Assembly (NCBI GenBank): GCA_964361095.1
Contig: CAYHZA010000001.1
Location: forward strand, 1,456 to 65,455
Length of the DNA: 64,000 nucleotides
Reading direction: 5' to 3'
Source: an uncultured Candidatus Saccharibacteria bacterium
GTDB lineage: Bacteria > Patescibacteriota > Minisyncoccia > UBA6257 > 2-01-FULL-56-20
The position numbers and the translations under genes are program-made. This document shows, piece by piece, positions 1 through 64,000 of the stretch. The notes under the pieces were generated by a model. The model had not been told where the DNA came from and did no database searches. It worked only from the letters and a program-made list of their open reading frames with translations. Each line of letters opens with the position of its first letter. Within the stretch, counting starts at the first letter, position 1.

Positions 1-141
1 AAATCTCGAAAGCCATTCGAGCTTGTATACTACGAAGCGTATAAGTCAGAAAGTGATGCTAGAAAAAGAGAGGCCAGCTTAAAGTTGCGAAGTCGAGCAT
101 TCGCACAATTGAAGAAACGTATAACCGACAGCACCAAGTAA
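1..141 (+). CDS. GIY-YIG nuclease (YhbQ/UPF0213-like), C-terminal fragment; 5' end lies beyond the window edge
   Basis: Frame 1 translates to KSRKPFELVYYEAYKSESDARKREASLKLRSRAFAQLKKR... This aligns with the C-terminus of the complete GIY-YIG ORF at 30512-30772 (RRPFELVYYEAYRAEDDARTREHNLKLRSNALNQLKRRLKK). Stop TAA at 139-141. Confidence 0.55.
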   Translation, partial: KSRKPFELVYYEAYKSESDARKREASLKLRSRAFAQLKKRITDSTK

Positions 142-154
142 TTTGGTGTGGGGG
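142..154. repeat. Right terminal inverted repeat TTTGGTGTGGGGG of the GIY-YIG mini-element family
   Basis: Immediately follows the GIY-YIG stop codon. Same arm as 222-236, 8486-8498 and 30765-30782. Confidence 0.6.
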
Positions 155-161
155 TAAACTT

Positions 162-389
162 ATGTCAAAGGAAATCGCCACTAAAACTGAGAAAGAAATT
201 CACCCCCACACCAAAGGGATTTTTGGTGTGGGGGTGTGCATCAAGTGCAAGAAGTGTGGCACTAAGGTTCTTTCTATTACGCGCGGTAGTTTAACCCCAT
301 GTAAGTGTGGGGCTATTTCTGTCGATGGCTCTAAAGAGTTAGTGAGAGTTATCGGTAAGCCAGAGGATTATGAAGAAATCCACAAATAA
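162..389 (+). CDS. Small zinc-ribbon protein (CxxCxxC...CxC) carrying an in-frame 36-bp palindromic insertion
   Basis: 75-aa ORF with Cys pairs CIKCKKCG...PCKCG. Codons 14-25 (HPHTKGIFGVGV) are encoded by the palindrome at 201-236. No clear RBS. Confidence 0.35.
   Translation: MSKEIATKTEKEIHPHTKGIFGVGVCIKCKKCGTKVLSITRGSLTPCKCGAISVDGSKELVRVIGKPEDYEEIHK
201..236. repeat. Solo (empty) hairpin copy of the CCCCCACACC element: cacccccacaccaaa-gggatt-tttggtgtgggggtg
   Basis: Perfect 15-bp inverted repeat with a 6-nt loop. Length 36 is a multiple of 3 and sits inside ORF 162-389. Confidence 0.7.
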
Positions 390-432
390 ATTTATGGCAA
401 GGAAATTATCAATAAAGTGGTAAAATGAAGGT

Positions 433-1281
433 ATGGCAAAAACTATAAAAATATTTTTGATTGACGGCGAACCTAACGGCCTAAAAACCGCTGAATTAAG
501 TAATTGGGTTGGTCAAGCAATCGTTATTCCTAGAAATAAACTTAAAGAAATAAAACAACGCCCTGAATGTAACAAGCCAGCAGTTTATTTTCTGATCGGT
601 AAAGAGAGCGAAGAAGCACTCTTGCCTACTGCATATGTAGGAGAGGCAGAAAATTTATGGAATAGACTATCTACTCATGATAGCTCAAAGGATTTTTGGC
701 AAACCGCAGTAGCGTTTGTGAGTAAAGATAATAATTTAACAAAAGCCCATGTTAGGTATCTTGAGAGTAGATGCTTAACTTTAGCAACTAAAGCAAAAAG
801 GTTTAATTTAGAAAATGGCACAGAATCATCTTTACCTTCTTTATCTGAAGCAGATATTGCCGAGATGGAAGAATTTTTGGAAAACCTGAAACTTTTGTTT
901 TCTGCTCTTGGCTACCCAATTTTGCAAGAAGTTATTTCTAAAGAACAAAAAAATATATCAGACCCTCTTTTTACTTGTAGGGGCAAAGATGCTTTAGCAA
1001 CTGGTCGTATGACAAACGACGGCTTTGTTGTTTATAAAGATTCAACCGCAACAACCGATATTTCGAAGGCAGTTATTGATCGTAATCAAAAAATTATAGA
1101 AAAGTTATTAAAAAATAATTATCTCGAAAAATTAAATGACGGCTTATATATTTTTGTTAAGGACTACGTCTTTAATAGTCCCAGTGCCGCATCTGATATT
1201 ACACTAGGCAATTCTACTAGCGGTTGGAAAAAATGGAAAACGGAAAGTGGCAAGACATTAGAAGAGGTTTATAGAAAATAA
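433..1281 (+). CDS. GIY-YIG (T5orf172-like) nuclease with C-terminal DUF4357-like domain
   Basis: N-terminal motifs VYFLIGK...AYVGEAENLWNRLSTH (GIY...YIG...R...H). The C-terminal tail SPSAASDITLGNSTSGWKKWKTESGKTLEEV matches the DUF4357 pattern as I recall it. Confidence 0.6.
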   Translation: MAKTIKIFLIDGEPNGLKTAELSNWVGQAIVIPRNKLKEIKQRPECNKPAVYFLIGKESEEALLPTAYVGEAENLWNRLSTHDSSKDFWQTAVAFVSKDNNLTKAHVRYLESRCLTLATKAKRFNLENGTESSLPSLSEADIAEMEEFLENLKLLFSALGYPILQEVISKEQKNISDPLFTCRGKDALATGRMTNDGFVVYKDSTATTDISKAVIDRNQKIIEKLLKNNYLEKLNDGLYIFVKDYVFNSPSAASDITLGNSTSGWKKWKTESGKTLEEVYRK

Positions 1282-1283
1282 AT

Positions 1284-3095
1284 ATGGGAAAGCTAAAAGA
1301 CATTCCAAAAATTGATAGACCGCGCGAACGATTCCTCCAAAAAGGAGCTGACGCACTTTCAAAAAGTGATCTTTTGGCAATTCTTTTAGGCAGTGGCATA
1401 AAAGGTAAAAATGTCAGGGAACTTTCAGAGAGTATTATCAAAAAATTTGGCAAAAACTTTTTAAATATAACCGTTGATGATCTTTTGGAAATTTCAGGGA
1501 TTGGCCAAGCCAAGGCATTACAAATTACTTCTGCAATTTCTTTGGTAAAAAGATTCTATGCGGACGAAAAATCAAACGAGACTATTATTAAAAATTCTCA
1601 AGATGTCCTATCATTCACCTACGATTTAAGAGATAAGAAAAAAGAACACTTGGTTTGTTTATACCTTAACGCAAGAAATTCTCTCCTCAAAAAGGAAATT
1701 GTTAGCGTAGGCTTACTAGATAAAACATTGCTCCATCCAAGAGAAATTTTTTATCCGGCAACAGAATTAAACGCCGCTAGTGTTATTTTAATTCACAACC
1801 ACCCATCGGGCGATTCTTCGCCAAGCGAAAAAGATAATCAAATTGTTGAAAAAATAGTTCAAGCAGGAGAAATAATGGGAATACCTGTTATTGATTTCAT
1901 TATTATCTCCGAAAATAATCATTATAGTTTTTATGAAAAACTAAGAAAGCAAAAAGAGACTTTTGATTATGTCGCTGACGGAATACAAGGGACACTCTTT
2001 GCAATATTTGAAGCTGAAAAACCAGCCTATGAAATAACTGCTGAAAAAATTCAAGAAAATTATTTCTACATCCCACAAGTAAAAGAAAATCACATCCAAT
2101 TACATAATCGCAGATATATAGGAAATAAACACAAACTAATTGAATGGATTTTTTCTATTATAAACAAAGAATGTAGTGGAAATTCTTTTGCAGATGTTTT
2201 TGCTGGGACGGGGGCTGTATCTGCTGTGGCGACAAAACACTTTAAAAAAGTATTATTAAATGATTTTTTACATTCCAATTACATAATATACCGTGCCTTT
2301 TTTGGAAAAGAAGCGTGGGACAAAAATAAGATAGATAGCATTATTAAGAGCTATAATAATATTTATGGCGGAGATTTAGAAGATAATTATTTTTCCAAAA
2401 ACTTTGGCGGTAAATTTTTCAGCAATAATTCAGCTAAAATTATCGGCTTTATTAGGGAAAACATTGAAGAAAACAAAAACAATTTAACGGAAAGAGAATA
2501 TTTTATGCTGATTGCGTCATTGCTTTATACGGCTGATAAAATCGCTAATACCGTTGGACATTTTGATGCTTATTTTAAAAAAGATTTTGTAAATGATAGT
2601 TTTTTCATGAAACCGATTGATCCGATTGATACCCAAGAAATATCTATTTTTCAAGAAGACACGAATGTTCTGGCAAAAAAGATAAAAGCAGATGTGGTTT
2701 ATATTGATCCGCCCTATAATTCCAGACAATACAGTCGTTTTTATCATGTACTTGAAACATTGACCAAATGGGATAAGCCAAAACTTTATGGAGTTGCGCT
2801 AAAACCAGATCCAGAAAATATGAGCGATTACTGCCGAGCTAATGCCAAAGAAAAATTTGCAGAACTTGTGAGAGATATTGATGCTCAATTTTTGGTTGTT
2901 TCGTATAATAATACATACGATTCAAAAAGTAATTCATCAAAAAATAAAATCACACTTCAAGAAATTGAAAAAATCTTACAAGCAAAAGGTAAAACGAAAG
3001 TTTTTGAAAAAAATTACAGACATTTTAATGCCGGTAATACAAATTTCAATAATCACAAAGAGTATTTGTTCGTAACTAAAAACCAACATGAATAA
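1284..3095 (+). CDS. Fusion protein: N-terminal RadC/JAB (JAMM) domain plus C-terminal Dam-like (D12 class) N6-adenine DNA methyltransferase
   Basis: RadC motifs include the HNHPSGDSSPSEKD JAMM signature and the helix-hairpin-helix-like ISGIGQAKA. The methyltransferase half has RRYIGNKHKL (Dam N-terminal motif), FAGTGAVS (motif I) and DPPY (motif IV). It is one continuous 603-aa ORF. Confidence 0.7.
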   Translation: MGKLKDIPKIDRPRERFLQKGADALSKSDLLAILLGSGIKGKNVRELSESIIKKFGKNFLNITVDDLLEISGIGQAKALQITSAISLVKRFYADEKSNETIIKNSQDVLSFTYDLRDKKKEHLVCLYLNARNSLLKKEIVSVGLLDKTLLHPREIFYPATELNAASVILIHNHPSGDSSPSEKDNQIVEKIVQAGEIMGIPVIDFIIISENNHYSFYEKLRKQKETFDYVADGIQGTLFAIFEAEKPAYEITAEKIQENYFYIPQVKENHIQLHNRRYIGNKHKLIEWIFSIINKECSGNSFADVFAGTGAVSAVATKHFKKVLLNDFLHSNYIIYRAFFGKEAWDKNKIDSIIKSYNNIYGGDLEDNYFSKNFGGKFFSNNSAKIIGFIRENIEENKNNLTEREYFMLIASLLYTADKIANTVGHFDAYFKKDFVNDSFFMKPIDPIDTQEISIFQEDTNVLAKKIKADVVYIDPPYNSRQYSRFYHVLETLTKWDKPKLYGVALKPDPENMSDYCRANAKEKFAELVRDIDAQFLVVSYNNTYDSKSNSSKNKITLQEIEKILQAKGKTKVFEKNYRHFNAGNTNFNNHKEYLFVTKNQHE

Positions 3096-3993
3096 CAAAA
3101 TCAAAAGGTCCCCGTTATTTTATGTCGGGGATAAATACAAACTAATGAAGCAATTGGTAAATTTATTTCCCAAAGAAGTGAATAATTTTTACGAACCTTT
3201 TGTTGGCGGAGGCACTGTATTTTTGAACATTGAAGCGAAGAAGTATTTTTTAAATGACATAAACAAACATCTGATTAACATACATAAGTTTTTGATGAAA
3301 AGCGCAGATAATCCAAGCTCGTTTTTTAAAAGCGTTGGAAAAGTAATATCCAAATATAAATTATCCAAATCTTACAAAGAAGATATAATTCCAGATTCAC
3401 TAAAAAAAGAATGGAAAAAAACTTATTTTGCCCGATTTAACAAAGAGGGATACGAAAAATTGAGAGTGTGTGTGAATAATAACAAAAAAAATGACCCTCT
3501 GATTTTGTATATTTTGCTTATATACGGGTTTAACAGAATGTTGAGATTTAATGGTGGTGGCAAATTTAATCTGCCTGTCGGGAATGTTGATTTTAACAAA
3601 AATGTAGTTAATGCCCTAAATGGCTATTTTGATTTTGTAAATAATAAGAAAATCACAATTACATCGAATGATTTTAAAAAGTTTTTTTTAGAGAAACAAT
3701 ATTTTAAAAATGATTTTGTTTATTTAGATCCGCCCTACTTAATAACCGCAAGCGAATATAATAAGTTTTGGGATTCAAAATCTGAATCTGACTTGTTAAA
3801 CTTAATCGATAATTTAGACAAAAGAGGCGTTAAATTTGCTTTATCAAATGTTACACATTACAACGGAAGCAAAAATGACCTTTTGATAGAGTGGATGGGA
3901 CAATATAAGGTACACAAAATTGAAAGCAACTATATTAGCTATCACAATAATGGGAAAAAGATAATCAAAGAAGTCTTGATCACTAACTATTAA
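3088..3993 (+). CDS. Dam-like (D12 class) N6-adenine DNA methyltransferase
   Basis: FYVGDKYKL N-terminal motif, EPFVGGGTVF (motif I), LDPPY (motif IV). Overlaps the upstream ORF by 8 nt, so operon-like. Confidence 0.75.
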   Translation: MNNKIKRSPLFYVGDKYKLMKQLVNLFPKEVNNFYEPFVGGGTVFLNIEAKKYFLNDINKHLINIHKFLMKSADNPSSFFKSVGKVISKYKLSKSYKEDIIPDSLKKEWKKTYFARFNKEGYEKLRVCVNNNKKNDPLILYILLIYGFNRMLRFNGGGKFNLPVGNVDFNKNVVNALNGYFDFVNNKKITITSNDFKKFFLEKQYFKNDFVYLDPPYLITASEYNKFWDSKSESDLLNLIDNLDKRGVKFALSNVTHYNGSKNDLLIEWMGQYKVHKIESNYISYHNNGKKIIKEVLITNY

Positions 3994-3997
3994 AATT

Positions 3998-5515
3998 ATG
4001 AAAAAACGACAATCCGAATATAAACCATTATTATTTACGACAACAATGAGAAATCCTGAACGACTAAAGGATTTTTTAACCGTGCTTGTTGAATATGATG
4101 GCGAAATTTTAACAAACGAAATTATTGATAAAGTAGCTAAAATCTTGATTCAAAAAGGGTTATATCAACCCATGAAAATAACGCAAGTAGTAAAAGGTAA
4201 ATGGAAAAACGAAATAGAACTAAGCGAGGCTGAAACCGAAAAAGTATTTGATGAGAATCCGCAAAGCCATAAAGAGGCAGGTTTTGAAAAAGGTTGGCCA
4301 TCGAGATTTGATACTTGGTTTAAAATTGCCAAAGAACTTGGTTTTGTTTGGTATTGGCCAAATGAAGAAATAAAATTTTCCGAAAGCGGGAAAATGCTAT
4401 TGGATAAAGAAAAACCTGAAAACGAATTGATGGTTTTTGCTAATGCTTTCGCAAAATATCAGCGACAAAATCCGTTTCGTAGAGTTTTAAATAAAAATGT
4501 ACCATTGATATTGCTGATACAAACAATAAAACTCCTAGACAATGACCCTGCCTATAATGGCACGGGTATTTCAAGGTTAGAAATTCCGTTATTGCTCTGT
4601 TGGCAAAATGATAATGCCGAAAGTTTATATCGTGAAATAAAAAAGTTGCGTAAAAAATATGGCTATTCGCCAAGCAATGAGATAGTTTTAGATCTTTGCT
4701 ATGAATTATTAAACGAAACCAAAAGAGACGATAATTCTATCTTAGGTGATTATCCCGATGATTTTATTCGCAAAATGCGTTTAACTGGTTTATTTTCTTT
4801 GCGTGGTGGCGGTCGTTTCATTGACATCAACACAAAAGAAATTGCGACTGTAAATTATATTTTAGAAAATTATATTTCTTATCCAACCTTTACGACTGAA
4901 AAAGATTATTTTGATTATATTGGCAAAGTGGACACCAATTTGATTGCAACGCTCTCCGTCTATGAAACTCCTGTTAGAACTACTAAAGCGGAGTTGGAAA
5001 AATGGGTAAATCATTATGCGTGGGAATCAATTAAAACCGAGATGCTTAATTTAGCGCAGAAAAAATCTTCCGAAGATGATATTTTGCGGGTGATAGAACA
5101 GCCTTTGCGTTTAGAGTTTTTAACCTCTTTGGCTATTCTCAAAAAATTACCAAATGTTGTAGTAAAGCCAAATTTTGTTTCAGATGATGAGGGTTTACCG
5201 ACAAGCTTTGCTTCTGGTGGAAACCCAGATATTGAATGTCTAGAAGATAAGGACACCGTATTGATAGAAGTGACTTTACTAACAGGCACACAGCAACATA
5301 TTAGAGAGTCATTTTCAGTACACCGACATCTTGAGGAGTATGTAAAGAAAGGCACTAAATCATATTCTGTGTTTATCTCCCCCAAATCTTTCATTGATAC
5401 TGAACGCTATTTTGATTTTATCAAAAAGGATGGTTTGGAAGTGAGAATTTCGAATATCGATAAATTCGTCCTCGGTCTTGAAGAAAAGACAACATTGAAC
5501 GAAGCGACTTTATGA
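3998..5515 (+). CDS. Candidate restriction endonuclease (type IIS-like, family unassigned; possibly AlwI-like)
   Basis: 505-aa ORF starting 5 nt after the second methyltransferase gene. The C-terminal segment GGNPDIECLEDKDTVLIEVTLLTG resembles a PD-(D/E)xK core. Two same-strand N6A methyltransferases upstream are typical of asymmetric-site type IIS systems. Family assignment is by context and memory only. Confidence 0.35.
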   Translation: MKKRQSEYKPLLFTTTMRNPERLKDFLTVLVEYDGEILTNEIIDKVAKILIQKGLYQPMKITQVVKGKWKNEIELSEAETEKVFDENPQSHKEAGFEKGWPSRFDTWFKIAKELGFVWYWPNEEIKFSESGKMLLDKEKPENELMVFANAFAKYQRQNPFRRVLNKNVPLILLIQTIKLLDNDPAYNGTGISRLEIPLLLCWQNDNAESLYREIKKLRKKYGYSPSNEIVLDLCYELLNETKRDDNSILGDYPDDFIRKMRLTGLFSLRGGGRFIDINTKEIATVNYILENYISYPTFTTEKDYFDYIGKVDTNLIATLSVYETPVRTTKAELEKWVNHYAWESIKTEMLNLAQKKSSEDDILRVIEQPLRLEFLTSLAILKKLPNVVVKPNFVSDDEGLPTSFASGGNPDIECLEDKDTVLIEVTLLTGTQQHIRESFSVHRHLEEYVKKGTKSYSVFISPKSFIDTERYFDFIKKDGLEVRISNIDKFVLGLEEKTTLNEATL

Positions 5516-5553
5516 TTGTAAAAAATTAGAATCAATTTACGAGAGCTAAATTT

Positions 5554-7461
5554 ATGGAAGATATTAAAGCAACAATTCACGGAGACGCTACAAGTGATCA
5601 AATTGAAGCAATTGACCACATTGGCAGTCATGCAAGATTACTCGCTGGACCCGGAACGGGAAAAACAAAAACGCTTACTCGGCGCGTACTTTCTTTGATT
5701 CTCCAACATAATGCCGACCCCGATTCAATTCTCTTACTTACGTTCACTCGTTTAGCCGCCGCTCAACTGAAAGATGAGATCAAAAAAGTGTTAGAACCTT
5801 TGGGCAAAACCATTCCACAAGTATCAACGCTTCACTCCTTTGCATTAAGGCAGATTCTTTATAATTCGAGCAGAATTGACACATTACCAAGACCAATCAG
5901 AATAGCCGATGACTGGGAAGAACGGTATATCATTCAAGAAGATTTAAAAAAAGTTTTAAATCTCAAAGAAATTGGCGATGTTCAAAAATTGATCAATCAG
6001 CTTTCAACTGACTGGGAAACTTTGAGAATTGATGAAATTGGCTGGGAGCAACAATTTCCAAACCCCGCTTTTCTTGGTGCGTGGCGAAGCCACAAAGATC
6101 AATATGGCGAAACACTAAGGGCGGAACTTGTTTATCAACTGAAAAAGCAGTTAAACCAAAGCAGGGATTTTCAATTAGACAAAGAGTATAAACATATTCT
6201 GATTGACGAGTATCAAGACCTGAACGCTTGCGATCTTGCCATAGTCAATGAATTAGCAAAGCGAGGCGCGGAATTATTTGTTGCGGGAGATGATGACCAG
6301 AGTATCTACGGCTTCCGTTTCGCAACCCCCGCAGGTATAAGAAATTTTGAACAGATATATCAAAATTCCAAAAAATTGGCGTTAGAAATATGTTTTCGTT
6401 GTGATAAAAACATATTACATTCAGCAGAATTTGTAGCGAGCCTTGATCCTGCACGCTTGCCAAAACCAACACGACCAAAAGACGAAGCTGAAGATGGTGA
6501 GGTTTTGATAATTGGTTTTAAGGATCAAAGTCATGAAGCTGAAATTATAGCCAAGAAAATAAAAAGTTTGATTGACGCAGACATCAAGCCAGATCAAATC
6601 ACAATTTTACTAAGAAACGACCGAAACAGCTTATTATCCAAGCCGATTATTGAAGCCCTAAAAAAGTATAGCGTCGATGTATCTTTGACGACTGATTCGG
6701 AATTAGAAAATAACAAGGAGTATCGAACAGTTTTATCAATAATTCGTTTGTTGGTTGATCAAAATGATTGTTTAGCTTGGCGAACATTATTACAAATCAA
6801 CAAAACTAATGGCTTGGGCGATGAGTGTATAAAAAGTATATGGAATTATGCGCAAAGCAAGGGAATACGTTTTAGTGTGGCTTTACAAAAAATAGCCGAA
6901 TCTCCAAGCGAATTACAAAAGTTTGGCCAAAAAATAGCAAAATTTGTTTCCGAAATAAACGTGGCAATCGTGGAACTCAAAGCCATTGAAAGTCCGACCG
7001 AAGCGATAAACGCAACAGTTGATAAATTTATGGGTGAAGGAGAGATAAAAGAACAAGTGAAAAAATATTTTGTTGGAATTTTGGAGAATCAAGAAAAACC
7101 TGATCTTGAGAATTTAATTAAAATAGTAAGTACTTCGTCGGAATATATTGAGCAAGAAACAAAAGAAAACGCTGTTAATATACTCACTATGCACCAAGCA
7201 AAAGGATTATCTTTTGATGTATGTTTTATAGTTGGTGCGGAAGATGAATATATTCCCGGACGAAATACAGGAGATAAGGAGGGCGATGAAAGAAGATTAC
7301 TGTATGTGTCCATGACAAGAGCGAGGCATAAATTATTTATCAGCTATTGTAATAAACGAACCGGACAACAAAGACATTCAGGAAGTAATAGCGGAACAGA
7401 AAAAAGAACATTAACCAGATTTCTTAGAGATTCCAAAATCCCAATAAAACAGGTAGAATAA
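5554..7461 (+). CDS. UvrD/PcrA-like superfamily-1 DNA helicase
   Basis: Walker A AGPGTGKT. Motifs LLLTFTRLAAAQL, DEYQDLN, and the C-terminal ILTMHQAKGLSFD...RRLLYVSMTRARHKL. Confidence 0.8.
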   Translation: MEDIKATIHGDATSDQIEAIDHIGSHARLLAGPGTGKTKTLTRRVLSLILQHNADPDSILLLTFTRLAAAQLKDEIKKVLEPLGKTIPQVSTLHSFALRQILYNSSRIDTLPRPIRIADDWEERYIIQEDLKKVLNLKEIGDVQKLINQLSTDWETLRIDEIGWEQQFPNPAFLGAWRSHKDQYGETLRAELVYQLKKQLNQSRDFQLDKEYKHILIDEYQDLNACDLAIVNELAKRGAELFVAGDDDQSIYGFRFATPAGIRNFEQIYQNSKKLALEICFRCDKNILHSAEFVASLDPARLPKPTRPKDEAEDGEVLIIGFKDQSHEAEIIAKKIKSLIDADIKPDQITILLRNDRNSLLSKPIIEALKKYSVDVSLTTDSELENNKEYRTVLSIIRLLVDQNDCLAWRTLLQINKTNGLGDECIKSIWNYAQSKGIRFSVALQKIAESPSELQKFGQKIAKFVSEINVAIVELKAIESPTEAINATVDKFMGEGEIKEQVKKYFVGILENQEKPDLENLIKIVSTSSEYIEQETKENAVNILTMHQAKGLSFDVCFIVGAEDEYIPGRNTGDKEGDERRLLYVSMTRARHKLFISYCNKRTGQQRHSGSNSGTEKRTLTRFLRDSKIPIKQVE

Positions 7462-7508
7462 CAATAGAAATTTAAAGTCCGCCGAAAAGTTTTGGGGGCA
7501 AAGCCCAA

Positions 7509-7561
7509 GCAGGCGGGCAAAAAGGAAGGGGGTTGGGGGGAAGGAATTTTTGCTCGCCTGC
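7509..7561 (+). terminator. Hairpin with G-rich loop downstream of the helicase gene (possible terminator)
   Basis: gcaggcgggcaaaaa ... tttttgctcgcctgc (14/15 bp) enclosing the loop ggaagggggttggggggaaggaa. No clear T-tract. Confidence 0.3.
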
Positions 7562-7609
7562 TTCCGTTCCCGTCCCGTTTGAGCAAAGAAAAATGATAAA
7601 ATAACTTTT

Positions 7610-8392
7610 ATGAAAATCAAATCAAAACCACAAATCCTAGAACGGCGGAAAGAGATCGAGCAGGAGCTCTTGGATATGCTCAAAGAAACAGAGAGCGATT
7701 TTACTCTGGATCATGTCCGGGACGTTATTTTCCATGAGGAAGACAACGACGACATGATGAAAGTCGTAGCCATGTTTGATCGCGGAGGAGACGCTTCGGA
7801 ATTGAGTAATGTTCTTGAACTCGTAACCGACGCCTGGAATTACTTTCCACATAAAGTGCTTGGTGGCATCTCTCCGGCGGAGAAATTACTAGAGCACCAC
7901 AATAAAACTAAACTTATGAAAATCAACAACACATTCAAACTCATCATCGCTATCATAGTCTCCGAGCTTGCCGGTATCATCGGCTCGGTGTTTACCACAC
8001 CATCCATTGCTGGCTGGTACGCTGGGATTGCGAAGCCTGCTCTTAATCCTCCGGCGTGGGTATTCGGACCGGTCTGGACGACGCTCTTTGCGCTCATGGG
8101 CATCGCGGCCTTTCTCGTCTGGAAGAAAGGGCTGGATCGCAGAGATGTAAAAATCGCTCTTGGCATATTCCTCGGCCAGCTGGTCTTGAACACGCTTTGG
8201 TCAATTATCTTTTTCGGTCTGCATAGCCCCGGCGGTGCGCTGATTGAGATCGTATTCCTCTGGCTCGCCATTCTCGCCACGATCGTTGCGTTTTATAAAA
8301 TCTCCAAACCGGCGGCGTGGCTTCTGGTGCCATATATTCTTTGGGTCAGTTTCGCGATGTACTTAAACTATGCGATCTGGGCATTAAATTAA
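7610..8392 (+). CDS. tspO: TspO/MBR family membrane protein with ~100-aa N-terminal hydrophilic extension
   Basis: C-terminal 160 aa read WYAGIAKPALNPPAWVFGPVWTTLFALMGIAAFLVW, LGIFLGQLVLNTLWS and WLLVPYILWVSFA. This is typical of TspO. Confidence 0.6.
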   Translation: MKIKSKPQILERRKEIEQELLDMLKETESDFTLDHVRDVIFHEEDNDDMMKVVAMFDRGGDASELSNVLELVTDAWNYFPHKVLGGISPAEKLLEHHNKTKLMKINNTFKLIIAIIVSELAGIIGSVFTTPSIAGWYAGIAKPALNPPAWVFGPVWTTLFALMGIAAFLVWKKGLDRRDVKIALGIFLGQLVLNTLWSIIFFGLHSPGGALIEIVFLWLAILATIVAFYKISKPAAWLLVPYILWVSFAMYLNYAIWALN

Positions 8393-8468
8393 GCAATTAT
8401 GACTCGGTGCAATTTGCTTAATATTTCTTTAGTTAAGCAAATCGTCCCACGCTCACAAATTTGGTTTT

Positions 8469-8499
8469 ACCCCCACACCAAAAACTTTGGTGTGGGGGT
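8469..8499. repeat. Solo hairpin copy of the CCCCCACACC element: acccccacaccaaa-aac-tttggtgtgggggt
   Basis: Perfect 13-14-bp inverted repeat with a 3-nt loop in an intergenic region. Confidence 0.7.
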
Positions 8500-8551
8500 T
8501 TACGGCTCGGACCGGATTCAACTGGTGGCAAACTCTTACTCTCGGTACAAA

Positions 8552-8789
8552 GCTCGCCCCGTTAGATAATTTCATATCTAACGGGGCGAGCCACCCCAGT
8601 AGTACAGCGAAGCTGACTACGGGGCAGGCAAGGGCAACCAAGTGGGGAATCAGGGGTTACAGGTTCTCGTACTTGGCCAGCAATCCTTTCACCCCGTTAG
8701 ATGCAAAGTTATCTAACGGGGTGAATCTGATCCAAAACCACGGTAGGATACCCCAGTAGTAGAACGTGAAGCGTTCACTACGGGGCAGG
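8552..8789. repeat. Two tandem ~136-bp units, each a long hairpin (CCCCGTTAGAT...ATCTAACGGGG) followed by a second hairpin (CCCCAGTAGTA...ACTACGGGGCAGG)
   Basis: Unit A is 8552-8628 and unit B is 8688-8789. The outer stems covary (gctcg/cgagc versus ttcac/gtgaa) while the inner stem is conserved. That pattern suggests a selected RNA or DNA structure. Confidence 0.55.
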
Positions 8790-8888
8790 TTTGTACTCCT
8801 CCGCCCAGTCAAAAGTTCGAAAATCGTTGAGCAGGGCGAGCTTTGGAGTCAATACAAATTACCCGGGAATGTGCGGCGCCCTGTTAAG

Positions 8889-8914
8889 GCGAAGGTTTTA
8901 ATTCGGGAGTAATT
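8889..8914. repeat. 21-nt motif GCGAAGGTTTTAATTCGGGAG(+NAATT), copy 1, upstream of lipoprotein gene
   Basis: Identical 21-mer recurs at 10002-10022. Both copies lie ~100 bp upstream of a start codon. Confidence 0.5.
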
Positions 8915-8917
8915 ACA

Positions 8918-8946
8918 TTGACATTTAGTACGAAGCGTGCTATGAT
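8918..8946 (+). promoter_or_regulatory. Sigma70-type promoter TTGACA-17-TATGAT
   Basis: ttgaca (8918-8923), a 17-nt spacer, then tatgat (8941-8946). An RBS aaaggaga lies upstream of the ATG at 8989. Confidence 0.6.
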
Positions 8947-8988
8947 GTTTTCGGCACTTAACTGATAATCAAAAAGGAGAAACGGGAG

Positions 8989-9411
8989 ATGAAAACGTCG
9001 AAAGGTATCGTATTGTTTTGTGCGGTATTGATCATCCTTATTTCGTCGGCATGCAGAGAAATAAAGATGGTTCTCTCGCCTGAAATGACAGAGGAAGCGA
9101 CTGTCGCTGATCTCGTCTACACGCCGTCAAATCACGGGAGCGACATCAGCCCGACCATGAACATGAACGGAGACCTCGGCGTTGCATTTACGAGTATCGA
9201 CATTTTGGAACGGTATGCAGTAGTCTTCCAGTGCCAGCATGAAAAGTTCATAGTCCAGAGCGACCAGACGAAAGCGAAGGAGCTTTGGACGCGCCTGAAG
9301 AAAGACCAGAAGGTGACCGTCAGATACAGAGAAAGATACGAGGAAACATTCGACGACGAGAAACTCGTCGAACGACGTCTGAAGAAATATGATTTCATCG
9401 ACGCCAACTGA
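8989..9411 (+). CDS. Small secreted or lipoprotein of unknown function
   Basis: N-terminal signal peptide MKTSKGIVLFCAVLIILISSAC (lipobox-like ISSAC). Good RBS. GC-rich relative to neighbours. Confidence 0.5.
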   Translation: MKTSKGIVLFCAVLIILISSACREIKMVLSPEMTEEATVADLVYTPSNHGSDISPTMNMNGDLGVAFTSIDILERYAVVFQCQHEKFIVQSDQTKAKELWTRLKKDQKVTVRYRERYEETFDDEKLVERRLKKYDFIDAN

Positions 9412-9446
9412 AGAGCGGCTGTTTCCTTCCCTTGGGGAACAACACG

Positions 9447-9470
9447 GGACAGGTACGAAAGTGCCTGTCC
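9447..9470 (+). terminator. Stem-loop ggacaggtac-gaaa-gtgcctgtcc followed by attttact
   Basis: 10-bp stem (one G-U pair) with a GAAA tetraloop, 36 nt after the stop of 8989-9411. Confidence 0.5.
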
Positions 9471-9640
9471 ATTTTACTATTAAAAATTATATTTTCTAAT
9501 TCTATTTTTACCTTACCCCAATCTACAGTTCTAAACGCGTCTAACAGATGGAACCAAAAAAACCAGCGGCTTAATGTCGCTAGTTTCTTGTTTTGTTGCG
9601 TGAGGAATCGAACCGAAGGTCGACGAATGACGATAAGGAA

Positions 9641-9699
9641 ATACTGAGCGTAGTAACGCGAATGTGCGAGGAAGTACTGAGCGCAACAGCGCGAATGTG
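9641..9699. repeat. Two tandem ~33-bp repeats (a[a/g]tactgagcg[t/c]a..a.cgcgaatgtg)
   Basis: Lies within the 640-bp non-coding region 9412-10054. Confidence 0.5.
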
Positions 9700-10001
9700 T
9701 ACTACTTAAAAAATCGCAGTCTCGAACGATCCGCCAGCTGGCGGAGAGAGTCGAATTTCTAAAGGTCCCAGAGGGATTGCGACTTGTATTCAAAATCGTT
9801 ACGCTTTTGAACAAGTCGGGAAACTGAGATTTGTAACCCCGCTATGCGCGGACAAATCGGGAGCCTACCCGCGGAGCTCGGAAATCAGATGCCCCTTGTT
9901 GGGGCATTTCAGATTTCGCTTCTTGGATTTGTGTATCAGATTTGGCAAAATAATTTCAAAAACTTGCCCCGTTGGAAGCCGTAGGCTTTCTTTCGGGGTT
10001 T

Positions 10002-10027
10002 GCGAAGGTTTTAATTCGGGAGCAATT
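10002..10027. repeat. 21-nt motif GCGAAGGTTTTAATTCGGGAG(+NAATT), copy 2, upstream of ABC exporter gene
   Basis: 21/21 identical to 8889-8909. Confidence 0.5.
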
Positions 10028-10120
10028 GATTTCTGATTATTTTATAATGGGTTTTTGTGCCACTCCGATCGGGCTCAATCTTTTTATTGCTTAGTTTTCA
10101 TGTTTTACTTACTAAATAGG

Positions 10121-11908
10121 ATGAATACGTCTATTGAGAAACAAGAAATAAAAACTGGTCTCGTAGCTATCTGGAGATTTGTGCGACCATTTAAAAAAGA
10201 GCTTATTATACTTATTATTTCTGGTTTAGTATCGGCAGTTGCCAATGGCTCCGTGCCTTATATAACGGGGCGATTCTTTGATGCCCTCATTAATGTATCA
10301 GAACATCGAATTGTTTCTGATGTCGGTCCTCTTCCTTTGTGGGCTTTCTTACTTTCCTTGTGGGCAATCATCCAACTTATCGCTAATAACATTGATTGGA
10401 TAAGTGATCGCTTAGCGCGTCAAGTAGATGCTAAGGTTCATTTTAATATTCAAACCCAAGGTTTTCTTCATCTCTTTCGTCTTCCACTTTCTTATCATAA
10501 GAGCAAACACATCAATGGAGAGTTGCAAAAAATAAGCGCGGCCGGTTGGAGGGTATCGAGCATTATACGGAACGTAATTGATATCGCACCACAGTTTCTC
10601 AGTATATTAATTGGTATTATCTTGTCTGCCAGTATTAATCTAATGCTGGCAGGCGTTCTTCTTATCGGAGTCCTTCTCTATGTGCTTCTTCTTATGAGAA
10701 TTCTTATGCCGGTCGCCAAAATAGATTTGGCTGCCCACCGTTTCTGGAACGAGAGTTGGGATGATTCAGCAGCAGCGGTGATGCAGATCGAAAGTGTTAA
10801 GCAAGCCACGGCAGAAGAGCATGAATCACAAAAAGTAAAGTCTGCGCTACTCGGTAAAACATACGACCTATGGCATAAGCTTGGAACTATTTGGAGTAAT
10901 ATTAGTTTTTTCCAGCGAATAATCGTCTTCGGGACGCAACTTGTGGTTTTTATTATGTCTGTTCAATTGGTGTCGAATGGAATAATCACTATCGGAGAAC
11001 TTCTGGCTTTGAATGGTTATGCTGCAATGTTCTTCGGACCATTCGTGTCGCTTGGTTTTAGCTGGCAGACAATTCAAAATGGAATCACTTCAGCCGTTCA
11101 CGTCAATGAAATATTCTCTGAGAAAACAGAAAAGTATATTCCCGAAAATGCCGTCGAGTTAAAGACATTAATCGGAAAAGTCATATTTGAAAACGTGACT
11201 TTTAGTTATGAATTGAATCAGCCGATAGTACTCAAGGATGTTAGCTTTGAAGTTCAGCCAGGTCAGGTTGTTGCTCTCGTTGGTGAGTCGGGGGTTGGTA
11301 AAAGCACGGCCATCTCGCTTATCTCTGGGTATAATTTTCCTACACAAGGCAAGGTGTTAATTGATGATATAGATACGAGGAAACTGAATCTAACCAGTCT
11401 AAGAAAACACATTGCCGTTGTTCCTCAGGAAGTGGCTCTTTTTAACGATACTATTAAGGCTAATATACGATATGGATCATTTGAGGCTAACGATGAGGAA
11501 GTTTTTCGTGTAGCTCGAGAAGCCCATATGGATGAATTTATACAAGCCCTTCCGGACAAATATGAATCTCTAGTGGGTGAACGAGGTATCAAGCTGTCAG
11601 TTGGTCAAAAACAACGAGTAGCCATTGCCCGAGCAATGTTGCGGAATCCGGCCATTCTTATTTTAGACGAACCAACAAGCGCTTTGGACGCAAAAACAGA
11701 GAAAATCGTCACGGAGGCTCTTGAAAAACTAATGACGGGAAGAACTACCTTTATCATTGCCCACCGACTCTCAACAGTTCGTAAGGCGAACGTTATTCTT
11801 GTATTTGAAAAAGGGAAAATCGTTGAGAGGGGAACTCATCAAGAACTTATAGAACGCGAGAAGGGTACGTATCTACACCTTTACGAATACCAGATTGGGC
11901 TACATTAA
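10121..11908 (+). CDS. ABC transporter, fused permease/ATP-binding exporter (MsbA-like)
   Basis: Six predicted TM helices. Walker A GESGVGKST, ABC signature LSVGQKQR, Walker B ILILDEPTSALD. The listed ORF begins with TTG at 10055. The internal ATG at 10121 (MNTSIEK...) is the likelier start. Confidence 0.85.
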   Translation: MNTSIEKQEIKTGLVAIWRFVRPFKKELIILIISGLVSAVANGSVPYITGRFFDALINVSEHRIVSDVGPLPLWAFLLSLWAIIQLIANNIDWISDRLARQVDAKVHFNIQTQGFLHLFRLPLSYHKSKHINGELQKISAAGWRVSSIIRNVIDIAPQFLSILIGIILSASINLMLAGVLLIGVLLYVLLLMRILMPVAKIDLAAHRFWNESWDDSAAAVMQIESVKQATAEEHESQKVKSALLGKTYDLWHKLGTIWSNISFFQRIIVFGTQLVVFIMSVQLVSNGIITIGELLALNGYAAMFFGPFVSLGFSWQTIQNGITSAVHVNEIFSEKTEKYIPENAVELKTLIGKVIFENVTFSYELNQPIVLKDVSFEVQPGQVVALVGESGVGKSTAISLISGYNFPTQGKVLIDDIDTRKLNLTSLRKHIAVVPQEVALFNDTIKANIRYGSFEANDEEVFRVAREAHMDEFIQALPDKYESLVGERGIKLSVGQKQRVAIARAMLRNPAILILDEPTSALDAKTEKIVTEALEKLMTGRTTFIIAHRLSTVRKANVILVFEKGKIVERGTHQELIEREKGTYLHLYEYQIGLH

Positions 11909-11988
11909 ATACTTGATGATTTTTAACTCTTCCCATATTCTCACCCACTCCATTGCTATAGACTTATCCAACAGGATGAGCAATCGTA

Positions 11989-12017
11989 TTGACAAATAGT
12001 ACACGCGGAGCTATTTT
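11989..12017 (+). promoter_or_regulatory. Putative promoter TTGACA-17-TATTTT
   Basis: Upstream of the zinc-ribbon ORF. RBS aaagggagg. Confidence 0.4.
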
Positions 12018-12050
12018 GTTTTTAGAACAAACATAAAGGGAGGTAACGCC

Positions 12051-12272
12051 ATGCAGTTTTGTTCGAAGTGCGGCGCGAGTAACTGGGAATATCTCAAAAG
12101 CGGAGGTTGCGGAGGAAACGGTCAGATCAAGGGCTGTAAGAAATGCGGTGCGGTTTTTGTGCAGAAGAGCGGTGGCATCGTCGCGACTCCCGGAGGCGAG
12201 ACATGGAGTCCTCTCGGCTACACCTTGGACGAGTATCGCAAGAGAGTTCCCGAGAAGCCCGCTCGGAAATAA
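12051..12272 (+). CDS. Small zinc-ribbon protein (CxxC...CxxC)
   Basis: CSKCG...CKKCG. Strong RBS. GC-rich. Followed by a conserved-loop hairpin. Confidence 0.45.
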   Translation: MQFCSKCGASNWEYLKSGGCGGNGQIKGCKKCGAVFVQKSGGIVATPGGETWSPLGYTLDEYRKRVPEKPARK

Positions 12273-12292
12273 CGCTCATCGTTTAATATTGA

Positions 12293-12322
12293 GACCGTAT
12301 GGTTCGCCCAGCGGTCTTTTTT
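12293..12322 (+). terminator. Hairpin gaccg-TATGGTTCGCCCAG-cggtc plus T6. The loop is conserved with 46594-46615.
   Basis: Stem sequences differ between the two copies but remain complementary. The 14-nt loop (t/c)ATGGTTCGCCCAG is identical apart from one position. Confidence 0.55.
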
Positions 12323-12439
12323 ATTAACCGCGCCAGCAAATCCAGAAGATGGACACTTTGACCTATCTATCGTATAGTTTTTCAAGTATAATCAGAAAAA
12401 TCATATACCTATCCACAAACTCTGCGGAGGATTATCGAC

Positions 12440-12787
12440 ATGCTTGTGCTTCTGGAAGCTCTGCTCTACAAGTTCGGTTTCAAGAAATTCTCGGTTGAAA
12501 AGCTCTATGCGAACTTCTTGAGCGGAGAATTGTCAGAGGATCAACTGCACCTGTTTTTGAAGATCCATCAGGTAAAAGACTTTACCGCGCTTCACGAGCG
12601 AGTGAAGAAAAATCTGGAAGAGGGAAAACACGATCCATGCCTGCTCACTTTGTTTCCCACGCTCTTGAAAGATCCTCGGCGCATGCATGTCGCTCTCTGC
12701 CAAGTTGATTGTGTAATCGAGCGAGACTTGGAGAAAGGCATCCTGCGGCGGAAAGGAAAGGGCAACGTCGTGAGGAGAACGGACTAA
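12440..12787 (+). CDS. Hypothetical protein
   Basis: 115-aa ORF with RBS gcggagg. No recognisable motifs. Confidence 0.4.
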   Translation: MLVLLEALLYKFGFKKFSVEKLYANFLSGELSEDQLHLFLKIHQVKDFTALHERVKKNLEEGKHDPCLLTLFPTLLKDPRRMHVALCQVDCVIERDLEKGILRRKGKGNVVRRTD

Positions 12788-12879
12788 ATGTCATAACACG
12801 ATCCGGTTGGTCCAAAGCCCGAAATTCTGCAGAGAATATTCGGGCTTTTGTTTTTATCGGGTGCCGGAATAATTTACTT

Positions 12880-13473
12880 TTACGCAATGAAACATTTTCT
12901 ATAAACGGAAAGAATCAATAGCATATTTACAGCAAGAAGATAGACTTGAAAACTCGCATTCTCGATATTCCAAATGGGAATTGAGGGTAAAACCAAAAGG
13001 ACGCTGACTAAACTCGCAACATAGGTCAGGCCAGTTTCTGTTTCCGGATTTGTCCAAGTCTTCTTGATAGTAGGCAGTGCCGCAAATCCGTCACCTGTAG
13101 CAGCAAGCACGATTGCGAGACGAGGAGAATCGGCAAGAATCCAAACAATAAGGGCTATGAGGGAAAGTGCTCCGCATATAAAATCAAAGATGCCAAGTTT
13201 CCAATAACTCTGCTTATTAAAAAAGGAGAAAAGCACCACAAGAAGAGGAATAAATCCGGCAAGAAATATTCGAACAGTTGCCCAGGGATCGGCATGAGCA
13301 TAAATAGCAGCTCCGGTTCCAATCAAGGGAGCAATAGCCCACATTGCCCAGGAAAGACGATTCGGCTTCGTTTTTCCTCTCAGAGTATCTCGAATATAGA
13401 CTGATGCCCCGGCAAGGGAAATAAAAGCACTTGCTATAACAAGCCAATGAACAAAGCTAATTGAAAATAACAT
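12880..13473 (-). CDS. Hypothetical multi-pass membrane protein
   Basis: 197 aa with about 6 hydrophobic helices. Confidence 0.5.
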   Translation of the reverse strand: MLFSISFVHWLVIASAFISLAGASVYIRDTLRGKTKPNRLSWAMWAIAPLIGTGAAIYAHADPWATVRIFLAGFIPLLVVLFSFFNKQSYWKLGIFDFICGALSLIALIVWILADSPRLAIVLAATGDGFAALPTIKKTWTNPETETGLTYVASLVSVLLVLPSIPIWNIENASFQVYLLAVNMLLILSVYRKCFIA

Positions 13474-13619
13474 ATTGCCACAATTATACTCCTAAAAGCT
13501 TTCAAGTTTCATCCTGGACGTTGAGCAAAATTAATTTACCCCGATGCGCGACTTTGGGCAGGCGTACCCCATATCCAAAAGTCGCTATTTAAGCACAATC
13601 GTGCTAAGGTGTATAGACA

Positions 13620-14021
13620 ATGAAGCCGGTTAATAAGGTAAAAATCGACTTAGATAAAAAGTTCCAAAAGGTGATAGAAACACCGGCGGGTTTTGATTTC
13701 TTTGTGGCAATTCATGATTTCGTTGAACACATTGAGTCGAACGCATCGCTTTCCGCCAGTCTTTCGTCCCGCGTGAAATTGAACCAAGAATTGAATATTC
13801 CCAATAAATACGCTTATTTGAAACAGATCTATCAAGGGCTCGAAGATGCCGAAACGAAATCAAATGCCGATTTGGGTCATGCGAGATACGCGGTGCTCAT
13901 AGAACTGAATCGGATCCGTGGCAAAGAGGTTTCGGAAAGCAATTCGTTTTGGAAAAAACGGGAACTGTTCAGGAGATTGACGAGCGAAATCTACCAGAGA
14001 TTGAATCCCACTACGGTATAA
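13620..14021 (+). CDS. Hypothetical protein
   Basis: 133-aa ORF followed by hairpins and a terminator. Confidence 0.45.
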   Translation: MKPVNKVKIDLDKKFQKVIETPAGFDFFVAIHDFVEHIESNASLSASLSSRVKLNQELNIPNKYAYLKQIYQGLEDAETKSNADLGHARYAVLIELNRIRGKEVSESNSFWKKRELFRRLTSEIYQRLNPTTV

Positions 14022-14023
14022 AT

Positions 14024-14090
14024 CCCGTTAGAAATCCGCCCTGTCTTGCTACGGGCGGCAGTTGCCTTTGGGAGGCTTGTTTCTAACGGG
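14024..14090. repeat. Long hairpin CCCGTTAGAAA...TTTCTAACGGG (member of the CCCGTTA-type palindromic repeats)
   Basis: 11-bp terminal stem around a structured 45-nt interior. The stem motif is related to the hairpins at 8556 and 8692. Confidence 0.45.
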
Positions 14091-14097
14091 ATAAATA

Positions 14098-14130
14098 AAA
14101 AATACCCCCGATTATCGGGGGTATTTTTTA
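14098..14130. terminator. Bidirectional rho-independent terminator aaaaaataccccc g-attat-cgggggtatttttt
   Basis: GC stem flanked by an A-tract and a T-tract. Lies between the convergent genes 13620-14021 (+) and csp (-). Confidence 0.7.
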
Positions 14131-14142
14131 AGTGTCAGCGAT

Positions 14143-14340
14143 TTATTCGCGTGACACGTTCGTGGCGCTCGGGCCCTTCTCTCCATCAACGACTTCAAAA
14201 GTGACGATATCGCCAACTTTAAGTTCGTCGAATGTTACACCTTGTAACTCCTTGGAGTGAAAGAAAAGGTCCTTCGTTTCGCCTTCACGGGTAATGAATC
14301 CAAATCCTCTATCCGTGAGTGTTTTTATGGTTCCTTTCAT
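14143..14340 (-). CDS. cspA: Cold-shock protein (CspA family)
   Basis: MKGTIKTLTDRGFGFITREG...DLFFHSKEL...GDIVTFEV. RNP1-like motif present. Confidence 0.9.
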   Translation of the reverse strand: MKGTIKTLTDRGFGFITREGETKDLFFHSKELQGVTFDELKVGDIVTFEVVDGEKGPSATNVSRE

Positions 14341-14503
14341 GCAATTTTGTTTTTTACCTAGAAATTCGACTACGTCTCTTGGTTTGGTTACCCTTTAATC
14401 ATACCAAAGATATACAATTTGTCAATCTTCGAGAAGTTTGGGCTAGTAAAAAACGACGCCCGGCTAAGTTTGACCGGGCGTCACGTTGGTGTTTCAGGCG
14501 AGC

Positions 14504-15601
14504 TCATAGGGTTATCCCCACGAGCTCGTCTGTCAGTTCATCCACAGAGAGAATGCGGTCAATACGCGCCGCATTTGTTCCTACCGTAAAGATAGGAAGA
14601 TCGGGAGTGTTATTGCAATCCACGGCACTGAGGAGCGCGTTGCAGATGCAGAATGCCTCATAACCTTCGAGAGCAAGACAAGTCATGCGGCCATCTTTCC
14701 CTTTGTGGAGCAGATATTGCTTATCGCAGACAAGTGGTCGTCCGTGCGAAAGCGCTTGTCGGTATCCCGGTGATGAATTGATCACGCGGAACGGCATGCC
14801 CGAAGGCGAGCCCGGATTCACCGCAACCTCGATGTCCTCCGCGCGCGCGGCAACGATGGCGCGTTTAAATTCTTCCGATGCGCCACTTTCGTGCGTTGCG
14901 GCAAAACGGGTTCCGATCTGTACACCATCGGCTCCGGTTTTGATCCAGTGCACGATGTCTTCGTGCGTATAGATACCACCCGCCACGATGACCGGGAAGT
15001 TGCCGTTTTTCTGTGCGGATTCTTTTACGGGTCCGAAGATCTCCTCCAGTTGAAATTCCGGCTTGGGAATATCTTCCGCCTTGAAGCCAAGGTGTCCGCC
15101 CGCAAGCGGTCCTTCGAGAACCACTGCGTCCGGCATTCGTCCGTAACGATTCCAGCGTCGACAGATAAGCTCCAATGCGCGTCCGGAAGAAACAATGGGA
15201 ATAAGCGCCACCTGCGCGTTTCCCACGGTTTCCGGAAGAGTCATCGGCAGACCTGCGCCGGCAAGAATGATATCTACTCCGCCTTCAAGTGCGCCCTCGA
15301 TAGAAGGAACATACGTTTTTTCAACGAGGACCATGCAATTGATCGCAATCGCGCCCTTATTTTCCGAAAGTCGCCTTGCTTCTTCGATTTCGAGCTTGGC
15401 GGCTTCCCGATGGCCCACCTTGAGACCAATTCTTCGCTCAACCATTTTGTCTAAGGCAACGAAGGATACTGTTCCGACGCCGCCTCTACGTGCAACTGCT
15501 CCGGCAAGACGCGCGAGCGATACGCCCGCGCCCATGCCTCCCTGGATAAAGATTACTTTGCGATCCAGGCCGCGGACGGCAATAGTCGGCAACGGCACCA
15601 T
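14504..15601 (-). CDS. Nitronate monooxygenase / NPD-family FMN oxidoreductase (FabK-like)
   Basis: IQGGMGAGVS motif and GADGVQIGTRF. The likely start is the internal ATG (MVPLPTIAV...), preceded by gagagggggg. Confidence 0.75.
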   Translation of the reverse strand: MVPLPTIAVRGLDRKVIFIQGGMGAGVSLARLAGAVARRGGVGTVSFVALDKMVERRIGLKVGHREAAKLEIEEARRLSENKGAIAINCMVLVEKTYVPSIEGALEGGVDIILAGAGLPMTLPETVGNAQVALIPIVSSGRALELICRRWNRYGRMPDAVVLEGPLAGGHLGFKAEDIPKPEFQLEEIFGPVKESAQKNGNFPVIVAGGIYTHEDIVHWIKTGADGVQIGTRFAATHESGASEEFKRAIVAARAEDIEVAVNPGSPSGMPFRVINSSPGYRQALSHGRPLVCDKQYLLHKGKDGRMTCLALEGYEAFCICNALLSAVDCNNTPDLPIFTVGTNAARIDRILSVDELTDELVGITL

Positions 15602-15764
15602 GGGTCTTAACCCCCCTCTCTTTTGAAGATGTAAATTAGGTTGCTGGTTTAAGCCTAACACTAGTCAAAAATATTGCGCAACGTGTATCTTCTATAGGGG
15701 TCTGTTTGGTGGCGTATGTTACTTTATTTCAAGGTTCGAAAATCCTGTGGTAGAATAGGTTTGT

Positions 15765-16112
15765 ATGAAACTTGAAGAACGGACGAATATCTCAGATTTT
15801 TTGTGGTTTTCGGGAAAATTCGTGCGTTTTCTCGCCTACGCTTCTCTGGTTTTTTTGTTTTCCGAAGGGCTTTTTCGTCACTGGAAGATCGCCGCGCACT
15901 CTTCTTTGCCCGAGCAGTTCGTTGTTGCCATTGCTTATGCGCTTTTTGATATTGCTGTAATTTCCGTGCTCTTGCTTAGTTTTTTCTTGGCAATCCAGAC
16001 GTATGTGACGTACAGGCGCTGGGTAGTCGTGGGTATTTTACTTCTCATCGTCGCCTTCGCCGCTCCGGAGGCGATGCGGAGCGCATTTGACTACTTCCGA
16101 GCGATTATTTGA
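15765..16112 (+). CDS. Hypothetical small membrane protein
   Basis: 115 aa with 3 hydrophobic segments. Confidence 0.35.
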   Translation: MKLEERTNISDFLWFSGKFVRFLAYASLVFLFSEGLFRHWKIAAHSSLPEQFVVAIAYALFDIAVISVLLLSFFLAIQTYVTYRRWVVVGILLLIVAFAAPEAMRSAFDYFRAII

Positions 16113-16148
16113 GGTAACGCAGTAATCGTATTTAGATAAAAAATTCTT

Positions 16149-17144
16149 ATGCTTATCGATAATGTTGTTATTAAAGTAGTAGCCGGAAAAGGCGGCGATG
16201 GAGCCGTTGCGTTCAGCCACGTAAAGATGACGCTTGGACCCACGGGTGCGCACGGGGGCAGGGGTGGTGATGTGTATTTTGAAGCAGTATCGGATCTTGG
16301 GGCACTCCGCCGTTTTCGCGCGAGAAAAGTATTTGTCGCGGAGAATGGCCAGCATGGTCGTTCCTCTTTTCGTGACGGACATGAAGGCAAGGATCTAATC
16401 CTTACGGTTCCGCGCGGGACGGTGGTTCATAATACGACCGCGGGTACGGAACACGAACTCACGAAACTTGGCGAACGACTTCTCGTGGCGCGCGGCGGCA
16501 GGGGCGGCAAGGGAAATTTCCATTATAAATCTTCGCGCAATACGTCCCCCAAGCAGTTCCAGCACGGATTGCCGGGAGAAGAATGGGGATTGCAGTTGGA
16601 ATTGAAATTAATCGCGGATATAGGTCTTGTGGGATTTCCGAATATCGGGAAATCAAGTTTTTTAAACACCGTAACAAATGCGGAGAGCCGCGTGGCGAAT
16701 TATCCCTTCACGACGCTTGAACCAAACCTTGGTGTCTATCAGGCATTGGTGCTTGCCGATATACCCGGGCTTATCGAAGGCGCTTCTTCCGGAAAAGGGT
16801 TGGGAATAAAATTTTTGCGTCATATTGAACGAACACGAATCCTTTTTCATTTCATTGATGCCGCGACAAAAGATCCACTCGCGGATTATAAAACGCTTCG
16901 CAACGAACTTAAGCTCTATAATCCGCTCCTTCTCAAAAAACCCGAATATATCATACTCTCGAGATCCGACATGATATCTGCCGATCAGATTAAAAAAACC
17001 ATAAAAATTCTTTCGTCGCAAAAGAAGGAAATCTTCGTGCTTTCTCTCTATGATGACACGCTTATAGCGACAGTAACCAAGCTTCTTTCGCGTATCATGA
17101 AAGACATCGAAGTGGTTCCCGATTCCATCGAGCACTCCAAGTAG
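16149..17144 (+). CDS. obg: GTPase Obg/CgtA
   Basis: Obg fold N-terminus with glycine-rich GGxGG repeats. G1 motif GFPNIGKSS. YPFTTLEPNLG. Confidence 0.9.
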   Translation: MLIDNVVIKVVAGKGGDGAVAFSHVKMTLGPTGAHGGRGGDVYFEAVSDLGALRRFRARKVFVAENGQHGRSSFRDGHEGKDLILTVPRGTVVHNTTAGTEHELTKLGERLLVARGGRGGKGNFHYKSSRNTSPKQFQHGLPGEEWGLQLELKLIADIGLVGFPNIGKSSFLNTVTNAESRVANYPFTTLEPNLGVYQALVLADIPGLIEGASSGKGLGIKFLRHIERTRILFHFIDAATKDPLADYKTLRNELKLYNPLLLKKPEYIILSRSDMISADQIKKTIKILSSQKKEIFVLSLYDDTLIATVTKLLSRIMKDIEVVPDSIEHSK

Positions 17145-17148
17145 TTCT

Positions 17149-17904
17149 CTAAAGGGTTTTTTCTTTTTGGGTATCGTCGTATTTCATGATCCTGTCTTTA
17201 CCAGCGTGTTTTGCGTTATAGAGCGCGCTGTCGGATCGTTCCATACACGTCTCGAGCGTGTCACCTGTTTCCCAGTCGGAAACGCCTCCGCTTAGGGTAA
17301 TCGTGAATTCATGGCCCGCGATGCCGCTTTTGAAACTTACTTCGGCTCTGCCGTCCTTTTCGTTGAAATACTTGTCAATAACTTTTTGGGCATCGGTACC
17401 GTTGAAGACGATCGCGAATTCTTCGCCTCCGACGCGGGCGAGGATATCGGATTTTCGAAGCTCTCCTCCGATTTCTTTTACGAATTGCCGAAGGACCGAG
17501 TCGCCGACATTGTGGCCGTAGATGTCGTTGATTTGTTTAAAGTTGTCTATATCAAGTACTAGGAGTGAGATTTTCTTTTTGCGGCGTCTTTCTCCTTCTC
17601 GCTTTTCGTCTTCACCCGTGAACGCATCGGGCGTAATTTTTTCGAGAAGTTCCTTAAGCCCGCGTACGTTATAGGCTCCGGTCTTCGGATCTTTTGTCGC
17701 GAGTTCTTTCGCTTCCTTAACCTCTCGCTTCAGATCTTCAACCTCAAGATTCAATCCGCGATTTTCTTTAAGAAGCGTTTCGTTCTGCCGTTCCAGTTCG
17801 TCGATCGCGAATTCAAGGCGTTCGATCTCGCCGTCTTCCTTGGGGTCGGCTTTTTCTTCCGTATTTTCTTCTGATTCGAGAATAGGAAATTTTTCTTTGG
17901 GCAT
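17149..17904 (-). CDS. Diguanylate cyclase (GGDEF domain) with N-terminal coiled coil
   Basis: RVGGEEFAIVF (GGEEF motif) and LVLDIDNFKQINDIYGH. Confidence 0.8.
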   Translation of the reverse strand: MPKEKFPILESEENTEEKADPKEDGEIERLEFAIDELERQNETLLKENRGLNLEVEDLKREVKEAKELATKDPKTGAYNVRGLKELLEKITPDAFTGEDEKREGERRRKKKISLLVLDIDNFKQINDIYGHNVGDSVLRQFVKEIGGELRKSDILARVGGEEFAIVFNGTDAQKVIDKYFNEKDGRAEVSFKSGIAGHEFTITLSGGVSDWETGDTLETCMERSDSALYNAKHAGKDRIMKYDDTQKEKTL

Positions 17905-17931
17905 CTTCTCTTATTTTACAACATTTGAATT

Positions 17932-17963
17932 AAAACACCCCCGCTCACAAGCGGGGGTGTTTT
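17932..17963 (-). terminator. Rho-independent terminator aaaacaccccc gc-ttgtgag-cgggggtgtttt
   Basis: Perfect GC stem with a T-tract, downstream of nrdJ on the minus strand. Confidence 0.65.
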
Positions 17964-17979
17964 AATGGTTACGGTACGA

Positions 17980-20421
17980 TTACATACACCTCGAGAATCC
18001 GCAATTCTTGCAACTCATACACCCCTCGCTCATTTGAAGATGCCCACCGCAATCGGGACAACCGGGCATGTAGCCGAAGTCGGCAATTGATTTTTTGAGA
18101 TATACGGCGGTTAAGTCTTTTTCCGCGTGTACGCTTACGGTTTGTTCTATCTTCTCCGGTTCCAAAAGAGGAGTGGATGATTCAGGATTTGATGAGCGCA
18201 CATGTTCTTCAAGTATTTGGCCGATGGCATCCGGAAGAGAAAGAATAGTTCCCTTGTTCGTCATCGTCGGCATCGGCCCCCGGATTCCCTTTAGGTTCTC
18301 AATGACCTCTTCTACTTTAATTCCCGCGCGTAAGGCAACCGAAATCATGCGGCAGATTCCCTCGCTCTGCTCCTGAAAGAATCCTCCGCTTTTTCCGATG
18401 ACCGCGAACACCTCGAACGGAGCGTCATGTTCGTCGTTATTGATCGTAACGTAGAGATTGCCGTAGCCGGTTTTTACTTTGTATGTTTTTCCGGCCATAA
18501 CTTCCGGTCGCTTCCTCGTTTCAAGCTTTCCTTCGTCAATAGAGAGGTCAACTTGATTATCCTGATTTTTCTTCGTGCCAAATTCCGTCGGCGACTTAAT
18601 GTTCGCGCTCTCGAGATTTAAGATTTGTACCTCACGACTTCCGTCGCGATATACCGTCGCGCTTTTACACTTCATTTTCCAGGCGAGAATATAGCCGTTC
18701 CGTACGTCTTCTTTGGTGGCGCTGTTGGGGAAGTTGATGGTCTTTGAGATCGAATTATCAACATTCTTTTGGAAAGCCGCCTGCATGCGCATGTGATCCT
18801 CGGCGGAGATATCCATCGCCACGATAAATGTCTTCCGAAATTCTTCGGGAATGTCTTGAACCCCTTGGATGCTTCCTGTATTCGCGATTGCCGCGTTAAT
18901 CTCATTCCTTTTCTCCTCGCTTATGTTGTATTTTTGAAAAGCGGCCACAAAATGGCGGTTTAAGTAGGGGTATTGATGTCCGTCTTTATCTTGCTTGATA
19001 TAAGAGAGGGCAAAATTGGGCTCGATACCCGAGGAGCAGTCAAACATCATGGAAATCGATCCGGTTGGCGCGACAGTCGTGAGGGCCGCATTACGCATCT
19101 TTATATTATCTTTCGCGTAAATGCTTACATTTAAATTTGCGAAAGCGCCCTTTTCTTCCGCGAGTTCCCGAGACATCTCATGCGCCGCGTCGGTTATCGT
19201 CTTCATTACTTTTTCCCCGGTTTTTTGACCTTCGGGAGAGTTATAGGGAATGTTCAACTGATAGAGCATGTCCGCAAAGCCCATGATACCCAAGCCAATT
19301 CTTCTGTTCTTTTTGGCGAGATCGGTAACTTGTTGAACCGGAAAATCAAAAAGATCAATGACATTGTCCATGAGCCGTGTAGCGGTGCGTGTTACGTGGC
19401 GCAGATGATTCCAGTCGATTTTTCCGTTGTTCACGAATACCGATAAATTGATGGATCCGAGGTTGCAGTTGTCGTAGTGATGGAGGAATTGTTCTCCGCA
19501 GGGATTCGAACAGTCAATGGGTCCCAAGCCGGGCAGGGGATTTGTGCGGTTCACTTCGTCGATAAAAACAATTCCCGGTTCTCCGTTTCGCCATGCGTAA
19601 GTTACGATCTCGTCAAAAAGTTCTCCTGCGGTAATATCAATTTCTTCCGCGCCGCTTACCGAGCCGTTTCCTCCTCGGATAACGCGGTGCGGTTTTGTCT
19701 TGACCCCGTTCCACTCGCAATACCACTGTTGGTTTGGATTTTCGACGAGGGTCTTCATGAACGCGTCCGTCAGTTTTATCGAAATATTAAAATTGCGGAT
19801 TTCTCCCTCTACCTCTTTGGCGCGGATGAAATCCAAAACATCCGGATGGTCGATCTGCATCATCGCCATATTCGCGCCGTGGCGCCCCTGTTGTTTAATG
19901 ACGCCGAACGCTTCGTTGTAAACCTTGAGGAACGAAACAGGACCCGAAGAAACACCGTTTGATTTTTTCGTTGTCGTCATCGCGGGTCGGAGATGCGAAA
20001 AATCAAATCCCAACCCGGAGCCGGCTTGTTGTAGGCGCGCGGAATCTTTGAGTGTTTGAAAGATACTCTCCATCGAATCGAGAATAGGAAGTACGATGCA
20101 GTTCGCGATAAGGGGTGTCGAGCCACCGGCGTTCGTCATCGTGCGTCCCGCGGGCGTGTATTCCTTCGATGCCATGATATCGAAGAACTCACGTTCTGTT
20201 TTTGAGATGAATTTCTTGTCATGTCCGTAATTTTTCTCGACGGAAGCCAAAGCATGAGCGACGCGTCCGAACATTTCCGCGGGCGATTCCTGTGAACCGT
20301 CATCCCGTTTTAAAAGATAGCGTTTTTTGAGCATACGAAGAGAATTATCTGAAAAAGATGCGTTAATTTTTTCGTACGTTGCCGCTTTTGACTTGCTCGA
20401 GACATTTTTCTCTACGCTCAT
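17980..20421 (-). CDS. nrdJ: Ribonucleoside-diphosphate/triphosphate reductase, class II (adenosylcobalamin-dependent), with C-terminal zinc ribbon
   Basis: CSNPCGEQFL active-site motif. 813 aa. C-terminal CPDCGG...CMSCKNCG. Confidence 0.9.
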   Translation of the reverse strand: MSVEKNVSSKSKAATYEKINASFSDNSLRMLKKRYLLKRDDGSQESPAEMFGRVAHALASVEKNYGHDKKFISKTEREFFDIMASKEYTPAGRTMTNAGGSTPLIANCIVLPILDSMESIFQTLKDSARLQQAGSGLGFDFSHLRPAMTTTKKSNGVSSGPVSFLKVYNEAFGVIKQQGRHGANMAMMQIDHPDVLDFIRAKEVEGEIRNFNISIKLTDAFMKTLVENPNQQWYCEWNGVKTKPHRVIRGGNGSVSGAEEIDITAGELFDEIVTYAWRNGEPGIVFIDEVNRTNPLPGLGPIDCSNPCGEQFLHHYDNCNLGSINLSVFVNNGKIDWNHLRHVTRTATRLMDNVIDLFDFPVQQVTDLAKKNRRIGLGIMGFADMLYQLNIPYNSPEGQKTGEKVMKTITDAAHEMSRELAEEKGAFANLNVSIYAKDNIKMRNAALTTVAPTGSISMMFDCSSGIEPNFALSYIKQDKDGHQYPYLNRHFVAAFQKYNISEEKRNEINAAIANTGSIQGVQDIPEEFRKTFIVAMDISAEDHMRMQAAFQKNVDNSISKTINFPNSATKEDVRNGYILAWKMKCKSATVYRDGSREVQILNLESANIKSPTEFGTKKNQDNQVDLSIDEGKLETRKRPEVMAGKTYKVKTGYGNLYVTINNDEHDAPFEVFAVIGKSGGFFQEQSEGICRMISVALRAGIKVEEVIENLKGIRGPMPTMTNKGTILSLPDAIGQILEEHVRSSNPESSTPLLEPEKIEQTVSVHAEKDLTAVYLKKSIADFGYMPGCPDCGGHLQMSEGCMSCKNCGFSRCM

Positions 20422-20825
20422 GGTGGTGTGTTGTGTTTAGTTTTTGCCGTGTCAGGTAAATGATCTGGCCGCGGATTGTTTTGACCTTGTTGGTACATTC
20501 TACCACCTTGTTTTTTGCGAGGGAGTGGATAAATTCTTGTCAAAAATTTAGAAAGTTGCTGTAATGTCTCTTCCGGCCATTTCTGTCGGGCGCGATGGTG
20601 GAGAATGCTCGCTCCCCAACTTTTTTTAAGAGCAATTTTCTATCACGCGTCTGTCGCGAAAAAGATCCCCAATCTTCCATTGGTTGATTTTGGTCCTTGA
20701 CAGGTAATCCCGAGGGCCCTTTTCCGTTTTTGCGCCCTAAGAAAGAACACCCGAGAGCATTTTTTAGGAAATAAATCCTTGTTTGTGGCTCGTATCATAT
20801 TTTGTTAGAGTTTAGAGATATTTCC

Positions 20826-22340
20826 ATGGTGAGTAATCCTTCACGAAGGGTTTTCGGGAAAAAAAACGGCGCGATAAGTTCTGGAATAGTTTTGGTGTTC
20901 GGCGCGATCACTCTTTTGGTTCTTGGAGGACTGATATTCGGAAAAAATTTCATCGGTCAGACGGCAAATCTTATCGATCAGTCACTGGAAGATGTTTTTT
21001 CGGGCAAAGGAGCTACTCCTGTGTTTGAGATAGCGCTTGAGGGATCGTTCCGCCTTCCGAATATAAGCACGACATCCGATAGCGGCGATAAAAAAGAAGA
21101 CGCGAGCGGTTTGCCCGTCGCGAAAAGCGAAAATCGTCCGGAAAAGAATAAAACTATTTCATCGCTCGGCGGTTCTCGCGTCTCGTCTTCTCCGTCTTCG
21201 GCATCTTTGTCGGCCGGAGGAACGACAACTTCTCAAAAAAATATAGTTCATACTCCGATAGCGAATGAAGATCCGGTTCTTCCCGTGCCTCAAGTAGCGC
21301 CGGTGTGTGACTTCTCGGGAACTCTTGCGCCAAGCCACACGGTTCTCGTGAGCGAGATCGCGTGGATGGGAGGAAGCGGGAGCACGAATGACGAATGGAT
21401 GGAACTGAAGAATAATATTTCAGACGCGGTTCATCTCGCGCGTTGGCAACTCATAAACCAAAGTGGCGGAATCAAAATTGTTTTTAAGAGTAACGCGCAG
21501 ATAAAAAGCGGAGGATTATATCTTTTGGAACGAAGTGATGACGTGACTGTTCCGAATATTGCCGCTGACGCGATTTACAGCGGAGCGCTTTCGAATAGCG
21601 GTGAATGGCTGAAACTTTTTGACGATACGTGCCGACTTGTTGACGAACTCGACGCGTCGTCGGGGTGGGGAGCAACCGGTGGCGATAACACGACAAAGCA
21701 GACGCTCGAGAGAAATACTTCTGATCTTGCGTGGCACACAAGTGTCATAAGCGGTGGAACCCCCCGCGCGCACAATTCTTTGCCATCGTCATCATCTCCT
21801 GCGCCACAACCTTCGTCACCTCCGCCGGCGTCCCCGACGCCACCACCAAATCCTTCGCCACCTCCTCTTCCCATACCTCCACCAGTAAGTTCAGGAACAC
21901 ATATAGTAATTAGTGAAATTCTTGCGGGAATTGACGGGAATGCGGATTATGAGTTTATTGAGCTCTATAATCCAACAGAGGATTCGATTAATCTTGCGGG
22001 CTGGGAGCTGCGGAAACAATCGTCTTCGGGAAGCGAAAGCAATGTGGTCGACAATGGGAAATTTACGGGAATGATTCCCGCGCATGGCTATTTTTTGATC
22101 GCAAATCCGGCATATAACGGCGCGCCAGGCGCTGATCTTCTTTATTCCGTGACCTCGGCTGCGCTTGCGTATACTTCGAATACAGTTCTGCTCTATAGCG
22201 GAGACTATGTCTCTTCGCCGGTCGTGGATCAAGTAAGCTGGGCAGAGATCCCCAAAGATCAAAGCTATACGCGCGACCTTGCTACGGGAAATTTTGCTTT
22301 AAATGCCAATCCGACCCCGCAGAACGCACAAAATCTCTAA
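20826..22340 (+). CDS. Membrane-anchored protein with two lamin-tail-like domains (LTD) separated by a Pro/Ser-rich linker
   Basis: N-terminal TM helix. VSEIAWMGGSGSTNDEWMELKN and ISEILAG...DYEFIELYNPTEDSINLAGWEL are LTD signatures. The listed ORF starts with TTG at 20802. The ATG at 20826 is used here. Confidence 0.6.
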   Translation: MVSNPSRRVFGKKNGAISSGIVLVFGAITLLVLGGLIFGKNFIGQTANLIDQSLEDVFSGKGATPVFEIALEGSFRLPNISTTSDSGDKKEDASGLPVAKSENRPEKNKTISSLGGSRVSSSPSSASLSAGGTTTSQKNIVHTPIANEDPVLPVPQVAPVCDFSGTLAPSHTVLVSEIAWMGGSGSTNDEWMELKNNISDAVHLARWQLINQSGGIKIVFKSNAQIKSGGLYLLERSDDVTVPNIAADAIYSGALSNSGEWLKLFDDTCRLVDELDASSGWGATGGDNTTKQTLERNTSDLAWHTSVISGGTPRAHNSLPSSSSPAPQPSSPPPASPTPPPNPSPPPLPIPPPVSSGTHIVISEILAGIDGNADYEFIELYNPTEDSINLAGWELRKQSSSGSESNVVDNGKFTGMIPAHGYFLIANPAYNGAPGADLLYSVTSAALAYTSNTVLLYSGDYVSSPVVDQVSWAEIPKDQSYTRDLATGNFALNANPTPQNAQNL

Positions 22341-22818
22341 ATTCAGGCGCATTGAGCTTGTGGTTGTGCTTCATAATATAAGAAGTCTTCACAATGTCGG
22401 CTCGATTTTTCGCACCGCAGAGGCGGCAGGTGTCAAAACCCTGTATCTTACGGGTATTACTCCTGCTCCAATAGATCGATTCGGGAAATTGATACCCTCA
22501 TTTGCCAAGGTTTCTTTAGGCGCGGAAAAAACGGTTGTTTGGGAAAAAGTTTCCTCAATCGTTGCGACGGCGCGAAAAGTGCGCAAGGAAGGGTACAAAA
22601 TATGCGCGGTGGAGCAGTCGAAACATTCAATACCGTTTTATACATTCAAAAGAAAGATCGGGAAAACAGCCCTCATTCTGGGAAACGAAGTGAGGGGATT
22701 GCCGAAAGGTGTTCTCGGGCTTGCCGATCATATTATCGAAATTCCGATGCATGGCAAAAAAGAATCGTTAAATGTCGGCGTCGCGGCGGGAATTGTAATT
22801 TTCGGTTTTCTCTATTAA
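22303..22818 (+). CDS. SpoU/TrmH-family RNA 2'-O-methyltransferase
   Basis: ELVVVLHNIRSLHNVGSIFRTAEAAG, LILGNEVRGL and IPMHGKKESLNVGVAAGIVIF. The start is uncertain and overlaps the upstream gene. Confidence 0.7.
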   Translation: MPIRPRRTHKISKFRRIELVVVLHNIRSLHNVGSIFRTAEAAGVKTLYLTGITPAPIDRFGKLIPSFAKVSLGAEKTVVWEKVSSIVATARKVRKEGYKICAVEQSKHSIPFYTFKRKIGKTALILGNEVRGLPKGVLGLADHIIEIPMHGKKESLNVGVAAGIVIFGFLY

Positions 22819-22916
22819 ATAAATTTACTCCACCGCAGAGTGGCAACGGTTTGAAGGTTAAAATAAAAACACTCCCTATGTTTGGAGAGTGTCGATGGGA
22901 CAGTAAGAAAAAATTT

Positions 22917-22949
22917 TGCAGGAGGAGGAACGCCACGATCCTCCTCCTG
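22917..22949 (+). terminator. Perfect 12-bp hairpin gcaggaggagga-acgccacga-tcctcctcctgc
   Basis: Downstream of the trmH-like gene. Weak T-tract. Confidence 0.45.
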
Positions 22950-23269
22950 CTTTGAAGTCGCGCGAGTCAATCATACTGGACCGAGTGATTAGAACTCGCT
23001 GGACCTCTTGTGCTCTATCGGCCCCTGTCCTAGGCCCCATTGCCTAAAAAACCGATAGAGGTGCAATGTGCCAGATTTCCAGCTTCCCAACCCCCCTGCC
23101 AAGAAAGTCGGGTTAATGGATAACTAGCAACAGAAGGATATGATAAACTATTAATCTTATTTTGTCAATCCATGTTGGAAATATCATTTTTCACGGGGTA
23201 ACGGGGAGTGTTTTGGGGTATACTATAAGAGAGGATTTGTTTTTACGCAGTCGTCCCAAAGGCATCCCG

Positions 23270-23752
23270 ATGAAAAAATTGATCATTCTTATTTCACTTT
23301 TGCTCGGAGTTGCGGCGCTTTTCCTTTTTGCCTATTTTTATGTTTTCTTTTTGAATCCGGGTCGATTCGATTACGATAAAGTTTCTCTCGCGATTCGCAA
23401 TAAGATTTTTTCCGTGGAGATCGCCGATACGATGCCAAAGCGCGCGCAGGGGCTTTCCGGGCGGACGAGTTTCGGTGAGAGCGAAGGAATGCTTTTTATT
23501 TTTAAAACAGCTTCATCAACGCATAATTTTTGGATGAAAGATATGAGGATCCCTTTGGATATTGTTTGGATTCGCGGCACTACGATTGTCGGGTTTGCGG
23601 AGAACGCAGAGCCGGAACCGGAAAAACCTTTATGGGGGCTTACTATCTACTATCCGCCGGAGCCCGTGGACAAGGTTTTGGAAATCAATGCCGGTTTGGT
23701 AAAAAAATATGGTTTTGCGATAGGCGATAAGATTGATGTAAAGAAACGATGA
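23270..23752 (+). CDS. DUF192 (COG1430) family protein with N-terminal signal/TM segment
   Basis: MLFIFKTASSTHNFWMKDMRIPLDIVWI...VLEINAGLVKKYGFAIGDKI. The listed 23162 start is TTG. ATG 23270 (MKKLIILISLLL) is preferred. Confidence 0.6.
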   Translation: MKKLIILISLLLGVAALFLFAYFYVFFLNPGRFDYDKVSLAIRNKIFSVEIADTMPKRAQGLSGRTSFGESEGMLFIFKTASSTHNFWMKDMRIPLDIVWIRGTTIVGFAENAEPEPEKPLWGLTIYYPPEPVDKVLEINAGLVKKYGFAIGDKIDVKKR

Positions 23753-23837
23753 TAGTGGCTATGGAGAGAAGACAAAGCAATAGTGGTATAATTAAGAAGA
23801 TGACTCTTGTCCGCACGGGGTTTAATGGTTTCAAAAA

Positions 23838-24290
23838 ATGACTAAACGTAACATTCTTGATGTAGCGATTTTTTTTCTGGGGTATCTTTTGATGCTGCTT
23901 TTATTTTTTCTTCAGGGTTCTGTTCTTCTTCCCTCCTCGGTATATGAGAAATTTTTTGGACACAGCATGTGGGCTGATATAGTAGGCATTTTACTCCCAC
24001 TCCTTGTCGTTTTTATTCTCGCAGTTCGTCACTGGCAAGAAGGTCTAGGACGCATAGTGAAGTCGTTTAGTTTTATTGTGTTTTTTTTGGGTTACCTTGC
24101 TACAGCTTTGGCCATCGCTTTTTTAAATTTTTCCCAATATTTCCCTATGACGCGATGGGCATGTGACGAACTTGCTGCAATTGGGTGCGTATTATATGTT
24201 ATAGCTAGTTTTTTTACCGCTTTCATAGGGAGTATTATGGTGAGTGTTAAGATTATTCGACAAGTTCCCATCCAGAATAAAAATAATTAA
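23838..24290 (+). CDS. Hypothetical membrane protein
   Basis: 150 aa with 4 hydrophobic helices. Confidence 0.4.
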   Translation: MTKRNILDVAIFFLGYLLMLLLFFLQGSVLLPSSVYEKFFGHSMWADIVGILLPLLVVFILAVRHWQEGLGRIVKSFSFIVFFLGYLATALAIAFLNFSQYFPMTRWACDELAAIGCVLYVIASFFTAFIGSIMVSVKIIRQVPIQNKNN

Positions 24291-25336
24291 TGGCGAATCC
24301 CGTACGCATAGGCCTCAATGGTTTCGGCAGAATCGGTCGTTTATTCTTACGGCAAGCTTTGGAACGGCCGGAGTTTGAGATTGTCGCGATCAATGACTTG
24401 GGCGATCTCGAAAACCTCGCCTATTTGGTGAAATATGACACGGTCTACGGCCACTATCAGAAAGAAATAAAAATCGACAAGGAAAAGAATCTGCTTATTG
24501 TTGCCGGAAAGCCGATAAAGATACTACAAGTAAAGGACCCTCTGGAACTTCCTTGGAGGGATTTGGATATTCATATCGCGGTTGAAGCGACGGGTTTTTT
24601 TGAATCATACGAAAAAGCAAAGGCGCATATTACCGCGGGAGCGAAGCGTGCGGTCATTACCGCGCCCGCGAAGGATCCGGATGGCGCTCCGCCAGACGGC
24701 GGAGGAAAAACGGTTCTCATGGGCGTAAATGAAGGCGAGTTAAAGTCTGCGGTTATAACCTCGAACGGCTCGTGTACCACGAATGCCGCATCGCCTGTAA
24801 TCCAAGTACTTTCCGAAAATCCGGGGATAGCGAAGGCGATCCTGAACACGGTTCACGGGTATACGGCGACGCAGAATATCGTTGATGGTCCAGTGAAAGG
24901 TGGGCATGATTTTCGTCGCGGCCGCACGGCATCGCAGAACATCGTGCCGTCAACGACGGGTTCGGCGATCGCGGTCGCGCGCGCGATTCCCGAAATGAAC
25001 GGAAAATTCGACGGCATAGCGTTGCGCGTGCCGGTTCCGACCGGTTCGATCGCGGATATAACCTTTGTCGCGAAACGAAAGACGAGTGTGGAGGAGATCA
25101 ACAAAATTCTGAAAGACGCGGCGGCGAGCCCGAGATGGCAGGGAATTTTAACGGTGAGCGAAGATCAGCTCGTCTCCTCGGATATTATCGGGATGCCCTA
25201 CGGCGCGATTGTAGATTTGAATTTCACGAAGGTTATAGACGGAGATTTGGTAAAGGTACTTTCATGGTATGACAACGAATGGGGGTATGTATCAACCTTA
25301 GTAAGACATTTATTGCGCGTCGCGGAAATTTTATAG
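24290..25336 (+). CDS. gap: Glyceraldehyde-3-phosphate dehydrogenase (type I)
   Basis: RIGLNGFGRIGR NAD-binding N-terminus. Active-site SCTTNA. Confidence 0.9.
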   Translation: MANPVRIGLNGFGRIGRLFLRQALERPEFEIVAINDLGDLENLAYLVKYDTVYGHYQKEIKIDKEKNLLIVAGKPIKILQVKDPLELPWRDLDIHIAVEATGFFESYEKAKAHITAGAKRAVITAPAKDPDGAPPDGGGKTVLMGVNEGELKSAVITSNGSCTTNAASPVIQVLSENPGIAKAILNTVHGYTATQNIVDGPVKGGHDFRRGRTASQNIVPSTTGSAIAVARAIPEMNGKFDGIALRVPVPTGSIADITFVAKRKTSVEEINKILKDAAASPRWQGILTVSEDQLVSSDIIGMPYGAIVDLNFTKVIDGDLVKVLSWYDNEWGYVSTLVRHLLRVAEIL

Positions 25337-25473
25337 CAATAAATGAAAGCTATGATTGCTATTTTTACGTCATGGCGGGAGATATTCGGTGGAAGTATCA
25401 AAACGAAGAAAATCAATTTAAGGGGAAGTACTTAGTTTCTTTTGCGAATGAAGTGGAATAGGATATTGCTATT

Positions 25474-26562
25474 GTGTTTATCGCGGCGATAGTGAAACAT
25501 CGGGTATGGCTGGTAGCGACGGTATTTTTCTTTGCATTAGGAATTTGGGGTGTTGTGTTGAGTTTACAAACTCGTCATGTATTTGAAGAGTCTTTCCGCG
25601 CAAGAGTTTCTGCCGCATTCTTGAGTACGAAGGTCTTTTCGAACGAGGTTATAGCAAAAGACGAAAAAGAAATTTCCCTCCTTTTCGTTGGCGACGTGAT
25701 GCTCTCTCGCGCGGTGGGACGGAGGATTGAAAAAGAGCAGGATTCTAACTACCCGTTTTTGAAGATTGTCGACACTCTACGCGCTGCGGATATTGCGTTC
25801 GGTAATTTAGAAGGTCCCATTTCCGCCCGTGGTGAAAATCAGGGAAGCGAATATTCATTTCGCGCCGATCCGCAGGTCGTTCACGGATTGAAGTTCGCAG
25901 GTTTTGATGTGATGTCGGTTGCGAACAATCATATTTTGGACTGGGGAGGTGAAGCGCTTGCGGACACGGTCGATATTCTAAATACAAATGGTATTCGTTC
26001 TCTTGGAGCGGGGAAAAATAACAAGGACGCGAACGCGCCCTATGTTTTTACCATGGGGGATAACAGGATCGTTTTTTTTGGATTCACGACGCTTTATCCG
26101 AAAAGTTTGGAAGCGGGGGATGATTCGGCGGGGATCAGCTCATTCAATCTTTTACGGGTAAAAAGTGAAATTACCGAAATAAAAAAATCAAACTTGGATA
26201 CTATAGTAATTGTTTCCTTCCATTGGGGTGACGAGTATGAGATGAAGGCAAACGAGAAGCAGCGCGAAATCGCTCATGCTTTGATCGACGCCGGAGTGGA
26301 CTTGATTGTTGGGCATCATCCCCATGTGATTCAGGAAGTTGAGCGATACAGCCCTTCGACAAACTCAGGGTCGTCCTCTCGGACGAGTTGGATTGCGTAT
26401 AGCTTGGGCAATTTTATTTTTGACCAGAATTTTTCCCAAGAAACGCAGGAGGGGCTTATGTTGAAGGTTGGGGTGCGGCACGGGAAAATATCAAGCGTAA
26501 GAGAAGATAAGATTTCAATTTCCCCGTCATTTCAGGCATCCCTTGTAGAAGATTTTGAATAA
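25474..26562 (+). CDS. CapA/PgsA-family metallophosphatase (poly-gamma-glutamate/capsule biosynthesis-like)
   Basis: N-terminal TM helix. LLFVGDVML..., GNLEGP, SVANNH, IVGHHPHV motifs. Confidence 0.7.
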   Translation: MFIAAIVKHRVWLVATVFFFALGIWGVVLSLQTRHVFEESFRARVSAAFLSTKVFSNEVIAKDEKEISLLFVGDVMLSRAVGRRIEKEQDSNYPFLKIVDTLRAADIAFGNLEGPISARGENQGSEYSFRADPQVVHGLKFAGFDVMSVANNHILDWGGEALADTVDILNTNGIRSLGAGKNNKDANAPYVFTMGDNRIVFFGFTTLYPKSLEAGDDSAGISSFNLLRVKSEITEIKKSNLDTIVIVSFHWGDEYEMKANEKQREIAHALIDAGVDLIVGHHPHVIQEVERYSPSTNSGSSSRTSWIAYSLGNFIFDQNFSQETQEGLMLKVGVRHGKISSVREDKISISPSFQASLVEDFE

Positions 26563-26661
26563 AGGAATTTTACATGTAAAACTATTTTTTATGAGGCGTA
26601 GTATGTGGTACGATGAAAGCAATAATAAAATAATCATTAAAATCCAATTGATATCAATAGG

Positions 26662-28377
26662 ATGTCGTATAAAAAATACTTAGTCGCGGTTTTCTCGTTG
26701 GCAATCCTTGCGTTGCCTCTTTTTTCGCTTGCCCAAACAGTCGGAACCGGCAACGAAGCGCTTCAGGCGCAGATTCAAGAACTCTTGAATCAAGTACAAA
26801 CATTGCAGACGCAATTGAACCAAGTGCCGCAAAACGAACTACCTCGAACTATTCCGAGTTCTATTGTGCAATCCGCCTCTTCTATGGCAGAGCTTCAATT
26901 CTGTTATGATTTTACCGCTAACCTCAAGGTGGGAAACCGGGGCGAAGGGGTAGTGGCGCTTCAAAAAATATTGGATGATCAGGGATTTACGATTCCCGAA
27001 AATGAACTGAAATCTAAAACATTCGCGGAGGGAACGGCTCGCGCCGTGCGCGATTTTCAGGAAACGTACGCTTCCGAAATTCTTACTCCAGTAGGTCTTT
27101 CGGTCGGTAGCGGATTCGTGGGAAAGAACACAAGGGTGCTTCTCAATCGTTTGAGTAGTTGTAAGACCACGGATTTAAAGGGCGTTTCTCCTCTTGGCGT
27201 ATCGCTTACCGATCCACAGATCTCGAGCGAGAGATATCAGATTCCAGGAGTACCTGTCGCGCTTTCAACTTCAACGCCTTCCTTTGGAATAATAGTTGAA
27301 AAAAATACTGCATATGCAAATCCGGCATTTGGCGTAGGACACCAAAACGCAAAGATCGGCTCATACAGTTTTACGGCTTATCCGACCGAAGGGGTAAGTC
27401 TCGTGAGTGTCACTATTAGCACGGGTGGAGGCTCATCAAACTTCAAAAACTTGAAACTTAAGGATGGTGGTACCCAAATCGGTCTTACATATCCTACGCT
27501 TTCTCATAGCGCGAACTACGCATTTGTTGGAAATTCTGCCGTAATTATTCCGGCTGGCAAGACAAAAGTTCTCGATATCTATGCTGACGTGTTTTCTGGT
27601 GCACCTCTGGGAACGTATTCAAGCATCACTATACTGAATGGTTGTACCGGTACAACGGCTATAAGGGGATTGCTCATTACTTGCGGCGTGACCTTTGGAC
27701 AGGATGTCTCCACTGTTTTGCCCACGTTGACGGTTAGCTTAGACAGTAGCTCTCCTCCCGCGAGCCAAGTTGTTATGGGGTCAATTAATAACAACCTCGC
27801 GGTTTTTCGTTTTAGTGAAACCAGTAATATTGAAGACACGCAAATTACCGATCTTGTCGTTACTCAGCAAGTTCCGAATACTGCCACAAAGGTAAGTTTT
27901 ACGAATCTTGGGCTTTATAATGCGAGCTCACTCGTTGGAACCGCATTTTCGTCAGTAATAAATAATGCATACCCCTTTCCCTTTTACCGATGGAACTTCC
28001 ATTTTGTAAATCCGGTAGTTGTGTCACATGCTGGATCGATATCGCTTGTCTTGAAGGGCGATGTTGCGTCATATGCTTCAAGCGGCGCAACGGATAATAC
28101 CGCGCATGTCTTTAAGATCGCAAGCACGACCGATGTGACTGCATTGGGATCGACTTCGAATATGCGGGCACGGGTGAGTCTTGGGCTTCCGGTAAGCTAT
28201 CCGGTGGTAGTGTTGCGGACAAAACCTCCTGTTTCGGCAGCATTTCCCGAGACAATAATTGGCCATATGCCAATGCAACAAATTTTGGCATCGACAAAAT
28301 CTTTATTTCAGGAAAAATTGGACGAGATAAACAAGAATCTCCAGGAGCTTATTCGTCAATTACAGCTTCTTCGTTAG
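26662..28377 (+). CDS. Secreted protein with peptidoglycan-binding (PG_binding_1-like) domain and coiled-coil termini
   Basis: Signal peptide. GNRGEGVVALQKILDDQGF...GTARAVRDFQ. Confidence 0.55.
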   Translation: MSYKKYLVAVFSLAILALPLFSLAQTVGTGNEALQAQIQELLNQVQTLQTQLNQVPQNELPRTIPSSIVQSASSMAELQFCYDFTANLKVGNRGEGVVALQKILDDQGFTIPENELKSKTFAEGTARAVRDFQETYASEILTPVGLSVGSGFVGKNTRVLLNRLSSCKTTDLKGVSPLGVSLTDPQISSERYQIPGVPVALSTSTPSFGIIVEKNTAYANPAFGVGHQNAKIGSYSFTAYPTEGVSLVSVTISTGGGSSNFKNLKLKDGGTQIGLTYPTLSHSANYAFVGNSAVIIPAGKTKVLDIYADVFSGAPLGTYSSITILNGCTGTTAIRGLLITCGVTFGQDVSTVLPTLTVSLDSSSPPASQVVMGSINNNLAVFRFSETSNIEDTQITDLVVTQQVPNTATKVSFTNLGLYNASSLVGTAFSSVINNAYPFPFYRWNFHFVNPVVVSHAGSISLVLKGDVASYASSGATDNTAHVFKIASTTDVTALGSTSNMRARVSLGLPVSYPVVVLRTKPPVSAAFPETIIGHMPMQQILASTKSLFQEKLDEINKNLQELIRQLQLLR

Positions 28378-28391
28378 AAAATTTTTTCTTT

Positions 28392-28424
28392 CACCCCCGC
28401 TTTGCGGGGGTTCTTTTTGTTTTC
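28392..28424 (+). terminator. Rho-independent terminator cacccccgc-tttg-cgggggttcttttt
   Basis: GC stem plus T-tract after the stop at 28377. Confidence 0.65.
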
Positions 28425-28466
28425 TCGCAAGGCGAATCAGAGCTTCTTGGTGTATAATAGAAGAGT

Positions 28467-28931
28467 ATGATTATTTATCTCGGAGCGGATCACCGCGGTT
28501 TTGCCTTTAAAGAAGAGCTGAAGAAGATGTTGCATGCCGGAGGATATGAGGTGGTAGATAAAGGGAATGCCGTATCCGATGAAAAAGACGACTATCCGGA
28601 CTTCGCCGCCGCGGTGGCGCGAGAAGTAAGCCAAACCCCGAAAGAATCAAAGGGTATTTTGGTGTGTGGATCAGGCGCGGGAATGGATATGGTTGCGAAT
28701 AAATTTCCGCGGGTTCGTTCCGTACTTGCAATTTCAAAGGATCAAGTGCGTAAAGCGTGCAATGATGATGATGCGAATGTGCTAACGCTCGCGGCCGATG
28801 TGTTTTCTGCGCCGGATGCGGAAGATATGGTCCGTATTTTTCTTGAAACTAATTACGCGGGAGAGGAGCGGCACGAACGGCGGCTCGAAAAGCTTTTTAA
28901 AATCGAAGACGAACTTTATAAAAATTATTAA
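28467..28931 (+). CDS. rpiB: Ribose-5-phosphate isomerase B
   Basis: MIIYLGADHRGF...GILVCGSGAGMDMVANK. Confidence 0.85.
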   Translation: MIIYLGADHRGFAFKEELKKMLHAGGYEVVDKGNAVSDEKDDYPDFAAAVAREVSQTPKESKGILVCGSGAGMDMVANKFPRVRSVLAISKDQVRKACNDDDANVLTLAADVFSAPDAEDMVRIFLETNYAGEERHERRLEKLFKIEDELYKNY

Positions 28932-28934
28932 GCC

Positions 28935-29612
28935 ATGGAAGTTACCCCGGCCATTAACTGTTTAGATTTTGAGTGCGTGAAGCAAAAAATAAATCTCGCG
29001 CAGAATTTTCTTCCCGCGAACGGGTGGATCCATATTGATGTTACGGACGCGCGTTTTACATTCAATAAAACATGGGGAAACCCCGAGGAGTTTAAGGCTT
29101 TGCAAGCGACGGCGGGCGGTTTGCACTTTGAGATTCATCTCATGGTTGAAGAGCCGGAAAAAGTAATCGATCAATGGCTCGAAGCCGGCGCTCGGAGAGT
29201 TATTGTTCATTTTGAGGCAATTACGCAGAACGTAAAAACACTTTCCGACTACCATAGCACTATTGATACGATCATTGAGAGTTGTAAAAAATATAATGCC
29301 AAAGTGATGCTCGCGATAAATCCCGAAACGCCGATTGATGACATGATGCCCTACGCGAAAAAGTTTTCTTGTTTTCTTATGTTGGCCGTGCATCCCGGGC
29401 TTGCCGGACAGAATTTTTTACCGGCTGTTCTTGCGAAAATAAAATCGTTGCGGGAAAAATTGCCGGATGCTAAAATTGAAGTAGACGGAGGAATTACTTT
29501 GGAAACTGCCCGCGCGGCGAAAGATGCCGGTGCCGATATTGTCGTATCCGCGTCCTATATTTTAGGAAGCGGGAATCCCAAGGCCGCGTATGATTCTTTA
29601 AGCACGCTTTAA
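28935..29612 (+). CDS. rpe: Ribulose-phosphate 3-epimerase
   Basis: HIDVTDARF, HLMVEEPE, VDGGI motifs of the Rpe TIM barrel. Confidence 0.75.
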   Translation: MEVTPAINCLDFECVKQKINLAQNFLPANGWIHIDVTDARFTFNKTWGNPEEFKALQATAGGLHFEIHLMVEEPEKVIDQWLEAGARRVIVHFEAITQNVKTLSDYHSTIDTIIESCKKYNAKVMLAINPETPIDDMMPYAKKFSCFLMLAVHPGLAGQNFLPAVLAKIKSLREKLPDAKIEVDGGITLETARAAKDAGADIVVSASYILGSGNPKAAYDSLSTL

Positions 29613-29621
29613 ATTTTAAAA

Positions 29622-30482
29622 ATGGAGGGTTTGCACGATAAAAAATTAAAATTCTTAGAGGAGATGTCGAATGTCTTGCGTCAAGACGTGATAAAAACAC
29701 TCGTCGAGGCGGGGAGCGGACACTCGGCGGGTCCCTTGGGTATGGCGGACATCTTTACGACGCTTTATTTCCATATTTTAAATCACGATCCGAAGAAACC
29801 GGAGTGGCCGGATCGGGATCGCGTGGTTCTCTCGAATGGGCATATTTGCCCGATTTTATACGTTACGCTTGCCCACGCTGGCTATTTCAAGCTCGAAGAG
29901 TTAAAGACGCTCCGTAAGCTCAATTCTCGTCTCCAGGGCCATCCGCACCGTAAATCATTGCCGGGAGTTGAAACCACGTCCGGCCCTTTGGGTTCGGGGA
30001 TTTCGCAGGCGATCGGTATCGCGCTCGCGGCAAAGCTTGACGGCAAGCGGTATCGCACCTATTGTCTGACGTCCGACGGCGAACACGAGGAGGGAAATAC
30101 ATGGGAGGCGATAATGTTTGCGGGAAAAAACAGATTAAGCAATCTTACGGTTGTCGTGGATCGCAATAACATTCAAATCGACGGTTTTACCGAAACGATA
30201 ATGCCCCTTGAGCCGTTTGCCGAAAAGTACAAATCTTTCAACTGGTATGTGATTGAAGTGAACGGCCACAGCCATCAGGATTTTGTGGATGCTGTTGCCG
30301 AAGCGCACGCGATTCATGAACGCCCGACGGTAATTATCGCGCATACGATTCCCGGAAAAGGGGTGAGTTTTATGGAAGATGACTTTCGCTGGCATGGTAA
30401 ACCACCAAACAAAGAAGAAGCTAATAAGGCATTAAAAGAGCTAAGAACTTTAGGTGATCGCATCGCCAGCGAACATCAATAA
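29622..30482 (+). CDS. tkt: Transketolase, N-terminal (TPP-binding) subunit; its last ~25 codons are supplied by the inserted element
   Basis: GHSAGPLGMADI, LSNGH, GPLGSGISQAIGIALA, TSDGEHEEG. The 3' end (30393-30482) has AT-rich, recoded codon usage. Confidence 0.85.
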   Translation: MEGLHDKKLKFLEEMSNVLRQDVIKTLVEAGSGHSAGPLGMADIFTTLYFHILNHDPKKPEWPDRDRVVLSNGHICPILYVTLAHAGYFKLEELKTLRKLNSRLQGHPHRKSLPGVETTSGPLGSGISQAIGIALAAKLDGKRYRTYCLTSDGEHEEGNTWEAIMFAGKNRLSNLTVVVDRNNIQIDGFTETIMPLEPFAEKYKSFNWYVIEVNGHSHQDFVDAVAEAHAIHERPTVIIAHTIPGKGVSFMEDDFRWHGKPPNKEEANKALKELRTLGDRIASEHQ

Positions 30483-30782
30483 GTGGCACGCCCCCACACC
30501 TAACGAGTTTTATGTTCTACATCTATATGTTAAAGAGCAAAAAGGATAATATGTTATATGTAGGTTCTACTGGTGATCTACGAGAAAGGTTTGCTTTGCA
30601 TAATGCAGGGAAAATAGTTTCTACCAAAGGTCGCCGCCCGTTTGAACTGGTTTATTATGAAGCTTATCGCGCCGAGGATGATGCCCGTACACGCGAGCAT
30701 AACCTAAAGCTTCGTTCTAATGCCCTAAACCAGTTGAAACGCAGATTGAAGAAAAGTCTCGAAACTCGTTAGGTGTGGGGGC
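30393..30782 (+). mobile_element. GIY-YIG mini-element: recoded transketolase 3' end, 18-bp terminal inverted repeats (gcccccacacctaacgag / ctcgttaggtgtgggggc) and the GIY-YIG gene
   Basis: Inverted repeats lie at 30490-30507 and 30765-30782. Upstream of the left repeat is a synonymous, AT-rich recoding of the host gene end. Host sequence resumes at 30783. Confidence 0.7.
30512..30772 (+). CDS. GIY-YIG nuclease (YhbQ/UPF0213-like, 86 aa)
   Basis: MLYVGSTGDLRERFALHN (GIY...YIG...R...H). The stop codon lies inside the right inverted repeat. Confidence 0.8.
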   Translation: MFYIYMLKSKKDNMLYVGSTGDLRERFALHNAGKIVSTKGRRPFELVYYEAYRAEDDARTREHNLKLRSNALNQLKRRLKKSLETR

Positions 30783-30871
30783 ACGGGAAACCGCCGAAGC
30801 CGGACGAAGCACGGATTGCACTTAAGGAACTGCGGACATTAGGGGAGAGGATAAAGAGCGAACACCAATAA
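30783..30871 (+). pseudogene. Displaced original 3' end of the transketolase N-subunit gene (HGKPPKPDEARIALKELRTLGERIKSEHQ*)
   Basis: GC-rich host-like codons. Translation parallels ...HGKPPNKEEANKALKELRTLGDRIASEHQ* at the end of the intact ORF. Confidence 0.65.
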
Positions 30872-30875
30872 AGAT

Positions 30876-31541
30876 ATGAAAACAGAAAAAACCAACTACA
30901 TCATTCTTCTTATACTCGTCTTAGTGACGGCGATTGGCGTTGCGGCATACATAACACAAGCACGGAGGATATATAAACTTCCGGATGCAAGCCAGTTATC
31001 TATCGCCCACCGTGGCAACGGCACCAGTATTGATGTTAGCACTTGGAAAACGTATCGGAATGAGCAGTATGGGTTTGAGTTCAGATATCCAGATGGATTG
31101 CAGATTGAGGAGTATAAAAATGGGTTTGAATATAGTGTTTACGCAATATGGTTTAAAAACATAAATGTACGGATTGGAGTTTCAAATGCTGCCTCGCGAG
31201 AAAGTTATAATACTCGATGCGAGAGCGACGACACGGGAATGTGCATTGGATTTGAGTTTCTTAGATGCGAAAGTCAGCAGGATGTTTTGTGCAGTGAGTA
31301 TTCCTATGTACCCATTGGAGGGTTTTGGCAAAAGAAGGCCTCTATCTACAATCAGGATCAATCATTGCGAGGAGAATTTGAAGTTGACTTTAGTTTTGAT
31401 GGTCGAGTTATATCGCCAGCCGTTGTTCTAACCGACGAGATAGTCTTTGATTCAGTAGCTAGCGGTCAAATTGATAAACGCAATGAAAAAAACTTGAGAA
31501 TTTTTGAAGAGATTCTTTCCACTTTCAAATTCATAAGATAA
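30876..31541 (+). CDS. Hypothetical protein with N-terminal TM anchor
   Basis: 221 aa. Its stop overlaps the start of tktC (TAATG). Confidence 0.4.
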   Translation: MKTEKTNYIILLILVLVTAIGVAAYITQARRIYKLPDASQLSIAHRGNGTSIDVSTWKTYRNEQYGFEFRYPDGLQIEEYKNGFEYSVYAIWFKNINVRIGVSNAASRESYNTRCESDDTGMCIGFEFLRCESQQDVLCSEYSYVPIGGFWQKKASIYNQDQSLRGEFEVDFSFDGRVISPAVVLTDEIVFDSVASGQIDKRNEKNLRIFEEILSTFKFIR

Positions 31542-32533
31542 TGTTGAACCCTGATCTAAAATTATCCGAAAAAATCTTCGAGTCCGATATCGAACAAAAG
31601 CCGACCCGTGATGGGTATGGCGATGGATTAGTGATCGCGGGTGAAAAAAACAAAAATGTCGTGGTGCTCTGCGCGGACTTGACCGAATCCACGCGTTCCG
31701 AGGGGTTTGCGAAGAAATTCCCGGACCGGTTTTTTGAGGTGGGCGTGGCGGAACAAAATATGGCGACGATCGCTGCGGGCTTGGGCATCTCGGGCAAAAT
31801 TCCTTTTATTTCTTCCTACGCCACCTTTTCTCCGGGCAGAAATTGGGAGCAGATCCGCACGACGATTTCCTATAACGACTCGAATGTAAAAATCGCGGGG
31901 CACCATTCGGGAATTTCGGTGGGTCCCGATGGCGCGACGCACCAAGCAATAGAAGATATCGCGACCATGCGCGTGATGGCGAATATGAAGGTATGGGTGC
32001 CGTGTGATGCGATAGAGGCAAAAAAGGCGACCATTGCCGCCACAAAAATTTGGGGGCCGATCTATATCCGCTTCGCGCGCGAGAAGACGCCGATTATGAC
32101 GACGGAGAAAACTCCTTATGTGCCGGGTAAAGCCGAAATTTTTTGGATGCCCAAAGGCAGAGCGCAAGCAGTCATAATCGGCTGCGGTCCGCTTCTTTAT
32201 AACGCGCTTCTTGCCGCGCGGGATTTGGAAAAAGTTAAGATTAACGTTATTGTTTTGAATTCACACACCATAAAACCATTGGATGAGCATAAAATTATCG
32301 AACTCGCCAAAAAAACCGGCGCGGTGGTGACGGTCGAGGAGCATCAAATTGCGGGCGGTTTGGGCGGTGCCGTCGCGGAAGTATTGGCGAAACACGCGCC
32401 CACGCCCATGGAATTTATCGGTATGCAGGGAGTTTTTGGAGAATCCGGCGCGCCGAACGAATTAATAGAAAAATACGGGATGGGAGTGAAGAGCATCAAG
32501 TTCGCGGTGAAGAGGGTTCTGAGGAGGAAGTAA
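31541..32533 (+). CDS. tkt: Transketolase, C-terminal (pyrimidine-binding) subunit
   Basis: FFEVGVAEQNM, GHHSGISVGPDGATHQ and the C-terminal domain. Confidence 0.85.
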   Translation: MLNPDLKLSEKIFESDIEQKPTRDGYGDGLVIAGEKNKNVVVLCADLTESTRSEGFAKKFPDRFFEVGVAEQNMATIAAGLGISGKIPFISSYATFSPGRNWEQIRTTISYNDSNVKIAGHHSGISVGPDGATHQAIEDIATMRVMANMKVWVPCDAIEAKKATIAATKIWGPIYIRFAREKTPIMTTEKTPYVPGKAEIFWMPKGRAQAVIIGCGPLLYNALLAARDLEKVKINVIVLNSHTIKPLDEHKIIELAKKTGAVVTVEEHQIAGGLGGAVAEVLAKHAPTPMEFIGMQGVFGESGAPNELIEKYGMGVKSIKFAVKRVLRRK

Positions 32534-32561
32534 TACGATTTGTTATACTTAGGGAAAGCTC

Positions 32562-33593
32562 ATGAACCAGGATTTGATTAATTACGTAAGGCAGGCTCGA
32601 TCGGAGGGCATGTCGGATGATGCTATACGATCCGCATTGCTGGGGGCAGGCTGGGATTCTGTAGAAGTTAACTCTGTGATTGCCGGCATTGTACCCCAGT
32701 CGATCAGTCCGATTATGGGATCTTCTCCGGCACAGTCCCATTCTTCTGCGGTGCAGGCAGGTAGCGCAACTATTAATCAGGAAGATTTTATACGGCGATG
32801 GTCTTGGGGCGGTTTTCTTTTATACTTTTTATATTTTCTCGGGAGCCGAAATTACAAAAGAGCGTTTCTCTATTTTCTTGGTGCCACCGTTCCTTTTCTG
32901 GGTATATACCTCTGGATTAAATCTGGTCTTCGTGGTCGCAAGTTAGTTTGGGGAAGCGGAAAATGGCAAGATTTTGAATCTTACAGAAGGAGACAAGTTC
33001 TCTTGGATCGGATCGGTTTAGTACTTTTAGTATTGTCTCTTCTGGGTATTGCGGCGGGAGTATTTGGCATGTTTAGTTTGGAAGGAAATAAAAGCTCTAC
33101 CGCAATAGAATTTTCAGCTCCGTCTTCCACGGTACAAGAGCAAAATATTCAACCACAACCGGCTGTTGCAACAGCACAGAATTGTGGTTCTCTTGATTCT
33201 GACCGTACTGGTCTTCTTGTATTTGAGTCTCTCGCCAAGGCAACTCCTGCAGAGAAAAAAATTGTTGACTGCATGGACACGGCCGTCAAAAGTTGTAACA
33301 TTGCCTATCTTACAATCACTAAAGGTGGGCAGGAAATTGAAAGGGTTGAGATTCAAGGGAAAGAAAGTGATGCCTGCGTTATCACGCAAAAACTTTCTAC
33401 GGAAAAGATAAAAGGAACGGTTACGTGCAAGGTTTCATCCGCTGTTATTGCGAAGATTGTTACGAAGGCAGAACAGCAGAACGCTAGCTTATCTTTAAAC
33501 TTGGCGGGCGCAATGGAATTTGAACAAGCGAAAGGGACACCCGGTTTATCAATTACCGGAGGAGAGGAATTGAATTGTACAAAAACTCAATAA
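32562..33593 (+). CDS. Hypothetical membrane protein
   Basis: 343 aa with TM segments in the middle. Confidence 0.4.
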   Translation: MNQDLINYVRQARSEGMSDDAIRSALLGAGWDSVEVNSVIAGIVPQSISPIMGSSPAQSHSSAVQAGSATINQEDFIRRWSWGGFLLYFLYFLGSRNYKRAFLYFLGATVPFLGIYLWIKSGLRGRKLVWGSGKWQDFESYRRRQVLLDRIGLVLLVLSLLGIAAGVFGMFSLEGNKSSTAIEFSAPSSTVQEQNIQPQPAVATAQNCGSLDSDRTGLLVFESLAKATPAEKKIVDCMDTAVKSCNIAYLTITKGGQEIERVEIQGKESDACVITQKLSTEKIKGTVTCKVSSAVIAKIVTKAEQQNASLSLNLAGAMEFEQAKGTPGLSITGGEELNCTKTQ

Positions 33594-33596
33594 AAA

Positions 33597-34223
33597 ATGG
33601 ACGAAACATCCAAGGTTATAAATCAAGACGAAAAAGTGATTTGGGAGGGTCAGCCGCAGTTTGCTCCCTATGCCCTGAGTGTTGTTCCAGCTGTTATTAT
33701 TGGCTTGATCTGGAGCACGGCTATTTCTTTTATAGGTTATATTTTTATGACGCACGGCGCTCCGGGAATGTTTGCGCTTTTCTTTGCGCCTTTTATCTTG
33801 ATAGGTCTTTATATGTTGATTGGAGCACCGTTGATTGCGTTTTTAACATATAAATATATCTGGTATGTTATTACTGATAAGCGAGTTATTCTCCAGCGAG
33901 GATTGATAGGTAGGGATTTCGATTTCGTAGATTACGACAAGGTTGAAAGTGCTGGCGTGGATGTGGGAGTAATTGATAAGGTTGCTGGGAAAAATTCTGG
34001 AAGTATAAGAATTTATGCCAATCGATTAGTATATGTAGCAGGAAGCAGGGATCGTTCCGGAGGTACACAGAATGTGCCATTTACTCTCTCGCATATTACC
34101 GATCCCTACGGCGTTTTTGAGCTTTTCAAAAAAGTTTCCTTTGACGTAAAGGCAGATATCAACTTTCCAAACCAAATGCGGCCGCCGGGGAATAAAGGAT
34201 ACAACACGGAGTATAAGGGATAG
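33597..34223 (+). CDS. Membrane protein with bacterial PH-like (YdbT/bPH_2-like) domain
   Basis: Two TM helices then VITDKRVILQRGLIGRDFDFVDYDKVES. Confidence 0.45.
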   Translation: MDETSKVINQDEKVIWEGQPQFAPYALSVVPAVIIGLIWSTAISFIGYIFMTHGAPGMFALFFAPFILIGLYMLIGAPLIAFLTYKYIWYVITDKRVILQRGLIGRDFDFVDYDKVESAGVDVGVIDKVAGKNSGSIRIYANRLVYVAGSRDRSGGTQNVPFTLSHITDPYGVFELFKKVSFDVKADINFPNQMRPPGNKGYNTEYKG

Positions 34224-34227
34224 ATAA

Positions 34228-34560
34228 ATGAAAAACTTTTTCTTTGGCACCTCTAGTTTTTTAGGAATTGCGAGTCAGGCCCTTGCGCAGGGCAAATGTA
34301 TGTTAAACGGCAAGGAAGTCCCTTGCGGAGAATTAGGGAAAACAGTCAGCGGATTTTTGGGGGTGGGCTTTGCGGTAATTGGCGCGCTCGTTATTTTGGG
34401 AGTTGTGGCGCTGGTTTTTTGGATCATGATGCTTGTCCATGCCATCTCGAAGCCGATCGATCAAAAGCCGCTCTGGATCATTGTTTTGCTTCTTTTCGGA
34501 ATCGTTGGCGCGATTATCTATTATTTTGCCGTCAAAAAAAATTTTACTAATCGAGCTTAA
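34228..34560 (+). CDS. Small membrane protein with PLDc_N-like C-terminal segment
   Basis: KPLWIIVLLLFGIVGAIIYYFAVKK. Confidence 0.4.
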   Translation: MKNFFFGTSSFLGIASQALAQGKCMLNGKEVPCGELGKTVSGFLGVGFAVIGALVILGVVALVFWIMMLVHAISKPIDQKPLWIIVLLLFGIVGAIIYYFAVKKNFTNRA

Positions 34561-34616
34561 TTTAGGGGTCTACTCGACACATTTTTTTGCCCTAAAGCGT
34601 GGTATAATTTGCAAGT

Positions 34617-35636
34617 ATGTATGATATTGTCACCATCGGCGCCGCGACACGGGATATTTTTTTAAAAAGCCCGCTTTTTAAGATCGTCCACGATCCCAAA
34701 CATTTGGAAAAGCTCGGTTTTCCAACGGGTGAGGCGCAGTGCTTCGCGCTCGGAGGAAAAATTGAAGTAGGTCAACCGATTGAAACGATTGGCGGCGGCG
34801 CGGCAAACGCCGCGGTAACATTCAGCCGGCAGGGATTTAAAGTTGCGACGCTTGTAAAAATCGCGCGCGACAGAAACGGCGAGGCAGTGATGGATAATTG
34901 CAAAAAAGAGAATGTCGCGCTTCTGCCTCTTTTTGATAAAAAAGTCGGGACCGCCTATTCCGTTATTCTTCTCTCGTCATCCGGAGAACGAACGATATTG
35001 AACTTTCGTGGGGCCTCCGAGGATATAAAGCAGAGCGAAGTGCCGTTCGCTCAACTCAAAGCTCGTTGGGCCTACATTTCAACGGGCAAGATTCATCTGC
35101 CGGTTATGAAATCGATCATCACGCATTTGAGAAAGAACAACGTGAAGATCGCGATGAATCTCTCGCGGTATTATCTGAATATGGGACTCAAGGCATTGCG
35201 ACCGATCCTTTCCGAACTTGATGTAATTCTCTTGAATCGTGAGGAGGCGGCATATCTTATGGGATGCAAGTACGAGGAAGAAGAAAAAATTTTCAAAAAG
35301 TTTGACGAGGTGGTCAAAGGCATCGCGGTTATGACTGATGGTCCCTTAGGGGTTTTGGTTTCGGACGGGCGTACGATATATCACGCGGGGATTTTTAAGG
35401 AGAAAAAGATCGAAGATCGGACGGGCGCCGGAGACGCGTTCGGCTCAGGATTTGTCACGGCATTGATCGGCGCGGGAAAGATTGACGAGAAAAGCATACG
35501 GGAGGCGATTCGCGTCGGGTCCGCGAACGCGACATCGGTTGTCGAATATATCGGCGCCACACAGGGAGTGCTTCGGAAAAAGGACATAAAAAATCCTCGC
35601 TGGAAGAAGCTTTCGATTAAAATTCGGACCATATAG
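34617..35636 (+). CDS. PfkB-family carbohydrate kinase (ribokinase-like)
   Basis: N-terminal GGGAANAA. C-terminal TGAGDAFGSGF motif. Confidence 0.75.
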   Translation: MYDIVTIGAATRDIFLKSPLFKIVHDPKHLEKLGFPTGEAQCFALGGKIEVGQPIETIGGGAANAAVTFSRQGFKVATLVKIARDRNGEAVMDNCKKENVALLPLFDKKVGTAYSVILLSSSGERTILNFRGASEDIKQSEVPFAQLKARWAYISTGKIHLPVMKSIITHLRKNNVKIAMNLSRYYLNMGLKALRPILSELDVILLNREEAAYLMGCKYEEEEKIFKKFDEVVKGIAVMTDGPLGVLVSDGRTIYHAGIFKEKKIEDRTGAGDAFGSGFVTALIGAGKIDEKSIREAIRVGSANATSVVEYIGATQGVLRKKDIKNPRWKKLSIKIRTI

Positions 35637-36908
35637 ATGGACACGTACGATTATCTCGGGAAAGTGCTTGGCGTTGAGAAGAGTCAACTTGAGCGACTTG
35701 ACTCGGTGATGGCCGAGCGAACGGGGCGTGCGGACATTTTAGAGAAAGTGCGAAAAGAAAATGAAGATCGGATTTCCACTACGCTCGCGCTTCTTGGTGC
35801 AACGCAAAAATCGGCATCCCATGTACGTGAAGTCTTAAAAAATGCGGTTCTCGCGCATGAAGCACAGCTTCTTAGTTTTTTGACGATTATCGAGGGTCAG
35901 AACCAGTTCGAGAAGGCCGCGAAGTTGGCGAAGAAGATTGCCAAGTCGAGCCCGGGATTTTTCTTGAAGAGGCAGTACGCCGAAGAAATTTTACGGAAGC
36001 GTCGCCCCGAAAATCTTTTGAAGTATCTTGGATACGCGAACGTGGACGAGCTTTTCGAAAAGAATGACGTTTTGGAGGCGTTTAGCGCTTTGCGATTCGT
36101 GGAATCCGACGAGTGGATGCACCAGACATTCGAAGAGGCTTACAGCGCATTTACGCCTGCGGATTTTGAGGAACGAGAGATTGAGATCAAGGTATTGGGT
36201 TCCGAGTGGCATGAGATTGCCGCGAAATTTGTCGCGAAGAAGCATCATAACGTAAGTCATCTTAAGGAATTCGGAGTCATTTTCATAAATCCTATCCAAG
36301 AAGACGTGCAGGGGAAATTCTTAAGGGACTTCGCGCTTCTCCTCCATTATTTCCACGAGGTAGAATTCTATTCGAAGCTCTTTAAGAAATACTCGTGGGG
36401 CAGTGATTTTGCGGTGAGACTTAAGGCGCTTCTTCGCGGCGATGTGAAGGAAGTCAGTTTGGTTGGTGACGGCTCGCCCTCCCAAGTTTCGCAGAGCGAA
36501 ACTTGGGAGGGTAAATGGCTTATTGTTCAGAGGTATCTTTTTAAAGAAAACCCAAGCGACCCGCGGCTTTTTCTCCCGCGCGTGAATCCGGAATCAATGC
36601 ATTGGCTCCGCGGCGAGCGTGATCTGGCGCTCTTTAGCGGAGCGGGAGAAAAGCTAGATATGAAGTTGTGGCATAACTTGGACTGGGTAGGCGGGCTTTT
36701 TGACGGCGAAAAGGATGAAATAGTGAGTTTCGATTTGGAAGATAACGCGATGGCGGCAGTTTCTTTTATAGAAAACAAAAATGAATTTTTTACCTATCAT
36801 CAACGGGAGGCTCTCTGGACGAAGATTTTTATGGAGTACGTGGGCGGAGAGGAAGAGATGGAGCGTCTGCTTATTGAGAATTTTGATAAGGGCGTGATTA
36901 AGTTTTAA
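35637..36908 (+). CDS. Hypothetical protein
   Basis: 423 aa with no recognisable motifs. Start is adjacent to the previous stop. Confidence 0.4.
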   Translation: MDTYDYLGKVLGVEKSQLERLDSVMAERTGRADILEKVRKENEDRISTTLALLGATQKSASHVREVLKNAVLAHEAQLLSFLTIIEGQNQFEKAAKLAKKIAKSSPGFFLKRQYAEEILRKRRPENLLKYLGYANVDELFEKNDVLEAFSALRFVESDEWMHQTFEEAYSAFTPADFEEREIEIKVLGSEWHEIAAKFVAKKHHNVSHLKEFGVIFINPIQEDVQGKFLRDFALLLHYFHEVEFYSKLFKKYSWGSDFAVRLKALLRGDVKEVSLVGDGSPSQVSQSETWEGKWLIVQRYLFKENPSDPRLFLPRVNPESMHWLRGERDLALFSGAGEKLDMKLWHNLDWVGGLFDGEKDEIVSFDLEDNAMAAVSFIENKNEFFTYHQREALWTKIFMEYVGGEEEMERLLIENFDKGVIKF

Positions 36909-36937
36909 AGGGGTGGTAGAATTTCTACATTAAAAAC

Positions 36938-37831
36938 ATGAAAACACTTCGGGAAATCTTTAAAGAGGCAGAAGACATGGGTAGAGCTGTTGGGCACTTC
37001 AATATTTCCGACTCTGTTGCCTTGCGGGCTATTTTTGAATCCGCGAGAGAGTTGAATGTGCCGATCTTAATCGGAGCCTCCGAAGGCGAACGTGATTTTT
37101 TGGGAGTGCGGCAAACAGTGGCGCTTGTAAAAAGTCTTCGCGAAGAATATGACTACCCGATTTTTTTGAATGCCGATCATACGCATTCTGTGGAAAAAAT
37201 AAAGGAAGCGGTAGAAGCGGGATTTGATGCCGTGCTTTTTGACGGCTCGAAGCTTCCCTTTGAAGAGAACGTGCGGCTTACGAAAGAGGTCGTGCAACTT
37301 GCGAAGAGCTTGAATCCCGATGTTGTCGTTGAAGGGGAACTTGGATATATAGGTTCTTCTTCGGCAATTTTGAAAGAAATTCCGGAGGGAGCCGCGATGA
37401 AACCTGAGGATCTTACGAGTCCCGAGCAATCGGCGATATTTATAAAAGAAACAGGAATCGATCTTTTCGCTCCCGCGGTCGGGAATTTGCACGGAATGCT
37501 TGTCCGCCAAAGCACAAGCGGCGGCGGATTCGAGACGATAAATCCGCGTCTCGACATAAACCGGATTTCGGAAATTAAAAAAGTGGTCGGCATCCCTTTG
37601 GTGCTTCACGGAGGGTCGGGGATTGTTGATGAGGATTTTGTCGCGGCAATAAAGGCGGGTATTACGATTATTCATATTAATACCGAAATTCGCCTTGCGT
37701 GGCGAAAAGGAATAGAGGAAGGATTGAAAAATAATCCCGATGAAGTTGCGCCCTACAAAATTTATCCGCCGGCTCTTGAGGGAATAAAGCGTGTCGTGCG
37801 CGAGCGTCTGCGCTTATTCAGCGGCTCCTGA
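36938..37831 (+). CDS. fba: Fructose-bisphosphate aldolase, class II
   Basis: AVGHFNISD, LNADHTHS, HGGSG motifs. Confidence 0.8.
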   Translation: MKTLREIFKEAEDMGRAVGHFNISDSVALRAIFESARELNVPILIGASEGERDFLGVRQTVALVKSLREEYDYPIFLNADHTHSVEKIKEAVEAGFDAVLFDGSKLPFEENVRLTKEVVQLAKSLNPDVVVEGELGYIGSSSAILKEIPEGAAMKPEDLTSPEQSAIFIKETGIDLFAPAVGNLHGMLVRQSTSGGGFETINPRLDINRISEIKKVVGIPLVLHGGSGIVDEDFVAAIKAGITIIHINTEIRLAWRKGIEEGLKNNPDEVAPYKIYPPALEGIKRVVRERLRLFSGS

Positions 37832-38303
37832 TTTTTTGGTAAACCGAGAAGCGGTATCCCTCGCGCTTTTCTTCTTCGGTAATTTCCCATTCCGTCTGCT
37901 TGATCGCGGGGAAGTATGTGTCTCCGGGAATGTTTTGCAGTACATGCGTAATACAAAGGCGGTCCGCGCTATCGATTGTCTGCGCGTAAATTTCGGCTCC
38001 CCCGATTATAAAAACATCTTCGTTTTCGTGTGCCGTGAGAGCATCGTGAACACTATGGCGTATTTCTACCTCCGGCGGTGCTTGGAAATCCTCGCTTCTC
38101 GTCACAACCACGTTTTTTCTTCCCGGAAGAGGGTGTCCGAGCGTTTTTAAAATCGACTCAAACGTTTTCCGTCCCATTATGAGCGTGTGCCCCAGTGTCA
38201 GCGTTTTGAAGCGTTTCAGGTCTTCGGGAATATGCCAGGGAATCTGATTGTCTTTTCCGATTACGTTATCTTCGGCTACCGCGGCGATAAGGGTGATACT
38301 CAT
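37818..38303 (-). CDS. folA: Dihydrofolate reductase
   Basis: ITLIAAVAEDNVIGKDNQIPW...LIMGRKTFESI. The start is taken at the MSITL Met. Overlaps the thyA stop by a few nt. Confidence 0.8.
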   Translation of the reverse strand: MSITLIAAVAEDNVIGKDNQIPWHIPEDLKRFKTLTLGHTLIMGRKTFESILKTLGHPLPGRKNVVVTRSEDFQAPPEVEIRHSVHDALTAHENEDVFIIGGAEIYAQTIDSADRLCITHVLQNIPGDTYFPAIKQTEWEITEEEKREGYRFSVYQKIRSR

Positions 38304-38307
38304 CGGT

Positions 38308-39180
38308 TTAGACGGCGATTTCGAAGTTGATTCTCGGATAACTTTGATAGTTTTCAATGAGTGTGTCTTCCGCTTTCCAATCAAAGATCGACGTGAAATT
38401 AGGAGTAGATACGGCAGGAAGAGGATATGTCGATGGGTCGCGGGAAAGTTGTTCTTTTGCTCCGTCCAAATGATTTACGTAAATGTGGGTATCCGCGAGA
38501 AATCCGACGAGATGTCCCTCCTTCAGTCTGGATTCTTTCGCGATAAGGTGCAGAAGAAGGCCGTAACTTGCGATATTAAACGGAAGGCCGAGCATGACAT
38601 CCACCGAGCGTTGATTCCAGAGGAGGTTTAACTTCCCGTTAATAACGGTTATCTGGAAGGCGTAGTGGCATGGGGGCAGACCCATCTTGTCGAGGGTGAG
38701 AGGATTCCAACTTGATACGATCATTCTCCGGTCGTTCGGATCGTTTTTTAATTTTTCGATTACGCGGCGCAGTTGATCGATGCCTTCCGTGCCGTATTGG
38801 GCTTCGTATCCGCGATATTCGGCGCCGAAGTGTCTCCATTGAAAACCGTAAATCGGTCCAAGGTCCCGCTCCTCGAGCATTTTCTGTTTCGTGACCGCGT
38901 CGTGTCCGTAAGGAACTTTTTCCGGACTCGCCCATTCATCCCAAATATGATTCCCGTGATCTTGGAGCCATTTTTTATCGGTGGAGCCTTTTATGAAGAA
39001 TTCGAGTTCGCTCGCGATGAGTCGGAACGGTATTTTTTTTGTCGTAAGAAGCGGGAATCCCCGCGTCATGTCGTGTTCGAAAATCGCGCCCGCTATCGTA
39101 AGCGCGTCTACGCCCGTTCGGTTTTTTTTCCGCTCTCCCTTTTGTATGACGTTTTGGACGATCGTTAAATACGGTTTCAT
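38308..39180 (-). CDS. thyA: Thymidylate synthase (ThyA)
   Basis: MKPYL...RTGVDALTIAG...PPCHYAFQ...DTHIYVNH. Confidence 0.9.
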   Translation of the reverse strand: MKPYLTIVQNVIQKGERKKNRTGVDALTIAGAIFEHDMTRGFPLLTTKKIPFRLIASELEFFIKGSTDKKWLQDHGNHIWDEWASPEKVPYGHDAVTKQKMLEERDLGPIYGFQWRHFGAEYRGYEAQYGTEGIDQLRRVIEKLKNDPNDRRMIVSSWNPLTLDKMGLPPCHYAFQITVINGKLNLLWNQRSVDVMLGLPFNIASYGLLLHLIAKESRLKEGHLVGFLADTHIYVNHLDGAKEQLSRDPSTYPLPAVSTPNFTSIFDWKAEDTLIENYQSYPRINFEIAV

Positions 39181-39300
39181 CTGTTTTGTGTACATAGTAT
39201 CAGTGTTTTTTTCTTGGCGCAATTGATGCGTTTTAAGGTGTTGGGGCGTATATCCTATGCATCGTTGTCAAAACAAAAAAGGTGTGATATTCTTACCAGC

Positions 39301-39954
39301 ATGGAATTAGCAGTTGAAGAACGCAAAAAATTCGGGAAAGCAGGTAAAACACTCCGTGGCGAGGGTTTGATTCCCGCGGAATTGTATGGGCATGGGCTTC
39401 AAAACATGCATCTCGCGGTAAAAACAAAAGAGTTTTCAAAGGTGTTTAAAGAAGCGGGAGAGAATATCATTGTGAATCTTATGTTCGGAAAAGAAAAACT
39501 TCCGGCGCTTATCCACGATATCCAACGGCACTATGTGACCGATGAAATAATCCATATCGATTTTTATCAGGTGAGAATGGACGAAAAAATTACGACTCAT
39601 ATTCCGATCGAATTTACGGGAGACGCGCCTGCCGTAAAAGAACAAGGTGGATTTTTGAATAAAACATTGACAGAGATTGAAGTAGAAGCTTTACCGGCCG
39701 ATTTACCGCATGGTTTTACTTTGGATTTAGGATCTTTGAATGAGTTGAATAAAAGTTTATATGTTAAAGATATTTCGGTGCCGTCGGGCGTCAAGGTGCT
39801 TCTTGACCCGGAGGCGGTGGTGGTAACGGTTATTCCTCCTGTTAAAGAAGAAGAGAAGGTTGAAGTTCCCGTTGACGTAACCGCCGTCAAAGTTGAATCC
39901 GAAGAAAAGAAAGCAGAACGAGCAGCGGAAAAATCTAAAGAAGAGAAAGAGTAG
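39301..39954 (+). CDS. rplY: Ribosomal protein bL25 / general stress protein Ctc
   Basis: MELAVEERKKFGK...LRGEGLIPAELYG. Confidence 0.75.
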   Translation: MELAVEERKKFGKAGKTLRGEGLIPAELYGHGLQNMHLAVKTKEFSKVFKEAGENIIVNLMFGKEKLPALIHDIQRHYVTDEIIHIDFYQVRMDEKITTHIPIEFTGDAPAVKEQGGFLNKTLTEIEVEALPADLPHGFTLDLGSLNELNKSLYVKDISVPSGVKVLLDPEAVVVTVIPPVKEEEKVEVPVDVTAVKVESEEKKAERAAEKSKEEKE

Positions 39955-40006
39955 ATTTAGAGGTGTTGTCGTTTTACAAATTCAAACGTAGTATTTAAGG
40001 CACAGT

Positions 40007-41443
40007 ATGTCGAAGCTTTCAAAACCAAGAATACTCCGAGACGTGCGGCCCTTTGGAAATATGAGCAATTTCGAAGCTCTTGCTCCGCGGGTTAATTTGC
40101 GATGGAGTTCTTTTTTTGTGATTCCCGTAGGAAGGTTTGTGAAGTATCTTGTGGGGGCTTTCGCGCTTCTTACATTCATTACGGGTTCGGCATCCGCTCC
40201 TACGATGCTTACTCTCGCGGCTCCGAATGTTCCAACGGCTCCAAATCAAGAAGAACGGAATGCGCTTGAAGTTCAACTTCAGGATCTTGAACGCCAAATC
40301 GACGAATACGAGAATCAAGTTACCACCTATAAAAAACAGGGAGGAAATTTAAAAACCCAAATTTTGAGCTTGAACGGAAAGATCTCCCAAATTAACCTTA
40401 AAATTAAGGCGGTCACTTTGACATTGGGACAAATTGATAGACAAATCGACGAAACACAAGAAGAAATTAGCGGAACCGAAGCGGAAATACGGATTAACAA
40501 GGAGGCGATAAGTATTTTATTGCAAAATATTTACGCAAACGACCAAGTAAGTTTGATAGAGATTTTTCTCGCGAAACCGAAGCTTTCCGATTTTTTTGGC
40601 GACATGAATAACATCGCGCTCCTTCAAAAGAATTTACGTGTTGCCTTGAGTGGGGGTGTGAATCTTCACGAAAAACTTACCGAAGAAAAAACTCGGCTTG
40701 TACTCGCGCGATCTGATGCGACAATGTTGAAAAACCATAATGCCGTTCAGCGCGCGGAAGTTGAGCGCACGAAGCTCGAGAAGAATAATTTGCTTCTCGC
40801 GACAAAAGGACAAGAATCAAAATATCAGTCATTACTCAAGGAAACAAAAAAAACCGCGGCGCAGATACGCAGCCGACTCTTCCAACTTTTGGGCGGGGGA
40901 GAACTTACATTCGAACAGGCTTATGAATACGCGAAGCTTGCCTCAAACGCGACGGGTGTGCGCCCCGCGCTCATTTTAGCGGTACTCGATAGAGAATCCG
41001 CGCTGGGACAAAATGTGGGACGATGCGGCTATAAAACATCAATGAGTCCGAAGAACCAGCCGATCTTTCTCGATATCACGAAGGAGTTGAAAATTAATCC
41101 GGATACGATGATGGTGTCGTGCGCGAATAAAGACGGCGCTTATGGCGGCGCTATGGGTCCCGCTCAATTTATTCCCTCAACATGGATTCTCTATCGTGAT
41201 GCGGTTGCAAGAGTTACGGGCAATACTCCGGCTTCTCCTTGGAGTAATGCCGATGCTTTCGTGGCTACCGCTTTGTATCTTCGGGATGCCGGCGCTGCAA
41301 ATGCTTCGATCACCGAAGAACGAAAGGCGGCGGCTCGCTACTATGCGGGCGGAAGATGGCAAAGGTTCCTTTGGACCTATGGTGAAGCCGTGGTGAGCCG
41401 TGCCCAGAGGTTCCAGCAGGATATCGCGGCGATAACCGGTTAG
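40007..41443 (+). CDS. Secreted coiled-coil protein with C-terminal lytic-transglycosylase-like domain
   Basis: N-terminal TM/signal and long coiled coil. [10 protein letters not shown] motif. Confidence 0.55.
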
Positions 41444-41565
41444 TGTTTTAGTCCGGGGTTTTAGGGCGTCACAAGACCGGCCGGCACGCCGGCTATTTCA
41501 TTTCTCCGAGAATTTCTTTACTATTAGATTGTCGAATAAAATCTTATATCACCATAGTAAACGTT

Positions 41566-42831
41566 ATGCATAAAAAAATAGTCCTTAGGAATGGTTTACG
41601 TCTTATTCTCGCGCCCCAGCCGACGAGTTTTGCGGCGACGGCCCTTATTTTAGTCGAAGCCGGTTCGGAGTATGAGACAAAGGATATAAACGGTGTCTCC
41701 CATTTCCTTGAGCATATGGTGTTTAAGGGTACGACGAAGCGGCCGGAGGCAAGCACTATCTCAAGCGAACTCGACAGCCTTGGCGCCGAATACAATGCTT
41801 TCACCGGTCAGGAATACACGGGTTATTGGGCGAAGGTTCAGAACAAAAAAATCGCGGAAATCTTGGATATTGTCGCGGATATGTATTTAAATCCGCTTTT
41901 TAAGTCCGAAGAGATTGACAAGGAACGGGGAGTGATTATTGAAGAGATCAATCTTTACGAAGACACGCCAACGCGCCGCGTGCATGATCTTTTTACGACG
42001 CTTCTTTATGGCAACCAGCCGGCTGGCTGGGATATCGGAGGAAGAAAAGAAGTTATCAGAAAATTAAAGCGGGAAGATTTTATCAAGTATCGTGCAGCGC
42101 ATTACGTTGCCCCGGCAACGGTAGTGGCGATTGCGGGAAATTTCAACGTGAAAAGAGTTATGGCGCAAGTAAAGGGACTCTTTGGTGGCCTCAAGCGTGA
42201 GCGAAAACAAGGGAAATCACGCACTCATGAATCACAATCAAAACCGAAGATGTTTTTGAAATTCAAGGAATCGGAGCAGAGCCATCTTGTATTGGGGACT
42301 CGCGCATTCAATCTTTTTGACAAGCGGCGTTATGCGCTCCAGGTTTTGAGCGATGTCTTAGGAGGAGGGATGAGTTCCCGTCTTTTCCGGAGAGTTCGTG
42401 AGGAACTTGGCGCCGCATATTACGTCCGCGCGGGATCGGAATTATCGATCGATCACGGCTATCTCTCGGTTTCGGCGGGTGTTGATCATTTGAAAATTGA
42501 AAAAGTAATAGCGATCGTACTCGAAGAAATGAACCGCTTGAAAAAAGAGGAGATTCCTCGCGGAGAACTTCAAAAGGCAAAGGATCATCTTTCGGGGAGT
42601 GTTATCTTGGGTTTGGAAACGTCGGATGAACTTGCCGGTTTTTACGGCGGAGAAGAGATCGCGACGCGCTCCATTGAAGAACCGGAGGTCCTTATTAAAA
42701 AGATCCAGAAGGTTACTGCCGAGGAGATAAGAAAAGTCGCGCAAGATATTTTCCAAAATGCCAAGTTGAATATGGTCGTTATCGGACCCTATAAGAAAGA
42801 AGATACATTCAAACGAATTCTAAAACTATAA
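41566..42831 (+). CDS. M16-family zinc peptidase (insulinase-like)
   Basis: HFLEHMVFKGT (inverted HxxEH zinc motif). Confidence 0.75.
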   Translation: MHKKIVLRNGLRLILAPQPTSFAATALILVEAGSEYETKDINGVSHFLEHMVFKGTTKRPEASTISSELDSLGAEYNAFTGQEYTGYWAKVQNKKIAEILDIVADMYLNPLFKSEEIDKERGVIIEEINLYEDTPTRRVHDLFTTLLYGNQPAGWDIGGRKEVIRKLKREDFIKYRAAHYVAPATVVAIAGNFNVKRVMAQVKGLFGGLKRERKQGKSRTHESQSKPKMFLKFKESEQSHLVLGTRAFNLFDKRRYALQVLSDVLGGGMSSRLFRRVREELGAAYYVRAGSELSIDHGYLSVSAGVDHLKIEKVIAIVLEEMNRLKKEEIPRGELQKAKDHLSGSVILGLETSDELAGFYGGEEIATRSIEEPEVLIKKIQKVTAEEIRKVAQDIFQNAKLNMVVIGPYKKEDTFKRILKL

Positions 42832-42847
42832 GATAAAAACTGCTCGT

Positions 42848-43870
42848 ATGGAAAAGGTCAATTTGGAAATTTCATGGGGTGCGCTCTGGCGAGTGCTTTT
42901 CTTTGTTCTCTTTGTTGCGGTTATGTTTTTGGCGCGTCAGATCTTTTTCGGTCTTTTCCTCGCGATCGTGATTTCTTCGGGACTTGAGGGTGTCGTGAAT
43001 TTTTTGGAAAAACGCGGTTTACCGCGGGCGTTAAGCGTTATTGCTATTTTCGTCGCGGGTATTGTGATGGTGATAGGAGTGGTTTATCTCGCGGTGCCTC
43101 TTCTTATCGCGGATATTAATATCGCGGTTACCAGTTTTAATAAATCGATCCAATCGTTCGGATTCGGACCCGTGTTGAATCCCGAGATCTTGAAGTCATT
43201 CAACGGTTTTATCACGAGAATTTCAACGAGTTTATTTTCTTCCGACAGTACGTCGCCGCTTGAAGCGCTTTCCGGATTTTTGGGGGGATTAAGTCTGGCG
43301 GTTTCGGTATTCGTGAGCTCGTTTTACTTGAGTCTTACCAAGGACGGAGTTGAGCGTTTCATTCGCGCGGTATTTCCCGCCGATTCGGAAGAAGCGGCGC
43401 TTCGTGTATATGATCGTTCAAAACGACAGATTGCGATTTGGTTCCGTACGCAAGTGATCTTGAGTTTTGTGATAGGAATTTTGGTTTGGGGAGCGCTTTC
43501 TGTTTTAGGAGTAAAGCATGCCTTGCTTCTTGCGATTCTTGCCGGTCTCTTTGAAATTGTGCCGTATGTAGGACCGATCTTGGCGGGCGCCACGGCGGTG
43601 CTTGCGGCTCTCGCGGTTTCCCCTGGCCTCGCGCTTACGACACTTATCGTCTTCCTCGGTATACAACAGCTCGAAAACCATATTCTTGTACCCGTGTTGA
43701 TGAAGCGTTCCGTAGGGCTTCATCCCGTTGTGGTGATCATCGCATTACTTGTGGGAGCGGAGATCATGGGCTTTTTGGGAATCCTCATCGCGGTTCCTGT
43801 CGCCGCGATATTTCAGGAGGTTGTCGAAGATTGGTCCAGTAAAAAAAGATCGCGTTCCGCCGCTTCTTAG
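42848..43870 (+). CDS. AI-2E family transporter (PerM/YhhT-like)
   Basis: 8 TM helices with the typical AI-2E hydrophobicity pattern. Low-specificity call. Confidence 0.5.
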   Translation: MEKVNLEISWGALWRVLFFVLFVAVMFLARQIFFGLFLAIVISSGLEGVVNFLEKRGLPRALSVIAIFVAGIVMVIGVVYLAVPLLIADINIAVTSFNKSIQSFGFGPVLNPEILKSFNGFITRISTSLFSSDSTSPLEALSGFLGGLSLAVSVFVSSFYLSLTKDGVERFIRAVFPADSEEAALRVYDRSKRQIAIWFRTQVILSFVIGILVWGALSVLGVKHALLLAILAGLFEIVPYVGPILAGATAVLAALAVSPGLALTTLIVFLGIQQLENHILVPVLMKRSVGLHPVVVIIALLVGAEIMGFLGILIAVPVAAIFQEVVEDWSSKKRSRSAAS

Positions 43871-43873
43871 CCG

Positions 43874-45328
43874 ATGAGAAAGTTCTATATTACGACGGCG
43901 ATCGATTACGTGAATGACAAGCCGCATCTTGGCCATGCCTTGGAAAAAGTGCAGGCTGATGTTATCGCGCGTTATCATCGCCTCAAAGGCGATGATGTTT
44001 TCTTTTTAACGGGCACGGACGAGCATGGACAGAAAATCGCCCGTGCGGCAAAAGGGGTAGAGAAGGAGCCGCAAAAATTCGTAGATGAAGTTTCCGAGAA
44101 ATTTCGGTCTTTGAAAGACGCGCTTAATTTATCGTATAACGATTTTATCCGCACGAGCGATAAAGAACGGCACTGGCCGGGAGCAGTAAATATGTGGCGG
44201 GAACTTATGCTCGCGGGCGCGATCTACAAGAAAAACTACAAGGGATTTTATTGCGTGGGACACGAGGCGTTTATTACGGAAAAAGAGTTAATTGACGGTA
44301 AATGCCCGGATCATGGGAAAGAGCCCGAAATTATCGAAGAGGAGAATTATTTTTTTAAACTCTCGGAATATGGTTCGCGGATCAAAGAGAAAATAGAGAG
44401 TGATGAATTTCAGATTATTCCGGAGAGTCGTAAGAATGAGATTCTGTCTTTGATTGATCGTGGGCTTGAGGATATAAGCTTTTCACGTTCCGCAAAAAAT
44501 TTAGAGTGGGGCATACCGGTGCCGGATGATTCGGATCAGGTGATGTATGTGTGGTGCGACGCGCTCACAAATTATCTTTCGGCAATCGGCTATGGGCAGA
44601 ATGATGATTATAAAAAATGGTGGCCGGCGGATGTGCAGGTAATCGGCAAGGACATTCTGCGTTTTCACGCCGCAATCTGGCCCGCGATGCTTTTGGCCGC
44701 AGGCTTGGAATTGCCCCAAAAGCTTTTTGTGCATGGGTTTATTACGGTAGATGGCAAGAAAATGTCTAAAACGATTGGGAATGTTCTCGACCCGGTGGAA
44801 TTTATAGAAAAACTGGTTCAAAGGGGCGTTCCGCGAGAGAGCGCAATAGATGCCCTTCGTTATTATTTACTGCGCGAAATTCCCTCGACCGAGGACGGCG
44901 ATTTTTCCGAAGAGAAATTTATCGAGCGCTATAATGCCGATTTGGCGAACGGATTGGGGAATTTGGTAAGTCGTGTTATGAAAATGGCAGGATCTTTTGG
45001 GGCAAAATTAAAAAAGGATGAAGTGGGAAAAATCGAGGGAGACATAACTAATTTACAAATCAATGAAATGTTATTGTGCTTTAATTTTGCTCATGCGCTC
45101 GAGATGATAATGGGTTATTTTAGACAATGCGACATTTACATACAAGAGAAAGAACCATACAAATTGGAGGGTGAACAGGGGCGTTTCCATGTCGAGTATC
45201 TGATGGCGGCCCTGTATAGGGACATAGAGTTTTTGGAACCATTTTTACCGGCAACAAGTAAAAAAATTTTCGACATACTCGAACGTGGTCTAGAGGTAAA
45301 AAACCCTCTTTTCCCCCGCATTTCCTAA
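43874..45328 (+). CDS. metG: Methionine--tRNA ligase (short form)
   Basis: HLGH motif, KMSKT motif, zinc knuckle CxxC. Confidence 0.9.
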   Translation: MRKFYITTAIDYVNDKPHLGHALEKVQADVIARYHRLKGDDVFFLTGTDEHGQKIARAAKGVEKEPQKFVDEVSEKFRSLKDALNLSYNDFIRTSDKERHWPGAVNMWRELMLAGAIYKKNYKGFYCVGHEAFITEKELIDGKCPDHGKEPEIIEEENYFFKLSEYGSRIKEKIESDEFQIIPESRKNEILSLIDRGLEDISFSRSAKNLEWGIPVPDDSDQVMYVWCDALTNYLSAIGYGQNDDYKKWWPADVQVIGKDILRFHAAIWPAMLLAAGLELPQKLFVHGFITVDGKKMSKTIGNVLDPVEFIEKLVQRGVPRESAIDALRYYLLREIPSTEDGDFSEEKFIERYNADLANGLGNLVSRVMKMAGSFGAKLKKDEVGKIEGDITNLQINEMLLCFNFAHALEMIMGYFRQCDIYIQEKEPYKLEGEQGRFHVEYLMAALYRDIEFLEPFLPATSKKIFDILERGLEVKNPLFPRIS

Positions 45329-46156
45329 ATGTATTTCGACGCTCACACTCATTCGCATTTTGCCGCTTTCGAAAACGACTGGAAGGAAGTTATTGATCGT
45401 GCGCTTGCCAAGAATGTATGGATGATTAACGTCGGCACGCAGGCAGATACCTCAAAGAGCGCTATCGAAGTTGCGTATGGATATAAAGAAGGCGTATACG
45501 CGACTGTAGGTCTCCATCCTATTCACACGGAAAAATCGTATCATGACGCGAATGAACTTGGTGATTCTGAAGAGGCGAAAGGATTTACAAGCCGCGGAGA
45601 GGAGTTTGATTATGCCGCGTATTTAAAACTCGCCGAGGATCCCAAGGTGGTCGCGATAGGCGAGTGTGGATTGGATTATTACCGTTTAAGCGAAGAAACT
45701 CGTAAGCGCCAAGAGGCGACGTTCTTGGGACACGTGGAACTTGCGCATGAGGTGAAAAAGCCGCTTATGATTCATTGCAGGAACGCTTTTGCGGACCTTA
45801 TTCGCATCCTTGGGGCGGCAAAAGATTCTTTAAATGACCAGCCGGGTGTCATCCATTTTTTCACCGGAACTCCGGAGGACGCAAAGCAACTTCTGGATCT
45901 TGGATTTTCTTTTACGTTCGGCGGGGTGATCACATTCGCGCGGGATTACGATGAAGTCATAAAAACGATACCTATAGATAGAATACTCTCCGAAACCGAC
46001 GCGCCCTATGTAACTCCCGTGCCCTATCGCGGCAAGCGCAACGAGCCGGCGTACGTGGTTGAGGTGGTCAAAAAATTGGCGGAACTTAAAAATATCGAGG
46101 TGGACAGAATGGAAGCATATATATTTGACAACGCCAAACATATCTTTAAGATATAG
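45329..46156 (+). CDS. tatD: TatD-family metal-dependent hydrolase/DNase
   Basis: N-terminal HTHSH motif and TatD TIM-barrel pattern. Confidence 0.8.
   Translation: MYFDAHTHSHFAAFENDWKEVIDRALAKNVWMINVGTQADTSKSAIEVAYGYKEGVYATVGLHPIHTEKSYHDANELGDSEEAKGFTSRGEEFDYAAYLKLAEDPKVVAIGECGLDYYRLSEETRKRQEATFLGHVELAHEVKKPLMIHCRNAFADLIRILGAAKDSLNDQPGVIHFFTGTPEDAKQLLDLGFSFTFGGVITFARDYDEVIKTIPIDRILSETDAPYVTPVPYRGKRNEPAYVVEVVKKLAELKNIEVDRMEAYIFDNAKHIFKI
46124..46156. repeat. 33-bp direct repeat copy 1 (tatD 3' end tttgacaacgccaaacatatctttaagatatag)
   Basis: 31/33 identical to 46631-46663. Confidence 0.7.
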
Positions 46157-46189
46157 ACAGCAATTCTCGACATCAAGGAGGAAGAAGAG

Positions 46190-46567
46190 ATGTATAGCGA
46201 CGATGTTGTGCGCCAGCTTTTCTACCAGATTGTGGTTCGCCTGCGGGATTCCTTGGGAAAGCCAAAGCCTTTTCACTACAAGCTCGCGATTCTGCTCGGA
46301 GTAAGGGAGCAAGAGGTGCGTTCGTGGGAAGGCGGAGGTCTGCCCGATGAGCAGACGGTGTGGAAAGCGCTCCGCTTGCAGATGCTTCTTGATGCCTTGG
46401 GTAATCAGGTGAACGCAGAAGACCGGATAGGTTTTCTACTTCGGTTCCACCAGGGGCTTTCTGGCCTCCGTCCCATAGACTGTCTTGATTCGGCGTCGGC
46501 AGCGGCCGAGGTGAGGCAACTTGTGTTTGGGGATAGAAATGGTGGGAACGAGATTCCTCAGGGATAG
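46190..46567 (+). CDS. Hypothetical protein (cassette ORF between the tatD-end direct repeats)
   Basis: 125 aa, GC-rich, RBS aaggagg. Confidence 0.35.
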   Translation: MYSDDVVRQLFYQIVVRLRDSLGKPKPFHYKLAILLGVREQEVRSWEGGGLPDEQTVWKALRLQMLLDALGNQVNAEDRIGFLLRFHQGLSGLRPIDCLDSASAAAEVRQLVFGDRNGGNEIPQG

Positions 46568-46593
46568 GATACAGCTCCCATAGAAATTCAAAA

Positions 46594-46624
46594 GCCGCAT
46601 GGTTCGCCCAGCGGCATTTTATTT
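46594..46624 (+). terminator. Hairpin gccg-CATGGTTCGCCCAG-cggc plus T-rich tail. Conserved-loop partner of 12293-12316.
   Basis: See 12293-12322. Confidence 0.5.
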
Positions 46625-46630
46625 ATGGTG

Positions 46631-46663
46631 TTTGCAAACGCCAAACATATCTTTAAGATATAG
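46631..46663. repeat. 33-bp direct repeat copy 2 (tttgcaaacgccaaacatatctttaagatatag)
   Basis: Duplicate of the tatD 3' end, 474 bp downstream of copy 1. Confidence 0.7.
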
Positions 46664-46705
46664 GCAGAAGCTTGATAAACTACCTTTGATGGTTTGGAGG
46701 ATATT

Positions 46706-47266
46706 GTGGAAAAAACCAGAAGAAAGATCTGTGTGTTTTGCGCTTCGGCTCCGAGCACTCCGATCGAACACGTGAAACTTGCCGAACAATTCGGGAAAGA
46801 CCTCGCCGTGGGCGGGTTCGATCTGGTATGGGGCGGCTGTGAAGCGGCCTCGATGGGGGCTCTTGCAAGAGGCGTTCAATCCGGAGGCGGCAAGGTATTC
46901 GGCGTCATTTTGGAACGCATGTTGGAAGAGGGGCTTGTCTATCGTTCTTCCGACATCCTCTACGCGGAAGAAACCCTCTCAGCGCGCAAACAGCTCATGG
47001 GAGAAATGGCGGATGCGTTCGTGGTTTTGCCGGGAGGATTTGGAACCCTCGACGAATTCGCTTCCCGCCTTGCGGAATCCATTATTGACGCAAAGCACGG
47101 AATCCAGCACAAGAAAATCGCCGTTTTGAACTGGGAGAGATTTTACAGCGACCTTGTCTGTTTTCTCGAAGGTCTTTATGCCTACCGGTTCGCCGACATC
47201 TCGTATCGGGACCTGTATAGGATTCTTCCAGATACGCAATCCGTTCTTGAGTACCTGAAGGAATAA
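46706..47266 (+). CDS. LOG-family protein (cytokinin riboside 5'-monophosphate phosphoribohydrolase-like)
   Basis: PGGFGTLDEF motif. GTG start preceded by ggagg. Confidence 0.7.
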   Translation: MEKTRRKICVFCASAPSTPIEHVKLAEQFGKDLAVGGFDLVWGGCEAASMGALARGVQSGGGKVFGVILERMLEEGLVYRSSDILYAEETLSARKQLMGEMADAFVVLPGGFGTLDEFASRLAESIIDAKHGIQHKKIAVLNWERFYSDLVCFLEGLYAYRFADISYRDLYRILPDTQSVLEYLKE

Positions 47267-47296
47267 AATTTTTTACCAAGATTAGGGAGGTATTCC

Positions 47297-47467
47297 GTGA
47301 AGAAGAAACAAGAACCCGAACTTCGCCTACGTCAGCTTACGCAGGAGGAGATGCGAGAAGCGCTTGTGCGAGAGGCGGCAGAGCTTGAAGCGGCATTTCG
47401 AGAGTTGGATCGAATCCGCTGTGGCGTGTCACAGAGATTTCTTCGGGAGACGAAATTCAATGTCTAA
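47297..47467 (+). CDS. Small hypothetical protein (56 aa, GTG start)
   Basis: Strong RBS gggagg 7 nt upstream. Overlaps the next small ORF. Confidence 0.3.
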   Translation: MKKKQEPELRLRQLTQEEMREALVREAAELEAAFRELDRIRCGVSQRFLRETKFNV

Positions 47468-47630
47468 TGAGCAATCGGAAAAGAAAATAGTTTTTGAAGT
47501 TCGTGAGCTTTCCCACGAGGAAATCGTCGAGTGTGCTCGCGAGGGTCGGCGGCTTCGGCGGGAGATGCAAAAAGAGATCGATGGGACTCGGCACATTTCG
47601 TCCGAAGCGTGGAACTTCCACGTTGACTAA
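47460..47630 (+). CDS. Small hypothetical protein (56 aa) translationally coupled to 47297-47467
   Basis: ATG overlaps the upstream stop (ATGTCTAATGAG). Followed by a terminator. Confidence 0.3.
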   Translation: MSNEQSEKKIVFEVRELSHEEIVECAREGRRLRREMQKEIDGTRHISSEAWNFHVD

Positions 47631-47663
47631 TCCCTGCATACTCATTTTTCGGTGTTTCATCAT

Positions 47664-47696
47664 GACCGCGGAGCATTATTCTGCGGTCTTTTTTTT
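47664..47696 (+). terminator. Rho-independent terminator gaccgcggagc-attatt-ctgcggtc plus T8
   Basis: GC stem plus a T-run. Confidence 0.6.
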
Positions 47697-47726
47697 GCTC
47701 ATTTTTTGCGGTAAAATCTTAATACC

Positions 47727-50333
47727 GTGAAGTACAACCATCGAAAAATTGAGAAGGGATGGCAAAAGCAGTGGCTTAAGGAAAAAATCTATGAGCCCTT
47801 CTTCGCTCCCGCCGCCGCTAAAGCTACGGTGGGCAAGCCTGATTTAACGCACGCAAAGAGGCCTTTTTATAACCTGATGATGTTCCCATATCCTTCCGCG
47901 GAAGGGCTTCATGTCGGGAATATGTACGCGTTTGTGGGCGCGGATATCTACGGGCGTTTCAAGCGGATGCACGGGTATGACGTATTTGAACCGATAGGTT
48001 TGGATGGTTTCGGAATCCATGCCGAAAACTATGCCCTGAAGATAAAGAAGCATCCCGCCGAACAGGCGAAGATTTCCGAAAAGAATTTCTATCGCCAGCT
48101 TGTGGAAATCGGCAACGGTTTTTCGTGGGATGAGCACTTGGAAACCTATGATTCGGAGTACTACAAATGGACGCAGTGGATTTTCGTCCAAATGTTCAAG
48201 CATGGGCTCGCGTATCGTAAAAAGCAGGCGGTTAATTGGTGCCCGGACTGTAAAACCGTTTTGGCCGACGAACAGGTCCTATCCGGAGAATGCGAGCGAT
48301 GCGGTACAAAAGTTATGAAACGAGAGTTGGAACAGTGGTTTTTTCGTATAACGAAGTACGCGGAAAAACTTTTGAAAGGCCTAGATGGATTGGATTGGTC
48401 GGAAAAAATAAAGATCGCCCAGAAAAATTGGATCGGTAAATCCGAAGGCGCGCTTATCGACTTTACGATTAAGGGTACGGGTATGAACGTAGAGGTATTT
48501 ACCACGCGGCCGGATACCATTTTCGGCGCGACGTTTTTGGTTTTGTCGCCGGAAAATCCCTTGGTGACGGCGCTGGAATTCGAAATGAAAAACAGGAAAG
48601 AGGTAACGCGGTACGTGGAGCAGTTCATTAAGCATAAAGAAACTTCGACACCCCACAGGGGTCGGAGTCCCAACCGAAGCGTCGGGGAAAAAAAGGGCAT
48701 AGAACTCAAGGGTGTAAAAGCCATAAATCCGGCGACCAAAAAGGAAATTCCGATTTGGGTCGCGGATTACGTGGTTATGGAATACGGCACGGGGGCGATT
48801 ATGGCGGTACCGGCTCATGACGAACGGGACTTTGAGTTTGCGAAAGAAAAAAAGTTACCCATTAAATTCGTTGTTGTCCCGCCAGCCGATCAGCAAAGCC
48901 GTTTAATGTTGTCTCACTTAGATCTTGCTTCGGGCAATTCAAAATCTCGCACGGATTTTTCCGGTCCCTACACAGGCATAGGCTTTCTCATAGATTCCGA
49001 TCGATACAGTGGTTTTGATTCCGAAAAAGCAAAGTGGGCAATCACGAAATTCGTCAAAGGCAAAAAAGAAATCCACTACCGCCTCCGTGACTGGCTTATC
49101 TCACGCCAGCGTTATTGGGGGCCACCGATTCCGATGATTTTCTGTCCGCATTGCGCGCACCGAAAAATGGGTGAACGAAACGATATGCCCGGGTGGTACA
49201 GCGTTCCCGAAAAAGATCTGCCGGTTCGTTTACCGAAGATCAAAGATTTTCGTCCGAAAGGCGAGGGGGTTTCGCCGTTGGCAAAAGTTCCCTCATTTTA
49301 TGAAGTAAAATGTCCCAAGTGCAACCATGAGGCGGTGCGGGAAACCGACGTTTCGGACACCTTCTTGGATTCCGCATGGTATTACCTTGGGTATTTGATG
49401 CAAAATCAAAAATCAAAAATCAAAAATCAAAATTACAAAGCGAAAAATAAAAGTCCTTGGGATCAAGCGGTTGTACGAAAATGGCTTCCGGTCGATATGT
49501 ATATCGGAGGAGCGGAACACGCCGTACTTCACCTTTTGTACGTTCGATTTATGGCAAAGGTATTTCATGATTGGAAACTCGTTGATTTTGATGAGCCAGC
49601 AAAAAAATTCCGCGCGCACGGGCTTTTGATCCGCGACGGAAAAAAAATCTCAAAATCAAAAGGCAATATTATAAATCCCGATCAGTTTATCAGCGAGTTC
49701 GGCGCGGACGCTCTGCGGATGCACCTGATGTTTTTGGGCCCGTTCGAAGAAGGCGGCGATTTTCACGATCAGGGTATTATGGGCCCCGTACGGTTTTTGG
49801 AGCGCGTGTGGGAGAGATTTAACTCTGTAGCGAAATTTGATTTGCCGCGTTCCAAAGATTCGAATGGGGACGTGAATACCGCCATGTCAGATGAGTATTT
49901 TCATCGGGCGATAAAAAAAATTACCGGAGACATAAAAAATCTGCGTTACAATACCGCCGTGAGCGCTCTTATGATGCTCTTAAACGATATGGTAACGCTC
50001 AAAGTTTATGACAGCAGATTTTTGGTGCTTCTTGCTCCGTTTGCGCCGCACATGGCGGAAGAATTGTGGCGGAACGTTTTGGGCCATAAAACTTCCATTC
50101 ATCGCGAGCCGTGGCCCGTATATGATAAAAACAAAATAGCGGAAAAGACATTCACGTTGGTAATTCAGGTGAACGGCAAAGTGCGGGATACCGTGGATGT
50201 CACGGTTGGAATAAGCGAGTCCGATGCGAGAGAACTTGCTTTAAGTCGAGAGAAAATTAAGAACGCGGTGGGTGAACATTCCATAAAACGCATAATTTAT
50301 ATTCCCGGTCGTCTTATGAATATCGTACTCTAA
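47727..50333 (+). CDS. leuS: Leucine--tRNA ligase
   Basis: GTG start. HVGN(HIGH-like) and KISKSKGN (KMSKS) motifs, editing domain. 868 aa. Confidence 0.9.
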   Translation: MKYNHRKIEKGWQKQWLKEKIYEPFFAPAAAKATVGKPDLTHAKRPFYNLMMFPYPSAEGLHVGNMYAFVGADIYGRFKRMHGYDVFEPIGLDGFGIHAENYALKIKKHPAEQAKISEKNFYRQLVEIGNGFSWDEHLETYDSEYYKWTQWIFVQMFKHGLAYRKKQAVNWCPDCKTVLADEQVLSGECERCGTKVMKRELEQWFFRITKYAEKLLKGLDGLDWSEKIKIAQKNWIGKSEGALIDFTIKGTGMNVEVFTTRPDTIFGATFLVLSPENPLVTALEFEMKNRKEVTRYVEQFIKHKETSTPHRGRSPNRSVGEKKGIELKGVKAINPATKKEIPIWVADYVVMEYGTGAIMAVPAHDERDFEFAKEKKLPIKFVVVPPADQQSRLMLSHLDLASGNSKSRTDFSGPYTGIGFLIDSDRYSGFDSEKAKWAITKFVKGKKEIHYRLRDWLISRQRYWGPPIPMIFCPHCAHRKMGERNDMPGWYSVPEKDLPVRLPKIKDFRPKGEGVSPLAKVPSFYEVKCPKCNHEAVRETDVSDTFLDSAWYYLGYLMQNQKSKIKNQNYKAKNKSPWDQAVVRKWLPVDMYIGGAEHAVLHLLYVRFMAKVFHDWKLVDFDEPAKKFRAHGLLIRDGKKISKSKGNIINPDQFISEFGADALRMHLMFLGPFEEGGDFHDQGIMGPVRFLERVWERFNSVAKFDLPRSKDSNGDVNTAMSDEYFHRAIKKITGDIKNLRYNTAVSALMMLLNDMVTLKVYDSRFLVLLAPFAPHMAEELWRNVLGHKTSIHREPWPVYDKNKIAEKTFTLVIQVNGKVRDTVDVTVGISESDARELALSREKIKNAVGEHSIKRIIYIPGRLMNIVL
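49401..49434 (+). repeat. Heptanucleotide microsatellite (CAAAAAT)x~4.7 inside leuS
   Basis: Encodes QNQKSKIKNQNYK in an insertion region of leuS. Confidence 0.8.
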
Positions 50334-51247
50334 TGGCAAAAGTATTTGGCGCCGCGATTTTAATCCTTGCCTTGATTGTTCTTATTGTTATAGTACGTTC
50401 CGATTCCAATCCCTTAAGTCGGATTTTTACCCGTTCCTCGAGTACTTTTGGAGGTTTTGGCACAAGCACGATTTCGCAGAGACCCTCTCCTCCTGCTTAC
50501 ACTCCGCCGCCACGAACTTCGCCATCTGGCGGATCACCTCCTCTGGCGCAAACGACCTCGACGATAAATCCCCGTGACATTCCGCAGGGATTTACGCTTG
50601 CCCAGCTTTCGCCTTATTTCAAAAAAGTGCGCATTGCTTCGCTCTCTGCCGGTTCGGAGACTAGTTATAGCGTGGTAACACTTCGCGCGGGAATCAGCGG
50701 GTCAAGTACGGTAAATATTACCGGTTGGCAGTTCAAATCGAACCGCGGCGGACAAATTATGCCGCGCGCGATCAATAGTTACGATCCGAGCGGACTTACG
50801 AGCGAGAGCGATATTGTACTTAAAAACGGGGATTTCGTGAGGATCTATTCGACGGTAAGTCCTATCGGGAAAAATCTTCGCCTTAATTCCTGCGTTGGGT
50901 ATCTCGAAAATCATTTGAATTTTAATCCGCGGCTTTCGGTAAGTTGCCCGCAGATTGATTATTCGGGGATCTCTTCATTTACCGGCAGATGTCAGGATTA
51001 TATTCGCTCGCTCGGATCGTGCCGCGAGCCGGTGGCAAATCCGCCGATACCGCTTACCGATTACGCGTGCAGAGATTATGTGAGCGTCTTAAATTATCGC
51101 GGGTGTTACGACCGCCATCGCGGCGATTCTGATTTCTTGAAAAACGAATGGCGCGTGTGGACAGGGAGTAAATTCCTTGATTTTCGTCACGACCGAGTAT
51201 ACCTCTTTGATACGCGAGGCTTGCTGGTAGACGCTTATACGTACTAA
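50333..51247 (+). CDS. Hypothetical secreted/membrane-anchored Pro/Ser-rich protein with Cys-rich C-terminus
   Basis: N-terminal TM helix. ATG overlaps the leuS stop. Confidence 0.4.
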   Translation: MAKVFGAAILILALIVLIVIVRSDSNPLSRIFTRSSSTFGGFGTSTISQRPSPPAYTPPPRTSPSGGSPPLAQTTSTINPRDIPQGFTLAQLSPYFKKVRIASLSAGSETSYSVVTLRAGISGSSTVNITGWQFKSNRGGQIMPRAINSYDPSGLTSESDIVLKNGDFVRIYSTVSPIGKNLRLNSCVGYLENHLNFNPRLSVSCPQIDYSGISSFTGRCQDYIRSLGSCREPVANPPIPLTDYACRDYVSVLNYRGCYDRHRGDSDFLKNEWRVWTGSKFLDFRHDRVYLFDTRGLLVDAYTY

Positions 51248-51253
51248 GAATTT

Positions 51254-52303
51254 CTATTTTCGTTCGGCGAGAGCGATCTGCACGTTGAATTTTTTTATTC
51301 CGCGGAGGATGAGGAGGTTCACTTTGTCGCCTACGGCAAGATTTTCGAGTACGTCCTGGATCGGATGCTCGCGGTCGATTTTCTGATCGTTGCACTCAAG
51401 AATAATATCTTTTTCTTTGATGCCCGCCTTTTCCGCAGGTCCCTTGGAGAGTACGCCGTGGTCATGGGGAGTTTCGCTCATTATGAGAGCTCCATAACTT
51501 ACCGGAAGTTTCATTTTGTCCTTTAAATTTTCGTCAATGGTTAAGTAGCGGACGCCGAGCATTGGGCGTAGAATACGGCCGTATTTTTTGAGATCATTAA
51601 AGTCGCGGTGCGCGGCGTTAATAGGAATGGCAAAACCGATATTTTGCGCTCCAAATACGATTGCGGCGTTGATGCCGATCGCAAAGCCATTCATATCAAC
51701 AAGAGGTCCGCCGGAGTTTCCGGGGTTGATTGCGGCGTCGGTTTGAATCAAGCCGCGCATTTCCTGAGGAGGGGACATCGGATCTGCCTGCGCGGAGATT
51801 GATCGTGAAAGTCCCGAGACGATGCCGAGAGATACGGTATTTTTGAAAAGCCCCAGCGCGTTTCCAATCGCGATTACGCTTTGACCGAGGTCAAGTTTTG
51901 TAGCATCTCCAAGCTCAACAACCGGCATTTCGAAGGCTTCGATTTTGATAATCGCGACGTCGTTTATGGGATCGCGACTCAATACTTTCCCGGGAAATTT
52001 CCTTCCATCGTCGGTTAGTATCGTATATTCGGCCTTGGGGTCGCTGATGACGTGTTTGTTGGTGAGTATCAAACCGTCGGCTTCAACAATAAAGCCGGAA
52101 CCGCCGCCGATTTGCACCATTCCATTTTTATCGACAAGTTCGGGAGGGATTTTAAGTTTTGGTCCTTTTGGTCCGCCCGGAAGAAAAGGGAGAAGTTCCC
52201 GAGGAATTTCTTTTTCGAGATCTTCGAGATGTTTTGTAATGACGATCGAAACGACCGCCGGCATTACTTTTTTAATCGTCGCGATAATTTGTTTTTCTTC
52301 CAT
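51254..52303 (-). CDS. htrA: HtrA/DegP-family serine protease with PDZ domain
   Basis: GSGFIV...TNKHVI (His), TDAAINPGNSGGPL (Ser) motifs. PDZ at the C-terminus. Start at MEEKQ, preceded by aaaggtggg. Confidence 0.8.
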   Translation of the reverse strand: MEEKQIIATIKKVMPAVVSIVITKHLEDLEKEIPRELLPFLPGGPKGPKLKIPPELVDKNGMVQIGGGSGFIVEADGLILTNKHVISDPKAEYTILTDDGRKFPGKVLSRDPINDVAIIKIEAFEMPVVELGDATKLDLGQSVIAIGNALGLFKNTVSLGIVSGLSRSISAQADPMSPPQEMRGLIQTDAAINPGNSGGPLVDMNGFAIGINAAIVFGAQNIGFAIPINAAHRDFNDLKKYGRILRPMLGVRYLTIDENLKDKMKLPVSYGALIMSETPHDHGVLSKGPAEKAGIKEKDIILECNDQKIDREHPIQDVLENLAVGDKVNLLILRGIKKFNVQIALAERK

Positions 52304-52438
52304 CCCACCTTTAAAGAATTGCAAAGCAGTCACAATTCTTAATTTTAGTTTTTGACCGTTTTTTCAAGTATATAACACATTGCTTATGAAATACAGTATA
52401 TAGAAAATAAGAAAACAGATTCTTTAAAGGTGGGGGAT

Positions 52439-52476
52439 CCCGTTACAATCAGAACCCTAAGCCGGATTGTAACGGG
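52439..52476. repeat. Hairpin CCCGTTACAATC-(14 nt)-GATTGTAACGGG
   Basis: 12-bp perfect stem. Another CCCGTTA-type palindrome. Confidence 0.5.
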
Positions 52477-52542
52477 GGTAATTTAAACAAAAATCGCTCC
52501 GAGGGTGCGGAACGATTTTTGCTGCAACGTATGTATCAATTA

Positions 52543-53361
52543 CTACGGAGTCGAAGTCGAAGTTGTTGTAGTTGTTGCATTTTTGGCCTCGCCGAATGCT
52601 ACCTTAAGGTCAGCCCTCGCCTTTTCCATCGCTGTCTTGAAATCACTATGCGCCTTTTCAAAGGCGGATTTTCGAGTGGTCTTTAGTGCCTCGAAGCCAG
52701 TCTTGAAGGTATCTTGAGCTTTTTTTACGGCATTCGTAAAGGTTTCACGGGCGGACGCGAGAGCGGTTTTTAAGCCCTCCCGTATCGTGTCACGATCAGC
52801 TCCCGCGGCGCAGTCGGTTTTCGCCTTGGCGATTGCCGCTGATTTTGCGGTTTTTGCCGCGACCATCGCCTGGTCGATTGCCACCTTTCTTTCATCTATG
52901 AGCTTCTGAACTCCGGTAGTGAAAGAAGAAATCGAGGCATCGACAGCTTTGCGGCGTGCGGAGATAGCATTCGCAACCGCTGTTTGGAACGCCGTTACTG
53001 CCGCTTTTTGCGCGTCAGTTTGCGCTCGTTCCATAAGCTTCGTGATGTGCTCTTGCGTTTTTCCATCCTGTTTCACACGGTTTTCGGAAAGTTTGTTTTT
53101 GCGGTCTTCAACTTTCTTTTCGACCATCTCTTTCCGTTCCATGCGGCGATCCTTGATGTTTTCCGTTCGCTCCATCAAGTTTTGGTCAAGTTTGGAGAGC
53201 CGCTCATTGAGCATGCTACAGAAGTTTGCTGTGTTGCCCGGTGTTGAACTTGGTGCGGCCCCTTTTCTCTCTACCCGCTCCGCCTGGGCAAAACTGCCCA
53301 CCGGCGCGAGAAGAACAACGAGGGTCAAGCTTCCGACTATTTTTTTAATTGCTGTGTTCAT
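52543..53361 (-). CDS. Hypothetical secreted alpha-helical (Ala/Lys-rich) protein
   Basis: Signal peptide and repetitive helical sequence. Confidence 0.45.
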   Translation of the reverse strand: MNTAIKKIVGSLTLVVLLAPVGSFAQAERVERKGAAPSSTPGNTANFCSMLNERLSKLDQNLMERTENIKDRRMERKEMVEKKVEDRKNKLSENRVKQDGKTQEHITKLMERAQTDAQKAAVTAFQTAVANAISARRKAVDASISSFTTGVQKLIDERKVAIDQAMVAAKTAKSAAIAKAKTDCAAGADRDTIREGLKTALASARETFTNAVKKAQDTFKTGFEALKTTRKSAFEKAHSDFKTAMEKARADLKVAFGEAKNATTTTTSTSTP

Positions 53362-53363
53362 GG

Positions 53364-53660
53364 TTAGAATTGACTCCCGTCAAAAGACTTGCCAAAATCG
53401 CTGATGGCTTGGTCGTTTTCCGCAAGAATTGAAGGATCATTTTCGAGTGTGGGAGTTTCGTCGGCCGCGCCGATGCTCATGATGATCGCGGCAGTCGCGT
53501 CGTCAGGATTACCGTTTGCCGCCGGCGGGTTTTGCACATTGGCCGGATTTGTCGCCCCCGTGTTTTCGTTCGAAGGGGTCATCGGCTGGCTATTCATAAA
53601 GAAATACAGCCCGACAACCACCAAAACTACTACAATACCGATAATATATTTTTTTGCCAT
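53364..53660 (-). CDS. Small membrane-anchored hypothetical protein
   Basis: N-terminal TM helix. 98 aa. Confidence 0.4.
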   Translation of the reverse strand: MAKKYIIGIVVVLVVVGLYFFMNSQPMTPSNENTGATNPANVQNPPAANGNPDDATAAIIMSIGAADETPTLENDPSILAENDQAISDFGKSFDGSQF

Positions 53661-53676
53661 GATTTTGGATTATATA

Positions 53677-53814
53677 CCCCCACACCTAAATGAAATAATT
53701 ATCATCTCGAAGTTCTTGCTTCATCCCGCATCTTAAGAAGTTCGGAAGAACATAGACCTAATCTCAAGGCGGAAAGAGCGTGGTGAGCTTCGCAATTTCA
53801 TTTAGGTGTGGGGG
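53677..53814. mobile_element. MITE-like miniature copy of the CCCCCACACC element: perfect 19-bp terminal inverted repeats (cccccacacctaaatgaaa / tttcatttaggtgtggggg) around ~100 bp with no ORF
   Basis: The inverted repeats match the transketolase-associated GIY-YIG element subtype (cctaa). The interior carries its own small inverted repeat. Confidence 0.7.
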
Positions 53815-53953
53815 CGAGTCGACCTTTCTTTGGATGATATACGTATCATTGTATCATTTTGAAACCAGGAAACAAACGCGCGGAATACTTTGAAAATAGA
53901 AAGAAAAACCGCGGCATGTGATGTGCCGCGGGGAAAATAGAGGGAATCGTGAA

Positions 53954-54283
53954 TCATCGATGCGCAGTGGCGGTTTTTGTCTTCTCGATTTGGCTTTCGA
54001 TCTCTCGCCATGTGTCCGACGAGCGGTTTCGCACATCTTCGAGTTTTCCGCGTCCTCTTCGCCGGTAGAGGATGAAGCAGAGCTGGCGGCTTTCCTTGAT
54101 GAAAGTTGCTTCTTCGTGGGCGTGGAGTTGGATTACCAACGGATTTCTTCCGCCCGTGGTGCGAAGCACCTCAAAGCAATTCTCATCCACATCTCCACGG
54201 TGTCTCAAAAAGTCGACGATAGCTTCATTCGTTGCTTGATTCCTCGGTTCGACGTACCAGCGGGTTTCCTCATCTTTCGCCAC
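53954..54283 (-). CDS. Hypothetical protein (GTG start)
   Basis: 109 aa. RBS gaggag 8 nt upstream of GTG. Confidence 0.3.
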   Translation of the reverse strand: MAKDEETRWYVEPRNQATNEAIVDFLRHRGDVDENCFEVLRTTGGRNPLVIQLHAHEEATFIKESRQLCFILYRRRGRGKLEDVRNRSSDTWREIESQIEKTKTATAHR

Positions 54284-54390
54284 GATTATTCTCCTCTCGA
54301 GAGAAAAGTTTTTATACGTTGTGCTGACAATAGGGGAGCTATTATTGATACTAAAGAAAAGAGAGTTTTTTGTAAATTACCTGCTTTTCC

Positions 54391-54480
54391 CACCCAAAGC
54401 GGAAGGTGGATGCCCCGCCCATGGCGGGATTGCTGTTTTCTAAATTCGCTTTGCTTATTAAGAAAACAGGGAAGATTCTT
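54391..54480. repeat. Degenerate duplicate of the tRNA-Ser flanking region with the tRNA body deleted
   Basis: cccaaagcggaaggtgga ... tgctgttttctaa...ttaagaaaacaggga parallels 54613-54640 and 54725-54775. Confidence 0.5.
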
Positions 54481-54540
54481 CCCGTTCGGTACAAATCTTT
54501 GATTTGTTAACCGAACGCAATCCCGCTTCGCGGGAGAACC

Positions 54541-54600
54541 TCTACCGATTTTCCCGAACATTGCGGTAGGGGTGAGATTCGAACTCACGATACCATTTCT
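54541..54600 (-). other. tRNA 3'-half-like fragment (stem-loop plus T-arm GTGAG-TTCGAAT-CTCAC plus acceptor-3'-like strand) lacking a 5' half
   Basis: Minus-strand read ...CTATACCAGAAATGGTATCGTGAGTTCGAATCTCACCCCTACCGC. No D-arm or 5' acceptor strand is found. Confidence 0.4.
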
Positions 54601-54626
54601 GGTATAGCAGTTTTCCCCGCCCAAAG

Positions 54627-54713
54627 CGGAAGGTGGAGGATTCGAACCTCCGAAGCTGTTTCCAGCTTACCGCATTTCAAGTGCGGCGCATTCGTCCACT
54701 CTGCCAACCTTCC
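54627..54713 (-). tRNA. tRNA-Ser (anticodon TGA), type II with long variable arm
   Basis: GGAAGGT acceptor stem, 3-bp D-stem, anticodon loop CTTGAAA, variable hairpin, T-arm GGAGG-TTCGAAT-CCTCC, discriminator G. 12-bp leader/trailer complementarity. Confidence 0.85.
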
Positions 54714-54958
54714 GCTTTGGGCGGGACTGCTTTTTTCTAAGCTCATCTTATTCGCTAAGAAAACAGGGAGCAAGACTGCCGCCTTCAACCCTTGCCCGCC
54801 AAAACTTTGGCGTCGGCGGGACTCGGCCACCCCACCCGCTTGCTTTATTGTTAGTGAAAAATAAGAAAATTACAAATTCCGAGGGTGGCATGGAATGAAG
54901 CTCCGATGCTTCGATCGGAGCACAAAAAAAACCCTGAGTATTCGGGGTTTTCTTTTTG

Positions 54959-55029
54959 TGGACCTACGGGGAATCGAACCCCGATATCACGCATGCCATG
55001 CGTGCGCTTTACCACTAAGCTATAGGCCC
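54959..55029 (-). tRNA. tRNA-Ala (anticodon GGC)
   Basis: GGGCCTA acceptor with the G3:U70 identity pair. Anticodon loop ATGGCAT. T-arm CGGGG-TTCGATT-CCCCG. Upstream promoter TTGCAA-17-TACTAT. Downstream terminator. Confidence 0.85.
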
Positions 55030-55151
55030 AAAGCATTTATATAGTATCTAAACAAAGTTTTTCTTGCAACAAATCTTCCAGGTATCAGCTTTAAGGTGGA
55101 GATGGATAGTAGCTATCGCTCTAGGACGATTAGGTATGTTATAATATTTCT

Positions 55152-55775
55152 ATGAGAAAGTTGGCGGCTGGAACAGTTTCGAAAATTAAGACGTTTCGGA
55201 GGCACGGGTTTAGCATTCCAGAAATCAGCAGGAAACTTCTTATCCCTAAGTCTACAGTATTCCGTTATATCCAGGGCGTAGCGATCGCCCCGGAATATTA
55301 TCAACGCTGGCAAGATCGTAGAAACGCGAGCAAAATCATCTCGTTGCGTAATTGGCAGATTGCCGAAAAGAATGCGAAAGAAATGTTGCCCCGCATCACA
55401 AAAAGAGAAATGGCGATTATGGGGGCAATGTTATACTGGGGCGAGGGATCAAAAGGAGACTTTAGTTTTTCCAATACCGATCCCCAAATGATAAGATTTT
55501 TTCTGAAAATCCTTCGAAGTGCATTTGGAATAAAAGATTCCGAAATAAAAGTTTCTTTAAGAATCTATGAAGATCTCGATCGAAAAAAATGCTTAAAGTT
55601 TTGGTCAAAAACAACCCGCATTAAATTAGACTCTACAACTTCAATCAACGTACTGAAGGGTTCTAAGAAAGGAAAACTAAAATACGGCATGTGCAGAATC
55701 CGAGTTCGAAAGTCGGGGTTGCTTTTGAAACAAATTTTGTCCATTATAAAGTTGCTTGCCGAGACGCCCTCGTAG
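55152..55775 (+). CDS. HTH plus LAGLIDADG-like (single-motif) homing-endonuclease-like protein
   Basis: N-terminal HTH FSIPEISRKLLIPKSTVFRYIQG. Core AIMGAMLYWGEGSKGDFSFSNTD...IRFFLKILRSAFGIK resembles the LAGLIDADG helix-strand pattern (LxxGxGDG variant). The stop codon overlaps the first nucleotides of tRNA-Arg. Confidence 0.45.
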   Translation: MRKLAAGTVSKIKTFRRHGFSIPEISRKLLIPKSTVFRYIQGVAIAPEYYQRWQDRRNASKIISLRNWQIAEKNAKEMLPRITKREMAIMGAMLYWGEGSKGDFSFSNTDPQMIRFFLKILRSAFGIKDSEIKVSLRIYEDLDRKKCLKFWSKTTRIKLDSTTSINVLKGSKKGKLKYGMCRIRVRKSGLLLKQILSIIKLLAETPS

Positions 55776-55840
55776 TTCAATGGATAGAACGGCCCTCTCC
55801 TAAGGGGCAAATGACTGTTCGATTCAGTCCGGGGGCACCA
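55766..55840 (+). tRNA. tRNA-Arg (anticodon CCT), CCA encoded
   Basis: Acceptor GCCCTCG/CGGGGGC. D-stem GTTC/GAAC. Anticodon loop CTCCTAA. T-arm GACTG-TTCGATT-CAGTC. Confidence 0.85.
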
Positions 55841-55971
55841 GAAAGGAAGTATGATAGAATTACTATAAGAGCCGCACCGATAAAAACTGCCAAAGAACCT
55901 GTTAAAAACATCGGCTCGAACCATATTTTAATTTTGGGGGAAGAAAATTTTTTAATCATAAAGTTCATAAG

Positions 55972-56406
55972 ATGTCAGATGATATTCCACAATTTGGTAC
56001 AAAACCAGAAAAAGAATATAAAGATAGACTTAGTGCTTACGCGGTTGTTTTTAATGACGACGGGAAACTTCTAACTCTAATAGTTGGAACAACATTTCAT
56101 CTTCCAGGGGGAGGCATTGATTTGGGCGAAGACCCGCAGGAGGCTGTAGTGCGCGAAGCGCAAGAAGAAGCTGGTTGTAAGATTACAGATTTACAATACA
56201 TTGGAAAGGCTAATCAGTTTTTTCTAAATACTGATATGGGCCCGTTAAACAAACTCGGAATTTTTTTCAAAGCACGAATGATTCACATAGATTCAACAAA
56301 AGGAGTTGAGGCTGATCACAAAATTTCCTGGCTTACTCCAGAAGAATTTTTTTATTCGTCATCTAGTGAATTTCAAAAGTGGGCGTTGAAGAAAGCTTTA
56401 GAGTAG
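55972..56406 (+). CDS. NUDIX hydrolase
   Basis: Nudix box GGGIDLGEDPQEAVVREAQEEAG. Confidence 0.75.
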   Translation: MSDDIPQFGTKPEKEYKDRLSAYAVVFNDDGKLLTLIVGTTFHLPGGGIDLGEDPQEAVVREAQEEAGCKITDLQYIGKANQFFLNTDMGPLNKLGIFFKARMIHIDSTKGVEADHKISWLTPEEFFYSSSSEFQKWALKKALE

Positions 56407-56607
56407 CAAATAGTGTTTCTTATTTACTAAAACTATGTAAGAGTAAAGCAAAGAAAGATCAGAAATTCTCACCAAGTATTGACTTTTTCCATTGAATATA
56501 GCAATCTAACTGCATCTTAGAGAAATGGTTCTTTAAGATGCTCTTTGAATTTTGAAGAACAGGGGATTCTACAAACCGGGTTCACCCCATTACCTGGAGG
56601 GATCTCT

Positions 56608-57453
56608 ATGGGTAGGTCGGTTCGGATAATAAGCGGTGTTGAGGCACAGGTCGTCGTGAATGGAAGGTTGTGTTTCATTGGCGACGATGGATGTATCAGT
56701 TCGGTTTTGACCGACCGGGACTTTGTTTTCCTGGGTGTCATTTCCACACGAAAGAATACCCACGTGTTCACCGTCACTCTTGAGGACAAGAAAACAAACA
56801 AGAGGCGCGTGAACGAGCTTCGTCACGGTCCGGAAAGCACCAGCGAGCGTTATGTTTATAGCCGGAGTATGCCGGTGCGTAAGGGACATGGCGATTTCTA
56901 CGTGGACTCGCGCACGAACGCGATGCACATGATCGCCATCTATCCGCCGAACTTCACGTTCCACGAGTTGCGTGTCGTATCCCGCCATGGAAAATTTTTT
57001 CTCACGGCGCAGTTACAGACGGGGCTTTGCTATCGGGATGAAACCTCGAACCTCCGATGCCCTCTCTTCGAGGAAGATCCGAAACGTCCCCGTCACAGCG
57101 GCTGGCCCGAAATGATTGAGTTTTTAAAGAAGAGAACCGCGATGGCCGAGAGGTCGTCCAAGATCTTCCCGCACATCAACGAGTATCGGCCGAAACCCGA
57201 TCTGCCGCTCGAGAAGCTCAAAGAAAAGGAGGGTTTCGTTCGCTGGTGGAACATCGGGAGAGGTATCGGCGCCTTCGTCACCCGTACGGGAGATGAGGTT
57301 CGGATGCATCACACGAAGGTTGTCGCCAAAGATCGCGTCCCGATCCTTCGCGAAGGTGATCTCGTGACGTTCGATGAGCTTCAGGCTCCGACCGGCAATA
57401 CGAGCTTCAAGTACGAGGCGATCGGTGTGAGGGTCGTGTCGCTCGCGAGTTAG
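56608..57453 (+). CDS. Hypothetical protein with C-terminal cold-shock-domain-like module
   Basis: GFVRWWNIGRGIGAFVTRTGDEVRMHHTKVV...GDLVTFDEL follows the CSD pattern. GC-rich. Start taken at MGRSV (RBS ggaggg). The listed ORF begins at 56545. Confidence 0.4.
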   Translation: MGRSVRIISGVEAQVVVNGRLCFIGDDGCISSVLTDRDFVFLGVISTRKNTHVFTVTLEDKKTNKRRVNELRHGPESTSERYVYSRSMPVRKGHGDFYVDSRTNAMHMIAIYPPNFTFHELRVVSRHGKFFLTAQLQTGLCYRDETSNLRCPLFEEDPKRPRHSGWPEMIEFLKKRTAMAERSSKIFPHINEYRPKPDLPLEKLKEKEGFVRWWNIGRGIGAFVTRTGDEVRMHHTKVVAKDRVPILREGDLVTFDELQAPTGNTSFKYEAIGVRVVSLAS

Positions 57454-57488
57454 TGAATCACTCCTGTTTTTGGAAATAGATTGACATC

Positions 57489-57525
57489 AAGGCCTTGCCG
57501 ATTTCTCGGCAAGGCCTGTTTTTTA
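57489..57525 (+). terminator. Rho-independent terminator aggccttgccg-atttct-cggcaaggcct plus T-tract
   Basis: 11-bp GC-rich stem followed by gtttttt. Confidence 0.65.
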
Positions 57526-57559
57526 TCACGGCAGGCAATAATCTGATAGAATAAGTGCA

Positions 57560-58567
57560 ATGAGAAAGCCGAAGCTGGTTGTGCTGGGAGGTGGCACGGG
57601 AACGTTCATGGTTCTCTCGGGCCTCAAAAAATATCCAATCGAACTTTCCGCGGTTGTCTCTATGGCGGATGACGGCGGATCAACGGGAATGCTTCGCGAT
57701 GAGCTTGGTGTTCTTCCTCCGGGCGACGTGCGTCAATGCCTTGTCGCGCTTTCGCGCTCGGATAAGCTTATGCGGGAATTGATGAATTACCGTTTTACGA
57801 ACGGAACATTGAAGGGCCACAGCGTCGGGAATCTTCTCTTGTCCGCGCTCGAAAAAATAACGGGGAGTTTCGATGTGGCGGTGGAAAAAGCATCCGAAAT
57901 TTTACAGCTTGAAGGGCGGGTGATCCCCGCGACGCTTGATAAGGTAGAACTTATGGCTCGCCTTGATCGCGGACGAACCATCCGCGGCGAGCGAGCGGTG
58001 TACGAGGCGAATCTTAAAGGATTGCGGCGGCTTGAGCTTATTCCCCGTTCGCGGGCGAATCCGAAAGCGTTACGCGCGCTTCGCGACGCGGATTTCATCG
58101 TGATCGGCCCCGGGGATCTTTACTCGAGCTTGATTCCGGTGCTCCTCGTTCCCGGGATTCCGCGCGCCATTACGGAGAGTAAGGCGAAAAAAGTTTATAT
58201 CTGCAATCTGATGACAAAAGCAGGTCAGACAGAAGGATTTGGTGTTTATGATTATGTGCGGGTCATTGAGCAATATCTCAAGGGACACTTTGATTATGCT
58301 GTGTTCAATAAGGAACGCCCGTCGGAGGATTTGCTCAAGCGTTACGCGCGGAAAGGTGAACATTTTGTTGATATTCTCAAGGGAGACAAAAAGAATACAC
58401 CGGGAAAAAATTTGAAAAAGAGTACTACCTATGTCGGTGGGAATTTGTTAAGCCGAAAAATTTTTATTCCGCCCAAAGGCGACCCGCTCGCGCGAACGCT
58501 GATTCGCCATAATTCGGATCGGCTCGCGCGCCTTCTTTTTAGGAAACTTATTGTTCATACGCTGTAA
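57560..58567 (+). CDS. YvcK/CofD-family protein (gluconeogenesis factor / 2-phospho-L-lactate transferase-like, UPF0052)
   Basis: VVLGGGTGTFMVLSGLK...MADDGGSTGMLRDELGVLPPGDVRQCL. Confidence 0.7.
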   Translation: MRKPKLVVLGGGTGTFMVLSGLKKYPIELSAVVSMADDGGSTGMLRDELGVLPPGDVRQCLVALSRSDKLMRELMNYRFTNGTLKGHSVGNLLLSALEKITGSFDVAVEKASEILQLEGRVIPATLDKVELMARLDRGRTIRGERAVYEANLKGLRRLELIPRSRANPKALRALRDADFIVIGPGDLYSSLIPVLLVPGIPRAITESKAKKVYICNLMTKAGQTEGFGVYDYVRVIEQYLKGHFDYAVFNKERPSEDLLKRYARKGEHFVDILKGDKKNTPGKNLKKSTTYVGGNLLSRKIFIPPKGDPLARTLIRHNSDRLARLLFRKLIVHTL

Positions 58568-58572
58568 TATTT

Positions 58573-59217
58573 ATGCGCCCTTCCTGTATCGCCCTTGATC
58601 TCGACCAAACACTTATCCACTACCGTGGCGAGTACGAAGGTATGTTCGAGCCTTTTACAAAAAGAAATGTTCCCAAAAAAATAGTGGAGACCGCGCGGGA
58701 TAACACTACTCTTGTCGGAGGGTTTTCGATCGTGAATTTACTGGTGACACTTCGTTCTCTTATTACTCATGTGCCCGACGAGCCGGCCATAGAACGTGAA
58801 CTCGAAATGTGGTTCAAGAATTGCCTCGCGCTTTATGATGATGCATCGCGTTTTATGAAACAGTGGGAGAAAAAACATACCCCGCCTCTTGCGATCGTGA
58901 CTCGGGGAGATGAAACGTGGCAAAGGCGTAAAGTTGAATTTCTTACTCTTGCCCATGATCATCTTTTTGTCACCGAGAAAAGGATTACGAAATGTGACGC
59001 ACTCCGCAAACTTATCACACGTTACGGCGCGCCTCTTATATTCGTTGATGACAAAGCGAGTGAACTCGATCGTGTGCGCGAAGAAGGGCTTGGGGAAAAT
59101 GCGGTTCTCACTGTTCTTATAAAACGTCCCGAAAGCATCTATAGGGACCAAAAGGCAGAGTTTCCGCATCGGGTAATCTCGACACTTGAAGATTTGAATC
59201 CGATTCTCGCTTCGTGA
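58573..59217 (+). CDS. HAD-superfamily hydrolase-like protein
   Basis: N-terminal motif I IALDLDQTL (DxDxT). Confidence 0.5.
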   Translation: MRPSCIALDLDQTLIHYRGEYEGMFEPFTKRNVPKKIVETARDNTTLVGGFSIVNLLVTLRSLITHVPDEPAIERELEMWFKNCLALYDDASRFMKQWEKKHTPPLAIVTRGDETWQRRKVEFLTLAHDHLFVTEKRITKCDALRKLITRYGAPLIFVDDKASELDRVREEGLGENAVLTVLIKRPESIYRDQKAEFPHRVISTLEDLNPILAS

Positions 59218-59285
59218 TACGCTCAAACAGCGAGGGCCTATAGTTTATCCGCCAGCTGGCGGAGGTAGAACGCCTCGTTTGTTCC

Positions 59286-59391
59286 CGCCCAGCCCCACTT
59301 TTACACACAGCATCGCATAACTCATAGAAAATTGTGCCATCAACCATTTTGGACTCTTATCTAACATTACTAGTAAAAGTGGGGCTGGGCG
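59286..59391. repeat. Perfect 19-bp inverted repeat (cgcccagccccacttttac / gtaaaagtggggctgggcg) around a 68-bp spacer, 20 nt upstream of tRNA-Cys
   Basis: Arms at 59286-59304 and 59373-59391. AT-rich interior with no ORF. Confidence 0.6.
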
Positions 59392-59411
59392 CAATCCCGT
59401 ATGACTTTGGT

Positions 59412-59486
59412 GGGCCGTTAGCTCAGTGGCAGAGCGCCTCATTTGCAATGAGGAGGTCACCGGTTCAATCCCGGTACGGTCCACCA
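59412..59486 (+). tRNA. tRNA-Cys (anticodon GCA), CCA encoded
   Basis: GGGCCGT acceptor, D-stem GCTC/GAGC, anticodon loop TTTGCAA, T-arm ACCGG-TTCAATC-CCGGT. A 12-bp leader/trailer complementarity includes the CCA. Confidence 0.85.
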
Positions 59487-59560
59487 AAGTCATACGGGGC
59501 AATGAGGGGGTCACCGGTTCGCAAAAACCTAAAAAATCCCAGATTATTTTGTAAATTGAT

Positions 59561-60412
59561 ATGTTCGAATTTTTAAGCTACATATTTTATTTTACCGCTG
59601 CAAGTGCTTCTCCACTACAAAGGAGATGGTTAGCGACGGCAAAAAATATTGATAACAAAGGGCAAATACATTTTGCTTTTCAAGTAACATTCATTACGGT
59701 CGTTTTGAGCTTGCTTCTGCCGTTTTTTAAACCTTTTTATCTCGCAGGAGATTTTTCTTATCTGACCGGTCTATCTCTAATCTGCGGAATATTCGGAGCG
59801 GGTTATTTTATAAGTTCCTATACTGCCCAAAAACATGTTGAAGCTGGCGTTACTACCCTCGTTAGCAATATTTACACACCCGTAACGATAGTTTTAGCGA
59901 CTTTTTTTCTCAATGAAAAATTAACAACAATACAGATATTTGGAACAATATTATTGCTCGTTGGTATGTTGATTGTTTCTCAAAAACACCGGATAGGAAA
60001 ATTCAAATTCGATAAGTATTTTATGCTTATGGTATTAAGTGGCGTAATGCTTGGAATATCTTTGACGGCAGAACGAGCACTGCAAAAAATGACAGGTTTT
60101 ACCGCGGGAACGATGTTTAGTTGGTGGATGCAATGTGCATTTTTGGGATTGGCAACACTTATAACACAAAATAAAAGCGAGTATTCAAAAAAAGATATTA
60201 CCATCACCGGAGGATTGAGATTTTTACAATCGTTGTCATGGGTCATTCTAATATTTGTGGTTGGAAATTTAAGCTTGGTATCCGCGATAACCACGTTCAA
60301 AGTTGTGATTATTTTTATAGCCGCGGCGATTTTCTTGAAAGAGCGCGAAGATTTGCCACGAAAAATTACCGGCAGTTTGGTTGCGCTCATGGGATTACTT
60401 TTGATGAAATAG
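59561..60412 (+). CDS. DMT-superfamily (EamA-like) membrane transporter
   Basis: About 10 TM helices with a two-repeat architecture. Confidence 0.45.
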   Translation: MFEFLSYIFYFTAASASPLQRRWLATAKNIDNKGQIHFAFQVTFITVVLSLLLPFFKPFYLAGDFSYLTGLSLICGIFGAGYFISSYTAQKHVEAGVTTLVSNIYTPVTIVLATFFLNEKLTTIQIFGTILLLVGMLIVSQKHRIGKFKFDKYFMLMVLSGVMLGISLTAERALQKMTGFTAGTMFSWWMQCAFLGLATLITQNKSEYSKKDITITGGLRFLQSLSWVILIFVVGNLSLVSAITTFKVVIIFIAAAIFLKEREDLPRKITGSLVALMGLLLMK

Positions 60413-60478
60413 TCTATGCCCCATGCAAAGATTTTAACCCTTGCCCATTTCACTCATTTGTTGTTACAATAACCACCA

Positions 60479-61705
60479 ATGCGTCGAAATCCACGGCTTA
60501 TACTCGGCATCATAACCCTCGTGACCATCGCGGCCGCTTTTTTTGTTTGGCCGGGGTCGCCGCTCGGGAAATGGCATCCGTGGCGTTTGGGGCTCGACTT
60601 GGTAGGTGGGAGCCACTTGGTTTACAAGGTTGATCTTTCACAAGTTACCGAGGGAGACCGAACCTCTGTTTTGAACGGCCTTCGGAATGTGATCGAAACG
60701 CGGGTGAATCTTTTTGGAGTAAGCGAGCCGCAGGTTTTTATCGCCGAATCCGGAAATGAAACACAGCTCATCGTTGAGCTCGCCGGAATTTCAAACATAA
60801 GCGATGCCATTAAACTCATCGGCGAGACGCCCTTTCTGGACTTTCGCGTATCCGAAGGGAACGGCACGAGTACGACCTTTAGCCCGACGAATCTGAACGG
60901 TCGCTACATCACACGTGCTCAACTTTCGTTTGCTCAGACCACCCAATCACCGGAAGTTTCCATTTCGTTCAATGACGAAGGGGCGAAAATTTTTGAAAAA
61001 CTTACCGAAGCGAATGTCGGCAAACCGGTTGGTATTTTCTTGGACGGCAATTTAATTTCGGCTCCGACCGTGCAGACTAAAATTTCCGGCGGTCAAGCAG
61101 TGATTACCGGGCGTTTTACGCTTACAGAGGCGCGTGAGCTTGTTGAGCGCTTTAACGCCGGCGCGCTTCCCGCCGCGATTACGCTTATCAATCAACAAAC
61201 GGTGAGTCCGAGCTTGGGCGCCGATTCCATGCGCAAGGCGATATTTGGAGGGATTGCCGGAACGCTCATCGTTATACTTTTTATGCTTTTCTATTATCGG
61301 TTTTTCGGGATCTTTGCCGCGCTCGCGCTCGTGGCTTATATCGTTCTCACGCTTGCGGTTTTCAAGTTGATTCCCATTACGCTTACGCTTGCCGGTCTCG
61401 CGGGTTTTATTTTGACGATCGGCATGGCGGTTGACGCGAATATTCTTATTTTTGAACGTACCAAAGAGGAGTTGAAGCGCGGTCTCTCGAAGGTCGCGGC
61501 GATCGAAGAAGGATTTCGCCGCGCGTGGCCCTCGGTGCGGGACTCGAATATGAGCACCATTATTACGGCGCTTATTCTCTACTATTTCACCTCGAGTTTT
61601 ATCCGCGGATTCGCGCTCACGCTTCTTCTCGGGGTATTAGTGAGCATGTTCAGCGCCATTACCGTAACGCGTACACTGATGCGGGTTTTTATCAAAAACA
61701 AATAA
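60479..61705 (+). CDS. secD: Protein translocase subunit SecD
   Basis: LGLDLVGGSHLVYKVD periplasmic-domain start. C-terminal 6-TM domain. Confidence 0.85.
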   Translation: MRRNPRLILGIITLVTIAAAFFVWPGSPLGKWHPWRLGLDLVGGSHLVYKVDLSQVTEGDRTSVLNGLRNVIETRVNLFGVSEPQVFIAESGNETQLIVELAGISNISDAIKLIGETPFLDFRVSEGNGTSTTFSPTNLNGRYITRAQLSFAQTTQSPEVSISFNDEGAKIFEKLTEANVGKPVGIFLDGNLISAPTVQTKISGGQAVITGRFTLTEARELVERFNAGALPAAITLINQQTVSPSLGADSMRKAIFGGIAGTLIVILFMLFYYRFFGIFAALALVAYIVLTLAVFKLIPITLTLAGLAGFILTIGMAVDANILIFERTKEELKRGLSKVAAIEEGFRRAWPSVRDSNMSTIITALILYYFTSSFIRGFALTLLLGVLVSMFSAITVTRTLMRVFIKNK

Positions 61706-62632
61706 ATGAAAGAATTCAATATCGTCGGGAATAAAAATATTTTTCTTTTTATATCGGGCGCGCTCGTCCTCGCGGCGGTTGTCGCTATTTTTCTTTTTGG
61801 ATTCCAGCTTGCGGTTGATTTCCGCGGTGGCACCTTGTGGCAGTTCGAAATTCAACCCGCATCGGCAACCTCAACTATTCCCACACTGGGGGACGTACAA
61901 AAATTCTTCGCGGAAAATCTAAAGATAAGCGACGCGGTAGTGAGTTCGGATCTTGCCGCGAAGACGTTTCTCGTCCGCTTGCCGGTCGTCGAAGAGCCGG
62001 ATCACCAGAAATACGTCTCGATCTTCAAAAGCGCGTTTCCCGGATTTTCCGAATTAAGTTTTCAATCTATTGGCCCTTCGGTAGGGAAAGATCTTCGAAC
62101 GAAATCAATATGGGCGATCGTCTTGGTTTTAGTCGGCATCTCGCTTTATATCGCGTTCGCGTTTCGAAAAGTTTCACGGCCCATCAGTTCGTGGAAGTAT
62201 GGCCTGATAACGCTCGTCACGTTGCTCCATGACGTGGTCATTCCCGCCGGATTTCTCGCGTTTTTGGGGTATTCTCAAGGAGTTGAAATAGACGGCAATT
62301 TTGTCGTCGCGCTTCTCGTCATCATGGGATTTTCGGTACACGATACTATCGTTGTGTTCGACAGAATCCGCGAAAATCTTTTTATATCAAAAGACAAAAG
62401 TAATTTTTCGCATATCGTAAATCAAAGCATTAACCAGACCATTAGCCGTTCGGTAAATACTTCACTTACGCTCATTTTGGTGTTGATTGCTCTTTATTTC
62501 GTGGGACCGCAGACGCTTTCTTACTTCGTCCTCACGCTTCTTATCGGGGTCACGCTTGGTGTTTACTCCTCGATCTTCGTGGCAAGCCCGGCATTGCTTT
62601 TGATCAATAAAAAACCCAAAGGAAGAGCTTAA
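61706..62632 (+). CDS. secF: Protein translocase subunit SecF
   Basis: DFRGGTLWQFE. C-terminal TM bundle. Adjacent to secD. Confidence 0.85.
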   Translation: MKEFNIVGNKNIFLFISGALVLAAVVAIFLFGFQLAVDFRGGTLWQFEIQPASATSTIPTLGDVQKFFAENLKISDAVVSSDLAAKTFLVRLPVVEEPDHQKYVSIFKSAFPGFSELSFQSIGPSVGKDLRTKSIWAIVLVLVGISLYIAFAFRKVSRPISSWKYGLITLVTLLHDVVIPAGFLAFLGYSQGVEIDGNFVVALLVIMGFSVHDTIVVFDRIRENLFISKDKSNFSHIVNQSINQTISRSVNTSLTLILVLIALYFVGPQTLSYFVLTLLIGVTLGVYSSIFVASPALLLINKKPKGRA

Positions 62633-62699
62633 AAACGAGGGGTGGCTGTGGATAACATAATAACTTGACGAATTGGGAAAGCCGATTTATAATAATCCT

Positions 62700-63728
62700 A
62701 TGCTACAAGCCCAAAAGGTTTTCAGCTCGTTATTTGATGGTTTAGCCCCTCGGCAGAGGGATATTTTGGTTAACCGTTTTGGCCTCCAAAACGGAGAGCC
62801 CGAGACGCTCGCGGCCCTTGGAAAGCGCTATGGTATTACTCGTGAGCGGGTTCGCCAGATCGAGGCAAGTGCCATTGATCTCTTAAAAAAGAGGATCAAG
62901 GTTAATAACGCCTGTATTGAGCTTATTCATTCGAGCGTAAAATACTTGCGTAGCATGGGCGGGGTGGTAGGGCAGGAAGATCTCCTTGCGTATCACCGAT
63001 CGTTTATCGAGGGACTTACGGCCAATCACGTGGCGTTTCTCGTTGAGGCGACCGGCGCGTTTTGTATTTATCCGGCGGATAAAAATTTTCTGGCGTTTTA
63101 TTACACCGATAAACAAAGCCTCAAAAAAACGATGGATTGGATCGCGCAATTTACCAAATCGTTAAAGGCGAAGAAACGGGAAATTTTAAACGGAGCTTAT
63201 CAGGCGCATCTCGTGAATTTTGTGCGCGAAAAGCGCATGGAGCAGAAACTCGCCGAAAGCCTTTTGGGTATTTCAAAAAAAATCATGGCGAGTCCGTACG
63301 GTGACGTAGGTCTCGCGGAGTGGCCTGAAATTTCTCCTCGGACGGTGCGTGATCGTATTTACTTGATCTTAAAGAAAAAAGGCGAGCCGATTCACTTCGA
63401 AAACATCGCGCGCGACATCAATGAGGCGGGTTTTGGCGGGCGGAAAGCATTGGGTCCTACGGTGCATAACGAACTTATCAAAGACGCCCGTTTTGTGCTT
63501 GTGGGGAGGGGAATTTACGGACTTGCCGAACAAGGATACGAACCCGGAACCGCGAAAGAGGTAATTCATAAAATTTTAAAGAAAAACGGTCCGCTCGCCT
63601 TTAAGGATCTCGTAAAGGAGGTGCAGAAAGATCGTTTCTTCAAACAGAACACAATTTTGGCGAATTTACAGAATAAAGGGCTTTTTGAGCGTCTTACGAC
63701 CGGCGTGTATCGCGTGCGCGAGGCATAA
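62700..63728 (+). CDS. Sigma-70 region-4-like domain protein with two C-terminal HARE-HTH-like winged-helix repeats
   Basis: LAPRQRDILVNRFGL...TLAALGKRYGITRERVRQIEASAI (sigma70 r4). Repeats RDRIYLILKKKGEPIHFENIARDI and AKEVIHKILKKNGPLAFKDLVKEV. The listed ORF starts with TTG at 62673. Confidence 0.55.
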   Translation: MLQAQKVFSSLFDGLAPRQRDILVNRFGLQNGEPETLAALGKRYGITRERVRQIEASAIDLLKKRIKVNNACIELIHSSVKYLRSMGGVVGQEDLLAYHRSFIEGLTANHVAFLVEATGAFCIYPADKNFLAFYYTDKQSLKKTMDWIAQFTKSLKAKKREILNGAYQAHLVNFVREKRMEQKLAESLLGISKKIMASPYGDVGLAEWPEISPRTVRDRIYLILKKKGEPIHFENIARDINEAGFGGRKALGPTVHNELIKDARFVLVGRGIYGLAEQGYEPGTAKEVIHKILKKNGPLAFKDLVKEVQKDRFFKQNTILANLQNKGLFERLTTGVYRVREA

Positions 63729-64000
63729 CGGAGGTTATTTTTTAAGTACTTCCAGAAAAGGTCCATAGTTTTGTGCGGCTCCATAGAGGGATTATCTCTT
63801 CCTCTTTAATGATAAGGGAGAGAAAGGTATACTGAATCAGTAGACTCCCGCCTTTGCGGGACGGGCAATTTTTTTGAAAATGGAGCAATTTTTCGATCAA
63901 TTATCCAATATAACAGGAGGCATTAACTTTGCTTCCCTCGCGAGTAACCAGTTTTTAGTTCTCGAAATCGGTCTTTTGGTTCTCTTTATTTTTTTTCCGT

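Follow-up and report, generated by a model that had tools for sequence, protein, structure and literature searches.

A 389-bp GIY-YIG cassette carrying a replacement gene end, probably of homing type, in a Patescibacteria transketolase gene

In the stretch of DNA analysed here (the window, 64,000 nt), the gene for the transketolase N-terminal subunit, tktN, carries 389 bp of inserted DNA and its 3' end is present twice. We consider it probable that the locus is a homing-type selfish cassette, a bacterial counterpart of the endonuclease ORFs of fungal mitochondria, with nuclease activity and target being inferred. Such a cassette would have invaded a Patescibacteria (CPR) tktN at invariant Trp-His-Gly codons, its parts being a foreign gene end of 29 codons and a stop, an 8-nt relic of the target, and an inverted-repeat core encoding only an 86-aa GIY-YIG protein. 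Because the foreign tail is in frame, tktN stays full length, and the displaced native tail would remain downstream as dead sequence. The nuclease is presumed to cut cassette-free tktN at or near TGG CAC GG, after which repair would copy the cassette-bearing allele, with co-conversion of the cassette and of upstream tktN sequence of variable length, an outcome that is seen in two related contigs (L179 and L151, below). Products with the replacement tail would keep the transketolase working, and the host would therefore tolerate them. The use of CAT for CAC in the foreign tail removes the CACG of the insertion point, and the occupied allele may thus be shielded from re-cutting. The nuclease gene has no obvious promoter and lies co-directionally just 3' of the tktN stop, where expression by read-through seems probable.

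The two ends of tktN and the inserted element

The features of the locus are collected in Table 1. All of those described in the initial annotation were found where it had placed them, except that the GC-rich copy of the gene end, which does finish at 30871, begins one base before the 30783 given there.

Table 1. Features of the tktN locus (positions within the window)
Feature	Position	Strand	Description
tktN ORF as now read	29622..30482	+	Transketolase N-terminal subunit; 286 aa; Pfam Transketolase_N, E 3.4e-62
Tail 1	30390..30482	+	Trp codon, 29 codons and TAA stop; foreign AT-rich replacement 3' end, in frame with tktN
Spacer GTGGCACG	30483..30490		8 nt; left copy of native target, TGG CAC G (Trp-His-Gly)
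Left terminal inverted repeat GCCCCCACACCTAACGAGTTT	30490..30510	+	One base 5' of the GIY-YIG start codon
GIY-YIG nuclease gene	30512..30772	+	Encodes an 86-aa protein of UPF0213 type that consists of the catalytic domain alone
Right terminal inverted repeat AAACTCGTTAGGTGTGGGGGC	30762..30782	-	Overlaps the last GIY-YIG codons and stop
Tail 2	30782..30871	+	Native tktN 3' end, His to TAA stop; out-of-context remnant
ORF, 221 aa	30876..31541	+	Resident gene of the clade between tktN and tktC, outside the cassette
tktC	31541..32533	+	Transketolase C-terminal subunit (context); Pfam Transket_pyr, Transketolase_C

As now read, tktN is made up of a native body to about position 30392 and a foreign tail, and most of its homologues have a length of 286-287 aa. 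Without its Trp codon, tail 1 (30393-30482) encodes HGKPPNKEEANKALKELRTLGDRIASEHQ and a stop, and tail 2 encodes HGKPPKPDEARIALKELRTLGERIKSEHQ and a stop. The two align without gaps, with 22 of 29 residues and the stop identical, and they share 58 of 90 nucleotides (64%). In a translated comparison of the two flanks the local score was 106, against a median of 28, a 99th percentile of 43 and a maximum of 54 for 300 mismatched flank pairs, and the similarity of the tails that the initial annotation had left to a formal alignment is therefore significant. Its description of tail 1 as a synonymous but diverged copy of the last ~25 codons can be kept as to divergence (over 29 codons) and not as to synonymy, given that 7 of the 29 residues differ. 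The contrast that it drew between an AT-rich end of tktN and a GC-rich, host-like copy downstream is borne out by GC3 values of 0.23 for tail 1 and 0.57 for tail 2, compared with 0.576 for the body of tktN; the GIY-YIG gene has 0.39.

Tail 2 is native and tail 1 foreign, as the closest tktN relatives match tail 2 and not tail 1. The tails of three relatives whose tktN is 80-82% identical (P0122-P0124) agree with tail 2 at 25-28 of 30 positions (28 in P0123), and with tail 1 at only 21-23. The reconstructed native tail has 72-78% nucleotide identity to L090 and L091, level with the gene body, whereas tail 1 taken alone has 53-62%; tail 2 has 76-80% to the tails of L090 and L091, and the best nucleotide match of tail 1 is the tail of L092, at 77%. 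These comparisons identify tail 1 as a foreign, working tail and tail 2 as the native remnant, and tail 1 resembles the gene end of a different tktN lineage. An in situ tandem duplication of the last 30 codons, followed by divergence and a chance insertion of the element in the spare copy, would explain why the tails are direct repeats of equal length, both terminated by a stop. We regard it as very improbable, since the functional copy would be the divergent one (GC3 0.23), the copy without function shows no greater distance from relatives than the remainder of tktN, tail 1 is nearer to the L092 tail (77%) than to tail 2 (66%), and the tails of L151 show the same pattern.

The spacer GTGGCACG sits between the stop of tail 1 and the left repeat, and a 4-bp direct repeat, CACG, flanks the repeat-bounded core at 30487-30490 and 30782-30785, the right copy being the first four bases of tail 2. 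Excising 30390-30483 together with 30491-30785 recreates ...CGC TGG CAC GGG AAA CCG... and an intact tktN of 286 aa; the empty junction of this reconstructed allele reads CGCTGGCACGGGAAACC. In the native tail the site is GACTTTCGCTGGCACGGGAAACCGCCGAAG. The corresponding site at tail 1 is CGCTGGCATGGTAAACCACCAAAC, where the His codon is CAT and the CACG target is consequently absent. The arms of the inverted repeat are 21 nt long and 100% complementary, and shuffled sequence gave 0 such matches.

The protein encoded in the core matched PF01541 with an E-value of 1.9e-16 and 60.6 bits (cut-off 22.6) over residues 1-73, which, with the perfect repeat arms, agrees with the repeat-flanked GIY-YIG gene of the initial annotation. 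It also matched PDB entry 1ZG2 (BH0048, UPF0213) with E 4.6e-6, and 1YWL with E 0.29. The criterion for a small GIY-YIG protein of the UPF0213 / COG2827 group (BH0048 and YhbQ type; a single domain of ~85-110 aa) is met. Residues Y5, Y16, G18, R26, H30 and E50 were invariant in an alignment of 20 diverse relatives (A1), and by analogy with I-TevI and UvrC we presume that they have catalytic roles. With TIGR01453, the group I intron endonuclease model of I-TevI type, the protein reached 23.1 bits where the cut-off is 56, and over residues 4-63 only.

Several known classes of element were considered and set aside. A classical GIY-YIG homing endonuclease would have a C-terminal DNA-binding domain, and this protein stops after the catalytic domain. 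The features of a group I or group II intron or of an intein are lacking: the host frame stops before the element, and no Rfam family was found in 30200-31000 even at E-values up to 1. A recombinase-type integrative element (e14/icd type) is not supported by an insert of 389 bp whose sole family-matched ORF is the GIY-YIG gene. Terminal inverted repeats with a target-site duplication satisfy the criterion for an insertion sequence or MITE; transposases of the known classes (DDE, HUH, serine, tyrosine) are absent, the GIY-YIG gene being the only gene. The promoter and terminator scan near the element gave nothing beyond the shuffled background. A phage vehicle is unsupported, no relatives having turned up in the collection of viral contigs.

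The initial annotation had also counted the 221-aa ORF downstream among the DNA by which the insertion splits tktN from tktC. This does not hold, because its homologues (WKTYRNEQYGFEF...ILSTFKF) separate tktN from tktC in relatives that have no element. With blastp E-values of 1e-8 to 4e-11, they were detected in that position in L090, and in two copies each in L091 and L092. The ORF has a weak, sub-threshold match to Pfam PsbP_2.

Recurrence, co-conversion and empty sites

The same arrangement, 99.95-100% identical, was found in contigs from three separate samples or assemblies: L001 (Logan ERR3858114), L002 (ENA ERZ1292641) and L003 (Logan SRR32696705), of which the first two derive from Hainich H51 groundwater. 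An assembly artefact, such as a chimeric contig of two strains, is conceivable for metagenomic data and for an element that is repeated within genomes. The identical structure in three assemblies from different samples, and an analogous one in an unrelated 72-kb JGI contig, leave it practically no room, and the misassembly that the initial annotation had named as a possible refutation is not what we see.

That JGI contig, L151, comes from a different metagenome and has the same architecture in a tktN that is only 64% identical to that of the window. Its order is tail 1, TAA-T-TGGCACG, CCCCCACAC, a GIY-YIG gene (73% identical), GTGTGGGGG, and CACGGA running on into tail 2. The junction common to both loci is CATCAATAA-N-TGGCACG-CCCCCACAC, and the L151 spacer is TTGGCACG, as in the window. 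Both copies of tail 1 end in IASEHQ and the stop. Among the tktN relatives of L151, 90 of 95 have tails nearer to its tail 2 than to its tail 1. The tail 1 copies of the window and of L151 agree at 19 of 30 positions (counted by eye) and are no more alike than the two native tails; from the sequences, their common descent is visible only in the part close to the stop and in the junction.

A third host, L179, shares with L151 a block of 408 nt that is 100% identical and includes the 3' part of tktN, the tail and the start of the element. It begins 381 nt upstream of the TAA of tail 1, with the breakpoint at position 1772 of L179, and ends at the end of the L179 contig, inside the element. The 5' parts of the two tktN genes are only 61-75% identical, and the upstream genes differ. 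The GC3 of the block (0.48) is that of L151 (0.48) and unlike that of the 5' part of L179 (0.57). On this evidence we identify the block as a co-conversion tract, belonging to a sister cassette and not to the window copy. The proposal in the initial annotation that the element restores tktN and leaves the original end as a remnant agrees with the tails of the relatives and with both of these contigs.

An alternative with two events should also be weighed. The GIY-YIG element would have transposed into the native tail, duplicating CACG and truncating the gene, and foreign tktN DNA would then have rescued it, by homology at one end and by microhomology (TGG) at the other, so that the tail would not be cargo. 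The core alone is indeed transposon-like, with its terminal inverted repeats and the enrichment of 4-bp direct repeats in its relatives, it occurs at many unrelated loci without a tail, and the native TGGCACG directly adjoins the left repeat. We nevertheless think this sequence of events unlikely for the present loci. L151 has both the stop-N-TGGCACG-repeat junction and the boundaries in common with the window despite the distance between the two tktN genes, the foreign DNA would have had to begin exactly at the first codon of the retained native tail twice independently, and the L179 block shows tail 1, junction and element start travelling as one identical unit. Two such events may have been the origin of the very first composite.

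Relatives with other arrangements were also found, among them, in species other than that of the window, element-free alleles of the kind that the initial annotation had suggested looking for. L091 has an empty site with the native tail intact. In L092, tktN has an AT-rich tail resembling tail 1 (GC3 0.27 versus 0.58 for the body) and no element, and an earlier invasion may have left this tail as its scar. In L180 and L181, whose tktN genes have an 'IASEH' tail, the tail is host-like and an element is lacking. L090 carries a related element (70% identical) directly behind the stop codon, without a duplication, and its tktN keeps an intact TGGCACGG beside this element and has not been invaded. 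Either specificity varies among relatives or the cut lies elsewhere.

This uninvaded site is one of the points against homing. Another is that none of the closest relatives of the GIY-YIG protein (P0002, P0004 and P0006, 73-74% identical) adjoins tktN, and a third is the rarity of tail duplication, described below. The homing interpretation is further limited by the absence of any biochemical evidence for nuclease activity or for recognition of the tktN site, and of a DNA-binding domain such as the characterised GIY-YIG homing enzymes have.

The wider element family

The element belongs to a family of UPF0213-type GIY-YIG genes bounded by CCCCCACACC...GGTGTGGGGG repeats, which is large in Patescibacteria. 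Inverted repeats of at least 11 nt flank 128 of 161 sampled relatives, and 106 of these 128 have a CCCxCAC-like motif. Of 100 elements, 21 have a 4-bp direct repeat on either side of the core (2.35 expected) and 10 have one of 7 bp (0.25 expected). Within the window, the motif GGTGTGGGGG has 9 copies where 0.05 would be expected, and a copy of the hairpin without a gene, with TTTA repeats, lies at 8469-8499. Family elements have short flanking direct repeats and often regenerate the 5' ends of tRNA genes, and their insertions in tRNA genes sit at the same nucleotide.

In L149 and L112, related elements are surrounded by duplicated C-terminal tails, here of restriction-modification-type genes. 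With the window and L151, these are the only clear tail duplications among 155 elements for which both flanks are available (~3%), and tail duplication cannot be regarded as general in the family. Two other candidates were discarded: L145 has probably two neighbouring paralogues, and the NrdD tail of L004 is a split gene.

The cassette may instead spread passively, by DNA uptake and homologous recombination, the GIY-YIG protein not being the mobiliser and the repeat serving some other purpose as a hairpin in RNA or DNA, for example as a processing or termination signal. A bare catalytic domain from the uncharacterised UPF0213 family, without a target-recognition domain, would be in keeping with this, as would the tolerance of an intact candidate target site in L090. 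Passive spread appears improbable to us, because the GIY-YIG motif residues are invariant in the family alignment, the gene is enclosed by repeats whose termini are conserved across phyla, the flanking direct repeats occur far above chance, tRNA genes are entered at a single nucleotide position, and the 408-nt conversion tract is sharp and ends within the element.

It is quite possible, and we propose it tentatively, that the UPF0213-type genes bounded by these repeats are an unrecognised class of bacterial mobile element that heals its targets. If so, the class would have many members in Patescibacteria and extend to other phyla, with a bare GIY-YIG catalytic domain as its sole mobility protein. 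Its elements would land directly behind stop codons; in tRNA genes the terminal repeat would regenerate the first four nucleotides; and landings in coding regions would bring a foreign gene end, as in tktN and the restriction-modification genes. UPF0213, a widespread family of unknown function, would thereby gain its first biological role. A testable role is suggested for the UPF0213-like GIY-YIG family and for the conserved hairpin repeat scattered in these genomes. The core metabolic genes concerned become chimeric, with foreign tails and, once, ~290 nt of upstream coding sequence co-converted too; such mosaicism can mislead phylogenies of Patescibacteria and estimates of horizontal transfer. 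A GIY-YIG nuclease this small, if site-specific for a defined target, would also be of practical interest.

Comparison with known systems

The free-standing GIY-YIG and HNH homing genes of T4-like phages (seg, mob) are examples of intronless homing, in which genomes lacking the nuclease are cut and repair co-converts the flanks. As at tktN, the nuclease gene lies beside a conserved gene and not in an intron, and differences at the cut site protect the carrier. The phage enzymes differ in having DNA-binding domains, and their genes sit between other genes or split a gene into two working pieces, without a duplicate gene end and without terminal inverted repeats. A substitute 3' gene end is brought by integrase-type elements, for example e14 and phage 21 in the icd gene of E. 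coli and the islands in tRNA and tmRNA genes. There too a diverged 3' copy keeps the target working and the original end is found at the far junction. These elements have tyrosine or serine recombinases and att sites and are kilobases long, whereas the tktN insert has 389 bp and no recombinase.

In the literature we found no description, for bacterial chromosomes, of such cassettes or of a repeat-bounded GIY-YIG family; our coverage was incomplete, and this absence is no proof. Another related case is that of the CPR rRNA genes, which, according to the parts of the source available to us, have GIY-YIG-encoding insertions that are not introns, unlike group I and group II introns (PMC11270868). 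They are found in the same bacterial group and encode the same protein superfamily as the tktN element, and from what is accessible of that account they may belong to the same family. Terminal repeats, target duplication and replacement gene ends are not described in the available portion (PMC11270868).

The closest counterparts are mitochondrial. The initial annotation had set a nuclease-type element with a replacement gene end apart from the tRNA-targeting islands; such an element is not without precedent, since mobile endonuclease ORFs (mORFs) of fungal mitochondria do likewise (PMC3630166). Those with a foreign C-terminus are known from atp6, atp9, cox2 and nad3 of Glomus sp., atp9 of Rhizopus and cox2 of Mortierella (PMC3630166), and judging from the citation there of a 1994 study, the atp6 gene of Allomyces macrogynus is a case of the same kind. 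Their spread is attributed to the cutting of ORF-less alleles followed by repair (PMC3630166). As in tktN, an endonuclease ORF (LAGLIDADG, or GIY-YIG in Glomus atp9) lies in the 3' part of an essential gene, with an in-frame foreign C-terminus before it and a native C-terminal remnant after it (PMC3630166). The two copies in Glomus atp6 are ~63% identical in nucleotides, compared with 64% at tktN, and the native copy clusters with relatives while the inserted one stands apart (PMC3630166), as it does in the window and in L151. Horizontal spread in which flanking host sequence is co-converted is shown for L179 and L151, and not for the window copy.

The tktN element differs from the fungal mORFs in several respects. 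It is found on a bacterial (CPR) chromosome and in a gene of cytosolic metabolism, and its nuclease is an 86-aa catalytic domain of UPF0213 type without a DNA-binding part. The nuclease gene is placed, transposon-like, inside conserved terminal inverted repeats and short direct repeats, and the replacement tail ends at a stop of its own, separate from the nuclease ORF. The tktN locus shows that the spare-gene-end strategy of endonuclease ORFs, known in fungal mitochondria, also operates in bacterial chromosomes, here in the reduced genomes of the CPR and with a cassette of less than 400 bp whose nuclease has no more than 86 residues.

Two transketolase tails around a nuclease gene

The region reads as the initial annotation described it: tktN, the gene for the N-terminal transketolase subunit, is followed by a GIY-YIG ORF enclosed in a perfect inverted repeat, with no comparable match in shuffled sequence, and then by a second tktN tail (see table). 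A gap-free, codon-by-codon alignment of the two tails shows 22 identical residues out of 29, an identical stop and 58/90 identical nucleotides. Their translated flank-versus-flank score was 106; mismatched flank pairs drawn from 155 related loci had a median score of 28, and none exceeded 54. The downstream tail has a third-position GC content (GC3) of 0.57, close to that of the tktN body (0.576); in the upstream tail it is 0.23. An assembly artefact was ruled out because contigs of three different samples/assemblies share this structure at 99.95-100% identity. The finding is real and the core of the original interpretation correct.

In the three closest tktN proteins (P0122-P0124, 80-82% identical), 25-28 of the 30 tail positions agree with the downstream tail and 21-23 with the upstream one. 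Once its downstream tail is put back, tktN has 72-78% nucleotide identity over the tail region to the related contigs L090 and L091, equal to the body; the actual upstream tail, taken alone, reaches 53-62%. The upstream tail is nearest to that of L092, a contig of another lineage (77%), and just 66% identical to its downstream partner. As far as sequence comparison goes, these protein and nucleotide data show that the downstream copy is the host's own tail, and that the working tail came from elsewhere. A replacement tail had been proposed to be a synonymous recoding brought in by the element; a foreign tail does replace the native end, but 7 of 29 residues differ, and it is the tail of a foreign allele.

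The upstream stop is separated from the left repeat by 8 nt, GTGGCACG. The core, from C-run to G-run, occupies 30491-30781 and has CACG on either side (30487-30490 and 30782-30785). In-silico removal of 30390-30483 (upstream tail, stop and one G) and 30491-30785 (core and one CACG), 389 nt in total, restores ...TTT CGC TGG CAC GGG AAA CCG... and a continuous 286-aa tktN. The native Trp-His-Gly codons are therefore split by the core, with the foreign tail directly upstream of them, and this demonstrates that the cassette (upstream tail, spacer and core) is an insertion into the native tktN tail. The His codon of the foreign tail is CAT instead of CAC, whereby the CACG tetranucleotide is lost.

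The 86-aa protein consists of a UPF0213-type catalytic domain and nothing more; its nearest solved structure is 1ZG2 (BH0048, E 4.6e-6), and the GIY-YIG motif residues are invariant over 20 diverse relatives. It lacks a DNA-binding domain, and its score for the group I intron endonuclease family is below threshold. An intron was rejected, since no Rfam family matches the region. The viral contigs searched yielded no relatives.

Features of the tktN locus, of other repeat structures in the window and of compared loci
Feature	Position	Details
tktN	29622-30482	286 aa; Pfam Transketolase_N E 3.4e-62; ends ...RWHGKPPNKEEANKALKELRTLGDRIASEHQ*
GIY-YIG ORF	30512-30772	86 aa; GIY-YIG catalytic domain, E 1.9e-16
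Perfect inverted repeat, 21 nt	30490-30510 and 30762-30782	GCCCCCACACCTAACGAGTTT; encloses GIY-YIG ORF
Downstream tail	30782-30871	encodes HGKPPKPDEARIALKELRTLGERIKSEHQ*
ORF family between tktN and tktC	window 30876-31541; L090 1987-2625; L091 3361-4610; L092 3224-5362	
Second GIY-YIG gene, 3' part	window 1-155	66% identical over residues 39-82; runs off window start
Gene-less hairpin	window 203-234	CCCCCACACC-N12-GGTGTGGGGG; in frame within 75-aa Cys-rich ORF (162-389), encoding ...HPHTKGIFGVGV...
Solo hairpin, 31 nt	window 8469-8499	ACCCCCACACCAAAAACTTTGGTGTGGGGGT; intergenic; TTTA on either side, TNNA-type as in full elements
Inverted repeats, 20 nt	window 53677-53814	CCCCCACACCTAAATGAAAT / ATTTCATTTAGGTGTGGGGG; enclose 98 nt
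L149 tail duplication	about 1900-2350	DNA methyltransferase or restriction-type gene, NPPY motif; ...IVYKLYSITEEERKIIE... vs ...IVYKLYGITEEERKIIE...
L112 tail duplication	about 1230-1650	gene ending ...VYWAVCELVANRLQKAKSL* vs YWSVCELVKNRLDKARSV*
GCCCCTCAC-repeat subfamily	L057, L059, L067, L076, L081, L087, L089, L144, L159, L167	at tRNA-Ala/tRNA-Val 5' ends

The cassette in other hosts and its absence in relatives

The top GIY-YIG match among the metagenome matches listed (73% identical) lies on L151, a 72-kb JGI contig, in a tktN only 64% identical to that of the window. The layout there is the same: its left part reads ...TGG CAT GGG ... ATT GCC AGC GAG CAT CAA TAA T TGGCACG CCCCCACACTT ATG, where the nuclease begins, and its right part, after the nuclease, TAAGTGTGGGGG CAC GGA ATT CCG ... 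GAA TAA. Both loci have the junction CATCAATAA-N-TGGCACG-CCCCCACAC and an upstream tail ending IASEHQ*, showing that cassette and junction recur in distant hosts. In the L151 clade, 90 of 95 relatives have tails that resemble the downstream copy more closely than the upstream copy, so the downstream tail is native here too.

L179, a contig from another sample, encodes a tktN protein 85% identical to that of L151 and has a 408-nt block in common with it at 100% identity, beginning 381 nt 5' of the upstream tail's stop (TAA) and extending into the element up to the L179 contig end. The 5' 520 nt of the two tktN genes are only 61-75% identical, the upstream neighbour genes differ, and GC3 in the block (0.48) equals that of L151 (0.48), unlike the L179 5' part (0.57). 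These observations identify a recombination tract and show, by sequence alone, that the cassette travelled between diverged hosts together with about 290 nt of the coding sequence upstream of it. Homing with co-conversion classically leaves such a tract.

The ORF at 30876-31541 had been taken to split tktN from tktC, the C-terminal subunit gene, together with the element. This was not borne out: every relative compared has one or two genes of its family (WKTYRNEQYGFEF...ILSTFKF) between tktN and tktC, and the ORF is therefore resident, not cargo. These low-GC genes encode small proteins of unknown function with a hydrophobic N-terminal segment and conserved WKTYRNEQYGFEF.YP and ILSTFKF(T/I)(K/R) around a very variable middle; toxin-antitoxin genes sometimes lie alongside the one or two copies in the gap.

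L091 (tktN 80% identical) has an empty site, with the tktN stop overlapping the beginning of the following gene. In L090 (tktN 82% identical) a related element, with a nuclease 70% identical and the repeat ACCCCCACACCTAATGAGTTT, is inserted exactly behind the stop of a tktN that has its native tail and no tail duplication. L092-L094 have an AT-rich tktN tail like the window's upstream one (GC3 0.27 versus 0.58 in the body), the gene's last 90 nt (L092 3088-3178; also L093, L094) being 77% identical to the foreign tail, with neither nuclease gene nor remnant behind it. These tails may be scars of a past invasion from which the element was then lost.

The repeat-bounded GIY-YIG family

Profile-guided scans of genome and metagenome collections gave at least about 600 relatives each, and the best 80 loci of each were examined; the following counts refer to these loci. 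Inverted repeats of at least 11 nt flank 128 of the 161 elements having both sides, with the left arm just ahead of the nuclease gene's start codon and the right one at its stop, and 106 of the 128 contain a CCCxCAC-like motif, typically (A/G)CCCCCACACC or GCCCCTCAC. Direct repeats surround the core in 100 distinct elements more often than expected: 4-bp TNNA or CNNG in 21 (2.35 expected) and 7-bp in 10 (0.25 expected). The repeat-bounded core is thereby shown to belong to a family with insertion signatures. Most hosts belong to Patescibacteria; Omnitrophota, Elusimicrobia and others make up the remainder. In 68 of 88 elements the closest gene upstream has the same orientation as the element, and in 13 of them its stop lies at most 3 nt from the left repeat.

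All 7-bp cases are at tRNA gene 5' ends, mostly of tRNA-Ala and tRNA-Val. According to ARAGORN, the tRNA begins 4 nt within the right repeat arm, so the first tRNA bases are supplied by the element's own end. In the GCCCCTCAC subfamily the 7-bp repeat (e.g. CCCGTAG) plus GGGG on the left flank is a kept copy of the original tRNA start. It appears that such an element regenerates the tRNA 5' end, and it may use the tRNA promoter. Within tRNA gene arrays, L087 (2501-3255) and L078 (2501-3202) each contain a pair of GIY-YIG genes separated by a few hundred bases, indicating that elements accumulate in tRNA clusters.

Duplicated C-terminal tails also flank related elements in two restriction-modification-type genes, on L149 and L112. 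As at tktN, 8-9 nt of native target sequence separate the new stop from the left repeat in L149; in L112 AT-richness is confined to the distal part of the new tail, which suggests a crossover within the tail. Separately, the anaerobic ribonucleotide reductase gene nrdD is apparently split in L004 (1-2054; also L005): the long ORF stops before the glycyl-radical region, and the C-terminal RVVGY glycyl-radical segment is found in a separate 52-aa ORF, located 145 nt downstream beyond a highly AT-rich spacer.

A second, partial nuclease copy (1-141) lies at the start of the window, its right repeat TTGGTGTGGGGGT occupying 143-155; the 64-kb stretch therefore has at least two nuclease-bearing copies. 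In addition, three repeat pairs in the window enclose no nuclease gene. The hairpin at 8469-8499 looks like a miniature, internally deleted derivative. The 98 nt inside the 53677-53814 repeats have no detectable similarity to the nuclease gene, and this pair is another non-autonomous relative. For the hairpin at 203-234, the sole homologous locus (L029) ends too early to tell whether it was inserted into coding sequence.

Inferred mechanism and known systems

We infer that the GIY-YIG protein would break cassette-free alleles near TGG CAC GG and that repair from an occupied allele would copy the cassette, while the CAT codon and other differences in the upstream tail would shield occupied alleles. 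The nuclease gene would presumably be expressed by read-through from tktN. Caution against a simple target model comes from L090, where an intact TGGCACGG coexists with the related element.

Integrase elements such as e14 in icd replace the 3' end of a gene, and phage seg and mob genes practise intronless homing; the tktN cassette is functionally like both. In CPR rRNA genes, non-intron insertions encoding GIY-YIG proteins have been reported, without the features of the tktN cassette in the portion of that paper available (PMC11270868). Our literature search, which was of partial coverage, found neither such a cassette nor this repeat-bounded family described in bacterial chromosomes. The family merits study as possibly a new class of self-healing mobile elements; members appear to rebuild tRNA 5' ends with their own repeat, and they tend to lie immediately 3' of stop codons. 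The closest precedent is that of the mobile endonuclease ORFs of fungal mitochondria, which bring along a foreign C-terminus while the native C*-terminus stays downstream, as in Glomus atp6, atp9 (a GIY-YIG case), cox2 and nad3, Rhizopus atp9 and Mortierella cox2 (PMC3630166). The duplicated ends of Glomus atp6 are 63.5% identical in nucleotides (PMC3630166), and the same paper cites an endonuclease ORF of this kind in Allomyces atp6. The tktN cassette is a bacterial, miniature, repeat-bounded version of this mitochondrial 'endonuclease ORF with a carried C-terminus'.

Follow-up and report, generated by a model that had tools for sequence, protein, structure and literature searches.

The window analysed here is a 64,000-nt stretch of a groundwater Parcubacteria genome (Hainich). 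Within it lies the gene order metS-tatD-[variable slot]-leuS, which is kept in most of ~160 related loci, with tatD as the upstream anchor. From tatD to the terminator that closes the slot, all features lie on the + strand. The tatD gene (45329-46156) encodes a YchF/TatD-family hydrolase of 275 aa (Pfam TatD_DNase, 6e-77; NCBIfam TIGR00010, 243 bits, cutoff 206), and its terminus, coding for FDNAKHIFKI*, forms the upstream copy, E1 (46124-46160), of a direct repeat. It is followed by the leader of an inserted unit (46157-46189), in which we read an RBS (AAGGAGG, 46175-46181), by orf125 (46190-46567), and by an intrinsic-terminator-like hairpin (GCCGC-A-UGG-UUCGC-CCA-GCGGC) with a U-rich tract (ATTTTATTTAT), the two together at 46594-46626. 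The second repeat copy, psiE (46631-46667), is a non-coding relic of the tatD terminus, recognised from the repeat and from homology to the relative L011 (contigs and loci other than the window carry L numbers), and stands directly 5′ of a LOG/TIGR00730-family gene (46706-47266, with an alternative TTG start at 46694; Pfam Lysine_decarbox, 6e-24, and LDcluster4; TIGR00730, 117 bits, cutoff 96). Next come sORFa (47297-47467) and sORFb (47460-47630), overlapping ORFs of 56 aa each that are conserved slot genes 5′ of leuS; both have homologues in L171, and sORFb alone has one in L090, between tatD and the relic. A strong predicted intrinsic terminator (47664-47696; 10-bp stem and T8; -15.8 kcal/mol, z = -4.4) closes the slot ahead of its downstream gene, leuS (47727-50333).

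The last 33 nt of tatD (46124-46156, TTTGACAACGCCAAACATATCTTTAAGATATAG) recur at 46631-46663 (TTTGCAAACGCC...TATAG) with two mismatches (31/33), and the repeat can be extended to 37 nt (46124-46160 against 46631-46667, 34/37). The copies share an identical core of 27 nt, and the mismatches are confined to the outer edges. Between them lies an insert of 474 bp (46157-46630), bounded by TATAG/ACAGC and ATGGTG/TTTGC, that contains the 125-aa ORF and the hairpin; the duplication and the interval are both present as the preliminary description had placed them. Chance and misassembly were ruled out as origins of the repeat, given that 100 dinucleotide-preserving shuffles produced 0 matches and that 10 contigs, independent assemblies from several Hainich H51 samples, carry the same arrangement. 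Of these, six were compared with the window: five showed no difference across 46001-47300, and the sixth, L006, was identical along the 805 nt it covered. A low-coverage scaffold, L180, had two single-base differences and a run of N.

The single gene of the insert is a distant member of its family. Its relatives, 16 in number, were recovered by an exhaustive search, a word-indexed search having returned orf125 itself alone, and the single sequence scored 15.9 bits, under the Pfam cutoff (24.5). Among the 14 relatives aligned, 11 match Xre_MbcA_ParS_C and 8 match HTH_3; the family profile matches MbcA (6fkg_C) at 2e-10 over residues 30-123; and the AF2 model (pLDDT 86) has 8qnl (NatR), 8gug (VPA0769) and 6fkg (MbcA) as its top Foldseek matches. 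We thus assign orf125, by profile and predicted fold, as a homologue of the MbcA/ParS/NatR-type antitoxins, with a divergent Xre-HTH and a C-terminal DUF2384 fold. It matches the MbcA/ParS/NatR/Xre-RES antitoxins (PF09722 and HTH) along its whole length, but differs from those systems in its divergent N-terminal HTH and in having no adjoining RES-domain toxin gene: its neighbours are tatD and LOG, and such a toxin gene is likewise missing beside the slot genes of L090 and L171. PADLOC returned no defence-system match for orf125, LOG or the small ORFs, and a role in defence was rejected on that account. As read from its parts, the insert appears to be a self-contained transcription unit of one gene, with an RBS, an antitoxin homologue without toxin, and a terminator.

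The hairpin proper (GCCGCATGGTTCGCCCAGCGGC, 46594-46615) lies 27 nt past the orf125 stop. Instead of the 14-nt unpaired loop first ascribed to it, folding gives a UUCGC loop on a stem of 8 bp that contains a single bulged A, with the U-rich tract behind it (-13 kcal/mol, z = -2.5). A 22-nt hairpin with a U-tract is what makes this a predicted intrinsic (Rho-independent) terminator, one that a simple terminator scan missed because of the bulge. A second hairpin with the same core was confirmed behind the 73-aa zinc-ribbon-like ORF at 12051-12272, whose predicted terminator it is (12288-12326, + strand; hairpin proper 12294-12315, ACCGTATGGTTCGCCCAGCGGT, 22 nt past the ORF). It reads GAGACCGU-A-UGG-UUCGC-CCA-GCGGUCUU followed by U6 (-13.7 kcal/mol, z = -4.4), and its stem differs from that at 46594 by one compensatory change (G-C to A-U) and one wobble change. 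A covariance model found close copies at 12288-12326 of the window, in L096 and in L040, and weaker ones in L171 and L177, and the core also occurs elsewhere in relatives. Moreover, the exact 20-nt core followed by T-runs is present in 53 viral contigs, after about 35 distinct and unrelated upstream ORFs, with 0 matches in two composition-matched controls for the pattern scan. We therefore rejected the idea that the hairpin is a 3′ module specific to, and shared among, cassettes. A common terminator behind dozens of unrelated genes is the outcome that the preliminary description had itself named as speaking against such a module. No known RNA family was matched at Rfam gathering thresholds in the window, or at E ≤ 1 in four relatives, and a literature search for the hairpin sequence string found nothing relevant.

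Comparison with relatives suggests that psiE is the displaced old terminus of tatD and that the upstream copy, E1, now completes the gene. In L011, a Liptonbacteria relative, the tatD end and LOG are contiguous, and psiE plus LOG in the window are homologous to that junction: psiE matches the true tatD end of L011 at 30/33 positions, and GGCAG after the stop and the leader are also common to the two. LOG is the resident gene after the tatD end in relatives, where the unit of repeat element and gene (E+LOG) is kept in L011, L090 and L171 (78% over 570 nt between L090 and L171). At the left edge of psiE, the homology to tatD ends sharply (left flank identity 12/45). The GAC (Asp) codon at the left edge of E1 is that of the true tatD end in the closest relative, L090, and psiE agrees with L011 at its right edge, having G after the stop; a crossover within the core would give this hybrid pattern. 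The orf125 side of the arrangement has its counterpart in L096, in which tatD is followed by a 125-aa Xre-HTH ORF, the same hairpin and a sORFa-like gene; over the ~640 nt that its contig continues past tatD, neither a relic nor LOG is present. Because an L011-type junction and an L096-type arrangement both exist, the window can be read as a composite of the two.

For tatD alleles lacking the insert, which the preliminary description had envisaged, the relatives gave a mixed picture. L011 has tatD and LOG contiguous, but it carries a relic of its own after LOG and was rejected as a simple empty site; no empty-site strain was present among the contigs compared from the same population (the six contigs and scaffold L180). 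No donor genome was identified, and a sliding-window comparison, itself noisy, gave no signal of the mosaic structure in tatD expected from a crossover with a donor. TTGCAAACGC is present in the relics of both the window and L090, and at its terminator/relic junction the window is similar to L171, so the duplication may predate this genome; in that case the near-identity of the two copies may stem from gene conversion or an exchange of cargo at a later time.

Relics of the tatD terminus recur at about eight related loci, representing fewer independent lineages, and stand behind whatever gene follows tatD. For this search, a PSSM was built from 112 TatD C-termini and applied to the regions downstream of tatD, where it found shorter relics (33-45 nt) in L090, L011, L012/L105 and L037 and longer ones (60-90 nt) in L106, L028, L121 and L154; the relic of L171 was found by direct reading. 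Reverse strands gave just 2 matches scoring ≥15 in 1.27 Mb. By lineage, relic length is 33, about 33, about 36, about 45 and 60-90 nt. L106, L121 and L154 were also considered as tandem tatD paralogues, which was rejected, since they hold 60-90 nt tatD-end fragments behind a wHTH-Cas2-like gene. The cargo differs from case to case, from a small ORF, LOG or a 511-aa ORF to three reverse-strand genes or the wHTH-Cas2-like gene, which occurs in both orientations. Immediately before the relic stands a terminator hairpin, and after it an RBS and gene, in the window, L090, L171 and L011. The slot genes are ordered orf125, LOG, sORFa, sORFb in the window, LOG, orf167, sORFa, sORFb in L171, and sORFb, LOG, orf126 in L090.

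From the repeat, its homologies with relatives, the fact that relics recur and vary in length, and the lack of recombinase genes in the regions searched, we infer that duplicative recombination in the variable tatD-leuS slot left the repeat as its footprint, a reading to which we give a probability of about 0.5. Incoming DNA of the form "tatD end + orf + terminator", supplied by a close relative or by another part of the slot, would have met a chromosome carrying "tatD end + LOG", with a crossover falling within the conserved last 11 codons of tatD. A circularised fragment could have integrated by a single crossover of the Campbell type, or the recombination could have been one-end-anchored; either route would restore an intact tatD and leave the resident terminus as a short direct repeat. 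The enzyme would be that of host homologous recombination or a site-specific recombinase acting in trans, with none encoded by the element. A homology of 33 nt, of which 27 nt are identical, is close to the lower limit for RecA-type recombination. Campbell-type integration and homology-facilitated illegitimate recombination of transformed DNA have been described for Acinetobacter and Streptococcus pneumoniae; they are not known from Parcubacteria. The tatD case resembles them in having a conserved gene as anchor, DNA added beside it, a duplicated homology segment and no mobile-element enzyme, but differs in that 27-33 nt of identity is very short and that its boundaries are more tightly clustered than expected of random joints.

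Why the displaced terminus was kept may lie in its sequence. E1 contains a sigma-70-like match (46125-46152; TTGACA, 16 nt, TAAGAT) that agrees with the consensus at 10/12 positions and, as a consensus match only, is the best in the 6.6 kb from 43800 to 50400. The corresponding match in psiE (46632-46659; TTGCAA, 16 nt, TAAGAT) is weaker (8/12) and below the scan threshold. The total of promoter-like matches in the region equals the shuffle expectation, and such a match at the tatD 3′ end occurs in only 10 of 137 distinct tatD genes. Going by the consensus match, E1 and psiE may act as promoters, and the relic was probably retained because the tatD terminus carries promoter-like sequence for LOG, since the inserted terminator would leave LOG needing a second copy for its transcription.

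Site-specific integration, which the preliminary description had proposed, would account for the same repeat if the 33-nt tatD terminus were an attB and its two copies attL and attR. Small cassettes, each made of an ORF, a terminator and an attP-like version of the tatD end, would then be inserted and exchanged by a recombinase of the tyrosine or serine class, supplied by a gene at another place in the genome or by a helper element. Part of that proposal is supported: the segment looks like an insertion with duplication of the tatD 3′ end, as judged from L011, L096 and the recurrent relics. The direct repeats flank the insert and reconstitute the 3′ end of the target gene, as at att sites, E1 giving tatD its normal end. 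On the left the boundary is sharp, the mismatches sit at the outer edges only, as in hybrid att sites, and the window and L090 hold different cargo at the same position. At least four relic boundaries cluster between positions -33 and -36, counted from the last base of the stop codon, which could reflect a site-specific enzyme instead of recombination through homology, and in two Logan contigs the sequence breaks off exactly at E boundaries, a hint that those genomes contain longer identical repeats. Against this, no dedicated integrase came to light: orf125 is the sole gene of the insert, Pfam detected no recombinase or transposase among ~64 window ORFs (plausible genes, with overlapping and shadow ORFs left out), and regex heuristics, the sole method applied to about 175 tatD loci, revealed no tyrosine-recombinase motif. 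A full-length element was seen nowhere, no attP-like copy of the tatD end was found on viral contigs, and no dif/Xer-like or transposon inverted-repeat architecture was recognised by eye. Crossover position and repeat length are also unequal across independent insertions, the relics ranging from 33 to about 90 nt, and the cargo consists of ordinary slot genes that are found at other positions in relatives. A literature search on mobile elements in Patescibacteria found nothing relevant. We consider site-specific integration unlikely overall.

Equally doubtful, in our judgement, is a purely local rearrangement, in which a tandem duplication reaching from 33 nt inside tatD to past a terminator would have been followed by random loss of one copy of each gene. 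LOG and orf125 would thereby have changed places, with a tatD-end fragment remaining where the duplicated units joined. The window, L171 and L090 do have one gene set in permuted order; the near-identity of the window copies fits a recent duplication; and in L090 the terminators after sORFb and orf126 are identical over about 25 nt, with the second keeping an L171-type downstream flank, as duplication and loss predicts. However, three events per lineage would be required, and no route from an L171-like order to the window, or from the window to such an order, preserves the terminator/relic junction that the two have in common. L012 and L037, whose cargo looks foreign or is reverse-oriented, would be left unexplained. 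No remnants of deleted genes were detected either: neither candidate remnants in the L090 leader nor a LOG 3′ end within the orf125 3′ end reached significance.

A more far-reaching reading, which we regard as improbable, is that metS-tatD-[slot]-leuS constitutes, in this Parcubacteria clade, an undescribed cassette platform without an integrase of its own, with the last ~11 codons of tatD serving as both recombination site and outward promoter. If so, units of ORF and terminator would each regenerate the site on capture and would be gained, shuffled and lost, in a manner integron-like in function yet built from the end of a housekeeping gene and driven by host or trans-acting recombination. 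The slot does resemble integron cassettes in presenting small single-ORF units arrayed behind a fixed, possibly promoter-supplying site, but its units each carry their own terminator, lack attC, IntI and core sites, and are bounded by a repeat that is a gene end. Integron attC sites are imperfect palindromes of 57-141 bp, with RYYYAAC...GTTRRRY core sites at the cassette boundaries. A true integron-type cassette, the second possibility raised in the preliminary description, or a decayed remnant of a larger island with an integrase, the hairpin being an attC-like site, is highly improbable and was rejected on these defining features: a small ORF does precede an imperfect hairpin with a single extrahelical base, and similar units are arrayed in relatives, but the 22-nt hairpin with its U-tract is a terminator whose core ends dozens of unrelated phage genes, the boundaries show neither GTTRRRY nor RYYYAAC, and neither IntI nor another recombinase was found among the ~64 window ORFs scanned.

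Among the known systems nearest to the tatD locus are integrative elements that target the 3′ ends of housekeeping genes and bring a surrogate gene end with them, some surviving as integrase-less remnants between att repeats; examples are ICESt1/ICESt3 and the CIME elements at the fda 3′ end of Streptococcus thermophilus, and islands in tRNA genes. Like the ICESt1/CIME-type elements, the tatD insert has a short direct repeat of terminal codons, leaves the gene intact and places the old end distally, and in tatD relatives, too, units separated by repeats have accreted in tandem. Unlike them, it shows no integrase in view, its inserts are small (0.4-1.7 kb) and made of ordinary slot genes, and its repeats vary from 33 to about 90 nt between lineages. 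The insertion in the 3′ end of transketolase-N (tktN) in the same window, described earlier as sharing one theme with tatD, does so in outline only: in both, a small selfish-looking ORF lies between two copies of terminal codons, but the tktN insert, of the free-standing homing-endonuclease kind, encodes a GIY-YIG nuclease (domain at 1.9e-16) between inverted repeats, whereas the tatD insert has neither nuclease nor inverted repeats. The duplicate also differs, being 33 nt and nearly identical at tatD and about 90 nt and diverged at tktN.

Taken by itself, the tatD finding is modest comparative genomics and not a new system. Genomes of the Candidate Phyla Radiation are tiny and have few recognisable mobile elements, and how they gain and reorder genes is poorly understood. 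The tatD locus offers a concrete and repeatable footprint of gene turnover beside a conserved gene, in which a relic of terminal codons marks the insertions, so that insertion events can be detected in metagenome assemblies without finding an integrase. If the tatD terminus truly acts as a promoter, this would further be a case of coding sequence reused as a portable regulatory module.

The last 33 nt of tatD (46124-46156), the gene of a YchF/TatD-family hydrolase in this Parcubacteria contig from Hainich groundwater (well H51), are repeated at 46631-46663 with two mismatches, and the repeat can be lengthened to 37 nt at 34/37 identity. Between the coding copy (E1, 46124-46160) and the downstream non-coding copy (psiE, 46631-46667) lie 474 bp comprising a ribosome-binding site, a 125-aa ORF (orf125, 46190-46567) and a hairpin, GCCGCATGGTTCGCCCAGCGGC, at 46594-46615; behind psiE follows a gene for a TIGR00730/LOG-family protein (LOG, 46706-47266). 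None of 100 shuffled sequences matched the 33-nt repeat, and the identical arrangement was found in 10 contigs from several samples and assemblers, six of which, when aligned to the window, showed no differences across the parts of the region covered by each. A further scaffold of low coverage (L180) deviated at two single bases and contained a stretch of Ns. The duplication around an ORF and a hairpin noted in the preliminary description is thus real, and represents an event of an ordinary type, in which an insertion duplicates the end of a gene, though the setting is unusual.

A word-indexed search yielded no close homologues of orf125, and an exhaustive search recovered 16 relatives. Among the 14 that were aligned, 11 carried the Xre_MbcA_ParS_C toxin-binding domain and 8 carried HTH_3. 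The family profile matched MbcA at 2e-10, and the predicted model was confident (pLDDT 86), with NatR, VPA0769 and MbcA as best structural matches. No RES toxin gene was found beside orf125 in the window or beside its relatives. Of the slots between tatD and leuS in the window, L011, L037, L090 and L171, three contain an orf125-type gene, which in every case adjoins LOG, on either side.

The order metS-tatD-slot-leuS, where the slot is a variable interval of 0 to 3.5 kb, is kept in most of ~160 Parcubacteria loci. In a Liptonbacteria locus (L011; TatD identity 75%), LOG lies directly 3' of the true tatD end, and this end plus the next bases matches psiE at 30/33 positions, with GGCAG after both. 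In L096 (TatD ~74%), a 125-aa Xre-HTH ORF comes next after tatD, and then a hairpin as in the window and a gene resembling sORFa, one of two 56-aa ORFs before leuS in the window (sORFa, 47297-47467; sORFb, 47460-47630); neither LOG nor a relic, that is, a displaced non-coding copy of the tatD terminus, occurs in the ~640 nt of this contig 3' of tatD. Given these tatD-LOG and tatD-orf-terminator arrangements, the window reads as a composite of the two, in which the old terminus was apparently retained before LOG. L011 has a relic of its own behind LOG, and none of the contigs from the window's own population lacks the insert. The closest relative, L090 (TatD 84%), has the order tatD, 59-aa ORF (an sORFb homologue), terminator, tatD-end relic, LOG, the closest orf125 homologue, the same terminator again, NUDIX and leuS; L171 has tatD-end sequence, LOG, a terminator related to that of the window, tatD-end relic, orf125 homologue, sORFa, sORFb and terminator. 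The slots of the window, L011, L037, L090 and L171 are rich in genes for nucleotide-handling enzymes (LOG/TIGR00730, NUDIX, MazG-like, HD_3/YfbR-like and, by a weak Pfam match, nucleoside 2-deoxyribosyltransferase-like), and in L037 an ORF of 194 aa, putatively maf-like on reading its sequence, converges on the slot.

Second, non-coding tatD termini were sought with a position-specific scoring matrix built from 112 TatD C-termini, which located relics 3' of tatD in L090, L011, L012/L105 and L037; across 1.27 Mb of reverse strand from all loci, only two matches reached a score of 15. In L106, L028, L121 and L154 the relics are longer (60-90 nt), in each case behind a gene of 195-198 aa (wHTH + PaaX_M/Cas2-like), in either orientation, and in L011 this gene immediately follows the relic. 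It is present in 6 of ~170 tatD loci (L106, 2491-3078; L028, 4891-5478; L011, 5601-6188; and, on the minus strand, L121, 1594-2190; L154, 5994-6590; L026, 5041-5619), always right after tatD, and adjoins a relic in five of the six. The cargo is a 511-aa ORF in L012 and, in L037, three reverse-strand genes (methyltransferase, HD-domain protein and ArsR-type regulator) beside the convergent maf gene. Since a 33-45-nt class exists alongside the 60-90-nt relics, relic length is variable, from 33 to ~90 nt, with at least four boundaries at -33 to -36 from the stop-codon end; the loci are partly non-independent, L012/L105, L106/L028 and L121/L154 being closely related. Two Logan contigs (k=31) break exactly at the start or end of the tatD terminus (L171, position 1; L179, position 2073), as would be expected if those genomes hold tatD-terminus repeats of at least 31 nt.

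In its fold, the 46594 hairpin has a stem of 8 bp, interrupted by a bulged A and closed by a UUCGC loop, and a U-rich tract comes next; these features mark it as the predicted intrinsic terminator of orf125. A near-copy (12294-12315) stands behind a 73-aa zinc-ribbon-like ORF (12051-12272), from which a shared cassette 3' module had been proposed. Four copies served to build a covariance model, which recovered a single additional match, a variant in L171, from an initial 0.82 Mb of related loci and one more, in L177, from the remaining 0.49 Mb; the latter (1521-1542) is identical to the window copy at 22/22 positions and lies 125 nt 3' of tatD, with a second hairpin behind it. Other copies occur in L096 (1792-1811), with a compensatory stem change relative to the window, and on the minus strand of L040 (~1505-1530). 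The exact 20-nt core, CC[GA][CT][AG]TGGTTCGCCCAG[CT]GG, is found in this CPR clade and in 53 uncultured viral contigs from IMG/VR (L181-L233), where in nearly every case additional complementary bases extend the stem outwards and a T-run is present; two composition-matched control patterns had no matches in the same viral search. In these contigs it would act as a terminator behind ~35 distinct ORFs, including a ~894-aa protein, a 414-aa protein and assorted small ORFs, and the cassette-module reading was therefore rejected. The motif is rare in cultured phages and plasmids and has no Rfam family, and a literature search by sequence string found no paper on the core.

E1 is the top sigma-70-like match within 6.6 kb (TTGACA, 16 nt, TAAGAT), and the relics of the window, L090, L171 and L011 are each placed between a terminator, which they directly follow, and a gene with its ribosome-binding site; this suggests that the tatD terminus may serve as a putative promoter of the next unit, which might explain why the relic has been retained. 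The psiE score is only 8/12, promoter-like matches in the region are no commoner than in shuffles, only 10 of 137 distinct tatD genes have one at the 3' end, and no same-strand gene follows the relic in L012 or L037. Near-consensus sites at 11989-12031 (TTGACA, 17 nt, TATTTT), before the zinc-ribbon-like ORF, and at 8918-8946 (TTGACA, 17 nt, TATGAT), before a 140-aa ORF (8989-9411), suggest that the organism may use canonical -35/-10 promoters. The latter ORF, without a Pfam match, lies in a 1.1-kb segment between 26-nt direct repeats (25/26; 8889-8914 and 10002-10027), upstream of which (8540-8800) are two copies of a structured-looking repeat of ~100 nt (ccccgttagat...atctaacgggg, then accccagtagta...ctacggggcagg). 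Two further direct-repeat families (54378-54770; 50 nt at 76% and 33 nt at 85% identity) adjoin minus-strand tRNA genes (54627-54713 and 54959-55029), and an apparent restriction-modification island (433-5515) encodes a DUF4357 protein, a RadC-JAB/Dam methyltransferase fusion, a second Dam-class methyltransferase and an AlwI-family endonuclease.

At the transketolase-N gene (29622-30482), the last ~30 codons are duplicated, in diverged form, at ~30779-30871. Between the copies lies an 86-aa GIY-YIG ORF (30512-30772; Pfam 1.9e-16) bracketed by the two arms of a perfect inverted repeat of 18 nt (30490-30507 and 30765-30782), and the insert looks like a free-standing homing-endonuclease insertion. 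The common theme suggested for the two sites holds in outline, but the nuclease is present only in the transketolase insert.

E1 and psiE differ at their outer edges only and share an identical 27-nt core; the left edge of E1 is that of the true L090 tatD and the right edge of psiE that of L011, the pattern predicted for a crossover inside the core. Together with the lack of any recombinase found, this edge pattern favours, at a probability of about 0.5, duplicative recombination within the conserved tatD terminal codons, which would proceed by a Campbell-type single crossover or one-end-anchored recombination with an enzyme not encoded by the inserted element. Local tandem duplication followed by loss, a doubtful alternative, accounts well for L090, given its pair of identical terminators, but misfits the junction common to the window and L171 as well as L012 and L037. 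A site-specific recombinase acting in trans appears similarly improbable: no recombinase, transposase or nuclease was detected in the insert or in ~64 window ORFs (Pfam scan), a regex search found no recombinase around tatD in ~175 loci, and no viral contig carrying this tatD end was found. The integrase initially envisaged was therefore not supported, nor was an integron-cassette-like unit, as the insert lacks integrase and integron. Since TTGCAAACGC is common to the window and L090 relics and L171 has a similar terminator/relic junction, the duplication may be older than this genome, and the near-identity of E1 and psiE may come from later exchange or gene conversion. The finding is of value mainly because such footprints recur and can be detected, and so mark gene turnover in reduced CPR genomes.

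Follow-up and report, generated by a model that had tools for sequence, protein, structure and literature searches.

Within the window, as we call the whole 64-kb stretch of DNA analysed here, an intact tRNA-Ser(UGA) gene, W3, lies inside the anticodon loop of another tRNA-Ser(UGA) gene, W2, which is itself interrupted a second time in its D-loop. All features of the locus are on the minus strand and are arranged as 5' half, whole tRNA W3 and 3' half, followed by a body-deleted unit that we named unit B. The nested anatomy is evident, both junctions are exact, and the break between G35 and A36 recurs in relatives. We think the chances slightly better than even that the locus is a nest of tRNA-Ser(UGA) copies, produced by repeated site-specific insertion of a cassette into resident tRNA-Ser genes, which left split relics. 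The host lineage comprises tiny groundwater bacteria.

The outer tRNA-Ser gene is split at two points

When 54821-54836, 54771-54790 and 54564-54614 were joined in silico, we obtained a flawless 87-nt class II tRNA-Ser(UGA). ARAGORN called the joined pieces as tRNA-Ser(tga) with a perfect cloverleaf, and a tRNA-Ser profile from which W2 had been left out gave them 43 bits (E 2e-12). Pairing is complete in the acceptor stem (GGTGGGG/CCCTACC, 7/7), the anticodon stem (GCAGT/ACTGC, 5/5) and the D stem (GCC/GGC, 3/3). Both the T-loop (TTCGAAT) and the D-loop have canonical form, and CTTGAAA makes up the anticodon loop. W2 has no damaging substitution and the gene shows no decay.

Piece 1 of W2 (54821-54836) consists of the acceptor 5' strand GGTGGGG, TG, the D-stem strand GCC and the start of the D-loop, GAGT. 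It is followed by a 30-nt GC-rich insertion (54791-54820; CCCGCC GACG CCAAAG TTTTGG CGGG CAAG) with a perfect hairpin inside (54797-54812), and removal of this insertion leaves a canonical D-loop, GAGTGGTTGAA. The insertion resembles an 'empty' version of the inverted repeat that leader and trailer form around W3. Piece 2 (54771-54790; tRNA-Ser profile positions 16-35) holds the rest of the D-loop and D-stem, the anticodon stem 5' strand GCAGT and CTTG, from C32 to G35. A 156-nt block (54615-54770) then separates G35 from A36. Piece 3 (54564-54614) resumes with AAA, the anticodon stem 3' strand ACTGC, the variable arm, the T arm GTGAG-TTCGAAT-CTCAC, the acceptor 3' strand CCCTACC and the discriminator G. 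The W2 trailer downstream (54540-54563, CAATGTTCGGGAAAATCGGTAGAG) is related to the W3 trailer and belongs to a three-copy repeat (D2), and the sequence after it seems to be what remains of the 3' anticodon arm of an even older copy. Upstream of W2, a candidate promoter can be read at 54847-54875 (TTGTAA, 17 nt, AACAAT); it does not appear in the promoter scan listing because it matches just 8 of 12 consensus positions.

Piece 3 is the fragment that the original prediction had described as an orphan tRNA 3' half with no 5' half. The fragment is real: 54615-54564 corresponds to profile positions 35-86 (E 7e-10), and the half by itself scores 18 bits (E 1e-4) against a profile built without it. 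It is not an orphan, as a recognisable and matching 5' half lies at 54836-54771, upstream of W3, although the two halves are not contiguous and the 5' half is itself split by the 30-nt hairpin. A recognisable 5' half was, in essence, what the prediction itself had named as its refutation. In the native sequence W2 was not called by ARAGORN, even with long introns allowed, because the gene is interrupted twice. Roughly a third to 40% of aligned positions differ between W2 and W3, with compensated stems (the 3' halves are only ~60% identical, all stems being compensated). W2 is therefore not a recent copy of W3. A permuted tRNA or two-piece tmRNA was rejected, as ARAGORN found no tmRNA, Rfam found no tmRNA family, and the sequence after 54564 contains neither D nor anticodon arms.

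The block in the anticodon loop carries an intact tRNA-Ser

The tRNA-Ser(TGA) reported at this locus was recovered as W3 (54627-54713), both by ARAGORN (start 54626/7) and by the Rfam tRNA model (58.2 bits). The block around it, which we call the cassette, is composed of CTCCC, an AT-rich hairpin, a leader (54714-54725, CCCGCCCAAAGC), W3 and a trailer (54615-54626, CTTTGGGCGGGG). Leader and trailer form the left and right arms of a perfect 19-nt inverted repeat (I3, 54616-54634 with 54707-54725), which takes in the W3 acceptor stem, 8 bp of the repeat being W3's own acceptor helix. Leader/trailer pairing adds 12 bp to that stem, and the arms are paired in the minimum-energy fold. Within the AT-rich hairpin lies a putative promoter pair (54734-54761; TTCTTA, 16 nt, TAGAAA), a reading suggested by conserved hexamers and a variable spacer in three copies.

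The non-tRNA part of the block amounts to 69 nt only, and the 156-bp insert contains no ORF. The insertion junctions carry no target-site duplication and no clear shared or repeated core, and both have a 4-5 nt microhomology to the region of unit B (TCTT at the left junction, GAAAA at the right one). No copy of the cassette was found elsewhere in the 64-kb window or in viral collections, and viral and phage searches with the locus returned generic tRNA-Ser similarity only.

Unit B and the small hairpins

The W3 cassette has a second, decayed copy in unit B (54380-54472). This copy retains the AT hairpin with the promoter-like region and the leader, and then carries CCCGCC-ATG-GGCGGGG (CCCGCCCATGGCGGG, 54414-54428) in place of the tRNA body. 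The hairpin is followed by the last 11 nt of a W3-type tRNA (TCCACCTTCCG, 54400-54410), the sole exact repeat of a tRNA 3' end at the locus, and by the trailer CTTTGGGTGGGAAAAGCAGG. The earlier observation that the tRNA-Ser flanks recur around a short GC hairpin is thus borne out by two repeats, D1 (50 nt, 76% identity, 54423-54472 versus 54720-54769, spacing 297) and D3 (33 nt, 85% identity, spacing 227). The latter holds the two copies of CCCAAAGCGGAAGGTGGA, identical at 54393-54410 and 54620-54637. TCCCTGTTTTCTTA has exactly two occurrences, and the trailer 19-mer, searched with up to 3 mismatches, was found at the two trailer sites only, a count of 2 that was reached in 0 of 100 shuffles. 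Unit B is 84% identical over 50 nt to the cassette of a related contig, L058 (see below), and 96% identical over the 26-nt 3' end and trailer. In addition, the 5-nt CTCCC at the left end of the insert resembles the CTTCCC preceding unit B.

Between the W2 trailer and unit B, we identified three hairpins (54469-54535). The first is TCCCGC-GAA-GCGGGA (54521-54535), the second is long and AT-rich (54484-54516), and the third, GGGAAG-AAT-CTTCCC followed by TGTTTTCTT (54469-54483), is terminator-like and homologous to a decayed T-arm and acceptor remnant in L058. Hairpins of the type CCCGCC..GGCGGG occur at this locus only in the 64-kb window, where 0.12 would be expected. A genome-wide family of REP-like hairpins was rejected for the window, as the motif is confined to the locus. 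A miniature inverted-repeat transposable element was rejected as well: the inverted repeat is present, but without a target-site duplication and without copies outside the locus in the window.

Broken tRNA-Ser genes in related loci end at the same nucleotide

We compared the locus with three to four related loci. Broken tRNA-Ser pieces on the same theme were found in the Patescibacteria contigs L058, L061 and L051. L061 was found by a protein search with the translation of the tRNA strand across the locus, which gave four proteins and one instance of the nested theme. L051 (Liptonbacteria) came from among the contexts of the CofD/YvcK neighbour, whose nearest relatives are ~63% identical and for which 2 of the 3 contexts examined are not syntenic. 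W3 is identical in L058 and L061 outside the variable arm.

Wherever a 5' fragment ends in the anticodon loop, its last bases are CTTG, up to profile position 35 (window 54790-54771, L058 1674-1640 and 1589-1555, L061 10054-10073). In one L058 copy, T1, a precise 29-nt double hairpin sits between CTTG and AAAATGC. The use of the same break nucleotide in relatives points to a site-specific insertion process. A second site is reused as well, in the D-loop, in the window, L051 and L061. The L051 outer fragment (GGTGAGGCGGCCGAGT, 12371-12386) is 14/16 identical to W2 piece 1; these 16 nt are all that is kept, they are cut at the same D-loop position as that of the 30-nt hairpin in the window, and a leader and a whole tRNA-Ser come directly after them.

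The window sequence 54790-54612 is 92% identical to L058 over 180 nt, and in a second alignment the W2 trailer region matches the L058 trailer and the sequence after it at 78% over 117 nt; L058 has no other DNA in common with the window. W2 piece 2 is identical at 18/20 positions to the outer 5' half in L058, T2. The outer acceptor strands differ, GGTGGGG in the window versus GGAAGCG in L058, and each pairs 7/7 with its own 3' partner or remnant. In L058, the stretch homologous to 54469-54483 ends in GAATCCTCCCGCTTCCG, which pairs with the T2 acceptor 5' strand. T2 itself is decayed, lacking the 3' anticodon strand and having a damaged T arm, and the acceptor of the L061 outer copy overlaps the end of a coding gene. 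The histories of the related loci are scrambled, and L058 is not cleanly nested.

We also searched a 596-Gb genome collection with a 17-mer of the tRNA 3' end and trailer and obtained 49 matches, against ~70 estimated by chance. These fell in unrelated phyla, and the single Saccharibacteria match had no tRNA. For the 109-aa ORF at 53954-54283 (minus strand), homologues were not found.

The original prediction that the locus is a recombination hot spot agrees with these results: an intact W3, a split W2 and a body-deleted unit B stand at one locus, with small GC hairpins seen nowhere else in the window and relatives that hold further broken copies.

Possible splicing of the split gene

W2 could instead be a working gene with two unconventional introns, the inner tRNA being freed from the excised block, and one precursor would then give two serine tRNAs. 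We regard this as improbable. It would account for the exactness of both insertions, whose removal restores canonical loops with no duplications, for the lack of damaging substitutions, and for the different outer acceptor halves of the window and L058, each complementary to its own partner. Moreover, the predicted fold of the 273-nt W2 precursor (54564-54836; -134.5 kcal/mol, z -8.3) preserves the acceptor stem of the outer tRNA, the T arms of both tRNAs and the cloverleaf of the inner one. However, the outer copies are truncated in L058, L061 and L051, and W2 shares its anticodon with W3 and is therefore dispensable.

Group I introns are known at the unusual position 35/36 of Patescibacteria tRNA genes (PMC13011429). 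The window resembles these cases in its phylum, in the interruption of the anticodon loop at or next to 35/36, and in being missed by standard tRNA finders. Unlike them, the window insert has no detectable ribozyme core, is more than half taken up by a complete tRNA gene, and lies in a tRNA-Ser gene. A group I intron was rejected, since the Rfam core was absent from 54250-54960 (E up to 10) and from the whole window (E up to 0.05), and 69 non-tRNA nucleotides could not accommodate a ribozyme. The U before the 5' splice site and the G as last intron base that are the rule for group I introns would be present only in the shifted register CTT/G...GGGCGGG/GAAA, which is uninformative alone.

Archaeal tRNA genes with multiple introns, and split and permuted ones, rely on bulge-helix-bulge motifs and the archaeal splicing endonuclease (PMC3218864, PMC4390854). 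As in those genes, the tRNA gene in the window is broken in more than one place, the D-loop and the anticodon loop among them, and GC-rich complementary sequences lie beside the breaks. The window differs in belonging to a bacterium, in lacking the motif, and in that the complementary sequences flank the whole inner tRNA rather than joining the halves. By hand inspection, CTTG is opposite AAA in an internal loop, with no bulges staggered round a 4-bp helix, and bulge-helix-bulge geometry at the junctions was rejected. No splicing endonuclease or RNA ligase domain was found among the ORFs scanned in the 64-kb window. Protein-dependent tRNA splicing is not known in bacteria, which also argues against a working W2.

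Integrase scars and the search for mobility genes

Partial tRNA 3' copies at the locus had been taken for classic scars of integrase-mediated insertion and excision. Such scars would be of the attL/attR type, left by tyrosine-integrase elements that integrated into the 3' part of a tRNA-Ser and were later excised or decayed. We consider this very improbable for the locus, and for the fragment 54564-54614 it is largely refuted. Anticodon-loop crossover is typical of some integrase groups, in keeping with such an origin. Elements commonly integrate into tRNA genes, and the usual scar is a partial 3' copy, a direct repeat of the 3' end of the same tRNA, with a kb-scale element between the complete and the partial copy (PMC9897764). 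The window is similar in that tRNA fragments adjoin an intact tRNA at a rearrangement-prone locus, and unit B ends with the exact 11-nt copy of the tRNA 3' end and a similar trailer.

The anatomy is nevertheless different. An integrase event would give a whole tRNA, an element and a 3' repeat, whereas the window has a whole tRNA between a 5' half and a 3' half, and integration at the 3' end does not yield orphan 5' halves. The large 3' fragment does not duplicate the W3 end but was displaced from another tRNA-Ser gene, and it has its own 5' partner upstream with no element between. Unlike att scars, the duplicate in unit B also copies the upstream leader and promoter-like region. The copies are ~230 bp apart, and the stretch between them contains no plausible gene.

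Of the ORFs scanned over the 64 kb (those of at least 180 aa in 1-47.7 kb, and selected ORFs together with precomputed gene-call tables for ~46-64 kb), none showed an integrase or transposase domain, and no recognisable homing endonuclease was found in the window. None of these three kinds of gene was found adjoining the L051 and L061 loci either. The 207-aa ORF at 55152-55775, considered as a candidate homing endonuclease, gave weak helix-turn-helix matches only; it has no relative among solved structures and no similarity to the ORFs beside tRNA-Ser in two further contigs, L062 and L063, and its single-sequence model (pLDDT 62) had no meaningful fold match. Taken together, the sequence observations of the original prediction and its hot spot stand, while the orphan status of the fragment and the integrase-scar anatomy do not.

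Local rearrangement or site-specific insertion

The locus might also have arisen by local rearrangement with no mobile element. A tRNA-Ser with its own promoter at the position of unit B would have been copied into the W2 anticodon loop by a template switch at microhomologies, the original would have decayed, and the relatives would have inherited the arrangement or reshuffled it as similar tRNA-Ser sequences recombined in the ordinary way. DNA rich in hairpins and repeats readily undergoes template-switch events. Unit B shares the promoter-like region, leader and trailer with the cassette, the CTCCC at the left end of the insert has its counterpart in the CTTCCC before unit B, and no mobility gene was found nearby. 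Given the TCTT and GAAAA microhomologies with unit B at the two junctions, a one-off replication template switch could therefore explain the window alone. We nevertheless judge this explanation unlikely. L058 and the window together contain at least three 5' halves of different sequence that end at the same nucleotide, T1 of L058 has a different 29-nt insert at exactly the G35/A36 site, and the D-loop site is used in three loci. Chance template switches would not return time after time to the same two positions.

According to the explanation that we favour, repeated cassette insertion, the resident W2 would have been broken twice with precision, once in the D-loop and once at G35/A36. The anticodon-loop insert would be a 156-bp self-contained cassette with W3, a sequence type different from that of W2. 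W3 would provide the essential serine tRNA, the loss of W2 would therefore be tolerated, and W2, probably non-functional, would survive in the form of two or three relic pieces. Further rounds of the process, before and after this one, together with deletions, would have produced unit B, the older 3' remnant at 54469-54563 and the empty leader/trailer hairpins (in the W2 D-loop, in unit B and at 54521-54535). The insertion was probably site-specific, by a recombinase, a homing enzyme or a similar activity encoded elsewhere or now lost. The cassette may be the minimal survivor, or a passenger, of an element that disrupts its target tRNA and carries a replacement.

Several points count against repeated cassette insertion. 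An undecayed W2 fits only a recent insertion or continued selection on W2. No mobility gene, target-site duplication, clear shared core or further cassette copy was found in the window, the comparison covers just three to four related loci with scrambled histories, and the junction microhomologies would also suit a template switch.

By analogy, the process resembles tRNA-dependent lysogeny reduced to 156 bp. In tRNA-dependent lysogeny, an element splits an essential host tRNA and carries a replacement of the same isotype, as in actinobacteriophages such as Fionnbharth (PMC10865867). Likewise, W2 is split at G35/A36 with W3 inside carrying the same anticodon, UGA, in the order host 5' part, insert with tRNA and host 3' part, and the target tRNA is not rebuilt. 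The phage case, however, involves a whole prophage, a tyrosine integrase and a ~10-bp common core (PMC10865867), whereas the window insert is 156 bp without a gene, a recognisable core or viral matches. The window locus also differs in showing one anticodon, and even one target site, more than once.

A bolder form of the insertion model, tentative and on the unlikely side, is that Patescibacteria harbour a very small mobile unit, a tRNA-Ser(UGA) in a leader/trailer inverted repeat, which inserts without duplication at G35/A36 and in the D-loop of resident tRNA-Ser(UGA) genes and nests in its own earlier copies, the GC hairpins being excision footprints. In a variant of this form, the inserts would represent a novel type of bacterial tRNA intervening sequence, distinct from group I introns and with a tRNA inside it. 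Such a unit would replace the gene that it destroys, and repeated nesting inside earlier copies would therefore be possible.

Implications for tRNA genes in Patescibacteria

Standard tRNA finders report one tRNA here and miss the split W2, and tRNA counts and 'fragment' calls in Patescibacteria genomes can mislead. The locus also bears on gene turnover: an incoming copy inside a resident gene that takes over from it would amount to the in-place replacement of an essential tRNA gene. The break point is the same nucleotide in several gene copies and genomes and coincides with the 35/36 site of group I introns, which hints that a site-specific activity, so far unrecognised, acts on the DNA or RNA of the anticodon loop. 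Should the cassette prove mobile, few known self-complementing insertion units would be smaller.

The 3′-half fragment is part of a split tRNA-Ser gene

The window belongs to a contig of a groundwater member of the Patescibacteria (CPR), and a stretch identical to its DNA is present in ENA ERZ1292627 (Hain_H51). ARAGORN and Rfam agreed on a single tRNA-Ser(UGA) gene on the minus strand (54626/7-54713), here called W3. The YvcK/CofD protein neighbouring this locus has Liptonbacteria-like closest relatives, with ~63% identity.

The original prediction described a tRNA 3′ half near W3 that lacked a 5′ half. The fragment is genuine and matches positions 35-86 of the tRNA-Ser profile, but a matching 5′ half was found immediately ahead of the leader region of tRNA-Ser. 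On the minus strand, this class II tRNA-like part reads GGTGGGG TG GCC GAGT (54821-54836) and, after a 30-nt interruption, resumes with GGTTGAA GGC G GCAGT CTTG (54771-54790); the 3′ half (54564-54614) begins with AAA ACTGC and ends with CCCTACC G. The two parts pair across the acceptor stem (7/7), anticodon stem (5/5) and D stem (3/3), and joining CTTG to AAA gives the anticodon loop CTTGAAA, with anticodon UGA. When the pieces were joined in silico, ARAGORN reported a flawless 87-nt tRNA-Ser(tga), and a tRNA-Ser profile built without this sequence scored it at 43 bits (E 2e-12) and the 3′ half by itself at 18 bits. We named this outer gene W2.

W2 carries two insertions on the minus strand: a 30-nt hairpin in the D loop (54791-54820) and, between G35 and A36, a 156-nt block holding the whole of W3 (54615-54770). 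Roughly a third to 40% of the aligned positions differ between W2 and W3 while the stems are compensated, so that W2 is a different tRNA-Ser(UGA) gene and not a fresh duplicate.

Anatomy of the inserts

The 156-nt block consists of CTCCC, an AT-rich hairpin whose arms form a weak promoter-like pair (TTCTTA, 16 nt, TAGAAA), the leader CCCGCCCAAAGC, W3, and the trailer CTTTGGGCGGGG, which is complementary to the leader. Leader, acceptor stem and trailer of W3 together make a 19-nt perfect inverted repeat. The promoter-like hexamers of this cassette are conserved in three copies with a variable spacer; promoter and terminator calls at the locus are at the level of consensus matching only. The predicted fold of the 273-nt W2 precursor (−134.5 kcal/mol, z −8.3) includes the outer acceptor stem, a long leader/trailer helix and the inner cloverleaf, as well as the variable and T arms of W2.

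The D-loop insert (CCCGCC GACG CCAAAG TTTTGG CGGG CAAG) reads like a W3-type leader and trailer minus the tRNA. By their sequence, two more hairpins look like empty leader/trailer copies: CCCGCC-ATG-GGCGGGG in unit B, a second copy of the W3 flanks (54380-54472, minus strand), and TCCCGC-GAA-GCGGGA (54521-54535). The locus is rich in perfect 6-bp GC-rich hairpins (4 in 400 bp versus 34 in 64 kb), and no CCCGCC..GGCGGG motif was found in the window outside the tRNA-Ser locus.

The same break points recur in relatives

Only four related loci were examined. L058 (JGI Ga0155706_101) is 92% identical over 180 nt to window positions 54790-54612, with no further shared sequence beyond this stretch. 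Its W3-type tRNA is intact, and upstream of it are the same cassette and an outer 5′ half terminating at CTTG; the acceptor of this half is GGAAGCG, and its partner CGCTTCC persists ~100 nt downstream beside a damaged T arm. A second 5′ half farther upstream also ends at CTTG. Between its G35 and A36, the site of the window's 156-nt insert, lies a precise 29-nt double hairpin (1611-1639, minus strand; TCCCCC-TAC-GGGGGA plus TCTCCC-GAA-GGGAGA), followed by AAAATGC, the continuation of that half's own loop and stem. Unlike a clean nest, L058 has a scrambled history.

L061 has the same tRNA cluster as the window, on a contig ending 74 nt past the tRNA. Its W3-type tRNA is preceded by GATTGAAGGCGGCGGTCTTG, and its AT hairpin differs from the window's and fits a promoter better (TTGTCT, 17 nt, TAGAAT). 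A decayed outer tRNA-Ser 5′ part carries a hairpin insert (10017-10053, core GCTCAGG-GTCAAT-CCTGAGC) at its D-loop position, matching the window's 30-nt insert in position but not in sequence. At the Liptonbacteria locus L051, GGTGAGGCGGCCGAGT, identical at 14/16 positions to the first piece of W2, directly abuts the leader CCCGCCCAAAGC and a predicted functional tRNA-Ser, that is, at the D-loop site. The more distant L062 and L063 have plain tRNA-Ser(UGA) genes. In the profile search, all 5′ fragments ending in the anticodon loop stop at model position 35, and the window's 3′ half starts at 35/36.

A rival reading, attractive but unlikely, is that W2 is a functional, doubly interrupted gene. 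The two insertions are exact; between the window and L058 the outer acceptor halves differ, yet each pairs perfectly with its own partner; and Patescibacteria tRNA introns occur at 35/36 (PMC13011429). However, we found neither a group I core nor bulge-helix-bulge geometry, the non-tRNA sequence is too short for a ribozyme, and a functional W2 is not needed, given W3. Because outer copies are truncated or decayed in relatives, we regard W2 as a relic, though undamaged in this genome.

Several other features were seen outside the window. In L062, tRNA-Ser(GCT) and tRNA-Ser(TGA) lie 9 nt apart (2148-2334), followed at ~2440-2670 by an ORF that, read from its sequence, is a candidate small GIY-YIG-type nuclease; L063 has a weak LAGLIDADG-type ORF immediately upstream of tRNA-Ser(GCT). 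ARAGORN reported 78-nt tRNA-Ala(GGC) genes with the anticodon at position 36 in L053 (8020-8097) and L054 (2356-2433), unusually long for tRNA-Ala, which might reflect a further small tRNA insertion.

Duplicated flanks and search for a mobilising activity

The predicted duplication of the W3 flanks was borne out. The tRNA 3′ end and trailer recur as a 33-nt repeat (85% identity) that includes 18 nt of exact match, and the upstream side repeats over 50 nt (76% identity); the spacings are 227 and 297 nt, respectively, and both repeats are well above chance. In unit B, a 15-nt GC hairpin (54414-54428) replaces the tRNA body. The proposed integrase att scars (PMC9897764) fit only the 11-nt tRNA 3′ end in unit B, and not the remaining anatomy. 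A single template switch copying from the unit B position would agree with the 4-5 nt microhomologies and the CTCCC carry-over, but leaves the recurrent break points unexplained.

The ORFs scanned across the 64-kb window contained no integrase or transposase domain and no convincing homing endonuclease domain, and neither did the tabulated genes surrounding L051 and L061; there were no target-site duplications and no viral matches. Between tRNA-Ala(GGC) and tRNA-Arg(CCT), a 207-aa ORF (55152-55775, plus strand) combines a weak N-terminal helix-turn-helix with a C-terminal region without a recognised fold; our suspicion that it encodes a homing-type nuclease gained no support.

As for other features of the window, the public gene call crossing unit B (193 aa, 53918-54502, plus strand) looks spurious. 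On the opposite strand, a 109-aa ORF (53954-54283, minus) has a ribosome-binding site, a promoter-like site and a terminator, and no homologue among 5.8 billion proteins. Positions 1-8400 (GC 0.30-0.39 versus ~0.46 elsewhere) code for a restriction-modification island, probably horizontally acquired, with a DUF4357 protein, a RadC-JAB domain fused to a D12 adenine methyltransferase, a second D12 methyltransferase, an AlwI-family endonuclease and a UvrD-like helicase. A weak Rfam Phe_leader match (14004-14131, plus strand; E 0.016) scores 37 bits, below the gathering score of 55, and is probably due to chance.

Proposed origin of the nested gene

A single insertion into one gene would leave matching 5′ and 3′ halves flanking a whole tRNA. 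To obtain this from a tandem array of identical genes, two separate deletions would both have had to stop at the same place in the loop, a far less economical course. Different inserts occupy the same two sites, in outer genes that themselves differ in sequence, and this reuse points to a site-specific process instead of random rearrangement. The insert would bring a replacement for the gene that its insertion destroys. The logic is that of tRNA-dependent lysogeny, in which an element replaces the tRNA gene destroyed by its insertion (PMC10865867), here reduced to 156 bp.

Full-text literature searches turned up no bacterial tRNA gene described as nested within another. The components are already known: fragments of tRNA genes occur at rearrangement hot spots, and some elements supply the tRNA whose gene they disrupt. 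What is new is the combination of a same-anticodon tRNA in the anticodon loop, repeated nesting, a fixed G35/A36 break point together with the D-loop site, and a gene-free 156-bp insert. We consider it conceivable, if rather doubtful, that a small mobile unit of a new kind, or else a novel type of intervening sequence, underlies the locus.
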